Shown here: positions 1-47,073 of the stretch, piece after piece | Layout: each line of letters opens with the position of its first letter | Position numbering within the stretch: the first letter of the stretch is position 1 | NCBI GenBank assembly: GCA_017467745.1 | Contig: JAFUKV010000147.1 | Location: 1-47,073 of the forward strand | Reading direction: 5' to 3' | Origin: Bacteroidaceae bacterium | GTDB lineage: Bacteria; Bacteroidota; Bacteroidia; Bacteroidales; CHK158-818 | Length of the DNA: 47,073 nucleotides | Made by a program: the position numbers and the translations under genes | The notes under the pieces: generated by a model | What the model was told of the DNA's origin: nothing | Databases searched by the model: none | Seen by the model: the letters and a program-made list of their open reading frames with translations, nothing else

Positions 1-527
1 ATCATCTTTTCTGCCGGACTGGCTTTATAATCGAACATAAGAGCTGTGGGACGTTTAGTAAACGGTATGCCCGAAATCATTTTGCTCTGCGGATTATTGG
101 TATTACGTATAGGTTCGTCCATCTCGCCTAAAAAAATAGTGCCGGAGGCTAAAACTTTTATATTGAACATTCCCAATACTTTGCATGACACTAATTTTGT
201 TTCCATTCGGGCGCAATAACCATCGCCCCGTTTTTCCGGAAAAACGGTAGTGCTGGTTTTTATAACCCCCATCACGTTTGCCAATACGTTAGAACTTCCC
301 CACGGAGACTCTTTCGGAACATACGCAACGCTTCCTTTTACCGTATCAGACGGCGCCACAGCATATACATACTGAGTATGTCCTCCTAACAAAGGAGACT
401 CCTTTATTTCTCGCGTCAACCAATTATCCATATCACCAAAAGGTATCGGCTCTACCGTTTGAGCATAAAGGGTTGCATAACCGCCCAGAACGACAACTAA
501 CAACAAAATATATTTCCTGATCTTCAT
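1..527 (-). CDS. Secreted protein, N-terminal part (PCMD-domain-like); 3' end lies beyond the left window edge
   Basis: Open minus-strand frame running off the window edge, absent from the supplied track. ATG at 527-525. My translation is MKIRKYILLLVVVLGGYATLYAQTVEPIPFGDMDNWLTREIKESPLLGGHTQYVYAVAPSDTVKGSVAYVPKESPWGSSNV..., which has a clear signal peptide. The resemblance to Bacteroidales PCMD (putative carbohydrate metabolism domain) proteins is from memory only. Confidence 0.5.
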   Translation of the reverse strand, partial: MKIRKYILLLVVVLGGYATLYAQTVEPIPFGDMDNWLTREIKESPLLGGHTQYVYAVAPSDTVKGSVAYVPKESPWGSSNVLANVMGVIKTSTTVFPEKRGDGYCARMETKLVSCKVLGMFNIKVLASGTIFLGEMDEPIRNTNNPQSKMISGIPFTKRPTALMFDYKASPAEKM

Positions 528-567
528 ATATTTACAAAATAATGAATAATAAATTACTCTTCTGTTT

Positions 568-1674
568 TTATAATTTATATCCCCATTGATTTAAAGCGAA
601 CGACCAATTGTCTTCTACTATTTTCACCGTCTCCGGAGCATATCGATAATTATTTTTCTTATATCCTTTTTTCGACGCTAAATAAGCCTCTATATCCGAA
701 CGAGCTTCCTCTAAACCCGGAATAGATAGAGTTTGATAGATTTTTTCTGTCTGAGACATAGCATCCGCTTCAAAATCTTCAAATTTAATTTCTATTAAAT
801 TGCCTTCCGGAATAAGGTGTTTATCCGTTTCATATTTGTGCAACAATTTCGAATAAATTTCTATTATATTGTTTTGTAGCTGCTCGGGCGATATGGATTG
901 CAATTGCAACGGTCTAATCGTATTGGTAAAGAAACTGCGAGTAGACTCGAATACCGTATACGGATTACGTACCAAATAGATAAATTTAGCATCCGGAAAC
1001 ATCCTCAACAACTCTGGGATACGCCCCGTATGCGGCGGGTTTTTCGATAAAAATTGCGTTCCGTTCGTATTCCACAAAGAAATTTTTATCAACTTATCAA
1101 ATGCGTTACGGAATATCTCGTATTCTTGTTCCGGCAGGTTGTTAAACAGCAAATACCGGTCGCAGTACTCCATTGTATGTTTCGGAAAAAACCAGAAATT
1201 ATAAAACGTGTACGGCATCATATTGGCTAAGGCAAACTCTTCTTCCTGAGGCAAGTCTACCTGTAACTCCATATTATCGGTAGGTCGCTTGTCGGGCATC
1301 AGCATGGATGTGCTTTTTTTAAAAAACGATTGCCCGAAAAGCATCAAATTCGGAAATACCGTTTGATATGTAGTATTGTACGCAAAATGCTTATCTTTCG
1401 ACAATACGTTATGAACAAACGTTGTACCGCTTCGCCAGTGCCCTAATATAAACACAGGAGGCAGGTCTACGGTTTTATCCTGTAAAAGTTTTTTATACCG
1501 TCTGTCTTCAAGCGGTTGCAATAAACCCAACAAACGGCAACACGCTTTTGTCAATCGAAATTTATTGCGATATGGAGCATCTACGCATTTATCTTTTGTA
1601 ATGGCCTTAAACGTTTTCCATTGCGCTCCTACCAGCGTATTGATAGGAAGTTTATCAAATTCCAATAATCCCAT
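568..1674 (-). CDS. PAPS-dependent sulfotransferase family protein
   Basis: 368-aa ORF with a 5'-phosphosulfate-binding loop (GHWRSGTTF) and a 3'-phosphate-binding-like segment (VRNPYTVFESTRS). It starts 10 nt after the cysN stop, as the last gene of the PAPS operon. Confidence 0.85.
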   Translation of the reverse strand: MGLLEFDKLPINTLVGAQWKTFKAITKDKCVDAPYRNKFRLTKACCRLLGLLQPLEDRRYKKLLQDKTVDLPPVFILGHWRSGTTFVHNVLSKDKHFAYNTTYQTVFPNLMLFGQSFFKKSTSMLMPDKRPTDNMELQVDLPQEEEFALANMMPYTFYNFWFFPKHTMEYCDRYLLFNNLPEQEYEIFRNAFDKLIKISLWNTNGTQFLSKNPPHTGRIPELLRMFPDAKFIYLVRNPYTVFESTRSFFTNTIRPLQLQSISPEQLQNNIIEIYSKLLHKYETDKHLIPEGNLIEIKFEDFEADAMSQTEKIYQTLSIPGLEEARSDIEAYLASKKGYKKNNYRYAPETVKIVEDNWSFALNQWGYKL

Positions 1675-1684
1675 ATACGTCAGC

Positions 1685-3418
1685 TTATTGAACTATTTTA
1701 TTTACTACATCCTCTACGGCAGAAGATATTTTGTTTCGTTCCGTCGAAATACTTATCATCGACCCTTTATTTCTTTCTTGGGTAATAACTACCAAGTTAT
1801 CATCGTTTCCCGCTCCATCGCAAGTAATACAAATAACAACAAGCCCCTGCATACGCAATGTACGGCCTATACGGTCGCAAATATCCGAATCCAGTTGTAA
1901 AGCGACAGCGTCTATAACAGCCACCGTCCTACCAATATCCGTCAACCGGCGTTCAAGCATATAAGCATATTCACGTTTCGCCTCTGCCGAATTACCGGCA
2001 ATAGAAAACACACAGCCTTCCTGATCAAGACGTTTCGCCTTCTCTTCCATACTAACGGCAGATATGCCTTCCGACATTTTTTTACGAACATCGTCGGTTA
2101 TATTTGACGCAATATCTTTGCTGTTAATTTTATCGATAATCATCCCTACCGCACAAGTATTATTCGTTATCGGGTCTATCAGGATGAAAGCTCCGCAGTT
2201 TTTATTGTCTTTATACGGATCGAAAAACAGCGGTTTGTTTGTAGCCAACGTAACGCGACCTATTTCGTTCAATGCCAATACATCGGCGGCCGATTGCCGC
2301 AACGTATTCACATCCACTTTATAGCGTACTGAGTCTATGTGCGCACGTGTCGTATTCGTAGTATGTTTCAGATAGTACTGCTGTCCGGCATCCATCGTCT
2401 TCTCGTCCATCCAAACAAGCATAGCCTCGAAATTACGGCCTATGCGCGGCAAATCGGACGGATGTACCAACATCTCTCCGCGCGAAACATCTATTTCATC
2501 TTCTAACGTTAACGTAACAGACTGAGGGGGGAACGCTTTAACTAATTCCCCATCGTATGTATATATTGATTTTACCCTCGATTTTTTACCCGAAGGCAAA
2601 GCGACAACTTCGTCTCCCTTCTGCACGATTCCCGAAGCTATTTTTCCGCAAAATCCCCGAAAATCGAGATTCGGGCGAGACACATACTGTACCGGATAAC
2701 GGAAATTCTCAAAATTCTGGTCGCTGGCAACATGAACGGTTTCTAAAAATCCCAGCAAAGGCATTCCCGTATACCAATCCATATTTTCAGACAACTCTAC
2801 TACATTGTCTCCTTTCAGCGCCGACAACGGTATACATTGTATATCGGGAATATTAAACGGCGCGACAAACGTTTTATAATCATCCACAATCTTGTCGAAA
2901 ACAGATTGGCTATAATCAACCAAATCCATTTTATTGACAGCTAAAACAACATGTTTAATACCCAACAACGATATCAAATACGAATGACGTTTGGTTTGCG
3001 TGATTACTCCTGTACGGGCATCAACAAGAATAATAGCTAAATTGGCGGTAGAACCGCCTGTTATCATATTACGAGTATATTGTTCGTGCCCCGGAGTATC
3101 GGCAATAATAAATTTTCGCTTATTAGTAGAAAAATAGCGGTAAGCCACATCTATGGTTATACCCTGCTCACGTTCAGCTTTTAAACCGTCGAGCAACAAA
3201 GCGTAATCTATATTATTTTCTCCGGCGTTCCCTACTCGCTTACTATCTCTTTCAAGAGCGACCAATTGGTCTTCGTACAGTTTTTTACTGTCGAACAGCA
3301 GACGCCCTATCAACGTAGATTTTCCGTCATCTACCGAACCGGCGGTCAACAAACGCAACAAATCTTTCTTTTCGTCTTGATCAAGAAACTCTTTTATATT
3401 TAGTGTCGGTGTTGTCAT
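1685..3418 (-). CDS. cysN: Sulfate adenylyltransferase subunit 1 (CysN GTPase) with an extra ~147-aa C-terminal APS-kinase-like but degenerate domain
   Basis: GTPase motifs GSVDDGKST (G1), DTPGHEQY (G3) and NKMD (G4). The EF-Tu-like domains II/III end near residue 430 ([18 protein letters not shown]). Residues ~431-577 follow as an extension. Confidence 0.9.
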
Positions 3419-3430
3419 AATCTGTTCGTC

Positions 3431-4339
3431 TTAAAAATATCCTTCTCTTTTTTTCTGTTCCATACTGGCTTCTTGGTCGAAGTCTATAACCCGAGTGGTA
3501 CGTTCCGATTTTGTAGTGGTCATCATCTCTTCTACGATTTTTTCAATCGTATCCGCATCCGATTCTATCGCCCCGGTCAACGGGTAACAACCCAATGTAC
3601 GGAACCGTACTTTCATCATCTTGGCTTGTTCTCTGTACTTTTCAGGCATACGGTCGTCATCTGCCATAATAAGATTGCCATCAATATTAACAATAGGACG
3701 TTCTTTCGCAAAGTAGAGCGGAACAATGGGTATGTTTTCAAGACGGATATATTGCCAAACGTCCAACTCCGTCCAATTAGATAAGGGGAAAACTCGTATC
3801 GATTCTCCTTTATTGACTTTCGTATTGTAAATATCCCACAACTCCGGGCGCTGGTTCTTAGGATCCCACTGATGAAACCGGTCTCGGAAAGAGAAAATAC
3901 GTTCTTTCGCGCGCGACTTCTCTTCATCCCGCCGGGCTCCGCCAAACGCCGCATCAAACTTATATTTATCGAGAGCAGCCAAAAGAGCCTGCGTTTTCAT
4001 CAAATCGGTGTGTACTTTACTGCCGTGCGTAAACGGCCCTACTCCTGCTTTGAAAGCCTCTTCGTTCGACTCTACTATCAAATTCCAATCGTGGTCGCGG
4101 GCGTATTGGTCGCGAAACTCGATCATTTCCCGGAATTTCCATTTAGAATCGATGTGCATAAGCGGGAAAGGAACCTTTCCCGGCGCAAACGCCTTTTCGG
4201 CCAAACGCACCATAACAGACGAGTCTTTACCGATAGAATAAAGCATAACCGGATTTTGAAATTCGGCCGCCACTTCACGGATAATGTATATCGCTTCGGC
4301 TTCCAGCTCTTTTAAATGACTTAATTTATATTCTGACAT
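3431..4339 (-). CDS. cysD: Sulfate adenylyltransferase subunit 2 (CysD)
   Basis: [23 protein letters not shown] matches the canonical CysD N-terminus, followed by the PAPS-reductase-fold motif SIGKDSSV. I prefer the ATG at 4339 over the track start at 4399, which would overlap cysC. Confidence 0.9.
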
Positions 4340-4358
4340 ATTTTTGATATTGTTCTTA

Positions 4359-4967
4359 TTATAACAAAACTCTCGGTAAAATTTTTTCCAATAAAACATC
4401 TACCGACTCTTCTATCGTCAATTTCGAAGTGTCTAACGTCAAATCGGGGTGTGCCGGCGCTTCAAAAGGTGCGCTGATTCCCGTAAAGTTTTTTATCTCG
4501 CCTTTGCGGGCTTTGGCATACAGACCTTTTACATCTCGTTGTTCGCATACCTCCAACGGCGTATTGACAAACACTTCCATAAAATTTTCTTTTCCTATTA
4601 TACTGGCTGCCATCTCACGTAAATCGTTATTGGGACTGATAAACGCAGCAATAGCTATAACTCCGGTATCTATGAACAATTTGCAGACTTCCGCTATACG
4701 ACGAATATTTTCTACTCTGTCAGCCTCAGAAAAGCCTAAATTATTATTAATTCCGCTACGGATATTATCTCCGTCAAGGATACGGCAAAGCAACCCTCGC
4801 TTATGTAACTCACGCTCCAACGCTATCGCTATGGTGCTCTTTCCCGAGCCGGACAGTCCGGTAAACCAAATCATCAGGCTACGCTGTTTCAAAAGCGACT
4901 CTTTATCGCTCCGCCCCATCATACGGTCGAAAATCGGATATATATTGTTTTCGTTTAAAATTTCCAT
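4359..4967 (-). CDS. cysC: Adenylylsulfate (APS) kinase
   Basis: Intact P-loop [18 protein letters not shown] and FISP motifs. I prefer the ATG at 4967 because the track start at 5003 is a TTG. It overlaps the SLC13 stop by 13 nt. Confidence 0.9.
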
Positions 4968-6508
4968 ATCAAAGGTATTAAAAAAACAGAAAGCAAAAAG
5001 CAAATAATATTGAGCGGCAAACCTACTTTCACAAAATCAGTAAATTTATATCCGCCCACCCCCTGCACTATCAAGTTTGTTTGATATCCGATTGGCGTAC
5101 TGAACGCTGCCGATGCCGCTATACATATTGTAATGAAAAACGGCGTAGGATCTACCCCCAATTGCATAGCCACCGACAATGCTACCGGAAAACCTAATGC
5201 TGCGGCAGCGTTATTGGTAATCAATTCAGTTACCGCATTCACTATCAGATAGAGCATCGCTAACAGCGCATACGGCCCGTAACTATGCGATAAATTGATA
5301 ATATAGCCAGCAGCCATAGCTGCAAGCCCGGAATTTTCCATCGCTTTACTGATAGCGAAAGCACAAGCGATTGTTATTAAGATATCCCAAGAAATATATT
5401 TGGTATATTTCTTAGGCGGAAAGATTTTCGTCCACGCCATGATTATCGTGGTAACGCAAACAAAAAAGAACATATCCAACTTAATGCCCGGAATGCGCTC
5501 TTTCACGGCCGGAAGTTCTCCTATCGTAGCTCCGACAATCATTATAAACAACAGTATTAAAGCAAACCACCTTTTCTTTTTAGACATGGGACTCTCCCTA
5601 TCCGTACCATTCGCCAAAAGAACAAATACGCTCGAATCTCCCCACGTCGGAATAAACGTATCATCCGCCCAAAGTATCAAAGTATCTCCCTCATGAAACA
5701 CCACACTGTCCAAATCACGCGTATAACGGATTCCTCCGCTTCTTATTTCCTTTACGATAGCTCCGTAATGGCGAGTAAAATTAAACTCTTTCACAGTTTT
5801 ATTAATTCCCGGAAAACGAGAACTAAGCACAGCCTCCACCCGATGCAAGTTTCCCAAATTTCCTTCATCCGAGTCATCGTCCGAATTATTATCCCGTACA
5901 TCCGGTAACAACTTGTTTGAGAACAACAGCATATAAATAATACCGGCAATAGCGATAGGAAGCCCTACCCACGCTATTTCAAACATCGAGAATCCTTCAT
6001 ATCCGGCATCTATAATCATGCCATGTACTACCAAGTTGGTTGAGGTTCCGATAAGCGTACAAATTCCACCTAATACTGTGGCGTAAGACAATGGAATAAG
6101 AAATTTAGTGGCGGGAACCCTCACCTTCTCCGCCCAACGCTTGATGATAGGAGCAAATATAACTACAACGGGGGTATTATTTAAAAATGCCGAAATAAAA
6201 GCAATAGAGGGTAATATTCTCAACTGCGTATTAAACAATGTAGGTTTACCGCTCGGAAGAAGTTTTTTTATCACATGTTCCAACGCCCCGCTTTGCCGAA
6301 TACCTTCGCTTACTAAGAAAAGCATAGCCACCGTTATCATCCCCTTATTGCTGAATCCTTCCAACATCTCTTTCGGGGTCAATATTCCGGCACATAAAAA
6401 AAACACAACTACCGACAACAACACCAAACCCGGACGCATCTTATCCAGAATTAAAACGGTGAGCATTGCGATAAGACCAAAAAGCACTAAATAAGCATCG
6501 AATGACAT
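4955..6508 (-). CDS. SLC13/DASS-family anion permease (probable sodium:sulfate symporter) with a central TrkA-C-like domain
   Basis: 517-aa polytopic membrane protein with hydrophobic N- and C-terminal halves. These flank a soluble segment (RVEAVLSSRFPGINKTVKEF...HEGDTLILWADD). Its position between cysQ and cysC supports the call. Confidence 0.75.
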   Translation of the reverse strand: MSFDAYLVLFGLIAMLTVLILDKMRPGLVLLSVVVFFLCAGILTPKEMLEGFSNKGMITVAMLFLVSEGIRQSGALEHVIKKLLPSGKPTLFNTQLRILPSIAFISAFLNNTPVVVIFAPIIKRWAEKVRVPATKFLIPLSYATVLGGICTLIGTSTNLVVHGMIIDAGYEGFSMFEIAWVGLPIAIAGIIYMLLFSNKLLPDVRDNNSDDDSDEGNLGNLHRVEAVLSSRFPGINKTVKEFNFTRHYGAIVKEIRSGGIRYTRDLDSVVFHEGDTLILWADDTFIPTWGDSSVFVLLANGTDRESPMSKKKRWFALILLFIMIVGATIGELPAVKERIPGIKLDMFFFVCVTTIIMAWTKIFPPKKYTKYISWDILITIACAFAISKAMENSGLAAMAAGYIINLSHSYGPYALLAMLYLIVNAVTELITNNAAAALGFPVALSVAMQLGVDPTPFFITICIAASAAFSTPIGYQTNLIVQGVGGYKFTDFVKVGLPLNIICFLLSVFLIPLIWKF

Positions 6509-6517
6509 AATAATAAA

Positions 6518-7336
6518 TTATTTATTTTTAAGTGCAATAAAAAAAGGATTATGCAAATCCTCTTTATTGTAGCACAACGGAACAGCAGTACCCGAACGGT
6601 ACATATCCATCCCCGCAGCACGCAACAGAGCATGTCCCGCAGCTGTATCCCACTCCATTGTCGGAGCATTACGCGGATATATGTCGGCAGCACCTTCTGC
6701 CACCAAACATATTTTCAACGAACTTCCCACAGACGTAGTTACCAAATCGGGATATTCTTTTTTTAATTCCAAGAGCAGAGCTTCCGTATCCTTATCCATA
6801 TGCGAACGAGAAGCCACAGCCGTATAAGGGCGTTCCTTTTTTATCGGCAAACGTAGAGCCGCTTGTCTTAAACCGACAATATCCATTTTCTGAATATCCG
6901 CTTTTTCAGTTACAGTAGTTTTATATGCTCCGTTTTCTTCATCTCCAAAATAGAGCAGCCCGCTTACCGGAACATAAATAACACCCAAAACCGGAATACC
7001 TTCGTTTACCAACGCTATATTTACCGTAAACTCTCCATTCCGTTTAATAAACTCTTTCGTCCCGTCCAACGGATCGACAATCCAAAGCGTTGGCCACAAA
7101 CGCCTCTCTTGATACGGTATGCTCCTACCCTCCTCGCTCAATATAGGGTAAGGGAGTTTTTCCAAACAACCCGATATAATTTGATGCGCACATCTATCAG
7201 CAATGGTTAACGGTGAATTATCCGCCTTTTTTTCTATCTCGAAATCGGACAACGGATCAGTATATATTTCCATTATCTTTCGACCGGCAAGAACCGCTGC
7301 CCATATGGCGTTTAATAATAACACGTTTGTATCCAT
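6518..7336 (-). CDS. cysQ: 3'(2'),5'-bisphosphate nucleotidase (PAP phosphatase, CysQ)
   Basis: Inositol-monophosphatase-fold motifs ILSEEG and WIVDPLDGTKEF. I prefer the ATG at 7336 (MDTNVLL...) because the track start at 7372 is a GTG inside a hairpin. Confidence 0.8.
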   Translation of the reverse strand: MDTNVLLLNAIWAAVLAGRKIMEIYTDPLSDFEIEKKADNSPLTIADRCAHQIISGCLEKLPYPILSEEGRSIPYQERRLWPTLWIVDPLDGTKEFIKRNGEFTVNIALVNEGIPVLGVIYVPVSGLLYFGDEENGAYKTTVTEKADIQKMDIVGLRQAALRLPIKKERPYTAVASRSHMDKDTEALLLELKKEYPDLVTTSVGSSLKICLVAEGAADIYPRNAPTMEWDTAAGHALLRAAGMDMYRSGTAVPLCYNKEDLHNPFFIALKNK

Positions 7337-7352
7337 TTGGAAAAACTTTTTG

Positions 7353-7360
7353 CAAAAATA
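7353..7360 (-). promoter_or_regulatory. Candidate Bacteroidetes -7 promoter box (TATTTTTG) for the cysQ operon
   Basis: Plus-strand CAAAAATA equals minus-strand TATTTTTG, matching TAnnTTTG. It lies 17-24 nt upstream of the cysQ ATG, inside the loop of the 7339-7370 hairpin. Confidence 0.25.
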
Positions 7361-7556
7361 AAGTTTTTCCACGACTAATCCTCAATTTTAGCCGAATTTA
7401 TATTATTCAAAAATTCTATAAACAAATTCCTGACAAAACCGACAAACCAATACAAAATCCTATAAGGACACTCAATTTTTTCACTATGCTTACCAAGACA
7501 TATATTTCCCTATATTTCCTCTGAACGCGCTGAGTAGAAATGGACAGCAAACGAAC

Positions 7557-7589
7557 AAAAAACCACAAATCAATGATTTGTGGTTTTTT
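7557..7589. terminator. Perfect 15-bp stem-loop with A/T-run arms (bidirectional terminator-like)
   Basis: aaaaaaccacaaatc / aat / gatttgtggtttttt. It lies between tRNA-Ser and the cysQ operon and could insulate the cys operon from read-through. Confidence 0.5.
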
Positions 7590-7750
7590 ATTGCCCGAGA
7601 GTCCAGCTTGCAAGACTCCAAAAGTACCGGAAAGGACAAAATACTGTTACTAAATCGTTACTAAAATCATCTTCTCGTTTTCAGTAATAATTTAGTAACG
7701 AAACTCTGTCCGAACGGGGCTTTTTGCGTCTTTCGGATGTCCAAGAAGAG

Positions 7751-7789
7751 AAATAAAAAATCCCGTAAAATATTGATTTTACGGGATTT
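7751..7789 (-). terminator. Rho-independent terminator downstream of tRNA-Ser
   Basis: 13-bp perfect stem aaatcccgtaaaa / ttttacgggattt with a 6-nt loop. On the minus strand it is followed by TTTATTT. Confidence 0.65.
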
Positions 7790-7825
7790 GTCATACTTTG
7801 ACCCTTTTTTGTCTTCGGGGTTCTG

Positions 7826-7910
7826 CGGAGAGAGAGGGATTCGAACCCCCGGAGCCTCGCAGCTCAACGGTTTTCAAGACCGCCGCAATCGACCACTCTG
7901 CCATCTCTCC
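7826..7910 (-). tRNA. tRNA-Ser (anticodon UGA), class II with long variable arm; CCA not encoded
   Basis: The reverse complement reads GGAGAGA-TG-GCAG...GCGGT-CTTGAAA-ACCGT-TGAGCTGCGAGGCTC-CGGGGGTTCGAATCCCTC-TCTCTCC-G. This gives a 7-bp acceptor stem, anticodon loop CU-UGA-AA, a GAGC/GCTC variable stem and a TTCGAAT T-loop. Confidence 0.9.
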
Positions 7911-7951
7911 TTTTCCCTATTTGAGAGTATATCTTCTCCGGAAAAGCGATG

Positions 7952-7959
7952 CAAATATA
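7952..7959 (-). promoter_or_regulatory. Candidate -7 box (TATATTTG) for tRNA-Ser
   Basis: Plus-strand CAAATATA lies ~42 nt upstream of the tRNA 5' end and matches TAnnTTTG on the minus strand. Confidence 0.35.
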
Positions 7960-8183
7960 CAAGAAGTTTTTTTTGTATGCAAGAAAAGACAAATAATTTT
8001 ATTATTTTTTATTGACCCACTTCATATATAACACACATTCCTAATTTCTCGTTTGACAGAACAACTATTCTTTACCCAATAATAAAACGAATCTTATAAC
8101 ACACCGTATCACCAATAATACTTTTTTATCAGAAAATAGCGGTTTCCAAAGAACTCTATACTAATTATCAACTCATAAGAAGC

Positions 8184-8206
8184 AAAAAGCCCGGTTTATC
8201 CGGGCT
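8184..8206 (-). terminator. Terminator downstream of mdh
   Basis: gcccgg / tttat / ccgggc hairpin. On the minus strand it is followed by a T-run (plus-strand aaaaa at 8184-8188), about 20 nt after the mdh stop. Confidence 0.55.
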
Positions 8207-8224
8207 GTTAACACTCTATATTTA

Positions 8225-9226
8225 TTATTGAATATTCTGATTCAGTTCATGCCAACATGGTATAGATGGCAAAATTCCCATCTGAATAACCTCATCCCGT
8301 AATTTACATAAATGCTCATAACTTTGCTTCAACTCGTTTTCTTCCTCAGGTGTTCCCTGCGGAATAGAATAACGAACTCCTGCTTTATCTATAACCGTTT
8401 CCATTGCCATAACAATATGATTATATTTACCGGCTGCCACATATACCCCTGCCGGCCATTTAAACGGAGCGCCTCCCATAGCAGCGGCAATCATTTCGAT
8501 AGAAAGATATGCGGGACTTTGAAAAGAAGACCGACCTCGCAAATCAATCATATGTTTTCCGCCCTGTACTACTTTCTGGCGCATTTCCATCCATTGAGAA
8601 TCTGATAACCCTTCGGATCCGATAATCTCTAACAACGGCTTATCGCCTACTTTGGCAGTAGAAGCAAATACAGCCATTTGCTCGCCGTGCCCTCCGTATG
8701 TACGGCAATTGGTAATTTCCGACGGTTGTATTTTAAAATGTTTAGCCAATTCGTTACGCAACCGAGTGCTGTCCAACGCTGCCAATGTCGTTACCTGAGT
8801 CGGTTTCAACCCTGAATACAACAATGTTATAAGCCCCGTAATATCTGCCGGATTAAAAACAATCACAACATGTTTCACATGGGGGCAGTATGCTTTTATA
8901 TCTTTTCCGAATTGCGCAGCAATTTCTGCATTTCCTTTAAGTAAATCCTCACGAGTCATTCCTGCTTTACGGGCAGCGCCACCGGAAGATACGATATACG
9001 CCGCACCCGTAAGAGCTTCTTTTATATCGCTCGTATAGGAGATATTCATATTATCGAAACCACATTGTAACAACTCTTCCGCCACACCCTCTAATGCCGG
9101 AGCATAAGGATCATACAAACAGATATTCGGCGTCAGTTTCATCATAATAGCTGTCTGCGCCATATTAGAGCCTATCATTCCTGCCGCTCCAACAATTGTA
9201 AGTTTTTCATTTGTCAAGAATTCCAT
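8225..9226 (-). CDS. mdh: Malate dehydrogenase (LDH/MDH superfamily)
   Basis: 333 aa with an N-terminal Rossmann motif (TIVGAAGMIGSNM) and LDH/MDH-like length and layout. The assignment to MDH rather than LDH is from memory of Porphyromonas-type MDH. Confidence 0.75.
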   Translation of the reverse strand: MEFLTNEKLTIVGAAGMIGSNMAQTAIMMKLTPNICLYDPYAPALEGVAEELLQCGFDNMNISYTSDIKEALTGAAYIVSSGGAARKAGMTREDLLKGNAEIAAQFGKDIKAYCPHVKHVVIVFNPADITGLITLLYSGLKPTQVTTLAALDSTRLRNELAKHFKIQPSEITNCRTYGGHGEQMAVFASTAKVGDKPLLEIIGSEGLSDSQWMEMRQKVVQGGKHMIDLRGRSSFQSPAYLSIEMIAAAMGGAPFKWPAGVYVAAGKYNHIVMAMETVIDKAGVRYSIPQGTPEEENELKQSYEHLCKLRDEVIQMGILPSIPCWHELNQNIQ

Positions 9227-9306
9227 ACTTATATTCTTTAAATATTAATGAATTGTCTTTTGACTATAAAACAAATTATCTGCTAAATTGTTATTTTATA
9301 AAGATA

Positions 9307-9314
9307 CAAAATTA
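9307..9314 (-). promoter_or_regulatory. Candidate -7 box (TAATTTTG) for mdh
   Basis: Plus-strand CAAAATTA lies 81-88 nt upstream of the mdh ATG. Confidence 0.3.
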
Positions 9315-9400
9315 TATTTTATATTGAATAACTATCCAATTAGCAAATTATTTTTATGATATAACAAATAGAAATAAACAGAACAATATTTATCTATTAT

Positions 9401-9408
9401 TATATTTG
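9401..9408 (+). promoter_or_regulatory. Candidate -7 box (TATATTTG) for the trx pair
   Basis: Matches TAnnTTTG and lies 40 nt upstream of the trxA ATG at 9448. Confidence 0.35.
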
Positions 9409-9447
9409 CATTTATATATTTCGATTGTATAACTAAACGTATTTATT

Positions 9448-9744
9448 ATGAAAGACTTTAATACGATAATTGCTTCCGAGAAACCTGTACTGGTCGACTT
9501 CTTCGCTGAATGGTGCGGACCTTGCAAGATGATGAAACCTATTTTAGAAGAATTAAAAGGGATGATTAAAGACGATGCCCAAATCATAAAAATAGATGTA
9601 GATAAACATCAGGAATTGGCCGTACAATATGGCATACAATCAGTGCCGACTCTCATGATTTTCAAAAAAGGAGAAATGTTATGGAGGCAATCGGGTGTAA
9701 TGCGAGCTCCGATGTTGAAAGAATTAATAGACAATTATAAATAA
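9448..9744 (+). CDS. trxA: Thioredoxin
   Basis: 98 aa with the WCGPC active site and thioredoxin-fold length. Confidence 0.85.
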   Translation: MKDFNTIIASEKPVLVDFFAEWCGPCKMMKPILEELKGMIKDDAQIIKIDVDKHQELAVQYGIQSVPTLMIFKKGEMLWRQSGVMRAPMLKELIDNYK

Positions 9745-9746
9745 GA

Positions 9747-10244
9747 ATGAAAAGCAAAAATATTTACAATAAGTTTTTTATATCTGCATTTATTCTATTC
9801 ATAGCCGTTCTATGTATAGTAACCATACAGGCAAAAAGCCCGTCGACTGATAAACCTTCTAAAAACAATACCGAAAAGGTACAGGTTTTGACTCTTTCTG
9901 ATATGCCTGAATTGATATATGACTATAAAAAAAATCCCGACAAATGGGTATATGAAGGGAAAAAACCTGCTATTATAGACTTTTACGCCGATTGGTGCGG
10001 ACCTTGTAAGAAAATCTCGCCCATTATGAGTAAACTGGCAAAAAAATATCAAGGAAAGATTGTTGTATATAAAGTAAATGTCGACACAGAAAAAGAGTTA
10101 GCCGCTATGTTCGGCATAAGAAGCATCCCCACTCTTGTCTACCTGCCTATGCAGGGAAAACCATTTCAATCGGTCGGTGTAATGCCTGATACGGAAAATC
10201 ATCTTGAAAAATTAATAACAGATTCTCTCTTAGTAACAAAATAA
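9747..10244 (+). CDS. Exported or membrane-anchored thioredoxin-family protein
   Basis: 165 aa with an N-terminal hydrophobic anchor (FFISAFILFIAVLCIVTI) followed by a thioredoxin fold with WCGPC. It starts 2 nt after the trxA stop. Confidence 0.75.
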   Translation: MKSKNIYNKFFISAFILFIAVLCIVTIQAKSPSTDKPSKNNTEKVQVLTLSDMPELIYDYKKNPDKWVYEGKKPAIIDFYADWCGPCKKISPIMSKLAKKYQGKIVVYKVNVDTEKELAAMFGIRSIPTLVYLPMQGKPFQSVGVMPDTENHLEKLITDSLLVTK

Positions 10245-10263
10245 AAAGAATAACAATTCATGG

Positions 10264-10299
10264 AAACGGATGTCTTGCAAACAAGCACATCCGTTTTTT
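10264..10299 (+). terminator. Rho-independent terminator after the trx pair
   Basis: aaacggatgt...acatccgttt stem, extended by an inner cttg/caag pairing, followed by TTTTTT. Confidence 0.7.
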
Positions 10300-10333
10300 C
10301 GTCTCATGCAACCGCATAAATCAGAATATTAAT

Positions 10334-10341
10334 TACCTTTG
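10334..10341 (+). promoter_or_regulatory. Candidate -7 box (TACCTTTG) for the chrA pair
   Basis: Matches TAnnTTTG and lies 22 nt upstream of the ATG at 10363. Confidence 0.35.
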
Positions 10342-10362
10342 CGGGTCGAAATTTCATTTTTT

Positions 10363-10911
10363 ATGAATCTGTACATCACCTTATTTTCCAGTTTCTTTAA
10401 GATCGGAGCTTTCACCTTCGGCGGGGGGTGGGCTATGATACCTATTATAGAAAAAGAAGTGGTAGACAAATATAACTGGTTATCGAAAGAAGAGTTTTTA
10501 GACGCATTAGCCGTAGCTCAGTCTTTGCCGGGTATATTGGCGGTAAATATGTCTATTTTGGTAGGAAACAAGTTAAGAGGTACACGTGGAAGCATTATCG
10601 CCACGCTGGGGACCGTAGCTCCTTCTTTTATTTTAATACTGCTTATCGCAATATTTTTTTCTAAATTTACAGACAATCCCATTGTAGAACGCATATTTAA
10701 AGGAATACGTCCGGCGGTTGTCGCATTAATCGTAGCACCAGTATTAAGCACTGCCAAATCAGCCCGCATTACATGGCGAAACTGCTGGATTCCAATATCA
10801 GGAGCACTGCTTATCTGGCAATTAGGCGTATCTCCCATTATTTTAATTTTAGCAGGAGCCATAGGTGGAATTATCTATTACAAATACATAGAACATCGTA
10901 TACACAACTAA
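10363..10911 (+). CDS. chrA: Chromate transporter family protein (short-chain CHR, first half of a pair)
   Basis: FKIGAFTFGGGWAMIPIIEKEVV is the CHR-family signature. The ATG at 10363 is preferred over the TTG at 10339. Confidence 0.8.
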   Translation: MNLYITLFSSFFKIGAFTFGGGWAMIPIIEKEVVDKYNWLSKEEFLDALAVAQSLPGILAVNMSILVGNKLRGTRGSIIATLGTVAPSFILILLIAIFFSKFTDNPIVERIFKGIRPAVVALIVAPVLSTAKSARITWRNCWIPISGALLIWQLGVSPIILILAGAIGGIIYYKYIEHRIHN

Positions 10912-10926
10912 AAACACGGCATACTT

Positions 10927-11451
10927 ATGATATATCTTCAACTATTATGGGTTTATTTAAAAATAGGTCTCTTCGGTTTCGGAGGAGGATATGCCATGCT
11001 ATCTCTTATTCAGTATGAGGTAGTAGAACATCATCAATGGTTGACATCGCAAGAATTTACCGACATCGTAGCCGTATCGCAAATGACGCCCGGCCCTATC
11101 GGTATCAACAGCGCCACTTACATCGGATACGTTACAACGGGGTCGATATGGGGATCCGTTTTAGCCACAACGGCTGTTTGCTTACCGTCATTTATATTGG
11201 TATTATTGGTAAGCAAGTTCTTATTGAAAAACCATAATAATCCTTATATTAAAAGCATTTTCTCGGGATTGCGGCCTGTGGTTGTAGGATTAATAGCTTC
11301 GGCGGCATTGTTACTGATGAATAAAGAAAACTTTGCCGACTATCGCGCTATTATTATCGCCGTACTCTCTCTTATACTGGTTAGAAAAACAAAGATACAT
11401 CCCATTTGGGTAATTGTTATGGCCGGATTTACCGGATATTTCATCTACTAA
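10927..11451 (+). CDS. chrA: Chromate transporter family protein (short-chain CHR, second half of a pair)
   Basis: LKIGLFGFGGGYAMLSLIQYEVV is a second CHR signature. The protein is 174 aa and polytopic. Confidence 0.8.
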   Translation: MIYLQLLWVYLKIGLFGFGGGYAMLSLIQYEVVEHHQWLTSQEFTDIVAVSQMTPGPIGINSATYIGYVTTGSIWGSVLATTAVCLPSFILVLLVSKFLLKNHNNPYIKSIFSGLRPVVVGLIASAALLLMNKENFADYRAIIIAVLSLILVRKTKIHPIWVIVMAGFTGYFIY

Positions 11452-12395
11452 CGACTTTTTCGCCAAGACCAATCATCCAAAGAAAAAGATGACTCTACCT
11501 GTTTTTCTATGTCATCGGGCAGTGTAGCGAAAAAGTCCAGTCCAGTTACAGACTCTACGCTATCTATCGATACGGCAAAAGAATTTATCGGTTTAGATGT
11601 ATCGCTATTCTTGAATATAAACCCGATTCCACGCGGACGGTCGTCATACGGCACTAATACCACTTTGAAAAAAGATGAGGGAACCACCACTCCTGATTTT
11701 CCTATTTTTTTCTGTTTTCTTGACGGTTTCACTATCGGTCCGCAGACAACAATTACCGCACTATCTTTTTTCGCCCACAAACGTATTTGTTCTTCAAGCA
11801 AGCGCCATGCGCCACTATTCAAATTAGGATTTTGAGGACATATATTACTGAAATAAAACGATTCTTGCATTGCCTGTTTATCCCATGTCATATCGGCTGC
11901 CGGCGCCATATGTCCCCTATCGAACCCCGAACGCCGATAATCGGCGTTTCCCGCCGACTTTCCTTTTACCTGCGGATCAGGAACAAAATTATCATCTCGT
12001 TTTACACCTCCGTCCAACTCGCTGCGAAGCAATTCATATCCCACCCAGTTCGGTATCTTCCACTCCGAATTATACGAAACCGTATATCCCTTATGCCGAA
12101 TAAGCTGTTCTTTCTTTTTCGATACGCTACGCGGCACTTCGATATTTTTATAAGGATGCTTTATCGCTTTTTTTGTTTCATAGGCAGATACCCGCTTCGA
12201 AGATACATTCCCTACGCCCTTATCCGTTTTCATTCCGCCCTGAGGCATATCTATCACAGTTTCGGTTTTTTGATACTGCATTATTTGCAATACGCCATAC
12301 AATACGAACGAAACAAATACCGCAAAAAGGAATATCAAAACCAACGATTTAAAACCGGAACGCGGTCGAGTCTTTTTCTTTTTTCTCTTTACCAT
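11448..12395 (-). CDS. DNA/RNA non-specific endonuclease (beta-beta-alpha-Me, Serratia NucA family), membrane-anchored
   Basis: DRGHMAPAADM catalytic motif, a basic N-terminus plus TM helix (KKKKTRPRSGFKSLVLIFLFAVFVSFVLYGVL), and a downstream NICPQN segment. Confidence 0.85.
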   Translation of the reverse strand: MVKRKKKKTRPRSGFKSLVLIFLFAVFVSFVLYGVLQIMQYQKTETVIDMPQGGMKTDKGVGNVSSKRVSAYETKKAIKHPYKNIEVPRSVSKKKEQLIRHKGYTVSYNSEWKIPNWVGYELLRSELDGGVKRDDNFVPDPQVKGKSAGNADYRRSGFDRGHMAPAADMTWDKQAMQESFYFSNICPQNPNLNSGAWRLLEEQIRLWAKKDSAVIVVCGPIVKPSRKQKKIGKSGVVVPSSFFKVVLVPYDDRPRGIGFIFKNSDTSKPINSFAVSIDSVESVTGLDFFATLPDDIEKQVESSFSLDDWSWRKSR

Positions 12396-12448
12396 AAGAA
12401 AATAAATTATTCCGAATCAATCTTCATGCAAATGTATGTAAAAAGTTT

Positions 12449-12456
12449 TATCTTTG
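12449..12456 (+). promoter_or_regulatory. Candidate -7 box (TATCTTTG) for pepT-gcvT
   Basis: Matches TAnnTTTG and lies 64 nt upstream of the pepT ATG. Confidence 0.3.
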
Positions 12457-12519
12457 TTTGAGTTTTCAGAAGCTGTTTTGAATACGGCAAATTAATTTCA
12501 AACCTTAATATTTACATCT

Positions 12520-13740
12520 ATGAATGTAGTAGACAGATTTCTTAGCTACACTAAGTTTGATACGCAATCGGACGAACTGACCAATATGACGCCCAGCACT
12601 CCGGGCCAAATGATTTTCGCCCAAGCCTTACAAAAAGAATTGGGTCAAATAGGAATGACCGAAATATCGTTAGACGAAAACGGTTATTTGATGGCCTCGC
12701 TACCGGCAAATACAAATAAAGAAGTCCCTGTTATCGGTTTTATAGCGCACTTGGATACAAGTCCGGATTTAAGCGGGCACAATGTTTCCCCCCGTATTGT
12801 AAAGAACTACGACGGAGGCTACATCACTCTCTGCGCAGAAGAAAACACGGTGCTCTCTCCCGAAGATTTTCCGGAATTGAAAAAATACATAGGAGAAGAC
12901 TTGATTGTTACAAACGGAAAAACGCTTTTAGGTGCTGATGACAAAGCGGGAATAGCCGAAATAATCTCGGCTATGGATTATTTAATACAGCATCCCGAAA
13001 TTAAGCATGGAAAAATAAGAATCGCTTTCACACCGGACGAAGAAATTGGAAAAGGCGCACATAAATTCAATGTAAAAAATTTCGGAGCAAAATGGGCTTA
13101 CACCCTTGATGGCGGAGAAATAGGTGAATTAGAATATGAAAATTTCAATGCCGCTATCGCCAAAATAACATTCAAAGGCAGAAACGTACATCCCGGATAC
13201 GCCAAACATAAAATGATAAACTCTATCCGTATAGCCAACCAATACGCCATTATGCTGCCACGTTGGGAAACGCCCGAACACACAGAAGGATACGAAGGCT
13301 TTTATCATTTAATAGGGTTTGAAGGCTCGGTTGAAAAAACGGTATTGACTTATATTATCCGCGACCACGACCGCGACCGCTTTGAACGGCGTAAAAAAGA
13401 ATTGGAACATTTGAGCAGAAAAATCAACCATGAGTTCCCCGATTGCGCCAGCATAGAAATAACAGACCAATACTATAATATGCGTGAAATGGTAGAACCG
13501 GTAATGCACATTGTAGATACGGCTGCGGAAGCAATGAAAGAAGCGGGAATCGTTCCGAACGTTCGTCCTGTACGAGGCGGTACGGACGGCGCTCAATTAT
13601 CTTTCAAAGGACTTCCTTGTCCCAATATTTTTGCCGGAGGACACAATTTTCACGGAAGATACGAATTCATTCCTATCAACTCCATGAACAAAGCAACGGA
13701 TGTAATAGTAAACATCGCAAAAATAACAGCACAAAAATAA
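12520..13740 (+). CDS. pepT: Peptidase T (tripeptide aminopeptidase, M20B)
   Basis: N-terminus [19 protein letters not shown], metal ligands AHLDT and [10 protein letters not shown], and a PDEEIG segment. Confidence 0.9.
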
Positions 13741-13764
13741 TTTAATACCCAACCCAAAATAGTT

Positions 13765-14850
13765 ATGAAAACAACACCTTTTACAGAAAAACACATCGCC
13801 TTAGGCGCAAAAATGCACGAATTTGCAGGATATAACATGCCCATAGAATATTCCGGCATTATAGACGAACATCTTTCCGTTGTTTCCGGTGCAGGCGTTT
13901 TCGATGTTTCTCACATGGGAGAATTCTGGGTAACAGGCGATAAAGCCTTAGAGTTTCTGCAACACGTTACATCAAACGATGTTAGCAAACTTCCCTTAGG
14001 AAAGGCTCAATACTCCTGTTTCCCAAACGAGCAGGGTGGAATTGTAGATGACCTATTGGTATATCACATAGATCATCAAAAGTATTTATTGGTAGTAAAC
14101 GCTTCCAATATCGAAAAAGACTGGAATTGGTGTAATGCCCACAACTCAATAGGCGCCACATTGGAAAATGCGTCAGACCAAACCGCGCAATTGGCCATAC
14201 AGGGACCCAAAGCCTCTGCAATCCTGCAAAAACTGACATCTTCAACTCTCGATAAAATTCCATATTACGCATTTGAAATAGGTGAATTTGCAGGTTGCAA
14301 ACAGGTTATCATTTCCAATACCGGATATACCGGAGCCGGAGGTTTTGAACTTTATTTTTCTCCAAATGACGCCGATACCATTTGGCGTGCTATTTTCGAG
14401 GCCGGAAAAGAAGAAGGTATTAAACCTATCGGATTAGGCGCACGAGATACATTGAGATTAGAAATGGGATACTGTTTATACGGTAACGACTTAAACGACA
14501 CGACATCTCCCCTTGAAGCCGGGTTAGGATGGATTACCAAATTCGCCGATAATAAAAATTTTGTTGGTAGAGAAATACTCGAACAACAAAAAGCAACCGG
14601 TATCAGTAGAAAACTTTGCGCATTCAAATTAAAAGAACGAGGTATCCCTCGACATGGATATGAAATAGCCGACAGCCTGAACAATACTATCGGAACTGTT
14701 ACTTCCGGTACAATGTCGCCTACAACCAAAGAAGGTATCGGGCTGGGATATGTGACACCGGAATCGGCCGTTATAGGTTCTGAGATATTTATTCGTATCC
14801 GAAATAAAAATATCGCAGCGGAAGTGGTAAAACTTCCTTTCCGTAAATAA
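13765..14850 (+). CDS. gcvT: Glycine cleavage system aminomethyltransferase (T protein)
   Basis: 361 aa with [29 protein letters not shown] and [17 protein letters not shown] signatures. Confidence 0.9.
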
Positions 14851-14870
14851 TAAAAAATCATTTTCTAAAT

Positions 14871-14901
14871 AAATGTCCGGACATAAATCATCCGGACATT
14901 T
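14871..14901 (+). terminator. Hairpin downstream of gcvT (weak terminator)
   Basis: aaatgtccgga / cataaatca / tccggacattt is an 11-bp perfect stem. The following T-run is weak (ATTCAAGTT). Confidence 0.4.
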
Positions 14902-15263
14902 ATTCAAGTTAGAAAATTTTTTATGGGTTTAGATATTCTGATTTATAACAATGACGGAATGTGTTCGAATAAGTCCGAAATTGGCGAAAACCAGCATTAT
15001 GGGTTATTTAATCTCGCCAATTTAGATAAGGGACGTTTCCGAACTATTTTTCGTATGCAAGATTACTATAAAACAAATGTGTAACTTCCAGAATTAAAGA
15101 AAGAATAATAAATTGTATAAATCCTCAAAATATATCTAAGATAAGAATTACCGGAGATTAATTGAGTTACCGACGAAGCAGGATAACGAACAAGCCGTTT
15201 TTTCCTACGAACCGATACTCCTTATCTCCTTACCCAAATACCTATTTTCTTTTCTATAATAGA

Positions 15264-16196
15264 ATGATAAAAGAGAATACGCTTATTGTACTTATAGGGC
15301 CTACCGGCATAGGAAAAACAGAACTTAGCCTGCAAATTGCAGAAAAGTATAAAACGGAAATTATTTCATCAGACAGCCGACAAATTTATCGCGACCTACC
15401 CATAGGCACAGCTGCACCTACTCCCGACCAGTTGAAACGGGTTAAACACCACTTTATCGGTACTTTGTCTTTAAACCAGTATTACAGCGCAGCATGCTTT
15501 GAAGAAGAAGTTATAAACCTTCTCCCGCAGTTATTCGCCACTCACAAACAAGTTGTTATGGCCGGAGGCTCTATGATGTATGTAGATGCAGTATGCAAAG
15601 GCATAGACGAGCTGCCCACCATAGATAATGATACCAGAAACAGCGTATTGGAGAAATACCAACAGGAAGGCTTGGAAGCTATCCGCGCCGAATTAAAGCT
15701 ATTAGACCCCTCATATTACAAACAAGTAGACCTAAAAAATCACAAACGCATTATACACGCAATAGAAATATGCAGAATTACCGGACAACCATACTCATCG
15801 CTAAGAACGCAACAAAAAAAAGAGAGGCCGTTCCGCATCCTGAAAATAGGGCTACAACGAGAAAGAGAAGAGCTGTTCAACCGCATTAACAGCAGGGTGG
15901 AAATAATGATGGCGGAAGGTTGGCTGGGCGAGGCAAAAAAGGTATATCCGTTTCGCCATTTGAATTCACTAAATACCGTAGGGTATAAAGAACTTTTTCA
16001 ATATTTAGACGGCACTATGTCTCTAACAGAGGCTATTGAAAAGATAAAACGAAATACCCGTGTCTACGCAAAAAAACAAATAACATGGTTTAAAAAAGAC
16101 AACAGTATTAAATGGTTTCATCCGGAACAAACAAATGAAATATTTTCTTACATCGAACAAGAACTTAACCATACCTGCCCGAATAATAATATATAA
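15264..16196 (+). CDS. miaA: tRNA dimethylallyltransferase
   Basis: P-loop [13 protein letters not shown] and [18 protein letters not shown] prefer the ATG at 15264 because the track start at 15162 is a TTG with a non-homologous extension. Confidence 0.9.
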
Positions 16197-16231
16197 AACC
16201 CCAATATTTTTCTAAATATACCGTTATAGAT

Positions 16232-16270
16232 AAAAAAACAACTGCTTTTTGAAAAAGCAGTTGTTTTTTT
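16232..16270. terminator. Bidirectional rho-independent terminator between convergent miaA and secG
   Basis: Near-perfect 19-nt palindromic arms aaaaaaacaactgcttttt / aaaaagcagttgttttttt, with T-runs on both strands. Confidence 0.75.
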
Positions 16271-16294
16271 GTTAACTAATCTGTTTTCTGAAAA

Positions 16295-16651
16295 TTATTT
16301 TTCCGAATTGTCTTGGACATCGGGAACCGCATTTTCTCCGGCATCAAAACCGGGAGCAGCCAATGTCGGGTCAGACATTGTTCTTTGAACAGCAGTACCT
16401 ATCTCCGATTGACCTGTCGTTTCATTCTTATTAGGGAGAAATGCCGTAGCAATTACACTTAAAACCAACACAATACCGGCAAGAGTCCATGTTGCTTTTT
16501 CAAGAAAATCGGTAGTCTTACGTACTCCCATAATCTGATTCGATGAGGAGAAACCTGATGCCAAGCCTCCTCCTTTTGAATTCTGAACCAAAACGATAAG
16601 TATCAGAAGAACGGAAGCAATCAAAACCAAAATACTAATAAATATGTACAT
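16295..16651 (-). CDS. secG: Preprotein translocase subunit SecG
   Basis: 118 aa. LILIVLVQNSKGGGLASGF is the SecG signature, followed by a second TM helix. Confidence 0.85.
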   Translation of the reverse strand: MYIFISILVLIASVLLILIVLVQNSKGGGLASGFSSSNQIMGVRKTTDFLEKATWTLAGIVLVLSVIATAFLPNKNETTGQSEIGTAVQRTMSDPTLAAPGFDAGENAVPDVQDNSEK

Positions 16652-16654
16652 TTT

Positions 16655-17416
16655 TTATTTGGAATTTATGTTAATAATCAATTTTCGTAAAAATCTAATC
16701 TGGTCTGCAAAGTAAATATTTTTTTCCGGATATATCAAACTTAATTTTTGAATTATTTCCAACGCCTCTTCATATCTATGCTGTTTTATATAATTTCGGG
16801 CAAGATTCTCTGACAAAGGCTCTTCTTGCAATTTTTTTTGATGATGATCCGTTGAAACAACTGGCTCAGAAACTGGCTCATCATTCAACTTAAACGGTTT
16901 ATCCCGCAATGCTGTCTCTTCCATGAATCGGTCTATCAATTCATCTTGATACGATTTGGGAGGTTGTTTAACCTGCTCATCGGCAGACAAAGAAACCGAT
17001 TTCATCTTTGTCAGATACCCGTAATCAATAATAGGAACAAAATCACAAGAAGAGGTGTCTTCTTGTTCCGTCTGTTTTTTCTTATCTACACGATACGCTT
17101 CTAAAAATGAATCGATCATATCGACAGCATCCTTCTCCTCAGCACGTTCTGCATTGTTTTTTTCATCGCGATTACAAAGTTGCAACCAATCGCAATTTGC
17201 ACTTTCTGCTAAAAAGAATAGACTTTTATTATTCTTAATATGGCAAATATGCTTCGGCAATACCTCCCGATACCGATCCTCATCAATCTTTCTTACCGAC
17301 TTTAAATAAAGTAAATGCGCCGCCTCAAAATAAGGATACTTCTGTAACAACGACTCACATTCGCTAATCGCATGCGCATCTATCAAATCGGGATTTTGAA
17401 TATATTGAGACAACAT
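16655..17416 (-). CDS. Conserved hypothetical protein (TPR-like ends, acidic middle)
   Basis: 253-aa ORF tightly packed between lptE (6-nt gap) and secG (3-nt gap). I recognise no catalytic motif. Confidence 0.5.
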   Translation of the reverse strand: MLSQYIQNPDLIDAHAISECESLLQKYPYFEAAHLLYLKSVRKIDEDRYREVLPKHICHIKNNKSLFFLAESANCDWLQLCNRDEKNNAERAEEKDAVDMIDSFLEAYRVDKKKQTEQEDTSSCDFVPIIDYGYLTKMKSVSLSADEQVKQPPKSYQDELIDRFMEETALRDKPFKLNDEPVSEPVVSTDHHQKKLQEEPLSENLARNYIKQHRYEEALEIIQKLSLIYPEKNIYFADQIRFLRKLIININSK

Positions 17417-17422
17417 AAAAAC

Positions 17423-17923
17423 TTACCAGTTAGCCACAGTAGCATTAAAAATCTGATCTACCAAAGATTCCACAATCTCTGAAATCAGTTCATCTTGTAC
17501 ATCCGTCAACATTTGGGTACTGTCAAAATCCCGATAATCTGAGAATGTCTGAGATTTATCTTGATCGGGATCTTTCGTATTCGTAAAACGGATACTGACA
17601 GAAATCGTAAGTCTTGTTTTCGTTGCATATGCATCTTCACCCACAGCCTGAGGCGAAAGCGCATAATTGGTAATCTCTCCCTCCAACTGTAAATCGCCGT
17701 TACTGCTTACCATATTCAATCGGGTTTGACGGGTAAAAATATCTTTCAACTCTTCATTGAATACAGCTGCCAACGGAGGATATACCAATGCCGCCTTTAT
17801 CGGGAAATTGGCAATAGACATGGTCTTAACTGTAGTATAGTCGATAGAAGCCCCATTAAATTTATAGCTAACAGAACATGCCGACAATACACATATAAGA
17901 GAAAACATTATTAATCTTTTCAT
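17423..17923 (-). CDS. lptE: LptE-family LPS-assembly lipoprotein
   Basis: Lipoprotein signal MKRLIMFSLICVLSAC, about 165 aa, and conserved Bacteroidetes synteny (sigma54 activator-lptE-hyp-secG). The family call is from memory and synteny. Confidence 0.6.
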   Translation of the reverse strand: MKRLIMFSLICVLSACSVSYKFNGASIDYTTVKTMSIANFPIKAALVYPPLAAVFNEELKDIFTRQTRLNMVSSNGDLQLEGEITNYALSPQAVGEDAYATKTRLTISVSIRFTNTKDPDQDKSQTFSDYRDFDSTQMLTDVQDELISEIVESLVDQIFNATVANW

Positions 17924-17958
17924 ATCTGACAAAATTCGCACATTTCAATACTCCGAAA

Positions 17959-19179
17959 TTATTCCAGATTATATTCTTTAATTTTCCGATATAATGTCCG
18001 TTCGGATATTTTCAATTCTTCGGCCGTCTTTTTCCGTTTCCCGCCATTTTTCTCCAAAGCCTTTTTTATCATCTCCCTTTCAGCGTCTTCCAAAGAAAAA
18101 TTCTCTTCAACATATTCATGCTCAGGATGTACCTCTTCGGTTTCACGCTCATCTATATGAAATGTTTTCATTACCGGAGCCGTTACCGTTACCTGAGGCA
18201 TTTGCACATCTGAGGGTGACGCGTAAACATGATGCGGAATATCTGAAAGAGAACCGGACACCAGATTATGTACCACACTTTTCAATTCCGTCAACTCTTT
18301 ACGCATCTCAAAAATAACTTGATAAAGCATCTCCCGTTCATGGGCAAATCCCGCACCATTATCGGCAAGGGCAGGCAAACGCTCTATATCGTATTGAGGC
18401 AGATACAACCGTACAATATCGGATGTTATTTCTCTGGTTGTTTCAATAATGGAAATTTGTTCGGTGATATTTTTCAACTGACGTATATTACCCGGCCATC
18501 GATATTCTAACAGAACTTTTCTTGCATCTTCCGACAATTGTATTGGCGGCATACGGTATTTCTCGGCAAAATCGTTCGAGAACTTCCGGAATAACAACAA
18601 TATATCATCTACACGCTCTCTTAAAGGAGGTACTTGAATAGGGACCGTATTTAAACGATAAAAAAGGTCTTCTCGAAAACGACCGTCCGATATAGCCTTA
18701 ATCATATTCAAATTCGTGGCGGCAACAATCCGGACATTTGTCTTTAATACTTTCGATGATCCTACTTTTATAAACTCACCCGTTTCAAGCACACGCAACA
18801 AGCGAGCCTGAGTAGTCAACGGCAATTCTCCTACCTCATCTAAAAAGATAGTGCCGCCGTCCGCTTCTTCAAAATACCCTTTTCTATCAGACAACGCACC
18901 GGTAAAAGAGCCTTTTTCATGCCCAAACAACTCCGAATCGATAGTCCCTTCGGGAATAGCGCCGCAGTTTACCGCAATATACCGCCCATGCTTACGACGG
19001 CTACTTTGATGGATTATTTGCGGAAAAAATTCTTTACCTGTGCCACTCTCTCCGGTAATCAATACAGATAAATCGGTAGGCGCTACCTGCAATGCGATAT
19101 CGACAGCCCGAATCAAATCCGGCGAATTACCGATAATCCCAAAGCGCTGTTTTACTTGCTGAATTTCTTCTTTTATCAT
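17959..19179 (-). CDS. Sigma-54-dependent transcriptional activator (AAA+ plus Fis-type HTH, no N-terminal sensor or receiver domain)
   Basis: Walker A GESGTGKE at residues ~43-50, a GAFTGA-loop variant (GSFTGA), Walker B (IFLDEVGEL) and a C-terminal HTH (TAEELKISERTLYRKIKEY). Confidence 0.85.
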   Translation of the reverse strand: MIKEEIQQVKQRFGIIGNSPDLIRAVDIALQVAPTDLSVLITGESGTGKEFFPQIIHQSSRRKHGRYIAVNCGAIPEGTIDSELFGHEKGSFTGALSDRKGYFEEADGGTIFLDEVGELPLTTQARLLRVLETGEFIKVGSSKVLKTNVRIVAATNLNMIKAISDGRFREDLFYRLNTVPIQVPPLRERVDDILLLFRKFSNDFAEKYRMPPIQLSEDARKVLLEYRWPGNIRQLKNITEQISIIETTREITSDIVRLYLPQYDIERLPALADNGAGFAHEREMLYQVIFEMRKELTELKSVVHNLVSGSLSDIPHHVYASPSDVQMPQVTVTAPVMKTFHIDERETEEVHPEHEYVEENFSLEDAEREMIKKALEKNGGKRKKTAEELKISERTLYRKIKEYNLE

Positions 19180-19221
19180 CCGATCCTCAAATTTTTAATA
19201 TCTCCGAGATATACCCAAAAA

Positions 19222-19229
19222 CAAAGTTA
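19222..19229 (-). promoter_or_regulatory. Candidate -7 box (TAACTTTG) for the sigma54-activator/lptE/secG operon
   Basis: Plus-strand CAAAGTTA lies 43 nt upstream of the ATG at 19179. Confidence 0.3.
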
Positions 19230-19259
19230 CAAATAAATTCTGTATTTACAGCGGCTTTT

Positions 19260-20096
19260 TTATACACACTGCCGCCCCGCCTCAAACGTACGCATTCTCA
19301 AAAATTCCGTCAAATCAGCTATATCGGAAAATTGCATTAAATCGTCCGGCTCTATTTGTTTTCCAACACTTACTCTAATAGTTTTGTTCTTTTTATTAAA
19401 TATTTCTTTGGGTAATCTCAGCGATCTCAATCGCCAACTAATCAAACCTATTAAGTTATATAAAGATGAATTATGTCCATGAAAATAGATTGGAATGACC
19501 GGAACTTTTATTTGCTGTATAAACCGAATTACGGTTTGCTGCCATGGTTGCTCCCTCACATGCAATTTATAATCGTATTTAGCAACGGCTCCCGACGGAA
19601 AAAATCCTAAGGAATGACCGTCTTTTATATGCCTCATCGCCACTTTCAATCCCAATACGGAACTTCTATCATTTTGCAAATCTCCGGAAGGAGGAGTAAC
19701 TCCGATAAAATTATCGGCCATCGATTCTACATTTTCCAGAATTTTATTTACCACTACGCGATAGTCTGAACGGACAGAGGCCATTAAATCTATCAAAATA
19801 ATCCCATCCAAAGCCCCATACGGATGATTCGATATTGTTATAAATTTTCCATCAGCCGGCAGTTGTTCTAATATTTCCCGATTATCAACAGTATAGCTTA
19901 CCTGTAATTCCCGAAGTAAAGATGCCGTAAATTCCGCCCCTTTTTTTTCGCAAGAATGGGCATACAGTTCATTAATATCAGCTACTCCTACTACTTTCAT
20001 CAGAAACTTCAACACGACAGTGCCCCACGCAGTACGAAAAAACGGTACTAACTGCTGAAAATCGTTCTGATTCATCACATAATCTTTTCCGCTCAT
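19260..20096 (-). CDS. Lysophospholipid/glycerolipid acyltransferase family protein (PlsC-like, HX4D)
   Basis: NHPYGALDG (HX4D block) and FFPSGAV (block III-like); 278 aa. Confidence 0.75.
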   Translation of the reverse strand: MSGKDYVMNQNDFQQLVPFFRTAWGTVVLKFLMKVVGVADINELYAHSCEKKGAEFTASLLRELQVSYTVDNREILEQLPADGKFITISNHPYGALDGIILIDLMASVRSDYRVVVNKILENVESMADNFIGVTPPSGDLQNDRSSVLGLKVAMRHIKDGHSLGFFPSGAVAKYDYKLHVREQPWQQTVIRFIQQIKVPVIPIYFHGHNSSLYNLIGLISWRLRSLRLPKEIFNKKNKTIRVSVGKQIEPDDLMQFSDIADLTEFLRMRTFEAGRQCV

Positions 20097-20133
20097 CTGT
20101 GTTTCCGATTATAAATCCTCTTGTGATAAATAA

Positions 20134-20174
20134 AAAAGAGTCCCTACCGAAAACCTTCGGCAGAGGGCTCTTTT
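20134..20174 (-). terminator. Terminator downstream of the inositol-3-phosphate synthase gene
   Basis: Imperfect ~15-bp stem (agagtccctaccgaa / ttcggcagagggctct, with one mismatch and one bulge) flanked by A/T runs. It lies between the MIPS stop (20207) and the acyltransferase start (20096). Confidence 0.5.
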
Positions 20175-20206
20175 CTATATAAAGTTATTGTATCGATACT
20201 CTGCGA

Positions 20207-21505
20207 TTAGTCGATATAATCCAACGTTTCTTCTCCAATAATTTTACGAAGCGTATTTTTCAGTTTTACGTATTGTATGAATAAGTCATGTTCGGGTACT
20301 GTTTCGAAATCGTGCATCGGACTCTTGAAGTAGAACGACAGCCATGACTGGATACCTGAAAATCCGCAACGGGCAGCCAAATCTGTCAATAATACTAAAT
20401 CAAGACACAAAGGAGCAGCCAAAATAGAGTCGCGGCAAAGGAAATCTACTTTCAATTGCATCGGATACCCCATCCATCCGAAAATATCGATATTATCCCA
20501 ACCTTCTTTATTATCTTTGCGAGGCGGGTAATAATTGATACGTACTTTATGATAGATATTTCCGTATAATTCAGGATATAAATCGGGTTGCAGAATAGTA
20601 TCTATTACCGACAGCTTACTAACCTCTTTGGTTTTGAAAGAATCCGGATCGTCCAACACTTCACCGTCTCTATTACCTAATATATTAGTTGAGAACCAAC
20701 CGTTCAATCCGAGCATTCTGGTCTTCAACATCGGAGACAAAACGGTTTTCATCATTGTTTGTCCGGTCTTAAAGTCTTTACCGCAAATAGGCACATTCAT
20801 TTTTTCGGCCAATTGCCACATAGCAGGCATATCTACCGTCAATGCGGGCGCCCCGTTAATGAAAGGAACTCCTTCTGCAATAGCGGCGTATGCGTAACAC
20901 ATACTGGGAGCTATTTCGCAACTATTCTCTTTCATTGCTTGCTCCAATTTTGCCAAGTCTTTATGCACTTCGCCCATCGGCAAATATACTTCTGTACTTG
21001 CGCACCAGATAACGACCAAACGGTCGCAATTATTTTTAGTCTTAAAATTACGAATATCTTCACGCAATTGTTGAACTAAATCCCAGCGTGTAGCGGCTTC
21101 TTTTACCCATGTTCCGTGCAACCGTTTAACGAAATTTTGATCGAAAGCGGCTTTCATAGGTTTGATAGCTTGAAGTTCATCTTTCACGCCATCAAGATCT
21201 TTCGGCAACAATACTTCTGCATTTTTAGCAGCTTCGTACACATCTTCTTCAAAAATGTCCCATCCGCCAAATACGATATCATCGAGTTTTGCCAAAGGTA
21301 CTACGTCTTTTATTTTCGGGAATCTGTTTTCATTTCTTTTTCCCAATCTCATAGTAGCTAATTGTGTTATAGAACCTATCGGCTGAGCCAAACCTTTACG
21401 TACAGCCAATGTACCAACAATAAAGGTCGATGCAACAGCACCACCGACACCAACTACCAGTACGCCAAGTTTTCCGTTGGCTTCTTTTACATTAATTTCT
21501 TTCAT
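20207..21505 (-). CDS. ino1: myo-Inositol-3-phosphate synthase (MIPS)
   Basis: 432 aa with an N-terminal Rossmann motif (GVLVVGVGGAVAST) and STNILGNRDG, which corresponds to the conserved MIPS SxNxLGNxDG block. Confidence 0.9.
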   Translation of the reverse strand: MKEINVKEANGKLGVLVVGVGGAVASTFIVGTLAVRKGLAQPIGSITQLATMRLGKRNENRFPKIKDVVPLAKLDDIVFGGWDIFEEDVYEAAKNAEVLLPKDLDGVKDELQAIKPMKAAFDQNFVKRLHGTWVKEAATRWDLVQQLREDIRNFKTKNNCDRLVVIWCASTEVYLPMGEVHKDLAKLEQAMKENSCEIAPSMCYAYAAIAEGVPFINGAPALTVDMPAMWQLAEKMNVPICGKDFKTGQTMMKTVLSPMLKTRMLGLNGWFSTNILGNRDGEVLDDPDSFKTKEVSKLSVIDTILQPDLYPELYGNIYHKVRINYYPPRKDNKEGWDNIDIFGWMGYPMQLKVDFLCRDSILAAPLCLDLVLLTDLAARCGFSGIQSWLSFYFKSPMHDFETVPEHDLFIQYVKLKNTLRKIIGEETLDYID

Positions 21506-21604
21506 TTCTTCATTGTTTTTATATAGCTTATTATAAAAGCTGATGATTAACGTTTTTGTATTTTTAACTTACAATCTACCTATTAGATTTTAAAATCTAT
21601 GTTA

Positions 21605-21612
21605 CAAATATA
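21605..21612 (-). promoter_or_regulatory. Candidate -7 box (TATATTTG) for the MIPS gene
   Basis: Plus-strand CAAATATA lies in the 181-nt AT-rich gap, about 100 nt upstream of the MIPS ATG. Confidence 0.3.
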
Positions 21613-21686
21613 TGAATTATTCATTAAGACATTAGTTTTTTACCAAAAATCTATTTCAGTAAAATAAAAAAGATTCTACAAATGCT

Positions 21687-22406
21687 TTATAATAGCAATT
21701 CTTTTAAATCAACAAAATTATACACAGTATGTTTATGTTCTTGTTTATTCTCTTCGTCTGTCCATCCCTTTCCTTTAATCCAGATAGTCTGACATCCCAG
21801 TGATTGAGCCGGTACAATATCTTTTTTATAACTATCTCCTATTACCGCCGTTTCTTCCGGATGAAGCGCTAACGCTCTCACGCCTAAATCAAAAATAGCA
21901 GGATCGGGTTTCCTAATTTTTACCACAGCCGATTCTATTATTGTTTTAAAATATGAATCCAACCCAAAATCGGACAACACTGTTTGAATGTTTCCATAAA
22001 AATTAGATACCATCACCATCGGATATTTTTCATGCAACAGAGCAATAAGTTCTTTGGCTTTCGACACCGTTTCCCGTGCAAATTCATAACAAATACCGGC
22101 AATAGACACCACGAAAAATTCCACTTTCTCATTCGTTTCTAAATAACCGTGCTCTACAAGATATTGCATTTGTAATTTCACCTTTGTTTCCAAGACATTA
22201 TAAAAATTATGTTCTGGACGGATATAAGGATGTGTAGCCAACGAGCGTTCTCCAAAAACATACGCATCTCGAAACTGAGTTTTTTCAACCGGAACTTGAA
22301 CTTGCGTATAAGCATCCCACAGAACCTCAGACCAATGATCACCATTTGAGTCTATCGTTCCTCCATAATCGAATATTATGCCTTTTATACCCTGTAATAC
22401 GCTCAT
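21687..22406 (-). CDS. HAD-superfamily (subfamily IA-like) phosphatase
   Basis: Motif I variant IIFDYGGTID, motif II MVMVSNF, motif III KIRKPDP and motif IV VIGDSYKKD. Its start overlaps the upstream stop by 4 nt (ATGA). Confidence 0.8.
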   Translation of the reverse strand: MSVLQGIKGIIFDYGGTIDSNGDHWSEVLWDAYTQVQVPVEKTQFRDAYVFGERSLATHPYIRPEHNFYNVLETKVKLQMQYLVEHGYLETNEKVEFFVVSIAGICYEFARETVSKAKELIALLHEKYPMVMVSNFYGNIQTVLSDFGLDSYFKTIIESAVVKIRKPDPAIFDLGVRALALHPEETAVIGDSYKKDIVPAQSLGCQTIWIKGKGWTDEENKQEHKHTVYNFVDLKELLL

Positions 22407-23323
22407 TTCTCTAATACTATTTTATTTACGAAATATTTACATATACTTTCGTGCTTAGATATCATGTACAGCAATAAAATATTCAATACTGTCAACTCAA
22501 ATACGAAATAAAACCAAGGTAAATTCACAAATATGGAAATAAAAAGAACTATTATCCGCGTATTGAACGATAAAATATTGGTGTACTTCATAAGCGGTTT
22601 ACTTTGCTGACGAAACTGGTTTCTTAACCAATCGGGTACATCGTCTCCATATCTCATTTTCATCTGTTGGCGAAACATCTGCATAGATGGCGAAACCCGC
22701 TCCTGCCCCTGCGTGTAATTGATATAAAAAAGCATGATTAGTTTTTTCCAAAAATGCCCCTTCCAAGGCAGAGTTTTATTGGTTTCTTTCAATTTCGCAA
22801 CTTCATCCAATTCACTGCCATTCTTTCCTTTTACCATATAGAGGTGAAAATTACGGTAATAATCGGCCATAGCAGCCTGCCTCACATGAAAAACACCGGC
22901 AATGGCGGCTAAAAAGAAAATAGATGCGTCCCATCCCTGATGCATCATCCGTACACACACGGCAATATATATCGTTATAAACCATAAATCTCCGCTCAAA
23001 CCATCTAAAATACGCCCTATACGAGAATAATTTCCTGTCATCCGCGCCAACTGTCCATCTGCACTGTCCAAAGAATTTGCCAGAACAATCAATGCCATTC
23101 CTACGACATTATACATTAAATCGACATATCCCAATAAAATACCGCCTGCAACTCCTATAAAAATAGAAATCACGGTAACGACATTCGGTACAATCCCGAA
23201 CTTCTGACATAAAAGAGCCCACCTATATCCGATAGGTCTATAAAACAGGAGGTCTAAGGTCTCTTCCGTATCCATAGATTTGAGCGTCGACTCTAACGTC
23301 GGCTTCTTCACATTCTTCTCCAT
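22403..23323 (-). CDS. CDP-alcohol phosphatidyltransferase family protein (polytopic membrane enzyme)
   Basis: DSADGQLARMTGNYSRIGRILDGLSGD corresponds to the DxxDGxxAR...G...D...D signature. The protein has multiple TM helices and is 306 aa. Confidence 0.85.
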   Translation of the reverse strand: MEKNVKKPTLESTLKSMDTEETLDLLFYRPIGYRWALLCQKFGIVPNVVTVISIFIGVAGGILLGYVDLMYNVVGMALIVLANSLDSADGQLARMTGNYSRIGRILDGLSGDLWFITIYIAVCVRMMHQGWDASIFFLAAIAGVFHVRQAAMADYYRNFHLYMVKGKNGSELDEVAKLKETNKTLPWKGHFWKKLIMLFYINYTQGQERVSPSMQMFRQQMKMRYGDDVPDWLRNQFRQQSKPLMKYTNILSFNTRIIVLFISIFVNLPWFYFVFELTVLNILLLYMISKHESICKYFVNKIVLEK

Positions 23324-23341
23324 AAGATTAAACTATAACCG

Positions 23342-24214
23342 TTAATAATGACACACTTGTTTTTTTACTATTCGTTCTATCGCCATTCCAATATACGGAG
23401 CCGCCATATCTCGACAAGGAGCAAAACTAGGCCAGTCATTTAAATCAATAATACGAATCTCTCCATCGGGAGAAATGATACAATCACCTCCATATATATC
23501 CACATTTAAAACCTCCGCCGCTTCCGAACAAATCTCCCGCATTTCATTTTCCGAAAACGGTATTCCGGTCGCTTTTCCATTAATCTGTTCATGTCCGAAT
23601 TTGCTATGATGAAGATCAAATGGGTAAAACCAATAAAAGAAATCGGTTCCTCTTACTGCATAGAACTTTATCAAATCTCCTATTAAATGACGATTAATAA
23701 CGGCTCTTTCTATGCCTCGCATAGCATATTCCGACAATATTCCTTGCGCCTCCTCAGGATGACGGGCAAAACTGACATCCTCTTTATGTATTACATGAAA
23801 ATCTCCCCTTTTTAACCAGCACTGATTCATTTTTTTTTCTTGCAACAGTTCTATTATAGACAACGATGTTTCCACAATAAGACTTTCCGGATAAGGTACA
23901 TGGTTTTTCATCAACAACCTTGTCATTTTTTCGCGAGTGCAGTTCTCAATACCATAACCCGAATTTGTAATGACACACCCTTCATCTTCGAGCTGCTGTA
24001 ACTTCTTTATCGCTGCCTCTGAACGAGACATATTGAAAATAACTTTTTCTTTTATATTTGAAGATACGAATTCCGACTCATCGTACTCATTTACTACGTA
24101 ACCGCGTTCACGTAAAAAAGAAACAACCAAATTGAATATAGCGGCATCGTTGCCCACATGATTAGGCGAAAATTTATTTTCTCTTCGTACTCCGGCTAAA
24201 ATTTCCTTTTTCAT
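23342..24214 (-). CDS. ATP-grasp-fold-like protein of unknown function
   Basis: 290 aa. The C-terminal GEIRIIDLNDWPSF resembles the D/E-x-N Mg-ATP motif of ATP-grasp enzymes (RimK/ITPK1-like xxDxNxFPG), and CWLKRGDFHVIHKEDV resembles a lysine-containing ATP-binding strand. The assignment is by eye only. Confidence 0.45.
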   Translation of the reverse strand: MKKEILAGVRRENKFSPNHVGNDAAIFNLVVSFLRERGYVVNEYDESEFVSSNIKEKVIFNMSRSEAAIKKLQQLEDEGCVITNSGYGIENCTREKMTRLLMKNHVPYPESLIVETSLSIIELLQEKKMNQCWLKRGDFHVIHKEDVSFARHPEEAQGILSEYAMRGIERAVINRHLIGDLIKFYAVRGTDFFYWFYPFDLHHSKFGHEQINGKATGIPFSENEMREICSEAAEVLNVDIYGGDCIISPDGEIRIIDLNDWPSFAPCRDMAAPYIGMAIERIVKKQVCHY

Positions 24215-24246
24215 TAATTTTAATATTAGAACAAACTTCTCTCAAA

Positions 24247-24942
24247 TCAACGCAAAAAAACTTCTGCTTTCGCAATATCCGAAGCATGATCTACATCTAT
24301 AATTTTTGTAAACGGATATGCTTTTAAGTTCAAACCGCATGTTACCAAACGACGCTGGAAATTTCTCATACGCGATACACCTTCGTCTATACACTGCTTC
24401 AACACCGGTATCGCGGCAGATGTCAGCCCATAAATACCGCCCGATATATATTTCGACCCCATATAATCAGCATCTCTGAAACTCAAAATATTATTATCAG
24501 TATCCGTTTCTACATATAAAGGCTTTTCATCGTCTATATAAGAGGTTACCCCCATCAATCCGTCAATTCCAGAAGTTTTGGAAAACGCTTTTACATAAGC
24601 GGCAAAATCATCCTCACGAAAAATAGTATCGACCGTAGTAAGACAAAATTTATCCGATTTTATTCCCGCCGACAGTTCATAAAAACTATGCATTGAACTT
24701 GGCGTAGATTTTACAAGCAAACGTATCGGATATTGTAAAGAAAGCGCTTTTATATGTTCCTGAACTTCTACCATCTCATTATTCACAATAATGTGAACAG
24801 CATCCGCGTCTTGCGCCATAAAAATCTTTATCAGACGATCTATCATATGTTCTCCGCCAATTTTTATTAGAGGTTTTGGCAAAGAAACTCCTTCTTCTAC
24901 TAACCGCGATCCCTCGCCAGCTGCTATTATAGCAAATTCCAT
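24247..24942 (-). CDS. Nucleotidyltransferase (NTP-transferase fold; candidate inositol-1-phosphate cytidylyltransferase)
   Basis: N-terminal AIIAAGEGSRL...LPKPL signature of sugar/polyol-phosphate nucleotidyltransferases; 231 aa. It is the first gene of the inositol cluster. Confidence 0.8.
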   Translation of the reverse strand: MEFAIIAAGEGSRLVEEGVSLPKPLIKIGGEHMIDRLIKIFMAQDADAVHIIVNNEMVEVQEHIKALSLQYPIRLLVKSTPSSMHSFYELSAGIKSDKFCLTTVDTIFREDDFAAYVKAFSKTSGIDGLMGVTSYIDDEKPLYVETDTDNNILSFRDADYMGSKYISGGIYGLTSAAIPVLKQCIDEGVSRMRNFQRRLVTCGLNLKAYPFTKIIDVDHASDIAKAEVFLR

Positions 24943-25084
24943 AATATTTTTTTACTAAAAAACAGAACAAATGTCTACATTTTTATACTCTAATCAAAAG
25001 ATATTACCGAGTTTAACAATCCCTTTTATATGGCAACATAAACTAATAAAACTTTAACAGTTGTATTGGTTTTCATAAAAACAC

Positions 25085-26188
25085 TTAGTCTTCTTTCGAT
25101 TCCGATTGCAAATCAAGGACCTCTTTATCGCCGCTCTTATCAAAATATTGTTTTCTTAACGGATTAGCCGAGATTTCGGCATAGATTTTACGATTGCAAT
25201 AAATATCGATTGCCGTGTACAAGGCTTGCCTGAAAGATGACTCCGAAGCAATATTCTGCCCTGTAATATCGTATGCAGTGCCGTGATCGGGGGAAGTACG
25301 CACTATCGGAAGGCCTGCTGTAAAATTAACCCCATTCTCCATTGCAATAGCTTTAAACGGAGTTAATCCTTGATCATGATACATTGCCAGCACACCATCG
25401 AATTTCTTATAATGGTCTGAACCGAAGAACCCATCGGCTGCATAAGGGCCGAAGCAAAGAATGCCTGCATTCTCCGCTTCTTTTAATGCCGGGATAATCG
25501 TATCGGTTTCCTCCGTTCCCAACAAATCGTTATCTCCCGCATGCGGATTCATTGAAAGTACGGCTATTCGAGGCTTTATTATTTGAAAATCTTGTTTAAG
25601 GCAAGTATTAAAGATTTGCAGCTTTTCAAGAATCAACTCTTTCGTTACTTTTTTAGGAACTTCCGCCAACGGAATATGTCCCGTAACCAAAGCTACCCGC
25701 AAATCTTCACACATAAGAATCATAAGAGATTGCGCACCCTTCCCTAATCTTGATTCAAGATATTCGGTATGTCCGGGAAATGAAAAATTATCAGATTGAA
25801 TATTATTTTTATTTATCGGCGCCGTAACGAGAACATCTATTAAACCTTTTTCCATATCGGCAACAGCGGCTTCTAATGCAAGATAGGCTGCTTCGCCTCC
25901 CTGAGGCGTAGGTTTGGAAAGCTCTACCCTAACCTCTTCGTCCATACAGTTTATAATATTCAACCGAGACGGCAATACGGACAAAGCATCGGCCGCTATA
26001 TTGAAATTAAGAGGTGGAAAATTGAGCGCCTTACGATGATATGCCAACACTTTGGAAGATCCGTACACAACAGGGGTACATATTTCCGTAATACGCGGAT
26101 CGGACAAAGTCTTTAAAATTACTTCATAACCTATTCCGTTTATATCTCCTTGCGTTATACCGACCTTTATTTTATTATTCTGTGCCAT
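25085..26188 (-). CDS. pdxA: 4-hydroxythreonine-4-phosphate dehydrogenase
   Basis: GITQGDINGIGYEVILK, FPGHTEYL and PHAGDN motifs; 367 aa. Confidence 0.9.
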   Translation of the reverse strand: MAQNNKIKVGITQGDINGIGYEVILKTLSDPRITEICTPVVYGSSKVLAYHRKALNFPPLNFNIAADALSVLPSRLNIINCMDEEVRVELSKPTPQGGEAAYLALEAAVADMEKGLIDVLVTAPINKNNIQSDNFSFPGHTEYLESRLGKGAQSLMILMCEDLRVALVTGHIPLAEVPKKVTKELILEKLQIFNTCLKQDFQIIKPRIAVLSMNPHAGDNDLLGTEETDTIIPALKEAENAGILCFGPYAADGFFGSDHYKKFDGVLAMYHDQGLTPFKAIAMENGVNFTAGLPIVRTSPDHGTAYDITGQNIASESSFRQALYTAIDIYCNRKIYAEISANPLRKQYFDKSGDKEVLDLQSESKED

Positions 26189-26200
26189 ATATTATATATA

Positions 26201-27250
26201 TTAATTTATCTGTTTTATAGAATCTGTTTCTACGGTTATTTCTTCTAAACTCATCTTTTGAGGGACTTTCAATGTGTACAATACAGCCTCCATTTTATGA
26301 ACTAAATCGGCTTTACTCATTTCGGGAGCATACACAAAAGCTTCTACCGTTATAAGGCGCTGATTCAATTCGTCTACCTGAGTGAGACTGATATACGGAC
26401 CTCCCATTATATCGCCTTCCATTTCCCATAAACCGCGCATCTCTACGCAATACGCATTATTCAAATTTACAATATGAGATACGGGAGGCATCACCTTTTT
26501 GTGTGTAGTCATATATGATCCTTCCGGACCTCCGGGTATATTTATTTTCATAACCGAATCGCGCAAAGCAATAAGATTCTGCGGATCTAATTGCGAAATC
26601 GAGTTATATGGTACGGCATATACAACATAATCTGTTCGCCGTTTATATGCGCCATTAGATATCCAAAAGAAATTATCCCCCTGTTTTATTTTTCCCAAAT
26701 CGTCAGGCAAAGTCAGTAGAATATTCATCTGTTCATACAACCTATCACTTGCCAACTTATCTGTTTTCTTTTTCAACTGCGCTATTTGTCTCTCCCGTTC
26801 CGCTTTATTCAAAAAATGAATAAGACGCCATTTATTTTTTATGACAAAATCTTTAAGAAGGTCTTTTTCTGACGCTTTAACCCTCAAAACAACCTGCCCG
26901 TCCGCCCAAAGATCTTCACTATAAGAAAGGCGGGGCGATCTTGCATTTTGATCTATTTCAACAATTAAAATGTTCCGAACAGGTTTCAGCAAATCATCAA
27001 ATTTATTTGTAGGTGTTTGCGAAATTGAAAAATAGGGTTCATTCTGCGGCAAACCGGGTATAGGAGAATCTAAAACGTCCCGTACAGCCTGTCCTACCTC
27101 TCCTTTCAGCAGATCTCCGTCCGCAACAACCAGTACTTCGTACGGAGAGCCTATCGCCGACGGTAATAATGAAGAACCGTTACCGCAACTTTGCAATAAC
27201 AGTACTAAACATATCCCCCAATATATGTACCTACCCGGTAGTTTTATCAT
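26201..27250 (-). CDS. Lipoprotein of unknown function (DUF4837-like)
   Basis: Lipoprotein signal LVLLLQSCGNG. The SPYEVLVVAD...PGLPQNEPYF pattern resembles DUF4837 proteins, from memory. Confidence 0.5.
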   Translation of the reverse strand: MIKLPGRYIYWGICLVLLLQSCGNGSSLLPSAIGSPYEVLVVADGDLLKGEVGQAVRDVLDSPIPGLPQNEPYFSISQTPTNKFDDLLKPVRNILIVEIDQNARSPRLSYSEDLWADGQVVLRVKASEKDLLKDFVIKNKWRLIHFLNKAERERQIAQLKKKTDKLASDRLYEQMNILLTLPDDLGKIKQGDNFFWISNGAYKRRTDYVVYAVPYNSISQLDPQNLIALRDSVMKINIPGGPEGSYMTTHKKVMPPVSHIVNLNNAYCVEMRGLWEMEGDIMGGPYISLTQVDELNQRLITVEAFVYAPEMSKADLVHKMEAVLYTLKVPQKMSLEEITVETDSIKQIN

Positions 27251-27278
27251 TATTTTTCTATATAATTACAGACAAATA

Positions 27279-27286
27279 CAAATATA
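27279..27286 (-). promoter_or_regulatory. Candidate -7 box (TATATTTG) for the DUF4837-like/pdxA unit
   Basis: Plus-strand CAAATATA lies ~30 nt upstream of the ATG at 27250. Confidence 0.35.
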
Positions 27287-27383
27287 AAGAATTCTCTCAA
27301 AAGAAGTTCTCTTTAACCGGCTTTTAATAACAGAAAAAAGACAAAAACTTCCCTAATTTTACAATCCGAACTTTATTATTTTC

Positions 27384-27647
27384 CTAACTGTAATTTTGAT
27401 TTATCGCCTCAGTTTTCTCTTTTGTCGTTTGCAACAAACCATCTTTATGCAACATAACGTAAATAGATGCTGTGGAGTATGCCCAACATGTACCTGAGAT
27501 TTGCTGTTTAACCGGAGAAGCCGAAACTTCTGTTATTACAGATAAAGCGGGCGGAACTTTCGCAGGAATACTCACTTTTTCCGTTTTATGTTGTTTTTCT
27601 ATACATGCAATACAACATAAAAAAATAAGCAAAAAACCTTTTTTCAT
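27384..27647 (-). pseudogene. Short lipoprotein ORF resembling the N-terminal stump of a papain-like (C1 family) cysteine peptidase
   Basis: 87 aa with a lipobox (LIFLCCIAC). QQISGTCWAYSTAS resembles the catalytic-Cys block Qxx(S/C)G(S/T)CW(A/S)(F/Y)S. The ORF ends ~30 aa later, and only 133 nt remain before the next gene. Confidence 0.35.
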
Positions 27648-27655
27648 ACAAAATG

Positions 27656-28684
27656 TTATTCCCTTTTATTTTTCAAAGTCGACAACATGCCACAGGCTGC
27701 AAGGATGTCTTCTCCCCGAGACGTCCGTATCGTACAGGTTATGCGACGCGTTGAAAGATAATTGCGAAAACGCTCCATCGCTTGTAAATCGGAAGTTTGT
27801 AAATCAACACCGGGTATGGCATGAAATCGGATAAGATTTACCCGACACGGTATTCCCGCAAGGATACGCACCAACTCTTTTGCATGCGCAAGAGAATCAT
27901 TCAAGCCTTTAAACACAATATATTCAAACGAAATACGACGTTGCCCCGAAAAATCATATTGTTTCAACAACGATATAACCTCCGATAGAGGATTTGCTTT
28001 CTCTATCGGCATCAACGACTCACGTTCTGCATGATAAGGCGTATGCAAACTGATAGCAATATGGCAAGAGCACTCATCCAACAGTCTACCCAAACCTCTA
28101 CGCAAACCGACAGAAGAAATTGTTATTCGTTTAGGACTCCAACCAAATCCCCATGCAGAAGTAAGTATCTCAACAGCTTTCAGTACCTCTTCTACATTAT
28201 CTGCCGGCTCACCCATCCCCATAAAAACGAGGTTAGTCAATGAATCGCTATTCGGAATCGAAACTATTTGATTAATGATTTCTGCCGCCGACAGGTTACC
28301 CGAAAATCCTTGTTTTCCTGTCATACAGAAATAACAATTCATTTTACATCCTATTTGCGACGAAACACAAAGCGTAGCCCGTTCTCTATCGGGAATATAA
28401 ACCGACTCTATATATTTATGTCCATCTCCTACCGCAAAAAGATATTTAGCCGTCCCGTCAGAAGAAAGAGCTTCGGCAGAAGGAGAACTCCATCCTACGG
28501 TATACCGCTCAGATAATTTATTGCGCGCCTGTTTAGACAAATTAGTCATATCATCAATCGAGTTCACCCGTTTAGCATACAGCCATGAAGCTATCTGCTT
28601 ACCTGTATATCGGGGCAAATCTAATAAAACAGCTATTTCTGTCAACTCGCTTAACGTTTTACCGGCTAATTTTTCTTTACTCAT
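27656..28684 (-). CDS. rlmN: 23S rRNA/tRNA (adenine-C2)-methyltransferase RlmN, radical SAM
   Basis: CKMNCYFCMTG (CxxxCxxC), MGMGEP and a C-terminal AACGML motif; 342 aa. Confidence 0.9.
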   Translation of the reverse strand: MSKEKLAGKTLSELTEIAVLLDLPRYTGKQIASWLYAKRVNSIDDMTNLSKQARNKLSERYTVGWSSPSAEALSSDGTAKYLFAVGDGHKYIESVYIPDRERATLCVSSQIGCKMNCYFCMTGKQGFSGNLSAAEIINQIVSIPNSDSLTNLVFMGMGEPADNVEEVLKAVEILTSAWGFGWSPKRITISSVGLRRGLGRLLDECSCHIAISLHTPYHAERESLMPIEKANPLSEVISLLKQYDFSGQRRISFEYIVFKGLNDSLAHAKELVRILAGIPCRVNLIRFHAIPGVDLQTSDLQAMERFRNYLSTRRITCTIRTSRGEDILAACGMLSTLKNKRE

Positions 28685-28703
28685 AGCAGTAGTTTATTTA
28701 ACG

Positions 28704-28739
28704 ACAAAAGTGCTCTACCGGAAAGCAGAACACTTTTGT
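28704..28739 (-). promoter_or_regulatory. Intercistronic stem-loop between ppiD-like gene and rlmN
   Basis: acaaaagtg(c)tct...aga(a)cacttttgt is a ~13-bp stem with one mismatch. No T-run follows on the minus strand, so it is not a canonical terminator. Confidence 0.35.
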
Positions 28740-28758
28740 AGAATAATATTTTTACAGA

Positions 28759-30891
28759 TTAGAAAAACGCGATGCGGTTATCTATTACATCTGCCTTACG
28801 ACGAAGAACTTCCATCGTTTGATAAGGAATACGATAGGAGGTCATATTATCAATATTAGCCTGTTCTGTTTTTGCATCAAACGGCTTATCGCTTGCGGTT
28901 TTCGACAATACAGAAAATACATACACACCATTAACTCCTTTTACCGGAGAGCTAACCTGATTTTCAGCAGCATACGGAACTAAACCGCACAACGCAGGTT
29001 CTTCTCCGATACCTGTTATTCTGCGAGTATTGAAAGTTACATATTTAGCGGTATCTATCGCTGAATTCATCGCCTGCGCATAAGCATCCATTGACGTCAG
29101 ATTTTTAGCTTTCAAATCGTCAATAATTATTTGCGATTTTTTTTCAGACAACAATTCTTCTCGCAATACAGGTTCTACTTGTTCCAAAGAAGCATAGCCT
29201 CTCGGATATATATTCACTACTGCGGCCGCAATAAATTTATTATCGATTTCAAATATCTCCGATACAGAACCTTTCTTATTATTAAACGCCCATTTTATCA
29301 CTTGGCGAGCATCACGAACTGTTCCTAACGAATAATCACTGGGGGTTAACGATTTATCGGTTAATAATTGATAACCTTTTTCGGTTGCGTTTGTTTCAAA
29401 TTTTTCCAAATCCGTACTATTCGCCAAACACTGATTAACCTCGTTATACAAAGAGTTAAATGTTTCACTGCTTGGGAGCACATCCATAACAAAAGCCGCA
29501 ACATTTACTTTCGGTACATCTTTGGTTCGCCCTGTAACTTGAACAATCTGAATAACGTAATCAGAACGTACGGTAAAGTAGGAATTTCCTTTTGCCGAGA
29601 AACAAGCATTTTTAAATTCTTGACCTATACCGTTCAATGCTGCAACCTCCGTAAACCAACCCAAATCGCCGCCTTTTGCTGCCGTAGATTGATCAACTGA
29701 AAATTCTTGTGCCAAAGCGGTAAAATCGCCACCGTTATTCAACACATTTATCAAACTGTCAGTCAAAGCCAAAGCGTTTGCTTCATCTTGTAAAGGAAGC
29801 ACTATATGACGAGCCTTTACAGAATCGGGAGCCATTATTTTACCCATTAAACGATACATTTTATAAGAGTCGTTTTCAAGGAAAGGTCCTTTTACATCGT
29901 TTACTTGGGCTGATTTCACAAAACTCAACAAATCTCCATCTAAATCGCTTTCCGCAACATATGCGTCTAAATACGGTTGATCGGAATTAAGATTTACCAA
30001 ATCCGCCATATCCGTTGTAGTAGAAAACTCGCCTTTTAATTCCGCGATTTTCTCTTCTGTCAATTTATAATCTTCCGCACTTGGATTTATATCGACAATA
30101 AAATATTTGATTTCTCTTGTTTCGTCTTGCTTGAAAAGCTCTTTTTTACTATCGTATAATTTCTGCAATTCAGCTTTCCCAATAGTAACCGAAGAATCGG
30201 ATATAGAAGAATAGGGTTGTACGGTATATAAAAAATTCACACTTTCTTTTCCCGCGTCATAAGCAGCTTGCAAATCAAGTTTATTTGGCATAATAGCCTT
30301 TACCAACAAACCGTTATATTTGTCAATCAGACGTTGTTGTTTTATAGTCTTTTCCAGATACAACCAGAAGTTTTTATACATAGCCAATTGTTCTGCTTGC
30401 GCACCACCCAAAGCACCTTCTTCAATAGAAAGAACGTTTTGCAGGAAATTCAAAAGCATTGATTTATCAAATTCGCCGGTCTGAGGATTTCTGAATAACT
30501 GTTGAATCATCGGAGAAATATTATTTCCTTGAAGAATATCTGCCAATTCTTCAGAAGACACAGTCATTCCGATTTTTTGCGTTGCATCGTTTATCAGTAT
30601 TTCAGAAACCAAACTTTCATAAGCGTTCTGATTAATTTGTATAGACATTTCGTTAGACAAAGCGCTCTGTCCGGTTTGCAATTTCATTGCTTCGGTAATC
30701 TCATCGACTCTGTCTTGATATTGTCCGGTCGTAATTCTTTCTCCATTTACTTCGGCAACTTTATCTGCCGACATTCTAAATAATGTCTGCCCTGAACTCA
30801 AAAGGTCTCCCATAATGAATGCCAACAGCGCAAACCCAATCACTACGGCAAGAAGTCCGGCTCTTCTTCTGATTTTCTCTAATGTAGCCAT
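28759..30891 (-). CDS. ppiD: Periplasmic chaperone / peptidyl-prolyl isomerase (PpiD/SurA-like)
   Basis: N-terminal anchor (RRAGLLAVVIGFALLAFIMGDL) and a parvulin domain (ARHIVLPL...GGDLGWF); 710 aa. Confidence 0.8.
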   Translation of the reverse strand: MATLEKIRRRAGLLAVVIGFALLAFIMGDLLSSGQTLFRMSADKVAEVNGERITTGQYQDRVDEITEAMKLQTGQSALSNEMSIQINQNAYESLVSEILINDATQKIGMTVSSEELADILQGNNISPMIQQLFRNPQTGEFDKSMLLNFLQNVLSIEEGALGGAQAEQLAMYKNFWLYLEKTIKQQRLIDKYNGLLVKAIMPNKLDLQAAYDAGKESVNFLYTVQPYSSISDSSVTIGKAELQKLYDSKKELFKQDETREIKYFIVDINPSAEDYKLTEEKIAELKGEFSTTTDMADLVNLNSDQPYLDAYVAESDLDGDLLSFVKSAQVNDVKGPFLENDSYKMYRLMGKIMAPDSVKARHIVLPLQDEANALALTDSLINVLNNGGDFTALAQEFSVDQSTAAKGGDLGWFTEVAALNGIGQEFKNACFSAKGNSYFTVRSDYVIQIVQVTGRTKDVPKVNVAAFVMDVLPSSETFNSLYNEVNQCLANSTDLEKFETNATEKGYQLLTDKSLTPSDYSLGTVRDARQVIKWAFNNKKGSVSEIFEIDNKFIAAAVVNIYPRGYASLEQVEPVLREELLSEKKSQIIIDDLKAKNLTSMDAYAQAMNSAIDTAKYVTFNTRRITGIGEEPALCGLVPYAAENQVSSPVKGVNGVYVFSVLSKTASDKPFDAKTEQANIDNMTSYRIPYQTMEVLRRKADVIDNRIAFF

Positions 30892-30998
30892 TTATTATTT
30901 TATTTTTTTAGTTTTATATTCAACATTTACATTTGTTATATTAAGCGCACGAAGATACAAATTTGTATTTATATTACGCCCTTTGTTACGAAAAAATT

Positions 30999-32264
30999 CT
31001 ACATTTTATCAATTTTCATCCGTACCAATTCTATTCTGTTCGTGGTTCTTTTCAGTATCTTAAATATATAATCTCCTATTTGTATAGATTCACCCACGCT
31101 CGGTATTGTCTGATAATAGCACAAAATATATCCTGCTATTGTCATATATTCGTCATTTTTCGGTATATCGAGGTTAAACAATTCGTTTACTTTTTCAATT
31201 TCCAGACGCCCCGATAATATGAACTCGTTTTCCGCTACCCGTCGGGCTATATAATGTTTTGTATCATGCTCATCCTCTATATCGCCGAATATCTCTTCCA
31301 CAATATCCTCTAATGTAACAATACCGGCAGTCCCGCCAAATTCATCTACAACTACCGACATACTTTTTTTGCCTCGCATCAGATTTTTCATCAGTTTATG
31401 CGCCGGCATCGTTTCCGGCACAATAGATATCGGGATTATGCGCTCTTTCCAGTTATCCGGATGTATAAACATCTCAGAAGAATGAATATAACCTAAAACA
31501 TTATCTATTTGATTTCTGTACATCAATATCTTAGAACGTCCCGTTTCAATGAATTGATCTATCAATTCCTGCTTGTCTACCGTCTCAATATCCATAGCAA
31601 CAATCTCGGCACGAGGAACCATACAATCTCGAACCTTCACATTGGAAAAATCAAGCGCATTTTGAAACATTTTTACTTCCGTTTCCACATCTGAATTATC
31701 CGGCACTTTGTCAAGTTTCTGGCGGATAAAAAAATCCAAATCTACCTTACTGACTTCTTGGCTTTCCTCCGTATCGTCCATTTTCACGCCAAGTATATAC
31801 AGAATTCCTTTCGACAACAAAGACGATATTTTGGAAACAGGATATAATATGATATATATGATAAATAAAGGAAAAGCAAAAAAACGCAGTAAGAAATTAG
31901 GACTAATGCGAAAAAGAGTTTTAGGCAAAAATTCGGCCGTAAACAAAATTATAAGCGTAGAAATAATGGTTTGCCCTATCAAAACAAAAAGTTCATTAGC
32001 ATATAAGAATCTTAATACCGGTTCTAATATCCGAGCCATACCGATACCATAAATAACCAAAGCAATATTATTACCAACCAACATAGTAGAAATAAACTGC
32101 TCTTGATTACGAAAAAACATTCCTAATATAGAACCGATAATATTGCTGGTCTTCTTATCCAATTCCAAACGGACTTTACTGGACGAAACAAACGCTATTT
32201 CAACCCCAGAAAAGAACGCCGAAAAAAGAAGCGATATTAATATAAGAAATATAGTATCGTCCAT
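30999..32264 (-). CDS. CNNM/DUF21-CBS-CorC_HlyC family membrane protein (GldE-like hemolysin family)
   Basis: Four N-terminal TM helices, a CBS pair (VRDCMVPRAEIVAMD...) and a C-terminal CorC/HlyC transporter-associated domain; 421 aa. Confidence 0.8.
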   Translation of the reverse strand: MDDTIFLILISLLFSAFFSGVEIAFVSSSKVRLELDKKTSNIIGSILGMFFRNQEQFISTMLVGNNIALVIYGIGMARILEPVLRFLYANELFVLIGQTIISTLIILFTAEFLPKTLFRISPNFLLRFFAFPLFIIYIILYPVSKISSLLSKGILYILGVKMDDTEESQEVSKVDLDFFIRQKLDKVPDNSDVETEVKMFQNALDFSNVKVRDCMVPRAEIVAMDIETVDKQELIDQFIETGRSKILMYRNQIDNVLGYIHSSEMFIHPDNWKERIIPISIVPETMPAHKLMKNLMRGKKSMSVVVDEFGGTAGIVTLEDIVEEIFGDIEDEHDTKHYIARRVAENEFILSGRLEIEKVNELFNLDIPKNDEYMTIAGYILCYYQTIPSVGESIQIGDYIFKILKRTTNRIELVRMKIDKM

Positions 32265-32267
32265 AAT

Positions 32268-32933
32268 TCATTTTGTTTTAACAGAATCAGTACGTAAAGA
32301 ATCGGTTTGTACAGATGCCAGTGAATCGGACGCCACTTTTTTCTGAAACGATATATAACCGGCATCCCCGTCTATCATTTCTCTAAAAATAAAATTTTCC
32401 ATCCGCTCATCCGAATCAAACCCTTTGCCGCTTTCCATAAACGTCCCGTCTTCATCTTCAACAAGTACCTCAACTGCTGAATATATTTTCTTTTTAAGCC
32501 TATCCCAAAAGAGTTTTTGCGTAAACAATCGTCTTCCATTCAGATTTTTCACCTCCACATTACCTGTCAACTCCCACAAATCCTTATTTTTATAAAAACA
32601 GGCCGTATCACACTGTACATAGGCTTCCGGATTTAACAACGAATCGAATTTTTCCACATACAATCCCTGCGGGAACAACCAATACGGATCTCGTGATTTT
32701 TCGTACATCAACCATTCTTTGGCTATCATACGATAACGAGGTACACCTGAATCGGAGTACAGAGAATTGACATCAAGCGTTTTTATGGTAGGTACTTCCG
32801 TTTCATCTGAAAAAGCGCCAACTACCTCTTTTTTATCACCCGAACATGAAGAGATAAATATTATGACGACTAATAAAATAGCCATCACTCGGGTTGTAAT
32901 ATTTTCTATATCTTGAAAAGCAATATTTTTCAT
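32268..32933 (-). CDS. lptC: LptC-like LPS export periplasmic protein
   Basis: N-terminal anchor/lipobox (AILLVVIIFISSCSG), about 200 aa and beta-rich. It sits 3 nt upstream of the GldE-like gene, as is typical in Bacteroidetes. The call is by synteny and memory, and the true start may be an internal Met. Confidence 0.5.
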   Translation of the reverse strand: MKNIAFQDIENITTRVMAILLVVIIFISSCSGDKKEVVGAFSDETEVPTIKTLDVNSLYSDSGVPRYRMIAKEWLMYEKSRDPYWLFPQGLYVEKFDSLLNPEAYVQCDTACFYKNKDLWELTGNVEVKNLNGRRLFTQKLFWDRLKKKIYSAVEVLVEDEDGTFMESGKGFDSDERMENFIFREMIDGDAGYISFQKKVASDSLASVQTDSLRTDSVKTK

Positions 32934-32979
32934 AAAAAATGTCGAAGTTAGGCAAATAAAAACTTTTCGAACCGAATTG

Positions 32980-34347
32980 TCATCGTACGACTGTTTTTTC
33001 TTGAATCCATCCTCCGATTGTTATAGTTTTTCCTTTTCCGAGATCCATATGCATAAAGATATCTTTTTCAGACGGAAATTTTCCAGAATAACTATTAATA
33101 AGAGAATCCGCTTCTTCGGTCACAGACTCATCCATTTCTTTCGCCTTTTTCAATTTATCGACTGCCAAATAATAAACAGTTTGTTGCAGTACAGGATCAC
33201 TCGGATAAATATTCGGCGCATCATCAACACACATTTTCGCCAATAGTATATAAGATTGTCCATAATGCGGATCTTCTGCAATCGCCTCTGTCAGAATCTT
33301 ATTTGCATTAACATAATCATGTTGCACAGCATATACTCCGGCTATTCTATAAAGACACTCAGCTCTCTGCCTTACATCAGCGGTATCTATCAAATTATAG
33401 GCCTTTTTATAGAGAGAAATAGACTTTTTATAATCATTTTCTTTATACGCATCTAACGCCATACCTGATATAGACTCAGCAGTAGGAATTAATACGGACA
33501 AATAATTTACCGCGCTTTTATAAACCGGCAAATCTCTCTGATTGATAGATTGTAAGATACCTATCGTCTTTTTCAAAAAAACTGTATCTTGCTTATTCGC
33601 TTCTACCTCAGGAGCCAACATTTGTTGTACTGTATCGCCACCTACCGCTCCGGACGATATATATATGTATGCGAGAATTTCTTGCACTTGTTTAATATAT
33701 TCCGCATTTGTACCGTCTGTCGTCTTTACCAACGCCTCTTTTAAATAACCGGAAGCCAATCGATAGTTTTGTTTAAACTCATCGGCTGTTACTAATGTAT
33801 CTTCTTTCATCAACCGATTGCTTATCTGAACAAAATAAGATAATACGTCAGGGGCAGACGCCTCTTTTTGCCCATATACAGATTCTTTTAACCAACCGTA
33901 AACCATACGGGCATCAATGCTATCTCCTAAATAATAGATATAATCACGAGATTTATTTCCTAATATCCAAGATGTGGGAAATCGCTCATCTTTACCGAAA
34001 TATTTTATCCTGTTATCATAAACCTCCATTAAACGGTTTATCAGACTTTCTCGTTTTTCTTGATTTTTTTCTTCCTCTATTTGCTTTTTTATAATTTCTA
34101 CTCCATATAAATAGATATTTCGAGAAGAGGCAGGACATTCGGCATATACTTTTTCCCAAAATTCCGCAGCATCTTTAAAAGCCCCGTTTTTAGCATAAGT
34201 AGTAAACATCCTTAAATTTTCGACGCACGTTACGCTATCCTCTCCTTGTCCGAAAGGCGTATCTGTATCAATGCCTTTTTGCGCTTTTACAGAAACAGTA
34301 AAAGATATCGCTGCAAACAAAATAAGTAACTCTTGCCAAAATTTCAT
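32980..34347 (-). CDS. Secreted tetratricopeptide-repeat protein
   Basis: Signal peptide (ILFAAISFTVSVKAQ). The 455-aa protein has repetitive Y/A/L-rich helical pairs, for example AECLYRIAGVYAVQHDYVNANKILTEAI. Confidence 0.6.
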   Translation of the reverse strand: MKFWQELLILFAAISFTVSVKAQKGIDTDTPFGQGEDSVTCVENLRMFTTYAKNGAFKDAAEFWEKVYAECPASSRNIYLYGVEIIKKQIEEEKNQEKRESLINRLMEVYDNRIKYFGKDERFPTSWILGNKSRDYIYYLGDSIDARMVYGWLKESVYGQKEASAPDVLSYFVQISNRLMKEDTLVTADEFKQNYRLASGYLKEALVKTTDGTNAEYIKQVQEILAYIYISSGAVGGDTVQQMLAPEVEANKQDTVFLKKTIGILQSINQRDLPVYKSAVNYLSVLIPTAESISGMALDAYKENDYKKSISLYKKAYNLIDTADVRQRAECLYRIAGVYAVQHDYVNANKILTEAIAEDPHYGQSYILLAKMCVDDAPNIYPSDPVLQQTVYYLAVDKLKKAKEMDESVTEEADSLINSYSGKFPSEKDIFMHMDLGKGKTITIGGWIQEKTVVR

Positions 34348-34368
34348 TTGTATTGCTATACTTTAATC

Positions 34369-35622
34369 TTATTGCAGTTTAGATTTAAAGAACCACATTT
34401 CATTAAACGACAAACTGAACGAAACCCTAAAATAATTTTCTTTTAATAGATGTTTAACCGTAGGCTCCTGATGTACATATTCAAGAGCAAGATTTACCAT
34501 AGATTTATCATTTTTCAACGGAAAACCCAAACCGCAAGAAACACCATACTCATTCAATTTGCTATTTTGAACTTTTTCATACGACCGATTATAAAAAGCA
34601 CCTGCCCGATAATGGATTTTATTGAAATAATTCCGAGAAAATACGTTGGGTATAAATTCTCCCCCAACCGCTATTTTCAACCGATTACTTAAAGAATCCG
34701 TCCGATTATCGAATTTTGCGTCCGACCAGTTCTGATAAGTAACATCTAAGCCGACTGTTAATTGTTTATCACGCATATACGAGACACCGACGCCAAGAGA
34801 CGTAGGCAATTCATACGCATTTTTAAGACTTATACGACTTATCGTATCGATTACTGCATTTGAAGTAGAACCGCTTGTATACACTGCTTTTTTATTCGTT
34901 ATATGACCTAAAAGCGTTTTTTTCGGAGAAAAAGTTACTCCTAACGTCAGACTTTCTTTTTTATTAAGCCGATATGTATATTGAGCACCTAAAAGTAACC
35001 GGAAATCGCTTACATGTACTTTTTGGTCAAATCTCGAATCTTGTGCATAATAATTATTCGGCATATACACCTCATCGGCATAAGTAATATTACCGAACAG
35101 ATAATTAAAATTAAGCCCAACAGACAAGCCTTTATATACATTCGCACCTACCCCGATATAAGCTTCTGACAGACCGCCTTCTCCCGAATGATAAAGAATC
35201 GTGTCGTTCACATTCTGTCCGTAATCGTAACCTACGAAAGTAAAAGGTATCAATCCGGCGCTTACTGCCATCCATTTGCTAACAGGAAACTGCATAGCAA
35301 TATAGTCAAGCCCTCCGTTAAAATTAGAACCTTTTTTCAGTCCTTCGGTAAATTTAGAAATTTGAATATTAGCTCCTATATCGAAAAGAAATGTCAATGA
35401 ATCCATTGCAGCATAAGAAGCCGGATTCATCGTATTTATCTGTTGGCTGTTACGTAAGCCGTATCCGATACCGCCCATCGCCCTGCTCATTCCAATAGAA
35501 TTATCGGCTAATTTTCCATATCCGTAACGTGAGTACGGAGATTTTGTATTGCTTTGCGCTATACATACGGCTCCTAAACAAAACCAGATAGCACAGATAA
35601 TCAAACCCTTATTTTTCAACAT
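34369..35622 (-). CDS. Outer-membrane beta-barrel protein of unknown function
   Basis: Signal peptide (CAIWFCLGAVCIAQS) and alternating amphipathic beta-strand pattern with frequent G/Y/F strand ends; 417 aa. It overlaps the coaX stop by 14 nt. Confidence 0.55.
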   Translation of the reverse strand: MLKNKGLIICAIWFCLGAVCIAQSNTKSPYSRYGYGKLADNSIGMSRAMGGIGYGLRNSQQINTMNPASYAAMDSLTFLFDIGANIQISKFTEGLKKGSNFNGGLDYIAMQFPVSKWMAVSAGLIPFTFVGYDYGQNVNDTILYHSGEGGLSEAYIGVGANVYKGLSVGLNFNYLFGNITYADEVYMPNNYYAQDSRFDQKVHVSDFRLLLGAQYTYRLNKKESLTLGVTFSPKKTLLGHITNKKAVYTSGSTSNAVIDTISRISLKNAYELPTSLGVGVSYMRDKQLTVGLDVTYQNWSDAKFDNRTDSLSNRLKIAVGGEFIPNVFSRNYFNKIHYRAGAFYNRSYEKVQNSKLNEYGVSCGLGFPLKNDKSMVNLALEYVHQEPTVKHLLKENYFRVSFSLSFNEMWFFKSKLQ

Positions 35623-36361
35623 TATAACAAAGTATTCGGTTCAAACCCTTTAAAACTAAATTTTTATCTGCAAAGATGGCGTTTTTTAATTTTGCTGACA
35701 ACAAAAAAGCATCGCCACCCGTTAAAAAAAACAAAATATCAGGATATACCGCTTTCCAACAATCGATATATTGCTCTATTTCATAAACTGCTCCCCAGAT
35801 AACACCCGCCCGTTTGGCTGTTTCTGTATCGTATCCGATTTGAGGACAATCTCCCGCAAGAGAAACCTGCGGTAAACGAGACGTGTAATCATGTAACGAA
35901 TTGAATCGTATGCGTAATCCCGGAGAAATATTTCCACCCAGAAAAGTGTTATTTTCTAACAAATCATACGTAATAGCCGTACCTGCATCTATCACCGAAA
36001 CAGTACGTCCGGGAGCCTGTATAGACGCCCCTATCAATCCGGCAATACGATCTCTGCCCAATGTACGAGGCGTTTTATATCCTATTTTTATCGGAATAGG
36101 CGTGTCCGCATCAAATACACAAACATTATTTACAAGCGTCCTAAGAAAATTGACTTTGGTCTGGTCGGAACGTTCCTCTCCTACGGACGAATAGATTGCC
36201 GAACGTGTTGGATAAGCCTTTATAACAGCCCGCATAGAATCGTTATCCCACTCAGAAAACGAATGTACTATCTCAGGTTCCTGATTCCTAAAAAGCGCAA
36301 TTTTTACCGAACTATTTCCTTGATCTATTACAACGTTCACTCGTTTCTCTATTTTTGGCAA
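35609..36361 (-). CDS. coaX: Type III pantothenate kinase
   Basis: VIDQGNSSVKIALF (phosphate-1) and VIDAGTAITYD motifs; 250 aa. Confidence 0.9.
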   Translation of the reverse strand: MPKIEKRVNVVIDQGNSSVKIALFRNQEPEIVHSFSEWDNDSMRAVIKAYPTRSAIYSSVGEERSDQTKVNFLRTLVNNVCVFDADTPIPIKIGYKTPRTLGRDRIAGLIGASIQAPGRTVSVIDAGTAITYDLLENNTFLGGNISPGLRIRFNSLHDYTSRLPQVSLAGDCPQIGYDTETAKRAGVIWGAVYEIEQYIDCWKAVYPDILFFLTGGDAFLLSAKLKNAIFADKNLVLKGLNRILCYNVEK

Positions 36362-36538
36362 AGGTAAGAAAATATAAGAATATACATCTCTTTTTCTATA
36401 CGGTTTGTATCACATTTTTCGAAAAAACGGCCGTCATACTCGACAAAGAAGCCTTTTTAGAAGATTAATCGTTTCTGTAAACTATCATTGACTATCGGCT
36501 TTTATGCCTTTTGATTTTTTCTTCTGAAAAAGAATATG

Positions 36539-36546
36539 TACGTTTG
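36539..36546 (+). promoter_or_regulatory. Candidate -7 box (TACGTTTG) for the ftsB-like gene
   Basis: Matches TAnnTTTG and lies 27 nt upstream of the ATG at 36573. Confidence 0.35.
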
Positions 36547-36572
36547 CAAAATGAAACGCTAACAACCGAATA

Positions 36573-36875
36573 ATGAAAGAACGTTTGTTTACATATTGGT
36601 CTGCTTTTCGTACAAAAGTCAGTATTTGGCGTTTGTTCGTCGTTGCGTTTATTTTTATCATGGTTTTCATCGATAACAACAGTTTTATAAGACGTTACGA
36701 ATACAATAAAAAAATCAAAGAACTTCAAAAAGAGATTAAGCATTACAACCAAATTATTGAAGACGGACGTTTTCAACTGGAAGAATTGCGCTCGAACAAT
36801 AATAATCTGGAAAAATTCGCTCGTGAAAAGTTTTTGATGAAAAAACCGAATGAAGATATTTTCCTCATCGAATAA
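36573..36875 (+). CDS. Septum formation initiator family protein (FtsB/DivIC-like)
   Basis: 100 aa with one TM helix (IWRLFVVAFIFIMVFI), then a coiled coil (KIKELQKEIKHYNQIIEDGRFQLEELRSN) and FAREKFLMKKPNEDIF. Confidence 0.7.
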   Translation: MKERLFTYWSAFRTKVSIWRLFVVAFIFIMVFIDNNSFIRRYEYNKKIKELQKEIKHYNQIIEDGRFQLEELRSNNNNLEKFAREKFLMKKPNEDIFLIE

Positions 36876-36881
36876 TTACAC

Positions 36882-37214
36882 ATGAACCATCGCATCTTAA
36901 ATATTTTATTCTATATATCCGCCTCTGCCGTACTATTGGCCTCAGTCTTATACATTACGCAATGGAGCGCAACGCCTTATATTTTCGCCATAGGAGCCTC
37001 CGGTATGGCAACTGCCCGACTGTCGAACCGCTATCAAGGCGATAATATCCGCTTAAAACGATTGTACCGAATGGAAACGTTTTCGTCATTGCTGATTGTA
37101 GCCGCATCATACTTCATGTTCAAACGCCAAAACGAATGGTTTTTGTTATTGTTCGTCGCAGCCATCTTACAATTATATACGGCAATTTTAATTCCCAAAA
37201 TTTCAGACAAATAG
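36882..37214 (+). CDS. Small integral membrane protein, unknown function
   Basis: 110 aa with about four hydrophobic helices. It starts 6 nt after the ftsB-like stop. Confidence 0.5.
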   Translation: MNHRILNILFYISASAVLLASVLYITQWSATPYIFAIGASGMATARLSNRYQGDNIRLKRLYRMETFSSLLIVAASYFMFKRQNEWFLLLFVAAILQLYTAILIPKISDK

Positions 37215-37243
37215 TTTTCTAATATCCTCCTTTATTAAATAAA

Positions 37244-37290
37244 GGCGTTTTTTACAAAGAAAAACGCCCGATTGTTATCGGGCGTCTGAA
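37244..37290. terminator. Terminator region between convergent genes (two alternative hairpins)
   Basis: Two hairpins: ggcgttttt/aaaaacgcc and acgcccgat/atcgggcgt. On the minus strand the second is followed by TTTTTC, which would terminate the esterase gene. Confidence 0.6.
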
Positions 37291-37308
37291 TATTTTAAAA
37301 ATTCTATT

Positions 37309-38526
<1,218 letters not shown>

Positions 38527-38578
38527 TTAAAATAACCGATATTTTCTCAACTTTATTCTCAAATTAGATTTATTTTAT

Positions 38579-38597
38579 TGATATTGGTTTAATATCA
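38579..38597. promoter_or_regulatory. Inverted repeat TGATATT-N5-AATATCA
   Basis: Perfect 7-bp arms in the Crp/Fnr-esterase intergenic region, ~80-100 nt upstream of the esterase ATG. Confidence 0.3.
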
Positions 38598-38633
38598 TAT
38601 CCGCAAATATGATAAATTTTCATCAATTATACA

Positions 38634-38647
38634 TTGATAAATATCAA
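38634..38647. promoter_or_regulatory. Perfect FNR-type palindrome TTGAT-AAAT-ATCAA
   Basis: 10/10 match to TTGAT-N4-ATCAA. It lies 135-148 nt upstream of the esterase ATG (38499) and 35 nt downstream of the Crp/Fnr-family gene stop. Confidence 0.4.
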
Positions 38648-38681
38648 GAAATTATATTCCTCAGATTTTTATAAAAGAAAT

Positions 38682-39278
38682 TCAAACAAGCTGTTTCAAT
38701 GAAGCCGTCTTAACACGACACAGCGTCTCCGGCGTTATCCCCAGATATGAGGCTATATAAACAGACGGAACACGGCGGATAATATCAGGAAAACTTTTTA
38801 ACAAATTATTATATCTCTCTTGCGCCGACTCGAACAATAATGAAAAAACCCTTTTTTGCGATATGATAAGAGACCCTTCCAGCATCTTGCGCACCAAATG
38901 TTCTATCTCTATATTTCGAGAGCACAACTTTTCTAATGCTTCACGTGGAAACGCGTATAAAACCGTCGGTTCTAACGCTTCTACCATTAAATAACTGGGA
39001 ATTTGTTTAAAATAACTTTCGATAGAAAAAAACATTCCACCTTCATGTGCAAAATATTCTGTTACTTCTTTACCTTCTTTATAATAATAAATTCTTATCA
39101 ATCCATTCTCTACGTAACAAATATGATTGCATACCGCATACTGTTTTAAAAAGAGGTCGTGCTTATTTAGATTAAAACAATCTAAAATCAAAGCCAACTG
39201 CGTTACGCTGCTTTGATTTAAAAATACATCCGATATATTTTCAAGTATTTTATATATAACCTGTTTACGTGTTTCCAT
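38682..39278 (-). CDS. Crp/Fnr family transcriptional regulator
   Basis: About 198 aa with a cNMP-binding-like beta-roll (GLIRIYYYKEGKEVTEYF) and a C-terminal HTH (VYIASYLGITPETLCRVK). I prefer the ATG at 39278 because the track start at 39293 is a TTG. Confidence 0.8.
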   Translation of the reverse strand: METRKQVIYKILENISDVFLNQSSVTQLALILDCFNLNKHDLFLKQYAVCNHICYVENGLIRIYYYKEGKEVTEYFAHEGGMFFSIESYFKQIPSYLMVEALEPTVLYAFPREALEKLCSRNIEIEHLVRKMLEGSLIISQKRVFSLLFESAQERYNNLLKSFPDIIRRVPSVYIASYLGITPETLCRVKTASLKQLV

Positions 39279-39366
39279 GCAAAAAATATCCAATGCAATC
39301 GATATCTGTTCCGAAAATAATCTATTACGCCTTTCCCTTATTTATTTCTTTTGCTCTCTAAGGATG

Positions 39367-40590
39367 TTATTTATTTTTCTTTTTCAAAGGTTTTCCTTCA
39401 AACGAATACCCAAGACTCCAATACAGATACTGCGCTTTACTAAATCGAGAAGCTCGAATACCGAACGTACCGAAAAGATTATCTTTCAAATATCCTTTAA
39501 CACCCATAATCTGATAAAAACGATAATCATATTTATTCCCATGCAATAAATTGTAACCGAAATTAGCGAATATAGATATATGCGGCATAGTTACTTCTCC
39601 TTTCATGGAAAGGCCTATCGAGAATCTATCCCAAACGTCTCCCAGTTCTACACGGTCATAATACAAACCGTCAACAGGATGTTTTTCGCGCCATGCCCGA
39701 GCGCCGGAACTTTCATCATACACAACTTCCATACTGGGGCCCCACCTGTATTTATAACTATTTACAATCATCGGCGCATAGCCCAATCCAAAAACTTTAA
39801 ACTGACGGTCTATATAACGAGAAGGCAATCCTGTACCTGTGGTATCAAACCGTATCTGCCGAGATGTAATATTAAACAACAGATCATGAACGATATGCTT
39901 TTCCATTTCGGGAGGCGTCAAATCTGACGATAATAAAGTAGAAAGTTGCGGGCGATTTATATTATAAACCAATTCCAGATAAGGCGCCACTAAGTTAAGT
40001 CCCTTATTAGGCAAACGATATGCACCGTTAGAAAAATGCGTTAAAGACAATCCCATATTCAAATCAAAGACATCATTCATGCGCCATTTCATATACATAC
40101 TTCCCGCCACGTAAACGTTTACGGAAGAACCTAACGCTACATTATTAGGATTATCGAACGGGTCATAGGATTTCCAATTAAACGACATCCCCAAGTTCCA
40201 CTCATAGTTCAACGACCACTTCGGATTAAAACGCCGTATTGTAGCCCCTTGAAAAAGATAAAGCGCAAAAGGCAATCCCAAATCTTTTTTTCTCAAAAAA
40301 TTACCCGAATAAAAACCCAATCCGTAATAGGGCATTCCATAAGCCTTATCCTGCCATGTATCGCCCTTCGATCCAAAACCGTATTTCAATGAAAACGAGC
40401 TGTAATAAGGTATCTTATTCTTACCGCTCACAAAATCATTCGTCGGGAAAACCCATCCTCCTTTTGCATCTACTGCAATAAACGAAGGCTTTTTGGTTTT
40501 TATTTCATCTCCCGAATCGGCCGCCACTGCCGATTCGGGGTAAAACAACAAACCTGCCAGAAAAGCCCATACAAAAAAAATCCTGTTCAT
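39367..40590 (-). CDS. Outer-membrane acyloxyacyl hydrolase / lipid A deacylase (PagL-like) family protein
   Basis: Signal peptide (FLAGLLFYPESAVAAD) and beta-barrel periodicity. LSLTHFSNGAYRLPNKGLN resembles the PagL His-x-Ser catalytic block (HxSNxG). At 407 aa it is longer than classical PagL. Confidence 0.55.
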   Translation of the reverse strand: MNRIFFVWAFLAGLLFYPESAVAADSGDEIKTKKPSFIAVDAKGGWVFPTNDFVSGKNKIPYYSSFSLKYGFGSKGDTWQDKAYGMPYYGLGFYSGNFLRKKDLGLPFALYLFQGATIRRFNPKWSLNYEWNLGMSFNWKSYDPFDNPNNVALGSSVNVYVAGSMYMKWRMNDVFDLNMGLSLTHFSNGAYRLPNKGLNLVAPYLELVYNINRPQLSTLLSSDLTPPEMEKHIVHDLLFNITSRQIRFDTTGTGLPSRYIDRQFKVFGLGYAPMIVNSYKYRWGPSMEVVYDESSGARAWREKHPVDGLYYDRVELGDVWDRFSIGLSMKGEVTMPHISIFANFGYNLLHGNKYDYRFYQIMGVKGYLKDNLFGTFGIRASRFSKAQYLYWSLGYSFEGKPLKKKNK

Positions 40591-40594
40591 GTCT

Positions 40595-43500
40595 CTACTT
40601 TACCTGCACTTTTTCATCTGCCGTTGTCGCTTTTATCAACGGGTCATACATTGCTTCACAGCTTACGGCCGGCAACATAAACGATCCGGCATAAGCGGCA
40701 TATAAATTCAATTTTATCTCTATACTACTACCCGGCGGCAGCACATCTATATATGAATAAACACAATCGTCCCTGAAATCCTGATAATTTACTCCGGCAA
40801 CATTCTGCTCAACATTATCATTCAAGAAACGTGTATTCAATATCTCCCATCCGGCAGGCATCATTTGCGTAACCACCAGATTCCGAATGGTGCGAACCGA
40901 AGGATTGGAAATCCGGACTATCGCACTAAAATCCGTTCCCTGCGCAATATTTTCAACAGAAACAGGCGAGCCTTTCTTATCTACATAGCGAACAGACATA
41001 TCAATTCCATTAGACATAGCCTTCGTATCGCCCTGCTTTACCATTCCTGTTGTAACAACCCTACCGAATATCACTGATGCGCCATCATTACGAACCTCCA
41101 ACTCCGCCCCTTTCGAAGCCTTATCGGAGAGAATATTCATCCAAACCTTTTTTTGCGTATCGATGCTCTCTCCTTTTTCGCCATAACGGTAAACAAATTT
41201 TAAATCGCCCGATACCGGGTATTTTTGCATATACTTAGACATCGCAATCAAAGAAAATGCCGTTGTCTGGGTGCTCATCCATTCGGAAGAAGAAAGAGCA
41301 TCAGACAATTCCGTAGCCAACACAGCCGCATCCGCAGCATTATCTAACAAGCACAACGTCAACAACTGCATTGCCCGATTACGATAATCGCTGCCAAATG
41401 TCATATCGTCAGTCACAGAAGACTCTACAACTGTCGTGCGCTCTATCAATTGTTTACCCACATCCCGTTTTCCGATATTCGCATAAGCGGCAGCCAGCAC
41501 CCAATAAGTTATCGGCGCATACGAATCCCCTGCCATTAATCTATTCATTGCTCCTATCTCCGGACTTTGCGCCAATGACAGAACATACAATCGATAGGCC
41601 TGAGTCAAGGACTCGTCTTCATGATACAAACCGGTAGCCGGTTTCCATCGTTGCGCCATTTTTACTTGGTTATCCAACCAACTTTTTTTCATAGATGCAG
41701 AAACGGAATATCCGTGTTTCTCCGCTTCGAGCATAAAATGTCCGGCATATACCGATCCCCAGCCGGAAGTACTGCTTTGCCCCGGCCAATAAGCAAACGC
41801 CCCATCGCCGGTTTGATATGAACGTAAACGCTTCAAGACACTCTCTACTTTCGACTGTATTTGCGACAATCTCTCGGCTGACAAATCGCAAAATTCCGAT
41901 AAATACAATTGCGGGAAAGCACCTGAAACAATCTGTTCGAGACAACCGTGCGGGTACGTAGTCAGATACGCTATCCGAGACGACAAATTAACCGGAGGCA
42001 CATTGCTCATTTCCAAAGCTATCTTATTCGTTCCGGGACGTCCGTCCACTTTCAGCGTCTTTTTCCACTCTTTGCCCGCTTCTATTTTAAACGGCTCTAT
42101 CGCTACTTGCTCTCGCATTATCTCCCGTATTTCCAAATCCGTATCATAAGTCGATTTTTCTTGACCGGCACGAGCGGTTATTTTTATCTTGGCAACACCG
42201 GGATTCTCTTTTACCTTGATGCGGAATCTTACGGATTTATCGCTAACCGTTGCAAAATTAAGCGATTTTTCCGATTTTCCCACAATTTGCATATTATCGG
42301 AAACTGTAATAGAAACCGACACATCGCCTATATTGTCTTTGGTAGCAAACACTGTTACAGGAACGTCCAATTCATCTCCCACACCTAATACACGAGGCAG
42401 CGTTCCCAATACCATAATAGGATTACGTACCAACATCGTTTTATCTGTCGAGCCATAGGCCGAGCCATTGCCTGCTACGGCCATAACCCGTACCCTACCA
42501 TTGTAGTTAGGCATCTCGAATGTATGTGTGGCTTTTTCGCCTTTCTTCAAAAGGAACGGGCCGGCAAATTGTACCACCGGTTTAAAACGATTGACAATCG
42601 CTTTGGGGCCGCGCATGAGAGCATCATCTCCCCCTATCGAGAAAAGTTGTTCTATCTTACCTCCATAAGCGCCCAAAACGGCGTTATACATATCCCATGT
42701 ACGGACGCCTAATGCCTCACGGGCATTAAACGCCTTCCACGCATCGGGCGTTTTAAATCGTGTCAAATCAAGCAGTCCCTCATCTACAATAGCCAACGTA
42801 TAAGCCATTTCCCGTCCCGATTTTTCAGAAACGGTTACTTGATAAGATTGCTCGGGTTTTACCTCTTGCGGTAACGACAATTGCGGTTCTAAACGGCTTG
42901 CCGGAGAATTTACCGTAAATGGAACTACTCCATACATACGTATCGGCAAGTCATTTTTCGTAAAGGCGTACGGTTGTATCAAGGTAACATATACATAAGC
43001 ATTGGGAAGCATTTTTTCCGTTACCGGAATTTCCACACGCGTTTCGTTATCTTCACAGACTTTTTCTGTCACCGAGAGCAATTCATTTCCGTTTTCTATA
43101 CAAACAATAGCCCTGCTTCCTTTCGAAGAAGGAATGGTAACAATCATTTTATCTCCGGGCGCATACTCCTCTTTATCGAGCTTAAATCTCAGCATTGTAG
43201 CTTTATCCGCTCCTCCCATATCGCGACGGCCTTTCACACCCGGCCAATCGAAATAGCTCATCACTCCCGTCGAATGTCCTCCGGTCGTAGCATCGACTAC
43301 CGAAATGAAATAAGTGCCCCACTCCTCTTTCGGAATATTCATATCAATAAACCCGGCTCCCGACGAATCAGTAAAAAACATACGTTTTTTTACCGGCTCA
43401 TTATAACTATTCGAAACGAAATTAGCTAAACGGCTATTATCGGCGCTCCACCACCAATACCAATCTACTTTATAGATTTTCGCCTCCAATACTCTACCCG

Positions 43501-46129
43501 GAATAGGCTTTCCATCAGGGGTCAACGCTACTATTTTATATTCATACCGCCGGCCTGTTTCCAACTGTTCTTGTTCTTTTCCGGGAGCCATAATGCCCAC
43601 ATAGCAATTATAAGGCGAATATTTCGCGCGTACAGCGTCAATACTAAAATCGCCTGTCGCCTCATATACTTTGGTTACGAAACTACCCAACAACATACCG
43701 GGAGCCGATTGCCCCACATTTATCGAAGCATTTATCACCGCATTGCCTTCATCATTCGTAACACCTTGTATTAACGAACTTTCTTCACTCGAAAACACTT
43801 TGGACGGATTATCGAATACATAACGTTCATATCCCGGAAACTCGGTTTTGGTAGAAATAAACGTAGCTTGAATATCGTATTTCAAATTACGTGCCACCGC
43901 CCCTTGCAACCATTCGGTATGTAATCTCGCATCTATCGGCTTTCCTTTTTGCAACAATTTATCGGCAAAAGTCAAATCTACTTTCAACCGATTAGGTTTA
44001 ATCGTCTCTATGCGCAACCGCTTAGAAAACTCAGCTCCGCCTACCGAAACTTTTACATTCCAAAGTCCCGTAGGGGCATCCTGTTCCGTCGGCATATCAA
44101 ACGAATATATTCCTAATACTCCCTTAGTGGAAATTTGTTTCAGATATGTCTGTCCCAACGGGTTTATCAACTCCATAACTACCGGATGTTGTGCCGGAAG
44201 AGACGCCTGCTTATCATTCAGCATAAAAGACAAATGCAATGTATCTCCCGGCCGCCAAACGCCTCTATCTCCGTAAATAAAGCCTTTCAATCCTTTCTGC
44301 ACCGCTTCGCCCGACACATCGAAAGAGCTCAACGATAAAGAAGTGGGTACATCTACCCGCAAATATCCTCGTTGTTTTCCTAAGGAGGCAACAAGATAGT
44401 AAGGAGTCTCCTTATCCAAAGAAAAAGCAGCGCGCCCATCATCATCGGTTGTAGCCGACTTTATTTCTTGATTTTGATAATTATACAACGTTACTTTTAC
44501 CCCGCTTTCGGGTGAAGTAGATACCAAGTTATGTACAAAAACATCCATCTTTCCGGTAGTGCCTGCCGCCACCATAATGCCTAAATCGGAAGCCAAGATA
44601 TTTTTTCCTACTACTTTATTCACGTAATAGCTATCCTTACATGGATTTGTTCTTTCGCTATAATTGTAATCTTCCCATCCGGTTTCGCCCGAATAATAAT
44701 AGTAACCGCCTTCGTCAAAACGAGCCAATTCTTCTTCTAATTTCAGCTTATCGCTTGCCCTGATTTCATCCTTCGACAACTCATCCGTACCTGTACACGG
44801 CAAATACGCCAATTCCTTATTAAAAGAGAACTCTATGCGATAAATTGCTCCCGGCTCAGGAGTAATAAGTTTATTAAGATCTAAGGCAAAGGTATTCCAA
44901 CGAGATAAATCGTAATTTCCCAACTCATCTAAAAATATCGTCTGGCGAGATATTAACCGACCGAAACGTATCAGATTATATGATTCTTCAATTTGATTCG
45001 ACTGTAAAAAAGATCCAATATTTTGTTCGAATATTTTAATTACCCGTACCACGACACCCTTCAATCCTATTGCTTGGAAAGGGAGCGTCAAGTGTTCCGA
45101 CTGCGGAATGATTGTTCCGTCCCCTAAAAAACGCACATTCGGGTGATTCTCGTCCGAACTGATATTTTTTTCAAAATATTGTCCTAACAACGTTCCATCG
45201 GCAGATCGAAGAGAACTAAAAACAAAAATGCTCCAATTGCCATATTTCTCACTGGCCAGTTCAGGATATATCCGGATTTTATTAGTACCTTCAAAACTTA
45301 CCCGCGACTTTCTATCTGTCGTTCCGGAGATTCCCTCCAAAGATTGTTTTTTGTCTAATGCTTTGGTAAACGAAATTTCTATAAATCTTTCGGGTTGAGA
45401 CTTATAACGGACATCATAAACCGAAAAATCATTCTTTGCGGGGACATTCACAGAACATAATGTCTGTCCATTCTTTATCCCCATCTTATTAGATCCGGTA
45501 GAAAGGGTTAATGTACGGGATTTTTCGGCAAAAGAGATATTCTTCAATTTCAAGCCATGCCGTTTTCCATCCGCACTGTGATTCCATTCGGTTGTTACTG
45601 GTTGTTCGCTAATCACCACACAACTCTCGACATCCTCAGGCGTCTCCTTATCGGACGTATATACCGTCAAATCGAACGAATATCCTTTTTCATCTATATC
45701 CATGCCGTTTACATCGGCACGCATCGCACCCGGCACGGTTTGAAATGAAAATCGGAACGAACCGGCATCTGGTGTATCTCCGAACCACTTTTCCAAATCG
45801 ACATCCACATCATAGCGTTTATCCCGTTCAAAAGATTCTGCCGGCTTAAATATGATATTACGGTTATTCTCTACACGAAACACGCCTTTTACCTTAGGCG
45901 TTATAAGAACGCTTTTCTCCAACTTGTCCGGAGCCTGTTGCTCTTCCGGTATATCTTGTGTCAGAATGATACGCAGAGGTGCAAAACGGGAAATTTTTCC
46001 GGCTGTATATGCCTCAACATACGGATTTACTTTTATTTCATCTGTTTTCTCCTTTTTCGATGAACATGCGAATGTAATAAAACTGCAAATCACAATCGCC
46101 ATACCCCAATAGCCTCTACGCATTTTCAT
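40595..46129 (-). CDS. Alpha-2-macroglobulin family lipoprotein (YfhM/ECAM type) with intact thioester motif
   Basis: 1844 aa with a lipobox (SFITFACSS). The thioester motif YPHGCLEQ is encoded at 41933-41953. The protein has a long array of Ig-like/MG-type domains, and pbpC is adjacent. Confidence 0.9.
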   Translation of the reverse strand: MKMRRGYWGMAIVICSFITFACSSKKEKTDEIKVNPYVEAYTAGKISRFAPLRIILTQDIPEEQQAPDKLEKSVLITPKVKGVFRVENNRNIIFKPAESFERDKRYDVDVDLEKWFGDTPDAGSFRFSFQTVPGAMRADVNGMDIDEKGYSFDLTVYTSDKETPEDVESCVVISEQPVTTEWNHSADGKRHGLKLKNISFAEKSRTLTLSTGSNKMGIKNGQTLCSVNVPAKNDFSVYDVRYKSQPERFIEISFTKALDKKQSLEGISGTTDRKSRVSFEGTNKIRIYPELASEKYGNWSIFVFSSLRSADGTLLGQYFEKNISSDENHPNVRFLGDGTIIPQSEHLTLPFQAIGLKGVVVRVIKIFEQNIGSFLQSNQIEESYNLIRFGRLISRQTIFLDELGNYDLSRWNTFALDLNKLITPEPGAIYRIEFSFNKELAYLPCTGTDELSKDEIRASDKLKLEEELARFDEGGYYYYSGETGWEDYNYSERTNPCKDSYYVNKVVGKNILASDLGIMVAAGTTGKMDVFVHNLVSTSPESGVKVTLYNYQNQEIKSATTDDDGRAAFSLDKETPYYLVASLGKQRGYLRVDVPTSLSLSSFDVSGEAVQKGLKGFIYGDRGVWRPGDTLHLSFMLNDKQASLPAQHPVVMELINPLGQTYLKQISTKGVLGIYSFDMPTEQDAPTGLWNVKVSVGGAEFSKRLRIETIKPNRLKVDLTFADKLLQKGKPIDARLHTEWLQGAVARNLKYDIQATFISTKTEFPGYERYVFDNPSKVFSSEESSLIQGVTNDEGNAVINASINVGQSAPGMLLGSFVTKVYEATGDFSIDAVRAKYSPYNCYVGIMAPGKEQEQLETGRRYEYKIVALTPDGKPIPGRVLEAKIYKVDWYWWWSADNSRLANFVSNSYNEPVKKRMFFTDSSGAGFIDMNIPKEEWGTYFISVVDATTGGHSTGVMSYFDWPGVKGRRDMGGADKATMLRFKLDKEEYAPGDKMIVTIPSSKGSRAIVCIENGNELLSVTEKVCEDNETRVEIPVTEKMLPNAYVYVTLIQPYAFTKNDLPIRMYGVVPFTVNSPASRLEPQLSLPQEVKPEQSYQVTVSEKSGREMAYTLAIVDEGLLDLTRFKTPDAWKAFNAREALGVRTWDMYNAVLGAYGGKIEQLFSIGGDDALMRGPKAIVNRFKPVVQFAGPFLLKKGEKATHTFEMPNYNGRVRVMAVAGNGSAYGSTDKTMLVRNPIMVLGTLPRVLGVGDELDVPVTVFATKDNIGDVSVSITVSDNMQIVGKSEKSLNFATVSDKSVRFRIKVKENPGVAKIKITARAGQEKSTYDTDLEIREIMREQVAIEPFKIEAGKEWKKTLKVDGRPGTNKIALEMSNVPPVNLSSRIAYLTTYPHGCLEQIVSGAFPQLYLSEFCDLSAERLSQIQSKVESVLKRLRSYQTGDGAFAYWPGQSSTSGWGSVYAGHFMLEAEKHGYSVSASMKKSWLDNQVKMAQRWKPATGLYHEDESLTQAYRLYVLSLAQSPEIGAMNRLMAGDSYAPITYWVLAAAYANIGKRDVGKQLIERTTVVESSVTDDMTFGSDYRNRAMQLLTLCLLDNAADAAVLATELSDALSSSEWMSTQTTAFSLIAMSKYMQKYPVSGDLKFVYRYGEKGESIDTQKKVWMNILSDKASKGAELEVRNDGASVIFGRVVTTGMVKQGDTKAMSNGIDMSVRYVDKKGSPVSVENIAQGTDFSAIVRISNPSVRTIRNLVVTQMMPAGWEILNTRFLNDNVEQNVAGVNYQDFRDDCVYSYIDVLPPGSSIEIKLNLYAAYAGSFMLPAVSCEAMYDPLIKATTADEKVQVK

Positions 46130-46160
46130 ATCTCTTTTTAAAATTTAGTTGGTTCTGAAA

Positions 46161-46168
46161 CAAATATA
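46161..46168 (-). promoter_or_regulatory. Candidate -7 box (TATATTTG) for the alpha-2-macroglobulin operon
   Basis: Plus-strand CAAATATA lies 32-39 nt upstream of the ATG at 46129. Confidence 0.35.
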
Positions 46169-46281
46169 CGATAAAGCATCATTCATAATCATATACCGGT
46201 AATTTTTTCAAAAACATTAACCTTATTATAATTACCCGACTTTATCTAATTCGAATAACAAAAATACGCTATATTTGTGTA

Positions 46282-47073
46282 ATGATAAAAATGAAACACA
46301 TATTAAATACTTTTCGTTTTTCTCAAAAAAGAAAAAATTCCCGTTACAGACGAATCAAACAGATATTTTTTATTTTTAATTCCTTATTGGCAATATGGTT
46401 CCTTTTTTACATTTGTACGCCTAAAAACCTGTTTCCTCAACCGACATCGTCTCTTCTATATAGCGCAGAAAACGAATTATTATGTGCACGCATCGCTCCT
46501 GACGGCCAATGGAGATTTCCGGAAACAGACACGATTTCATCTAAATTTACCGCTTGTATTACAACATACGAGGATAAACGTTTTTTTTATCATCCGGGCA
46601 TCGACTTGCCAGCAATAGCTCGGGCAATGTTCTTAAATATCAAACACCGAAAAATAATGAGCGGAGGCAGCACGCTTACAATGCAAACCGCCCGAATGGC
46701 CAGAGGTAATCGCCCCCGCAATTTATATGAAAAAGCAGTAGAAGCCTTATGGGCAATATCGTTAGAGTGCCGCTTTTCAAAACAAAAAATATTATTGCTC
46801 TATGCCAACCACGCTCCTTTTGGAGGAAACGTTATCGGCATAGAAACTGCTGCGTGGCGTTACTTTGGAAGAGAAGCGTCCAAACTCTCATGGGCGGAAA
46901 ACGCAACTTTGGCCGTGCTACCAAATGCCCCCGCCTTGATACATCCCGGCAGAAACCGAGAAAAACTGCTGCAAAAACGCAATAATCTGCTTCTATCTTT
47001 AAAAAAACGAGGGATTATAGACGAAACAACTTTTGAATTATCTTGTTTAGAACCCCTGCCACAAGCTCCGCAC
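46282..47073 (+). CDS. pbpC: Penicillin-binding protein 1C (GT51 transglycosylase domain), 5' part; continues beyond the right window edge
   Basis: Open frame with no stop to the window end, absent from the track. My translation is MIKMKHILNTFRF...IWFLFYICTP (anchor)...EDKRFFYHPGID...GGSTLTMQTARM...RFSKQKILLLYANHAPFGGNVIG. These are GT51 motifs, and the gene is adjacent to the alpha-2-macroglobulin gene. Confidence 0.85.
   Translation, partial: MIKMKHILNTFRFSQKRKNSRYRRIKQIFFIFNSLLAIWFLFYICTPKNLFPQPTSSLLYSAENELLCARIAPDGQWRFPETDTISSKFTACITTYEDKRFFYHPGIDLPAIARAMFLNIKHRKIMSGGSTLTMQTARMARGNRPRNLYEKAVEALWAISLECRFSKQKILLLYANHAPFGGNVIGIETAAWRYFGREASKLSWAENATLAVLPNAPALIHPGRNREKLLQKRNNLLLSLKKRGIIDETTFELSCLEPLPQAPH

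Follow-up and report, generated by a model that had tools for sequence, protein, structure and literature searches.

The alternative inositol-lipid gene cluster of Bacteroidales has an ATP-grasp gene as a conserved core part

An 'alternative' inositol-lipid cluster of the Bacteroides vulgatus type, in which genes for an NTP transferase (nucleotidyltransferase), a CDP-alcohol transferase and a HAD-superfamily protein lie beside one for myo-inositol-3-phosphate synthase (MIPS), was described by Heaver et al. (2022; PMC9246714), and a review of 2023 still spoke of it as 'predicted in silico' and unconfirmed, as the original prediction for the locus considered here had also put it. The passages of that paper on B. 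vulgatus and P. veroralis, both of which have the alternative cluster, report that PI-DHC was confirmed in them by HPLC-MS. In Tannerella forsythia ATCC 43037, according to the passages on this organism in PMC4587543, inositol-phospho-dihydroceramides make up ~25% of the membrane lipids and are built from exogenous inositol, there being no MIPS and no IMPase; the same passages identify no candidates for an inositol kinase or an IPCT. The closest demonstrated precedent for a CDP-inositol route such as we propose below is in Rhodothermus marinus, where, as cited in PMC4587543, a lipid route using IPCT and BEPIS was shown experimentally; this precedent was missing from those listed in the original prediction.

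In the window (the whole stretch of 47,073 nt that was analysed, from a Bacteroidaceae bacterium), five co-directional genes lie on the minus strand (Table 1). The first two gaps are of 32 and 18 nt, the CDP-alcohol transferase and HAD genes overlap by 4 nt, and 181 nt separate the HAD gene from MIPS. The ORF listing agrees exactly with the positions and spacings first read from the DNA, and with the motifs AAGEGSRL...PKPL, DSADGQLAR and STNILGNRDG, all of which were found in the ORFs. The gene content then proposed also stands: there were Pfam matches above the gathering scores for the nucleotidyltransferase (NTP_transferase, 2e-10; also NTP_transf_3, 6e-10), the CDP-alcohol transferase (CDP-OH_P_transf, 1.3e-10, 42.3 bits against a 22-bit cut-off), the HAD protein (Hydrolase, 4e-17; also HAD_2 and Hydrolase_like) and MIPS (NAD_binding_5, 1e-110; also Inos-1-P_synth, 5e-33), and the ATP-grasp ORF, which has no Pfam match at all, has its fold in an AlphaFold2 model (pLDDT 96.4; Foldseek against ATP-grasp structures, E ~1e-13, TM 0.6-0.7). 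A hairpin with a 10-bp stem (five G-C pairs), followed by a T-run, lies between the stop of MIPS (20207) and the start of the next gene (20096), which encodes an O-acyltransferase. The gap between the HAD and MIPS genes is AT-rich, and TATATTTG on its minus strand (21612-21605) fits what we take to be the Bacteroides -7 consensus, TAnnTTTG; that the gap may hold an internal promoter is offered only as a lead. The five genes are a real operon of the 'alternative' inositol-lipid pathway, the one predicted in 2022 for gut Bacteroidales. The gene set itself is already known, and what is new is the ATP-grasp gene as part of its conserved core: the term 'ATP-grasp' has no occurrence in Heaver et al. 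(2022; PMC9246714).

Table 1. Features of the inositol-lipid operon and its downstream flank, in window coordinates.
Feature	Coordinates	Strand	Predicted role or basis
Nucleotidyltransferase, 231 aa	24247..24942	-	Predicted CTP:inositol-phosphate cytidylyltransferase
ATP-grasp protein, 290 aa, unnamed family	23342..24214	-	Predicted inositol / inositol-phosphate kinase
Divergent CDP-alcohol phosphotransferase, 306 aa	22403..23323	-	Predicted CDP-inositol:ceramide (or DAG) inositolphosphotransferase
HAD-superfamily hydrolase, 239 aa	21687..22406	-	Predicted phosphatase for MIPS-derived phosphate
HAD-MIPS gap, 181 nt	21506..21686	-	Possible internal promoter
Myo-inositol-3-phosphate synthase (MIPS), 432 aa	20207..21505	-	Pfam
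Terminator-like hairpin, end of five-gene unit	20142..20165	-	Stem and T-run
GlsA/OlsF-N-like O-acyltransferase, 278 aa	19260..20096	-	Possible accessory gene, not core member

The order of the first four genes is kept in about 95% of loci across 80 species-representative genomes. Counting only loci with room for the gene in question, the nucleotidyltransferase gene immediately precedes the ATP-grasp gene in 72 of 76, the CDP-alcohol transferase gene immediately follows the ATP-grasp gene in 72 of 74, and the HAD gene comes after the CDP-alcohol transferase gene in 67 of 70. In 21 of the 37 loci with room on both sides, MIPS lies no further than ~10 kb from these four genes. The order persists at 37-45% identity, and in two loci (L085 and L086) the HAD gene directly adjoins those for the nucleotidyltransferase and the ATP-grasp protein. 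Such an arrangement is far beyond chance: the four genes are one unit, and the ATP-grasp gene is a conserved core part of it. The ATP-grasp family comprises 988 representative clusters, and among its best 150 representative proteins seven are fusions with an N-terminal NTP_transferase domain and a C-terminal ATP-grasp domain, one of them with CDP-alcohol transferase and HAD genes following it. The fusions couple the ATP-grasp and nucleotidyltransferase steps. Pairs or fusions of a kinase and a nucleotidyltransferase are the usual logic of salvage (Fkp, LicA/LicC, AmgK/MurU).

We tentatively favour, as possible rather than probable, a Kennedy-type CDP-inositol route to inositol-phosphate lipids in which the ATP-grasp protein is a kinase. 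Its main product would most likely be inositol-phospho-dihydroceramide, possibly with phosphatidylinositol (PI) as well. MIPS would convert glucose-6-phosphate to 1D-myo-inositol-3-phosphate, to which an ITPK-like ATP-grasp kinase would add the future phosphodiester phosphate, giving an inositol bisphosphate; this kinase may phosphorylate imported inositol too. The nucleotidyltransferase would use CTP to activate the phosphate introduced by the kinase, the divergent CDP-alcohol phosphotransferase would pass phospho-inositol to ceramide or DAG, and the HAD enzyme would strip off the MIPS-derived phosphate, either before cytidylylation (compare GmhB in the NDP-heptose pathway) or from the finished lipid (compare the PGP and PIP phosphatases). 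The scheme is built on the observed gene content, folds, gene order, fusions and ranking of sequence affinities, together with the published finding that organisms with the cluster make inositol-phospho-dihydroceramide; from these we infer every substrate, the use of CTP, the function of the ATP-grasp protein as a kinase, the point at which the HAD enzyme acts and the stereochemical rationale. The four-gene set is intact in the T. forsythia genome, where it matches the gap left by the kinase and cytidylyltransferase.

Searches of the PDB with the ATP-grasp protein as sequence and as profile both gave Entamoeba ITPK1 as the best match (8e-5 and 4e-6), and a more diverse profile gave, in descending order, PsnB (1e-5), EhITPK1 (2e-4), AtITPK4 (1e-3) and HsITPK1 (1e-2), with GshB, LysX and a LysX/RimK-type ligase (3vpd) at 0.1-0.25, below the three ITPKs. 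The motif GGD...IDxNDWPSF aligns with G.D...[IV]DxN..P[SG][FY] of ITPKs, and the Mg-site motif D-x-N-x-[WF]-P-S-[FY] is common to both. Classical ligases have E-x-N at the second Mg-ligand motif, as does PsnB in our alignment, whereas the ATP-grasp protein resembles ITPKs in having D-x-N. It is most likely an inositol-phosphate kinase. ITPK1 phosphorylates Ins(1)P as well as Ins(3)P, and in lokiarchaea the ITPK genes adjoin MIPS genes; free inositol is no substrate for recombinant eukaryotic ITPK1 (PMC6900528), so the argument from T. forsythia requires a broader specificity here.

It is unlikely, but deserves consideration, that the ATP-grasp protein is instead a true ligase, acting via an acyl-phosphate intermediate to place an amino acid or other carboxylate on inositol, inositol phosphate or a lipid head group, and so giving an undescribed modified inositol product. 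The lead of PsnB with the diverse profile would fit this, as would the label 'glutathione synthase/RimK-type ligase-like' given to family members by JGI and UniRef, and Foldseek matches of the model are led by carboxylate-amine ligases (Ddl, ArgX/LysX, RimK) and the ester-forming PsnB, with no ITPK among the best 50. Pfam profiles also count against a kinase: the window protein does not match Ins134_P3_kin, and in the family (n=84) there are weak matches to Ins134_P3_kin in six, RimK in nine and ATPgrasp_ST in nine. The D-x-N motif counts against a ligase, C-terminal fusion to the nucleotidyltransferase better suits a kinase that supplies its substrate, and the lipids described are plain inositol-phospho-dihydroceramides in T. 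forsythia and PI-DHC in B. vulgatus and P. veroralis, an aminoacylated form going unmentioned in the passages on these organisms (PMC4587543, PMC9246714). The fusions, the similarity to ITPKs and the T. forsythia case together argue for a kinase feeding the cytidylyltransferase. The original prediction was right that the ATP-grasp step had no explanation in the published scheme, but this gene need not imply a new product, as had been suggested.

For the nucleotidyltransferase, a profile of orthologues matched RmlA (2e-12), HddC-like proteins (3e-11), 4jd0 (5e-9, over its full length), the IPCT of A. fulgidus (2xme, 2e-8) and LicC (1e-6) in the PDB; the affinity to IPCT does not exceed that to RmlA or HddC. 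The score against the NCBIfam IPCT/DIPPS equivalog (4e-10) is 39 bits, for a cut-off of 580. The earlier identification as an IPCT cannot be demonstrated from such generic matches; we predict a CTP:inositol-phosphate cytidylyltransferase, with a presumed specificity for CTP.

The HAD protein is soluble, of type IA, and its motifs are those of an ordinary phosphatase; II (SNFYGN), III (KPD) and IV (GDSxxKD) are invariant. Motif I reads FDYGGT in 74 of 74 orthologues and in the more divergent L085, L086 and L082. This puts Gly at Asp+2, so the general acid/base expected there is absent from all orthologues. This residue is usual for the hydrolysis of ordinary phosphomonoesters. The sole precedent checked, E. 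coli YihX, annotated as a glucose-1-phosphate phosphatase, also has Gly there (FDLGNV), and the sugar-1-phosphate on which it acts has a good leaving group. With its motifs otherwise intact, the HAD enzyme looks catalytically competent, and it is tied to its neighbours by the 4-nt overlap with the transferase gene, by fusion to the transferase in P. veroralis (PMC9246714) and by its position in L085 and L086; a match to PGP_phosphatase (Gep4-type) was weak (E 0.002), and weak again in orthologues. The gene is also kept intact in T. forsythia, which lacks MIPS, and this, with the missing Asp+2, argues against a simple inositol-monophosphate phosphatase. Removal of a residual phosphate, as first suggested, is still plausible, with motif I as the reservation.

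The published model assigns the HAD protein quite differently: MIPS-derived Ins3P would give CDP-inositol directly, the transferase would make PI from DAG, and the HAD protein, as a PI-DHC synthase, would then transfer the phospho-inositol of PI to ceramide. The ATP-grasp protein would have no role. Its authors cite in support a fusion of the CDP-alcohol transferase and HAD protein in P. veroralis (PMC9246714), and the archaeal, Thermotoga and Rhodothermus IPCTs are described, in work cited in PMC4587543, as taking the MIPS product directly. We nevertheless consider it quite unlikely, because an ATP-grasp gene lying between its two partners in ~95% of loci, and fused to one of them in several lineages, would not be kept without a role; moreover, the use of free inositol by T. 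forsythia is left unexplained. Known IPC synthases (AUR1, BT_1522) are PAP2-family enzymes rather than HAD proteins, and the soluble HAD protein with its phosphatase motifs is hard to reconcile with such an activity.

The CDP-alcohol transferase profile ranked AF2299 (2e-9), CEPT1 (9e-7) and CHPT1 (4e-5) above PIP synthases (8e-3 to 4e-2), DIPPS (5e-2), PgsA (0.1) and PssA (0.15) in the PDB, and AF2299 was the best Foldseek match (E 1e-3, TM 0.5) of its AlphaFold2 model (pLDDT 89). The protein is divergent: the signature is DxxDGxxAR-x8-GxxxD-x4-D, with the fourth Asp displaced by one residue, in all 77 orthologues, none of which has the canonical form. Its proximity to AF2299 and the CDP-choline/ethanolamine:DAG transferases, with CDP-DAG-dependent synthases further off, suits the Kennedy-type inference already made in the original prediction, and we predict a CDP-inositol:ceramide (or DAG) inositolphosphotransferase; the displaced Asp is a point against this. 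A mycobacterial-type route, in which CDP-DAG and inositol phosphate would give PIP, the HAD protein would be a PIP phosphatase, and the ATP-grasp protein and nucleotidyltransferase would be confined to the salvage of inositol or to some separate use of activated inositol, such as capsule synthesis, seems improbable. Its best NCBIfam support, from archaetidylinositol-phosphate synthase (6e-10, 39 bits) and PIP synthase (5e-7, 30 bits), falls far under the cut-offs (180 and 170), as does the match to the BT_1523-type PIP synthase model (18 bits against 350). Known CDP-alcohol transferases with a phosphorylated acceptor do have a phosphatase acting next, and inositol has been found in the capsule of B. 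thetaiotaomicron (PMC9246714), but the route would leave the cytidylyltransferase without a role, and the cluster has no AUR1-like IPC synthase to convert PI to PI-DHC.

Di-myo-inositol-phosphate (DIP) is a solute of hyperthermophiles, and the hosts of the cluster are gut and oral Bacteroidales, presumably mesophiles. A soluble DIP-like product, raised in the original prediction and formed from CDP-inositol and Ins-P via DIPP and the HAD enzyme, is very improbable: the enzymes formally equal the DIP set (MIPS, cytidylyltransferase, CDP-alcohol transferase and phosphatase), but IPCT/DIPPS equivalog matches are weak (the 39 bits above for the nucleotidyltransferase, and 1.6e-4, 21 bits, for the transferase, against the same 580), DIPPS ranks low in the transferase profile, the ATP-grasp gene is unaccounted for, and cluster organisms make inositol sphingolipid, as the passages already cited report (PMC4587543, PMC9246714).

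The O-acyltransferase encoded beyond the hairpin matches Pfam Acyltransf_2 (3e-21). It scores 156 bits against NCBIfam OlsF, where the cut-off is 620, and 124 bits against GlsA, where it is 260, so it is a paralogue of neither. Its gene recurs beside the cluster, after MIPS in two other loci (L006 and L007) and between the ATP-grasp and CDP-alcohol transferase genes in two more (L010 and L056), and it is possibly an accessory gene rather than part of the core.

Five contiguous, co-directional genes make up the cluster, and their coordinates, with those of other features of the window discussed here, are collected in the table. The ORF listing reproduced exactly the positions given for the five minus-strand ORFs in the original prediction, and likewise the spacings of 32 nt, 18 nt, a 4-nt overlap (of the HAD gene with the transferase gene) and 181 nt (between the HAD gene and the gene for myo-inositol-3-phosphate synthase, MIPS, downstream of it). 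Profile-HMM searches had been proposed for all five proteins; Pfam found the NTP_transferase, CDP-OH_P_transf, HAD and MIPS families, and nothing in the cluster beyond those assigned to the five genes, but the ATP-grasp ORF had neither a Pfam nor an NCBIfam family. Because a terminator-like hairpin, graded strong, follows MIPS, the five genes can be regarded as a bounded unit. A scan for sigma-70 promoters was uninformative (20 sites, with 23.5 expected), also because the promoters of Bacteroidales deviate from the sigma-70 consensus. A contig of assembly GCA_947627035.1 shows 98-99% protein identity to the window; the nearest named relatives in the genome scan, both at about 81%, are an uncultured Bacteroidales bacterium and Candidatus Gallibacteroides avistercoris, and a megablast search of the cluster against plasmids gave no matches.

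Coordinates of the cluster genes and of other features of the window
Feature	Position	Strand	Remarks
Nucleotidyltransferase	24247-24942	minus	231 aa; Pfam NTP_transferase above gathering score
ATP-grasp protein	23342-24214	minus	290 aa; fold from AlphaFold2 model
CDP-alcohol phosphotransferase	22403-23323	minus	306 aa; Pfam CDP-OH_P_transf above gathering score
HAD hydrolase	21687-22406	minus	239 aa; Pfam HAD above gathering score
MIPS	20207-21505	minus	432 aa; Pfam above gathering score
Terminator-like hairpin	20165-20142	minus	3' of MIPS; graded strong
O-acyltransferase, GlsA/OlsF-N-like	19260-20096	minus	adjoins cluster, after MIPS
PdxA, with DUF4837 further upstream	25085-27250	minus	PdxA directly upstream of cluster
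87-aa ORF	27384-27647	minus	between DUF4837 and radical-SAM genes
Alpha-2-macroglobulin, beside PagL-like protein	39367-46129	minus	1844 aa (alpha-2-macroglobulin)
tRNA gene	7826-7910	minus	sole Rfam match at gathering threshold

Much of this gene content has been described before. Heaver et al. (2022, Nat Microbiol; PMC9246714) drew attention to a "putative alternative" cluster, in which genes for a protein with an NTP-transferase domain, a CDP-alcohol phosphatidyltransferase and a HAD hydrolase lie beside MIPS, and which was about four times commoner in Prevotella than the B. thetaiotaomicron type and was present also in B. vulgatus and B. dorei. Inositol-phospho-dihydroceramide (PI-DHC) is made by B. 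vulgatus and P. veroralis, both of which are without the B. thetaiotaomicron genes BT_1522/23/25, and in the scheme put forward, and stated to be unconfirmed, CTP and inositol phosphate give CDP-inositol, which leads to PI-DAG and then, with the HAD protein as PI-DHC synthase, to PI-DHC (PMC9246714). On the production of PI-DHC without these genes, the literature extends to those two species and T. forsythia. A 2023 review still described the alternative route as "predicted in silico", our literature searches found no functional follow-up of the cluster, and a P. merdae Tn-seq paper had the B. thetaiotaomicron-type cluster as its subject. The window has all three Pfam domains above their gathering scores, an adjoining MIPS gene and Bacteroidales relatives, so that, the cluster having already been published as a prediction, it provides one more member. 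Likened by gene content, the window and the B. vulgatus-type cluster have in common the nucleotidyltransferase, CDP-alcohol and HAD genes beside MIPS, a host-associated Bacteroidales setting and a proposed Kennedy-like CDP-inositol logic; they differ in that the published account makes no mention of the ATP-grasp core gene ("ATP-grasp" occurs nowhere in PMC9246714) and assigns a different role to the HAD protein.

Relatives were sought in one genome per species, and ATP-grasp relatives were found in at least 577 species-level genomes, from which the 80 best loci were taken for counts of gene order (denominators comprise only loci with enough sequence on the side concerned; the B. vulgatus locus was not among the 80). 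The nucleotidyltransferase gene was directly upstream of the ATP-grasp gene in 72 of 76 of these loci and the CDP-alcohol gene directly downstream in 72 of 74, with the HAD gene directly after the latter in 67 of 70; MIPS was within about 10 kb in 21 of 37. The hosts include Muribaculaceae, Parabacteroides distasonis, Tannerella forsythia and metagenome-assembled genomes labelled Prevotellaceae, Barnesiella and Alloprevotella, and the identical gene order is kept in homologues at just 37-45% identity. The ATP-grasp gene belongs to the conserved core of the cluster. Its family comprises 988 representative clusters at 50% identity, and among the top 150 of these representatives were seven fusions of an N-terminal nucleotidyltransferase to a C-terminal ATP-grasp domain; the CDP-alcohol and HAD genes come after one such fusion gene. 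Fusion is strong evidence that the two predicted activities are consecutive. Neither the conservation of the ATP-grasp gene within the core nor its fusion to the nucleotidyltransferase in some lineages appears in the literature searched.

Several less regular arrangements may be mentioned. In one locus on a short contig (L084, 1452-3020, plus strand), the gene found about 300 nt beyond such a fusion encodes a class I/II aminotransferase instead of a CDP-alcohol transferase; another locus (L088) likewise has an aminotransferase, upstream and in opposite orientation. One family representative (P0228, 691 aa) has PAS, HisKA and HATPase_c domains joined to a C-terminal ATP-grasp domain (residues 425-679), which may be a real fusion of a sensor histidine kinase or a gene-calling artefact. 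A gene for an LPG_synthase_TM (MprF flippase-like) protein is located between the CDP-alcohol and HAD genes of the divergent locus L089 (9053-10144, plus strand), and a gap of about 1 kb separates the same two genes in L006 and L007 (about 11800-12850). The LPG_synthase_TM family is that of the BT_1521 homologue found near both types of cluster (PMC9246714), and its insertion as in L089 would fit the gaps in B. vulgatus locus tags (BVU_RS13095/13105/13115); the window cluster is without such a gene. At 56 of 81 loci the gene immediately preceding the cluster is PdxA, a striking regularity, and DUF4837 was matched further upstream in five of them at an 80% coverage threshold; the pairing looks like a conserved neighbourhood rather than a function.

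How is the ATP-grasp protein likely to act? Its AlphaFold2 model (pLDDT 96.4) has the three-domain fold and conserved ATP-/Mg-binding residues of the ATP-grasp superfamily, and Foldseek matched it to Ddl, LysX and RimK (E about 1e-13, TM 0.6-0.7). In an alignment of 84 sequences no substitution occurs at K135, D244 or N259, and K183 and D257 are retained in at least 90%; R11, R64, R94, H176 and D260 are among the conserved residues as well. It could be a true ligase, which is what the whole-structure search prefers: the Foldseek top 50 contained no ITPK (the ATP-grasp inositol-phosphate kinases), the ligases forming a flat list (E 6e-14 to 2e-12) from which an assignment could not be made. Structure thus does not support a kinase, and the assignment rests on sequence motifs and context. 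Among PDB sequences, Entamoeba ITPK1 was the top match both of the single sequence (8e-5) and of a profile of close homologues (4e-6), and a profile of the diverse 84 sequences matched PsnB (1e-5), Entamoeba ITPK1 (2e-4), Arabidopsis ITPK4 (1e-3) and human ITPK1 (1e-2), with glutathione synthetase (GshB), LysX and a LysX/RimK-type ligase (3vpd) behind (0.1-0.25). The C-terminal segment G.D...[IV]-D-x-N-x-[WFL]-P-[SG]-[FY] is common to the window protein and all three ITPKs, PsnB having E-x-N in place of D-x-N. On this evidence the sequences point, weakly but consistently, towards ITPK kinases, a resemblance that is also absent from the literature searched.

In comparison with the ITPK family at large (Entamoeba, the plant and human ITPK1/4 and Lokiarchaeal LcIK), the fold and C-terminal motif are shared and the leading PDB sequence match, or one close to the top, is an ITPK, but the window protein has no match to Pfam PF05770 (Ins134_P3_kin) and the profile E-values are only 1e-2 to 4e-6. 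PF05770 was reached weakly by six of the 84 family members (E 0.004 at best), and a Pfam vote over the 84 was ambiguous (RimK 9, ATPgrasp_ST 9, Ins134_P3_kin 6, TTL 6). The context agrees with an ITPK-like kinase: Ins(1)P and Ins(3)P are substrates of ITPK1, and the ITPK genes of Lokiarchaeum flank MIPS genes (PMC6900528); the case of Tannerella forsythia (below) points the same way. Counting against it, free inositol is not phosphorylated by eukaryotic ITPK1 (PMC6900528). The literature searches yielded no bacterial ATP-grasp inositol kinase. We put the chances that the protein is an inositol(-phosphate) kinase at about even, and regard a true ligase as improbable.

The nucleotidyltransferase scored 39 bits against the inositol-1-phosphate cytidylyltransferase (IPCT) equivalog NF041135, which has a cut-off of 580, and its profile matched the IPCT structure 2xme (2e-8) behind RmlA, HddC and ManC, with HddC-like proteins among its best PDB matches (3e-11). 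Membership of IPCT was accordingly rejected, the matches being to generic sugar-1-phosphate nucleotidyltransferases; by sequence the protein falls within the fold family of IPCT and outside the specific IPCT family. CTP is presumed to be the nucleotide because the characterized enzymes of the CDP-alcohol family take CDP-activated donors.

The transferase is a clear member of that family (42.3 bits to PF01066, gathering score 22). In a Foldseek search of its structure model (built with database homologues, pLDDT 89) every top match was a CDP-alcohol phosphotransferase family member, AF2299 coming first, weakly (E 1e-3, TM 0.5). AF2299 also headed the PDB matches of the family profile (2e-9), followed by CEPT1 (9e-7), CHPT1 (4e-5), PIP synthases (8e-3 to 4e-2), DIPPS (5e-2), PgsA (0.1) and PssA (0.15). 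CEPT1 and CHPT1 have a CDP-alcohol as donor and a lipid as acceptor, and PIP synthases, PgsA and PssA use CDP-DAG, DIPPS being the exception; we know of no defined physiological substrates of AF2299. This ranking supports a reaction in the Kennedy-type direction, in which the substrates would be CDP-inositol and a lipid alcohol. The scores against models of the BT_1523/mycobacterial-type PIP synthases were low (NF052561, 18 bits with a cut-off of 350; NF045883, 30 bits with a cut-off of 170). Of the canonical signature D1xxD2GxxAR...GxxxD3xxxD4, the residues D1, D2, G, AR, G and D3 are present and D4 is displaced by one residue; the displaced form, GxxxDxxxGD, was found in 77 of 77 orthologues and the canonical spacing in none, so this is a family-specific variant.

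A second invariant deviation is found in the HAD protein, and neither was encountered in the literature searched. The motif I nucleophile D13, S134 of motif II, K166 of motif III and D190/D195 of motif IV all lie in invariant motifs, and motif I reads FDYGGT in 74 of 74 orthologues and in three more divergent ones (L085, L086 and L082), with Gly at Asp+2, the position of the general acid/base Asp of phosphomonoesterases. We did not take this as proof of a non-phosphatase: Gly occupies the same position in E. coli YihX (FDLGNV), whose annotation is glucose-1-phosphate phosphatase, so the HAD protein may plausibly still be a phosphatase; conceivably its substrate has a good leaving group. The PDB matches were to generic type-IA HADs only, with motif I outside all five alignments shown, and there were weak matches to Gep4-type PGP phosphatases. 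Evidence on the point of action is mixed. The 4-nt overlap with the transferase gene, the Gep4-type matches and the fusion of HAD to transferase in P. veroralis (PMC9246714) suggest that the enzyme acts on the transferase product. The loci L086 and L085, in which the HAD gene is directly beside the nucleotidyltransferase and ATP-grasp genes, with no transferase gene between, suggest instead a soluble module like the kinase, GmhB and nucleotidyltransferase of NDP-heptose synthesis. There, a kinase (HddA/HldE) compensates for a phosphate in the "wrong" position, which the HAD phosphatase GmhB strips, and the new phosphate is nucleotidylated by HddC. The logic is alike, but the NDP-heptose substrate is a sugar and that of the cluster would be a cyclitol; moreover, the kinase of NDP-heptose synthesis falls outside the ATP-grasp enzymes, and motif I of GmhB is the canonical DxD.

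Tannerella forsythia is of particular relevance here, a link again absent from the literature searched. Inositol-phospho-dihydroceramides make up about 25% of its membrane lipids and are made from exogenous inositol, yet it lacks MIPS and IMPase, and its investigators identified neither an inositol kinase nor an IPCT; Megson et al. reported a BEPIS homologue (PMC4587543). It carries the intact set of nucleotidyltransferase, ATP-grasp, CDP-alcohol and HAD genes, and the cluster thus supplies candidates for the kinase and cytidylyltransferase that the 2015 study could not identify. That the HAD gene is intact in this MIPS-less organism speaks against an enzyme serving solely to release free inositol from the MIPS product. 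In strain ATCC 43037 (L011) a permease of the Asp-Al_Ex/TrkA_C family (7536-9206, plus strand, 556 aa) ends just upstream of the nucleotidyltransferase match, which starts at 9266 on the same strand; as T. forsythia imports inositol, this permease is a candidate for the transporter.

A pathway can be proposed that would use all five genes. MIPS would provide 1D-Ins3P, to which the ATP-grasp kinase would add the phosphate destined for the lipid phosphodiester; the nucleotidyltransferase would activate this added phosphate, presumably with CTP; the transferase would move phospho-inositol onto dihydroceramide or DAG; and the HAD enzyme would strip the phosphate that MIPS had introduced, acting either ahead of cytidylylation or on the lipid. 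MIPS phosphorylates the 1D-3 position, and canonical PI and IPC are linked through 1D-1, so a CDP-inositol route retaining the activated phosphate would have to reposition it. This five-step model would also account for the fusions and permit inositol salvage, and we rate it at somewhat short of an even chance as a whole, whereas a broader statement, that the product of the cluster is an inositol lipid reached by way of CDP-inositol, is likely to hold. A fuller version, that the ATP-grasp, HAD and nucleotidyltransferase proteins constitute an unrecognized CDP-inositol route, in which an ITPK-like kinase acts on Ins3P from MIPS, or on inositol taken up from outside, to place a phosphate where the phosphodiester will form and the HAD enzyme (Gly at Asp+2) removes the 3-phosphate, giving a "eukaryote-like" 1D-1-linked inositol-phosphoceramide directly from ceramide with no PI intermediate, seems to us rather doubtful; if true, it would provide the first bacterial ITPK-type inositol-phosphate kinase and identify the missing inositol kinase and cytidylyltransferase of T. 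forsythia.

The archaeal/Thermotoga di-myo-inositol-phosphate pathway of hyperthermophiles (MIPS, IPCT, DIPPS and a phosphatase) draws on the same four classes of enzyme and passes through CDP-inositol, but its acceptor is inositol phosphate and its product a solute. Both the equivalog model and PDB 4mnd represent IPCT-DIPPS fusions, and the window proteins scored only 39 (nucleotidyltransferase) and 21 bits (CDP-alcohol transferase) on the 580-bit cut-off of the IPCT/DIPPS equivalog, the DIPPS profile match being poor (0.05). Missing from the precedents listed in the original prediction was the Rhodothermus marinus MIPS-IPCT-BEPIS operon, for which, according to the citation of Jorge et al. 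in PMC4587543, it has been shown experimentally that CDP-inositol gives its head group to an ether lipid. As described there, this operon resembles the cluster in including MIPS and in having CDP-inositol rather than CDP-DAG as donor to a lipid alcohol; it differs in that neither an ATP-grasp nor a HAD gene figures among those listed (only MIPS, IPCT and BEPIS), that the acceptor is dialkylether glycerol, and that the cytidylyltransferase is recognizable as IPCT, none having been found in T. forsythia (PMC4587543). Relative to these IPCT/DIPPS and IPCT/BEPIS systems, the cluster is a variant with two extra enzymes. The BT_1522-BT_1526 system of B. thetaiotaomicron likewise starts at MIPS and ends in PI-DHC in gut Bacteroidales, but proceeds by a CDP-DAG-dependent PIP synthase (CDP-DAG and Ins-P giving PIP), the PIP phosphatase BT_1525 and the AUR1-like IPC synthase BT_1522 (PMC9246714).

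Inositol sphingolipids are abundant membrane lipids of gut and oral Bacteroidales, and in B. thetaiotaomicron inositol lipids have been linked to capsule structure, antimicrobial-peptide resistance and host fitness (PMC9246714). The pathway occurs widely among gut and oral bacteria of importance, and the genes of the alternative cluster are uncharacterized in the literature searched. Once the ATP-grasp protein is counted among the core members, probably as a kinase working together with the cytidylyltransferase, the published scheme changes, and ITPK-like inositol-phosphate kinases would extend from eukaryotes and Asgard archaea to bacteria.

Finally, we draw attention to some neighbouring features. 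The O-acyltransferase gene adjoining the cluster has counterparts after MIPS in L006 (15011-15826) and L007 (15010-15810), and between the ATP-grasp and CDP-alcohol genes in L010 (11560-12366) and L056 (13663-14457); being under both curated cut-offs (GlsA and OlsF), the protein is regarded as a paralogue. The T. forsythia lipid GL2 has an ester-linked fatty acid on its 3-OH acyl chain (PMC4587543), so the O-acyltransferase could acylate inositol-phosphoceramide. The 87-aa ORF, in a gap of about 400 nt, has a hydrophobic N-terminus and a sequence, SGTCWAYS, reminiscent of the active site in papain-like (C1) peptidases; it had no match in a Pfam scan, the near-identical contig L001 has no gene call at this place, and it may be a gene remnant. 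The tRNA gene was the window's only Rfam match at the gathering threshold. The bacterial alpha-2-macroglobulin (MG2, bMG3/5/6/10, A2M and TED domains) is beside a PagL-like protein (lipid A 3-O-deacylase), in the stretch with the highest G+C of the window (0.44-0.455, compared with 0.36-0.40 around the cluster).

Follow-up and report, generated by a model that had tools for sequence, protein, structure and literature searches.

What is an ATP-grasp protein doing in the middle of a bacterial inositol-lipid gene cluster? The window, by which we mean the whole 47,073-nucleotide stretch of contig JAFUKV010000147.1 from a Bacteroidaceae bacterium, encodes just such a protein, and our answer, drawn from its context and held with slightly more belief than doubt, is that it is a cyclitol or inositol-monophosphate kinase, which would feed the cytidylyltransferase next door and, with it and the phosphotransferase, make up a complete Kennedy-type route. 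The features to which we refer are these:

24247..24942, minus strand: NTP-transferase gene (Pfam), cytidylyltransferase-like, 231 aa, heading the cassette
23342..24214, minus strand: ATP-grasp gene, an ATG-started ORF of 290 aa
23423..23464, minus strand: C-terminal strand of the ATP-grasp protein, GEIRIIDLNDWPSF, residues 251-264, in which D257 and N259 are predicted Mg/ATP ligands and D260-W261 is family-specific
22403..23323, minus strand: CDP-alcohol phosphotransferase gene (Pfam), 306 aa, a membrane protein
21687..22406, minus strand: HAD-IA phosphatase gene (Pfam), 239 aa, sharing 4 nt with the transferase gene
20207..21505, minus strand: myo-inositol-1-phosphate synthase (MIPS) gene (Pfam), 432 aa, facultative within the cluster
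20142..20165, minus strand: terminator-like hairpin just 3' of MIPS, its 10 bp stem leading into a T-run (consensus scan only)
19260..20096, minus strand: GlsA/OlsF-like O-acyltransferase gene (Pfam), 278 aa, possibly accessory, its membership uncertain

Does this ORF represent a genuine gene, and does it belong with its neighbours? The ORF list confirms the tight packing reported by the first-pass annotation, with 32 nt from the end of the NTP-transferase gene to the ATP-grasp ORF and 18 nt from there to the start of the CDP-alcohol transferase gene, and an arrangement of this kind makes co-transcription with the neighbours plausible. The sole strong terminator-like hairpin on the minus strand within the cluster, at 20165-20142, comes after MIPS and is likely, as far as sequence can tell, to mark the end of the transcription unit; a sigma-70 promoter scan found no enrichment (22 sites against 28.8 expected) and, since it covers that one promoter type and leaves others beyond its reach, is silent on co-transcription. 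The ORF itself is far beyond chance, because it has 5319 homologues at E<=1e-3 in a set of 5.8 billion proteins, which cluster at 50% identity into 988 representatives. The same figures overturn the earlier label of 'orphan', which is apt only insofar as the family lacks an assigned role: the homologues appear in public records either as 'hypothetical protein' or under the automatic name 'Glutathione synthase/Ribosomal protein S6 modification enzyme', which derives from the RimK-type ligases, and this is a well-conserved family without a name.

To which superfamily it belongs can be answered from the predicted structure. The AF2 model (mean pLDDT 96.8, pTM 0.92) has the three-domain ATP-grasp fold, as had been proposed, and Foldseek with this model returned at least 500 matches at E<=1e-3, headed by Ddl, ArgX, RimK and PsnB (E about 1e-14 to 1e-13), with ITPK absent from the top 50. 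In VIA comparisons, matches to the superfamily reach Z 17-22 over ~250 residues, the best at 22.0 over 258 residues with an rmsd of 3.1, and individual scores run from RimK at 22.0 and ArgX at 21.5 through synapsin (19.8) and ITPK1 (19.5) to PPIP5K2 (18.6). The model thus matches the RimK, Ddl and ITPK1 folds alike, and such searches settle the superfamily of the modelled protein but cannot tell a kinase from a ligase, since the range from Z 22.0 to 17.9 spans RimK, LysX, CPS, Ddl, synapsin, ITPK1 and PPIP5K2. The best structural matches lie with the RimK/LysX/ArgX/MptN ligases (PF08443, TIGR00768; 4iwx at Z 22.0, 3vpb and 5k2m at 21.5), and the ITPK family (PF05770; 1z2n, 2qb5, 7pup and 8oxe) shares the three-domain fold at Z 17.9-19.5 over 245-264 aligned residues.

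Searches by sequence divide in much the same way. The ORF scores under the cut-off of every Pfam and NCBIfam model, and its only Pfam match, STPPase_N at E 0.035, is spurious. The best of the weak NCBIfam matches are to the glutamate ligase MptN (E 5e-8) and the RimK family (E 8e-7), with LysX also among them, yet the scores fall far under the curated RimK/LysX-type cut-offs (28.7 bits against 143.4 for TIGR00768, 32.5 against 350 for the MptN model NF040720, and 18.3 against 275.6 for TIGR02144). The Pfam ITPK model PF05770 (Ins134_P3_kin) does not match the window protein at E<=1; it touches 4 of 111 family members at E<=0.1, all under its cut-off and the best at E 0.0036, and gives 17.6 bits against a cut-off of 23 for one protein in which an NTP-transferase is fused to the ATP-grasp domain, while Pfam RimK matches 8 of the 111, at best with E 0.001. 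A single-sequence search of the PDB places the Entamoeba Ins(1,3,4)P3 5/6-kinase 1z2n first (E 8e-5), a profile search the peptide ligase PsnB (E 3e-7), with ITPK1 and ITPK4 also present, and a protein-atlas feature search scores clusters labelled RimK and one Asgard cluster labelled ITPK about equally (0.96-0.98). Identity in the structural alignments is highest with the ITPKs, at 16-19%, against 15% with RimK/ArgX. As the whole fold is marginally nearer to the RimK/LysX ligases than to ITPK1, we read the ITPK likeness as local, and not as family membership.

That local likeness is concentrated in the C-terminal strand, and here the first reading of the protein was accurate. The string that it quoted, GEIRIIDLNDWPSF, is present in the translation at residues 251-264 (window 23423-23464), and across 111 sequences the strand is kept almost letter for letter: D257 in 109, N259, D260 and P262 in all 111, W261 in 101 (with F in the other 10), S263 in 107 and F264 in 108. 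The segment IIDLNDWPSF aligns with VVDVNVFPSY of 1z2n and IVDLNYLPSF of 7pup, so that the Mg strand has the D-x-N-x-aromatic-P-S-F/Y form of the ITPKs, as had been claimed, and not the E-x-N form, the aligned stretch of the ligase PsnB being E-L-N; the D-x-N strand likewise separates the protein from the RimK-type ligases. Elsewhere, W133, K135, G179, F184, Y185, G242, G243, D244, N259, D260 and P262 are invariant in the 111 sequences. By analogy with the wider family, the predicted ATP-phosphate lysines (K135 in 111, K183 in 110) and three predicted Mg-binding acid or amide residues (D244 in 111, along with D257 and N259) are conserved, and a further polar block of R11, D23, D146, H176 and D260 is kept in 107-111 of the 111. 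The conserved basic residues outside the putative ATP site are few (R11, R64, R136 and K205), suggesting that the substrate is neutral or carries a single phosphate.

Could the protein nonetheless have lost catalysis and serve, in the manner of synapsin, as an ATP-binding subunit with a scaffolding or regulatory part to play for the cytidylyltransferase? The synapsin C domain does score highly against the model (Z 19.8), and fusion to the NTP-transferase would suit a regulatory domain as well as an enzyme, but we think this very improbable indeed: the complete set of predicted ATP/Mg ligands is retained together with the polar block, a pattern usual for an active site that works on a specific substrate, and position 64 shifts together with headgroup chemistry, as described below.

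What, then, do the neighbours do? The NTP-transferase ORF matches Pfam NTP_transferase (E 2e-10) and NTP_transf_3 (E 6e-10), has a below-threshold NCBIfam match to the archaeal inositol-1-P cytidylyltransferase/DIPP synthase (E 4e-10), and finds in the PDB, by sequence, only 6pd1, a cytidylyltransferase-type entry in which a nucleotidyltransferase is fused to an aminotransferase (E 7e-4); it is predicted to make a CDP-cyclitol. The CDP-alcohol transferase (Pfam CDP-OH_P_transf, E 1e-10), whose best PDB sequence matches are the CDP-alcohol phosphotransferase AF2299 (E 5e-5) and human choline/ethanolamine phosphotransferase 1 (CEPT1, E 3e-4), is predicted to move phospho-inositol from CDP-inositol to a lipid acceptor. 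The HAD ORF (Pfam Hydrolase, E 4e-17; a weak PGP_phosphatase match at E 0.002; NCBIfam REG-2-like, CTE7 and YjjG-like families) may be an inositol-monophosphate phosphatase or a headgroup-phosphate phosphatase, and the MIPS ORF matches NAD_binding_5 (E 1e-110) and Inos-1-P_synth (E 5e-33).

The ATP-grasp gene keeps constant company with three of these genes, the NTP-transferase, the CDP-alcohol transferase and the HAD phosphatase, in a four-gene cassette, and MIPS is not among the constant partners. The order NTP-transferase, ATP-grasp, CDP-alcohol transferase holds in 26/26 loci, and ATP-grasp is followed by the CDP-alcohol transferase in 80/80 loci of a second set; the NTP-transferase lies directly upstream in 103 of 127 fetched loci, fused in one frame in 4 of those; the HAD gene is found in 25/26 loci, and MIPS in 20/26 and 45/80; all these counts describe loci and not independent events, since related loci are not independent and the sets overlap (L035 and L036 are one contig, and several of the loci with G handles probably recur among L036-L115). 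Between the transferase and HAD genes, many loci also carry a gene for an LPG_synthase_TM (MprF-like) protein.

Fusions make the link to the cytidylyltransferase more intimate still. Of the long homologues, 7 of 10 that were scanned consist of an N-terminal NTP_transferase and a C-terminal ATP-grasp domain, and LicCA and Fkp are cytidylyltransferase-kinase fusions with a matching domain order. The recurrent union with a soluble NTP-transferase points to a step on a soluble substrate beside CDP-activation, and for this reason we disfavour the idea that the enzyme is a lipid-headgroup kinase, which would turn finished PI or inositol phosphoceramide into a PIP-like lipid by phosphorylation, while the HAD protein acted as the opposing phosphatase. 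That idea would make good use of the local ITPK-like features and of the phosphatase gene that lies alongside in 25/26 loci. It seems improbable to us all the same, as the secondary structure of the AF2 model has no standout transmembrane or amphipathic segment, phosphorylated inositol lipids go unreported for Tannerella forsythia in the relevant part of PMC4587543 and for B. vulgatus and P. veroralis in that of PMC9246714, and a lipid kinase would leave those bacteria that import inositol and have no MIPS match without a kinase to make the cytidylyltransferase substrate.

How closely is the cassette tied to inositol synthesis? Among 201 genomes of the same order, the ATP-grasp gene is present in 27, all of which (27/27) have the orthologous CDP-alcohol transferase, and MIPS is found in 25 of these 27 against 31 of the 201 overall. 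The association with MIPS that had been anticipated is therefore real, but it is not obligatory: six genomes carry the cassette and yet gave no match to PF07994 (MIPS), namely G106, G204 and four whose completeness was not reported (T. forsythia ATCC 43037, a Tannerella sp. MAG, P. distasonis NM39_I3 and P. chinchillae). Given these six genomes, we regard co-occurrence within the cassette as the stronger signal and set MIPS aside as the main test. What is new here is that the ATP-grasp gene is an invariant cassette member and that MIPS is dispensable.

In T. forsythia the copies of the ATP-grasp gene, at 7001-7858 of locus L054, and of the HAD gene are intact despite the lack of a MIPS match. 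According to the part of Megson 2015 (PMC4587543) that concerns us, its inositol-phospho-dihydroceramides are made solely from exogenous myo-inositol, no candidate inositol kinase is reported there, and its inositol lipids are by NMR/MS plain and undecorated, with labelled inositol in no other lipid. The relevant section of Heaver 2022 (PMC9246714) describes B. thetaiotaomicron as using another pathway and incorporating almost no exogenous inositol. These data bear directly on a rival, namely that the protein is an ATP-grasp ligase, joining a carboxylate such as an amino acid by an ester or amide bond to the cyclitol headgroup or its precursor and giving an aminoacylated inositol or inosamine lipid, perhaps handled by the MprF-like LPG_synthase_TM protein. 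Its neighbours by fold and HMM are mostly ligases (RimK, ArgX/LysX, MptN and PsnB), the LPG_synthase_TM gene sits within many loci, and in Ignavibacteria the gene, sometimes tandemly duplicated, adjoins one for a class-III aminotransferase, a potential source of an amine nucleophile. We nevertheless consider a headgroup ligase unlikely, because T. forsythia has an intact gene and undecorated inositol lipids. Plain PI-DHC is also what B. vulgatus and P. veroralis make with the alternative cluster, and the LPG_synthase_TM homologue occurs in the B. thetaiotaomicron-type cluster too, which is without ATP-grasp, both as described in the portion of Heaver 2022 (PMC9246714) that we cite. Furthermore, Bacteroidales clusters that lack the aminotransferase keep the gene and its invariant residues, nothing in their cassette suggests a carboxylate or amine substrate, and the Mg strand is of the ITPK and not the PsnB type. 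Of the activities that the first-pass annotation offered, the inositol-phosphate kinase thus survives within the reading that we favour, while the headgroup ligase and the inositol-lipid kinase do not fare well.

The favoured reading, a soluble cyclitol or inositol-monophosphate kinase, would work as follows. Since the NTP-transferase and the CDP-alcohol transferase resemble the last two steps of a Kennedy pathway, a kinase would be the missing first step, and it is from this setting that we infer the kinase activity, what it acts on and how the steps follow one another. The ATP-grasp protein would be a catalytically intact enzyme performing the ATP-using step of the four-gene cassette; the cytidylyltransferase would convert its product to a CDP-activated headgroup, which the membrane transferase would put onto ceramide or diacylglycerol, yielding inositol phospholipids and inositol phosphoceramides. 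In the variant that we prefer, the kinase would act on myo-inositol: HAD would strip the phosphate from the MIPS product or from scavenged inositol phosphates to give free inositol, and the ATP-grasp enzyme would re-phosphorylate it at the position that the cytidylyltransferase needs, which would also permit salvage of external inositol. In the other, it would add a second phosphate to inositol monophosphate, and this phosphate would ride on the CDP intermediate onto the lipid and then be removed by HAD, as in the PIP-synthase/PIP-phosphatase route. The cited part of PMC6900528 provides precedent, in that both Ins(1)P and Ins(3)P are substrates of ITPK1 and Asgard ITPK1 homologues flank MIPS genes, an association with MIPS that the window gene shares.

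Several points count against a kinase. The nearest whole-fold neighbours of the model are ligases (RimK at Z 22.0 and ArgX/LysX at 21.5, against 19.5 for ITPK1), genomes that contain MIPS would not obviously need a kinase if the Rhodothermus operon is a guide, the HAD gene is kept in genomes without a MIPS match, and T. forsythia could have another, unrecognised kinase.

How does the cassette compare with what has been described? The Rhodothermus marinus CDP-inositol operon, in the account of Jorge, Borges and Santos 2015 relayed in PMC4587543, consists of MIPS, IPCT and BEPIS only; it resembles the window in setting an NTP-transferase and a CDP-alcohol transferase beside MIPS, and that description is without an ATP-grasp gene. 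The B. vulgatus-type alternative cluster of Heaver 2022 (PMC9246714), with its NTP transferase, phosphatidyltransferase and HAD genes, corresponds to the window cluster, in which all four described genes are Pfam-matched in the described order, a correspondence that we draw from the published description. The cited section of that paper names BVU_RS13095, 13105 and 13115, passing over the genes between, and compares the alternative route to the Kennedy pathway; 'ATP-grasp' occurs 0 times in its main text and 8 supplements. Our literature search likewise found no kinase or ligase of the proposed kinds in described bacterial inositol-lipid pathways, in agreement with the initial assessment. Like Kennedy and lic-type headgroup activation, the proposed scheme runs from kinase to cytidylyltransferase to CDP-alcohol or phosphocholine transferase, but the kinase proposed here has an ATP-grasp fold whereas theirs have a choline-kinase/APH or GHMP fold. 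Unlike the ITPKs, which work in a soluble InsP network, the window gene is bacterial and lies within a cassette for lipid-headgroup activation.

Why should this matter? Inositol sphingolipids of gut and oral Bacteroidales influence host interaction and bacterial fitness, and the alternative pathway, widespread in Prevotella, Phocaeicola, Parabacteroides and Tannerella, is not known to have been verified with its enzymes. The three-gene model in print for it omits the always-present ATP-grasp gene. Were the protein an inositol kinase, it would answer a question left from 2015, namely by what means T. forsythia converts the inositol that it imports into roughly a quarter of the lipid in its membrane, and would explain both why B. 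thetaiotaomicron-type strains are unable to use external inositol and how cassette strains can live without MIPS. It would also extend to bacteria the ATP-grasp inositol kinases, which the relevant part of PMC6900528 describes from eukaryotes and Asgard archaea only. For those wishing to pursue this, the cassette is a defined four-protein system for reconstitution in vitro.

A distinct version of the cluster is found in Ignavibacteria, where it adds the class-III aminotransferase (confined to this version), an IolG-like oxidoreductase and Mla genes, and it probably points to a new aminocyclitol lipid. In the ATP-grasp paralogue of such clusters, Q64 replaces R64 in 11/11 loci with the IolG-like oxidoreductase and aminotransferase and in 0/109 ATP-grasp ORFs elsewhere, so pocket position 64 appears to track headgroup chemistry; the Q64 copies form one clade (tree support 84/81) and represent a single evolutionary event, and we have therefore dropped the association as multiple independent support. 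If we allow ourselves to speculate, and we would sooner bet against it than for it, this may be the founding bacterial family of ATP-grasp cyclitol kinases, supplying the missing first CDP-inositol enzyme that would enable T. forsythia, Parabacteroides and Phocaeicola/Prevotella-type bacteria to make inositol sphingolipids from inositol that they scavenge from the host or its diet, with the Q64 paralogue phosphorylating an aminocyclitol produced by the oxidoreductase and aminotransferase, for an undescribed aminocyclitol phospholipid with MprF-like flipping and dedicated Mla export.

Finally, the O-acyltransferase ORF at the far end of the cluster matches Pfam Acyltransf_2 (E 3e-21) and, under cut-off, NCBIfam OlsF (E 2e-45) and GlsA (E 4e-36). 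In loci L041 and L072 its gene separates the ATP-grasp gene from the transferase gene, and in loci without an ATP-grasp gene it pairs with a paralogous transferase.

The evidence that we regard as decisive on the role of the ATP-grasp gene is its genomic context, which in the window takes the following form.

24247..24942, minus: NTP-transferase, 231 aa (Pfam NTP_transferase), ending 32 nt before the ATP-grasp ORF
23342..24214, minus: ATP-grasp ORF, 290 aa, ATG start; C-terminal strand GEIRIIDLNDWPSF at residues 251-264 of the protein
22403..23323, minus: CDP-alcohol transferase, 306 aa (Pfam CDP-OH_P_transf), beginning 18 nt past the ATP-grasp ORF
21687..22406, minus: HAD hydrolase, 239 aa (Pfam), overlapping the CDP-alcohol transferase ORF by 4 nt
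20207..21505, minus: myo-inositol-1-phosphate synthase (MIPS), 432 aa (Pfam), 181 nt after the HAD ORF

Every checkable detail in the first-pass annotation, namely the ORF, its 32-nt and 18-nt spacings and the C-terminal string that it quoted, was right by the ORF list and Pfam. The inositol genes appear from sequence to end as a unit at 20142-20165 (minus), because the strongest terminator-like element of the region, a hairpin with a 10-bp stem and a T-run, lies there between MIPS and an acyltransferase gene. This GlsA/OlsF-like O-acyltransferase (19260-20096, minus) adjoins MIPS, and since similar genes are inserted between the ATP-grasp and CDP-alcohol transferase genes at two other loci (L041, 8560-9366; L072, 10663-11457), it may be part of the pathway; one possible job would be to esterify the ceramide's 3-hydroxy acyl chain. 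The lipids of Tannerella forsythia are described as carrying a second, ester-linked fatty acid (PMC4587543).

The gene had been placed in an inositol cluster, and this holds up well across 201 genomes of the same order: it occurs in 27 and MIPS (E<=1e-20) in 31, with both in 25, the ATP-grasp gene without MIPS in two (G106 and G204) and MIPS without it in six. An orthologous CDP-alcohol transferase accompanies it in 27 of 27 genomes, four more having only a 40-44%-identical paralogue, and four of the five MIPS-only genomes tested have a PIP synthase of the B. thetaiotaomicron type instead (three above cut-off). There are thus two mutually exclusive inositol-lipid routes, and the ATP-grasp gene is part of one of them. 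The order NTP-transferase, ATP-grasp, CDP-alcohol transferase is found in all 26 loci from the sample, with HAD in 25 and MIPS in 20. Among 80 named genome loci, the transferase comes next after ATP-grasp in every one, the NTP-transferase lies directly upstream in 75 (contig ends cut two of the five exceptions) and MIPS falls within the stretch in 45; more broadly, in 103 of 127 fetched loci (L010-L136) the NTP-transferase lies no more than 400 nt upstream.

The cluster in the window is the one that Heaver et al. 2022 called a putative alternative inositol lipid cluster, defined there by B. vulgatus genes for an NTP transferase (BVU_RS13095), a phosphatidyltransferase (RS13105) and a HAD protein (RS13115) (PMC9246714). 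The same paper describes a transferase-HAD fusion in P. veroralis, and reports that B. thetaiotaomicron, with its route from CDP-DAG and Ins-P, uses exogenous inositol in trace at most. The term ‘ATP-grasp’ does not occur in its accessible text, and its supplementary files, as examined, contain none of ‘RS13100’, ‘ATP-grasp’ and ‘glutathione synthase’. Literature searches gave no description of the gene, nor did a term search of a 2025 review, and they gave no published proposal of a role for the family.

That the 290-aa protein has an ATP-grasp fold, as first proposed from its C-terminus, is now established by modelling: an AlphaFold2 model built from an alignment of 111 diverse family sequences has a mean pLDDT of 96.8 and a pTM of 0.92, and Foldseek returns at least 500 PDB matches with D-Ala-D-Ala ligases, ArgX, RimK and PsnB at their head (E about 1e-14 to 1e-13). 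VIA-align, run exhaustively against 48,161 representative chains, gives Z scores of 22.0 for RimK, 21.5 for ArgX/LysX, 20.3 for carbamoyl-phosphate synthetase and 19.8 for synapsin, and of 19.5 for human ITPK1, 18.6 for PPIP5K2, 18.3 for potato ITPK1, 18.1 for Arabidopsis ITPK4 and 17.9 for Entamoeba ITPK, so the fold by itself does not separate kinase from ligase. Pfam gives no relevant match to the protein and NCBIfam only far sub-threshold ones (RimK, MptN, LysX), while among the 111 members there are weak Pfam matches to RimK (8), ATPgrasp_ST (8), R2K_3 (5), TTL (5) and Ins134_P3_kin (4). By their HMM thresholds it lies outside the ITPK, RimK and LysX families, in a widespread unnamed ATP-grasp family whose public records read ‘hypothetical protein’ or bear a RimK/glutathione-synthase label assigned automatically. 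A collection of 5.8 billion proteins holds 5319 homologues (E<=1e-3); at 50% identity there are 988 representatives (289 of these at E<=1e-30). The family ranges by record titles across Ignavibacteria and gut and mouth Bacteroidales such as Tannerella, Parabacteroides, Muribaculaceae and Prevotellaceae.

Throughout the alignment W133, K135, G179, F184, Y185, G242-G243-D244, N259, D260 and P262 are invariant, and R11, S16, P17, D23, E46, M62, N84, R94, D146, H176, K183, D257, W261, S263 and F264 are at least 90% conserved. By analogy, K135, K183, D244, D257 and N259 would be the usual ATP-grasp phosphate and Mg ligands, and with these conserved the enzyme looks catalytically competent; a non-catalytic subunit, given so fully conserved an active site, is very hard to credit. 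The Mg strand reads D-x-N and then D-W-P-S-F, and HMMER pairs it with VVDVNVFPSY of Entamoeba ITPK (the best PDB match for the single sequence, whole-sequence E 8e-5) and IVDLNYLPSF of Arabidopsis ITPK4. The ITPK-like motif claimed at the outset therefore stands as a local resemblance to ITPK strands, yet the protein falls outside PF05770. The top profile match is a ligase, PsnB (E 3e-7), with E-L-N-A-S at the aligned strand. A ligase would indeed suit the overall-fold neighbours and the aminotransferase that adjoins the gene in Ignavibacteria, but we think it unlikely: the strand is D-x-N, the Bacteroidales cassette points to no partner that is an amine or a carboxylate, and T. forsythia, B. 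vulgatus and P. veroralis make undecorated lipids.

The MIPS Pfam model, positive in G000 and control genomes, has no match in T. forsythia ATCC 43037, a Tannerella sp. MAG, Parabacteroides distasonis NM39_I3 or P. chinchillae DSM 29073 (completeness not reported), nor in G106 (94% complete) or G204 (100% complete), and the cassette is present in all six. In T. forsythia its four genes are intact and contiguous.

L054 (T. forsythia locus) 6191-6961, 7001-7858, 7831-8778 and 8736-9506: cassette genes

According to Megson et al. 2015, this organism is without inositol synthesis genes, makes plain inositol-phospho-dihydroceramides, using exogenous myo-inositol only and with no candidate inositol kinase reported, and has a BEPIS homologue, the cytidylyltransferase being believed missing (PMC4587543). 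The gene reported absent is that at L054 6191-6961, an intact NTP-transferase; the ATP-grasp gene stands between it and the BEPIS-like transferase, two genes downstream. Directly upstream of the NTP-transferase lies a 556-aa Asp-Al_Ex/TrkA_C permease (L054 4536-6206), a possible candidate for an inositol importer.

Making inositol phosphoceramide from free inositol and ceramide via a CDP-headgroup requires an ATP-dependent kinase, a cytidylyltransferase and a CDP-alcohol phosphotransferase. Of these, the second and third are recognisable in the cassette: the sole PDB sequence relative of the NTP-transferase is a cytidylyltransferase-type fusion protein, and the closest PDB sequences to the CDP-alcohol transferase are the archaeal CDP-alcohol phosphotransferase AF2299 and human choline/ethanolamine phosphotransferase. 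The ATP-grasp enzyme is the only ATP-using protein present, and in seven of ten long homologues scanned, as well as four fetched loci, it forms the C-terminal part of a fusion with the NTP-transferase, the domain order of the known cytidylyltransferase-kinase fusions LicCA and Fkp. Fusion to a soluble enzyme argues against a kinase acting on the lipid headgroup, as does the lack of reports of PIP-like lipids, and we hold that alternative to be quite improbable. There is also precedent for an ATP-grasp kinase working on inositol monophosphates: ITPK1 accepts Ins(1)P and Ins(3)P as substrates, its Asgard homologues flank MIPS genes, and the authors of that study propose an inositol or IP1 kinase as its original function (PMC6900528). 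On these grounds, reading from genomic context, we somewhat favour a cyclitol kinase that supplies the cytidylyltransferase; the remaining probability falls to some explanation outside these four readings. The protein would then most resemble an ITPK-type inositol kinase, at the head of a Kennedy-type pathway. This prediction can be tested directly and concerns a question that has been stated as open.

The proposed cyclitol kinase could work in two ways. It might phosphorylate free myo-inositol, with the HAD protein serving as an inositol-monophosphate phosphatase whose substrate is either what MIPS makes or inositol phosphates taken up by scavenging, which fits MIPS-less inositol importers directly. 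Alternatively, it might phosphorylate inositol monophosphate, the HAD protein (a weak match to the Gep4-type PGP phosphatase family) stripping the extra phosphate off the lipid product in an echo of PIP-synthase/PIP-phosphatase logic, which more easily accounts for the retention of kinase and HAD in MIPS-containing genomes.

In other classes of the phylum (by record titles Ignavibacteria, Melioribacteraceae and some ‘Chlorobiaceae’ or Bacteroidota MAGs) the cluster is expanded, running SDR, NTP-transferase, MlaE, MlaF, MlaD, ATP-grasp (one copy, or two in tandem as in G309/L129 and G379/L127), class-III aminotransferase, CDP-alcohol transferase, Gfo/Idh/MocA oxidoreductase (top NCBIfam match inositol 2-dehydrogenase IolG, E 2e-23, sub-threshold), LPG_synthase_TM, HAD and MIPS.

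L132 1667-12777, minus: expanded cluster (also in L124, L126-L129, L131 and L133-L136)

Across 122 ATP-grasp ORFs from all fetched loci, Q64 occurs in 11, exactly one copy for each of the 11 loci with aminotransferase and oxidoreductase, and R64 in 111, of which 109 come from loci without those genes and two are extra tandem copies. The Q64 copies lack the S204-K205 loop and form a single clade in a maximum-likelihood tree (support 84/81), so the switch is one evolutionary event, not repeated convergence; in G309, where both cluster types occur, R64 belongs to the simple one and Q64 lies beside the aminotransferase. The pattern is consistent with a pocket adapted to an amino-cyclitol, a further hint that the substrate is a cyclitol. 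The other invariant residues are identical in R64 and Q64 types, fused forms and the T. forsythia copy, and the chemistry is probably the same throughout the family. By its gene content, the expanded cluster looks set up to make an aminocyclitol (inosamine) phospholipid and to bring a flippase-like protein and an Mla exporter of its own; we know of no such lipid.

LPG_synthase_TM (MprF flippase-like, 340-360 aa) also lies between the CDP-alcohol transferase and HAD genes at L011 (10097-11179) and at least 15 other loci, and in the window it does not stand there, the two ORFs overlapping each other. Six loci (L116-L121, from G127, G160, G102, G003, G144 and G106) hold a paralogous CDP-alcohol transferase (39-44% identity) without NTP-transferase, ATP-grasp or HAD, paired with GlsA/OlsF-like acyltransferases (one or two) at five of them, and next to SIG54 (L116) or PdxA (L117), both of which flank the window's inositol cassette; perhaps these loci form a sister module that serves a different phospho-headgroup lipid. 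One 691-aa protein (P0228), a PAS-HisKA-HATPase_c sensor kinase with a C-terminal copy of the same ATP-grasp domain (residues 425-679), may reflect either faulty gene calling or a regulatory fusion. Finally, at L122 (G073; 620-1885), where the ATP-grasp gene is absent and HAD is present as fragments only, the NTP-transferase and the C-terminal two-thirds of the CDP-alcohol transferase lie 3 nt apart in the same frame, with a 436-aa open frame at the transferase match, a layout that is reminiscent of archaeal IPCT/DIPPS fusions or may reflect a decaying cluster.
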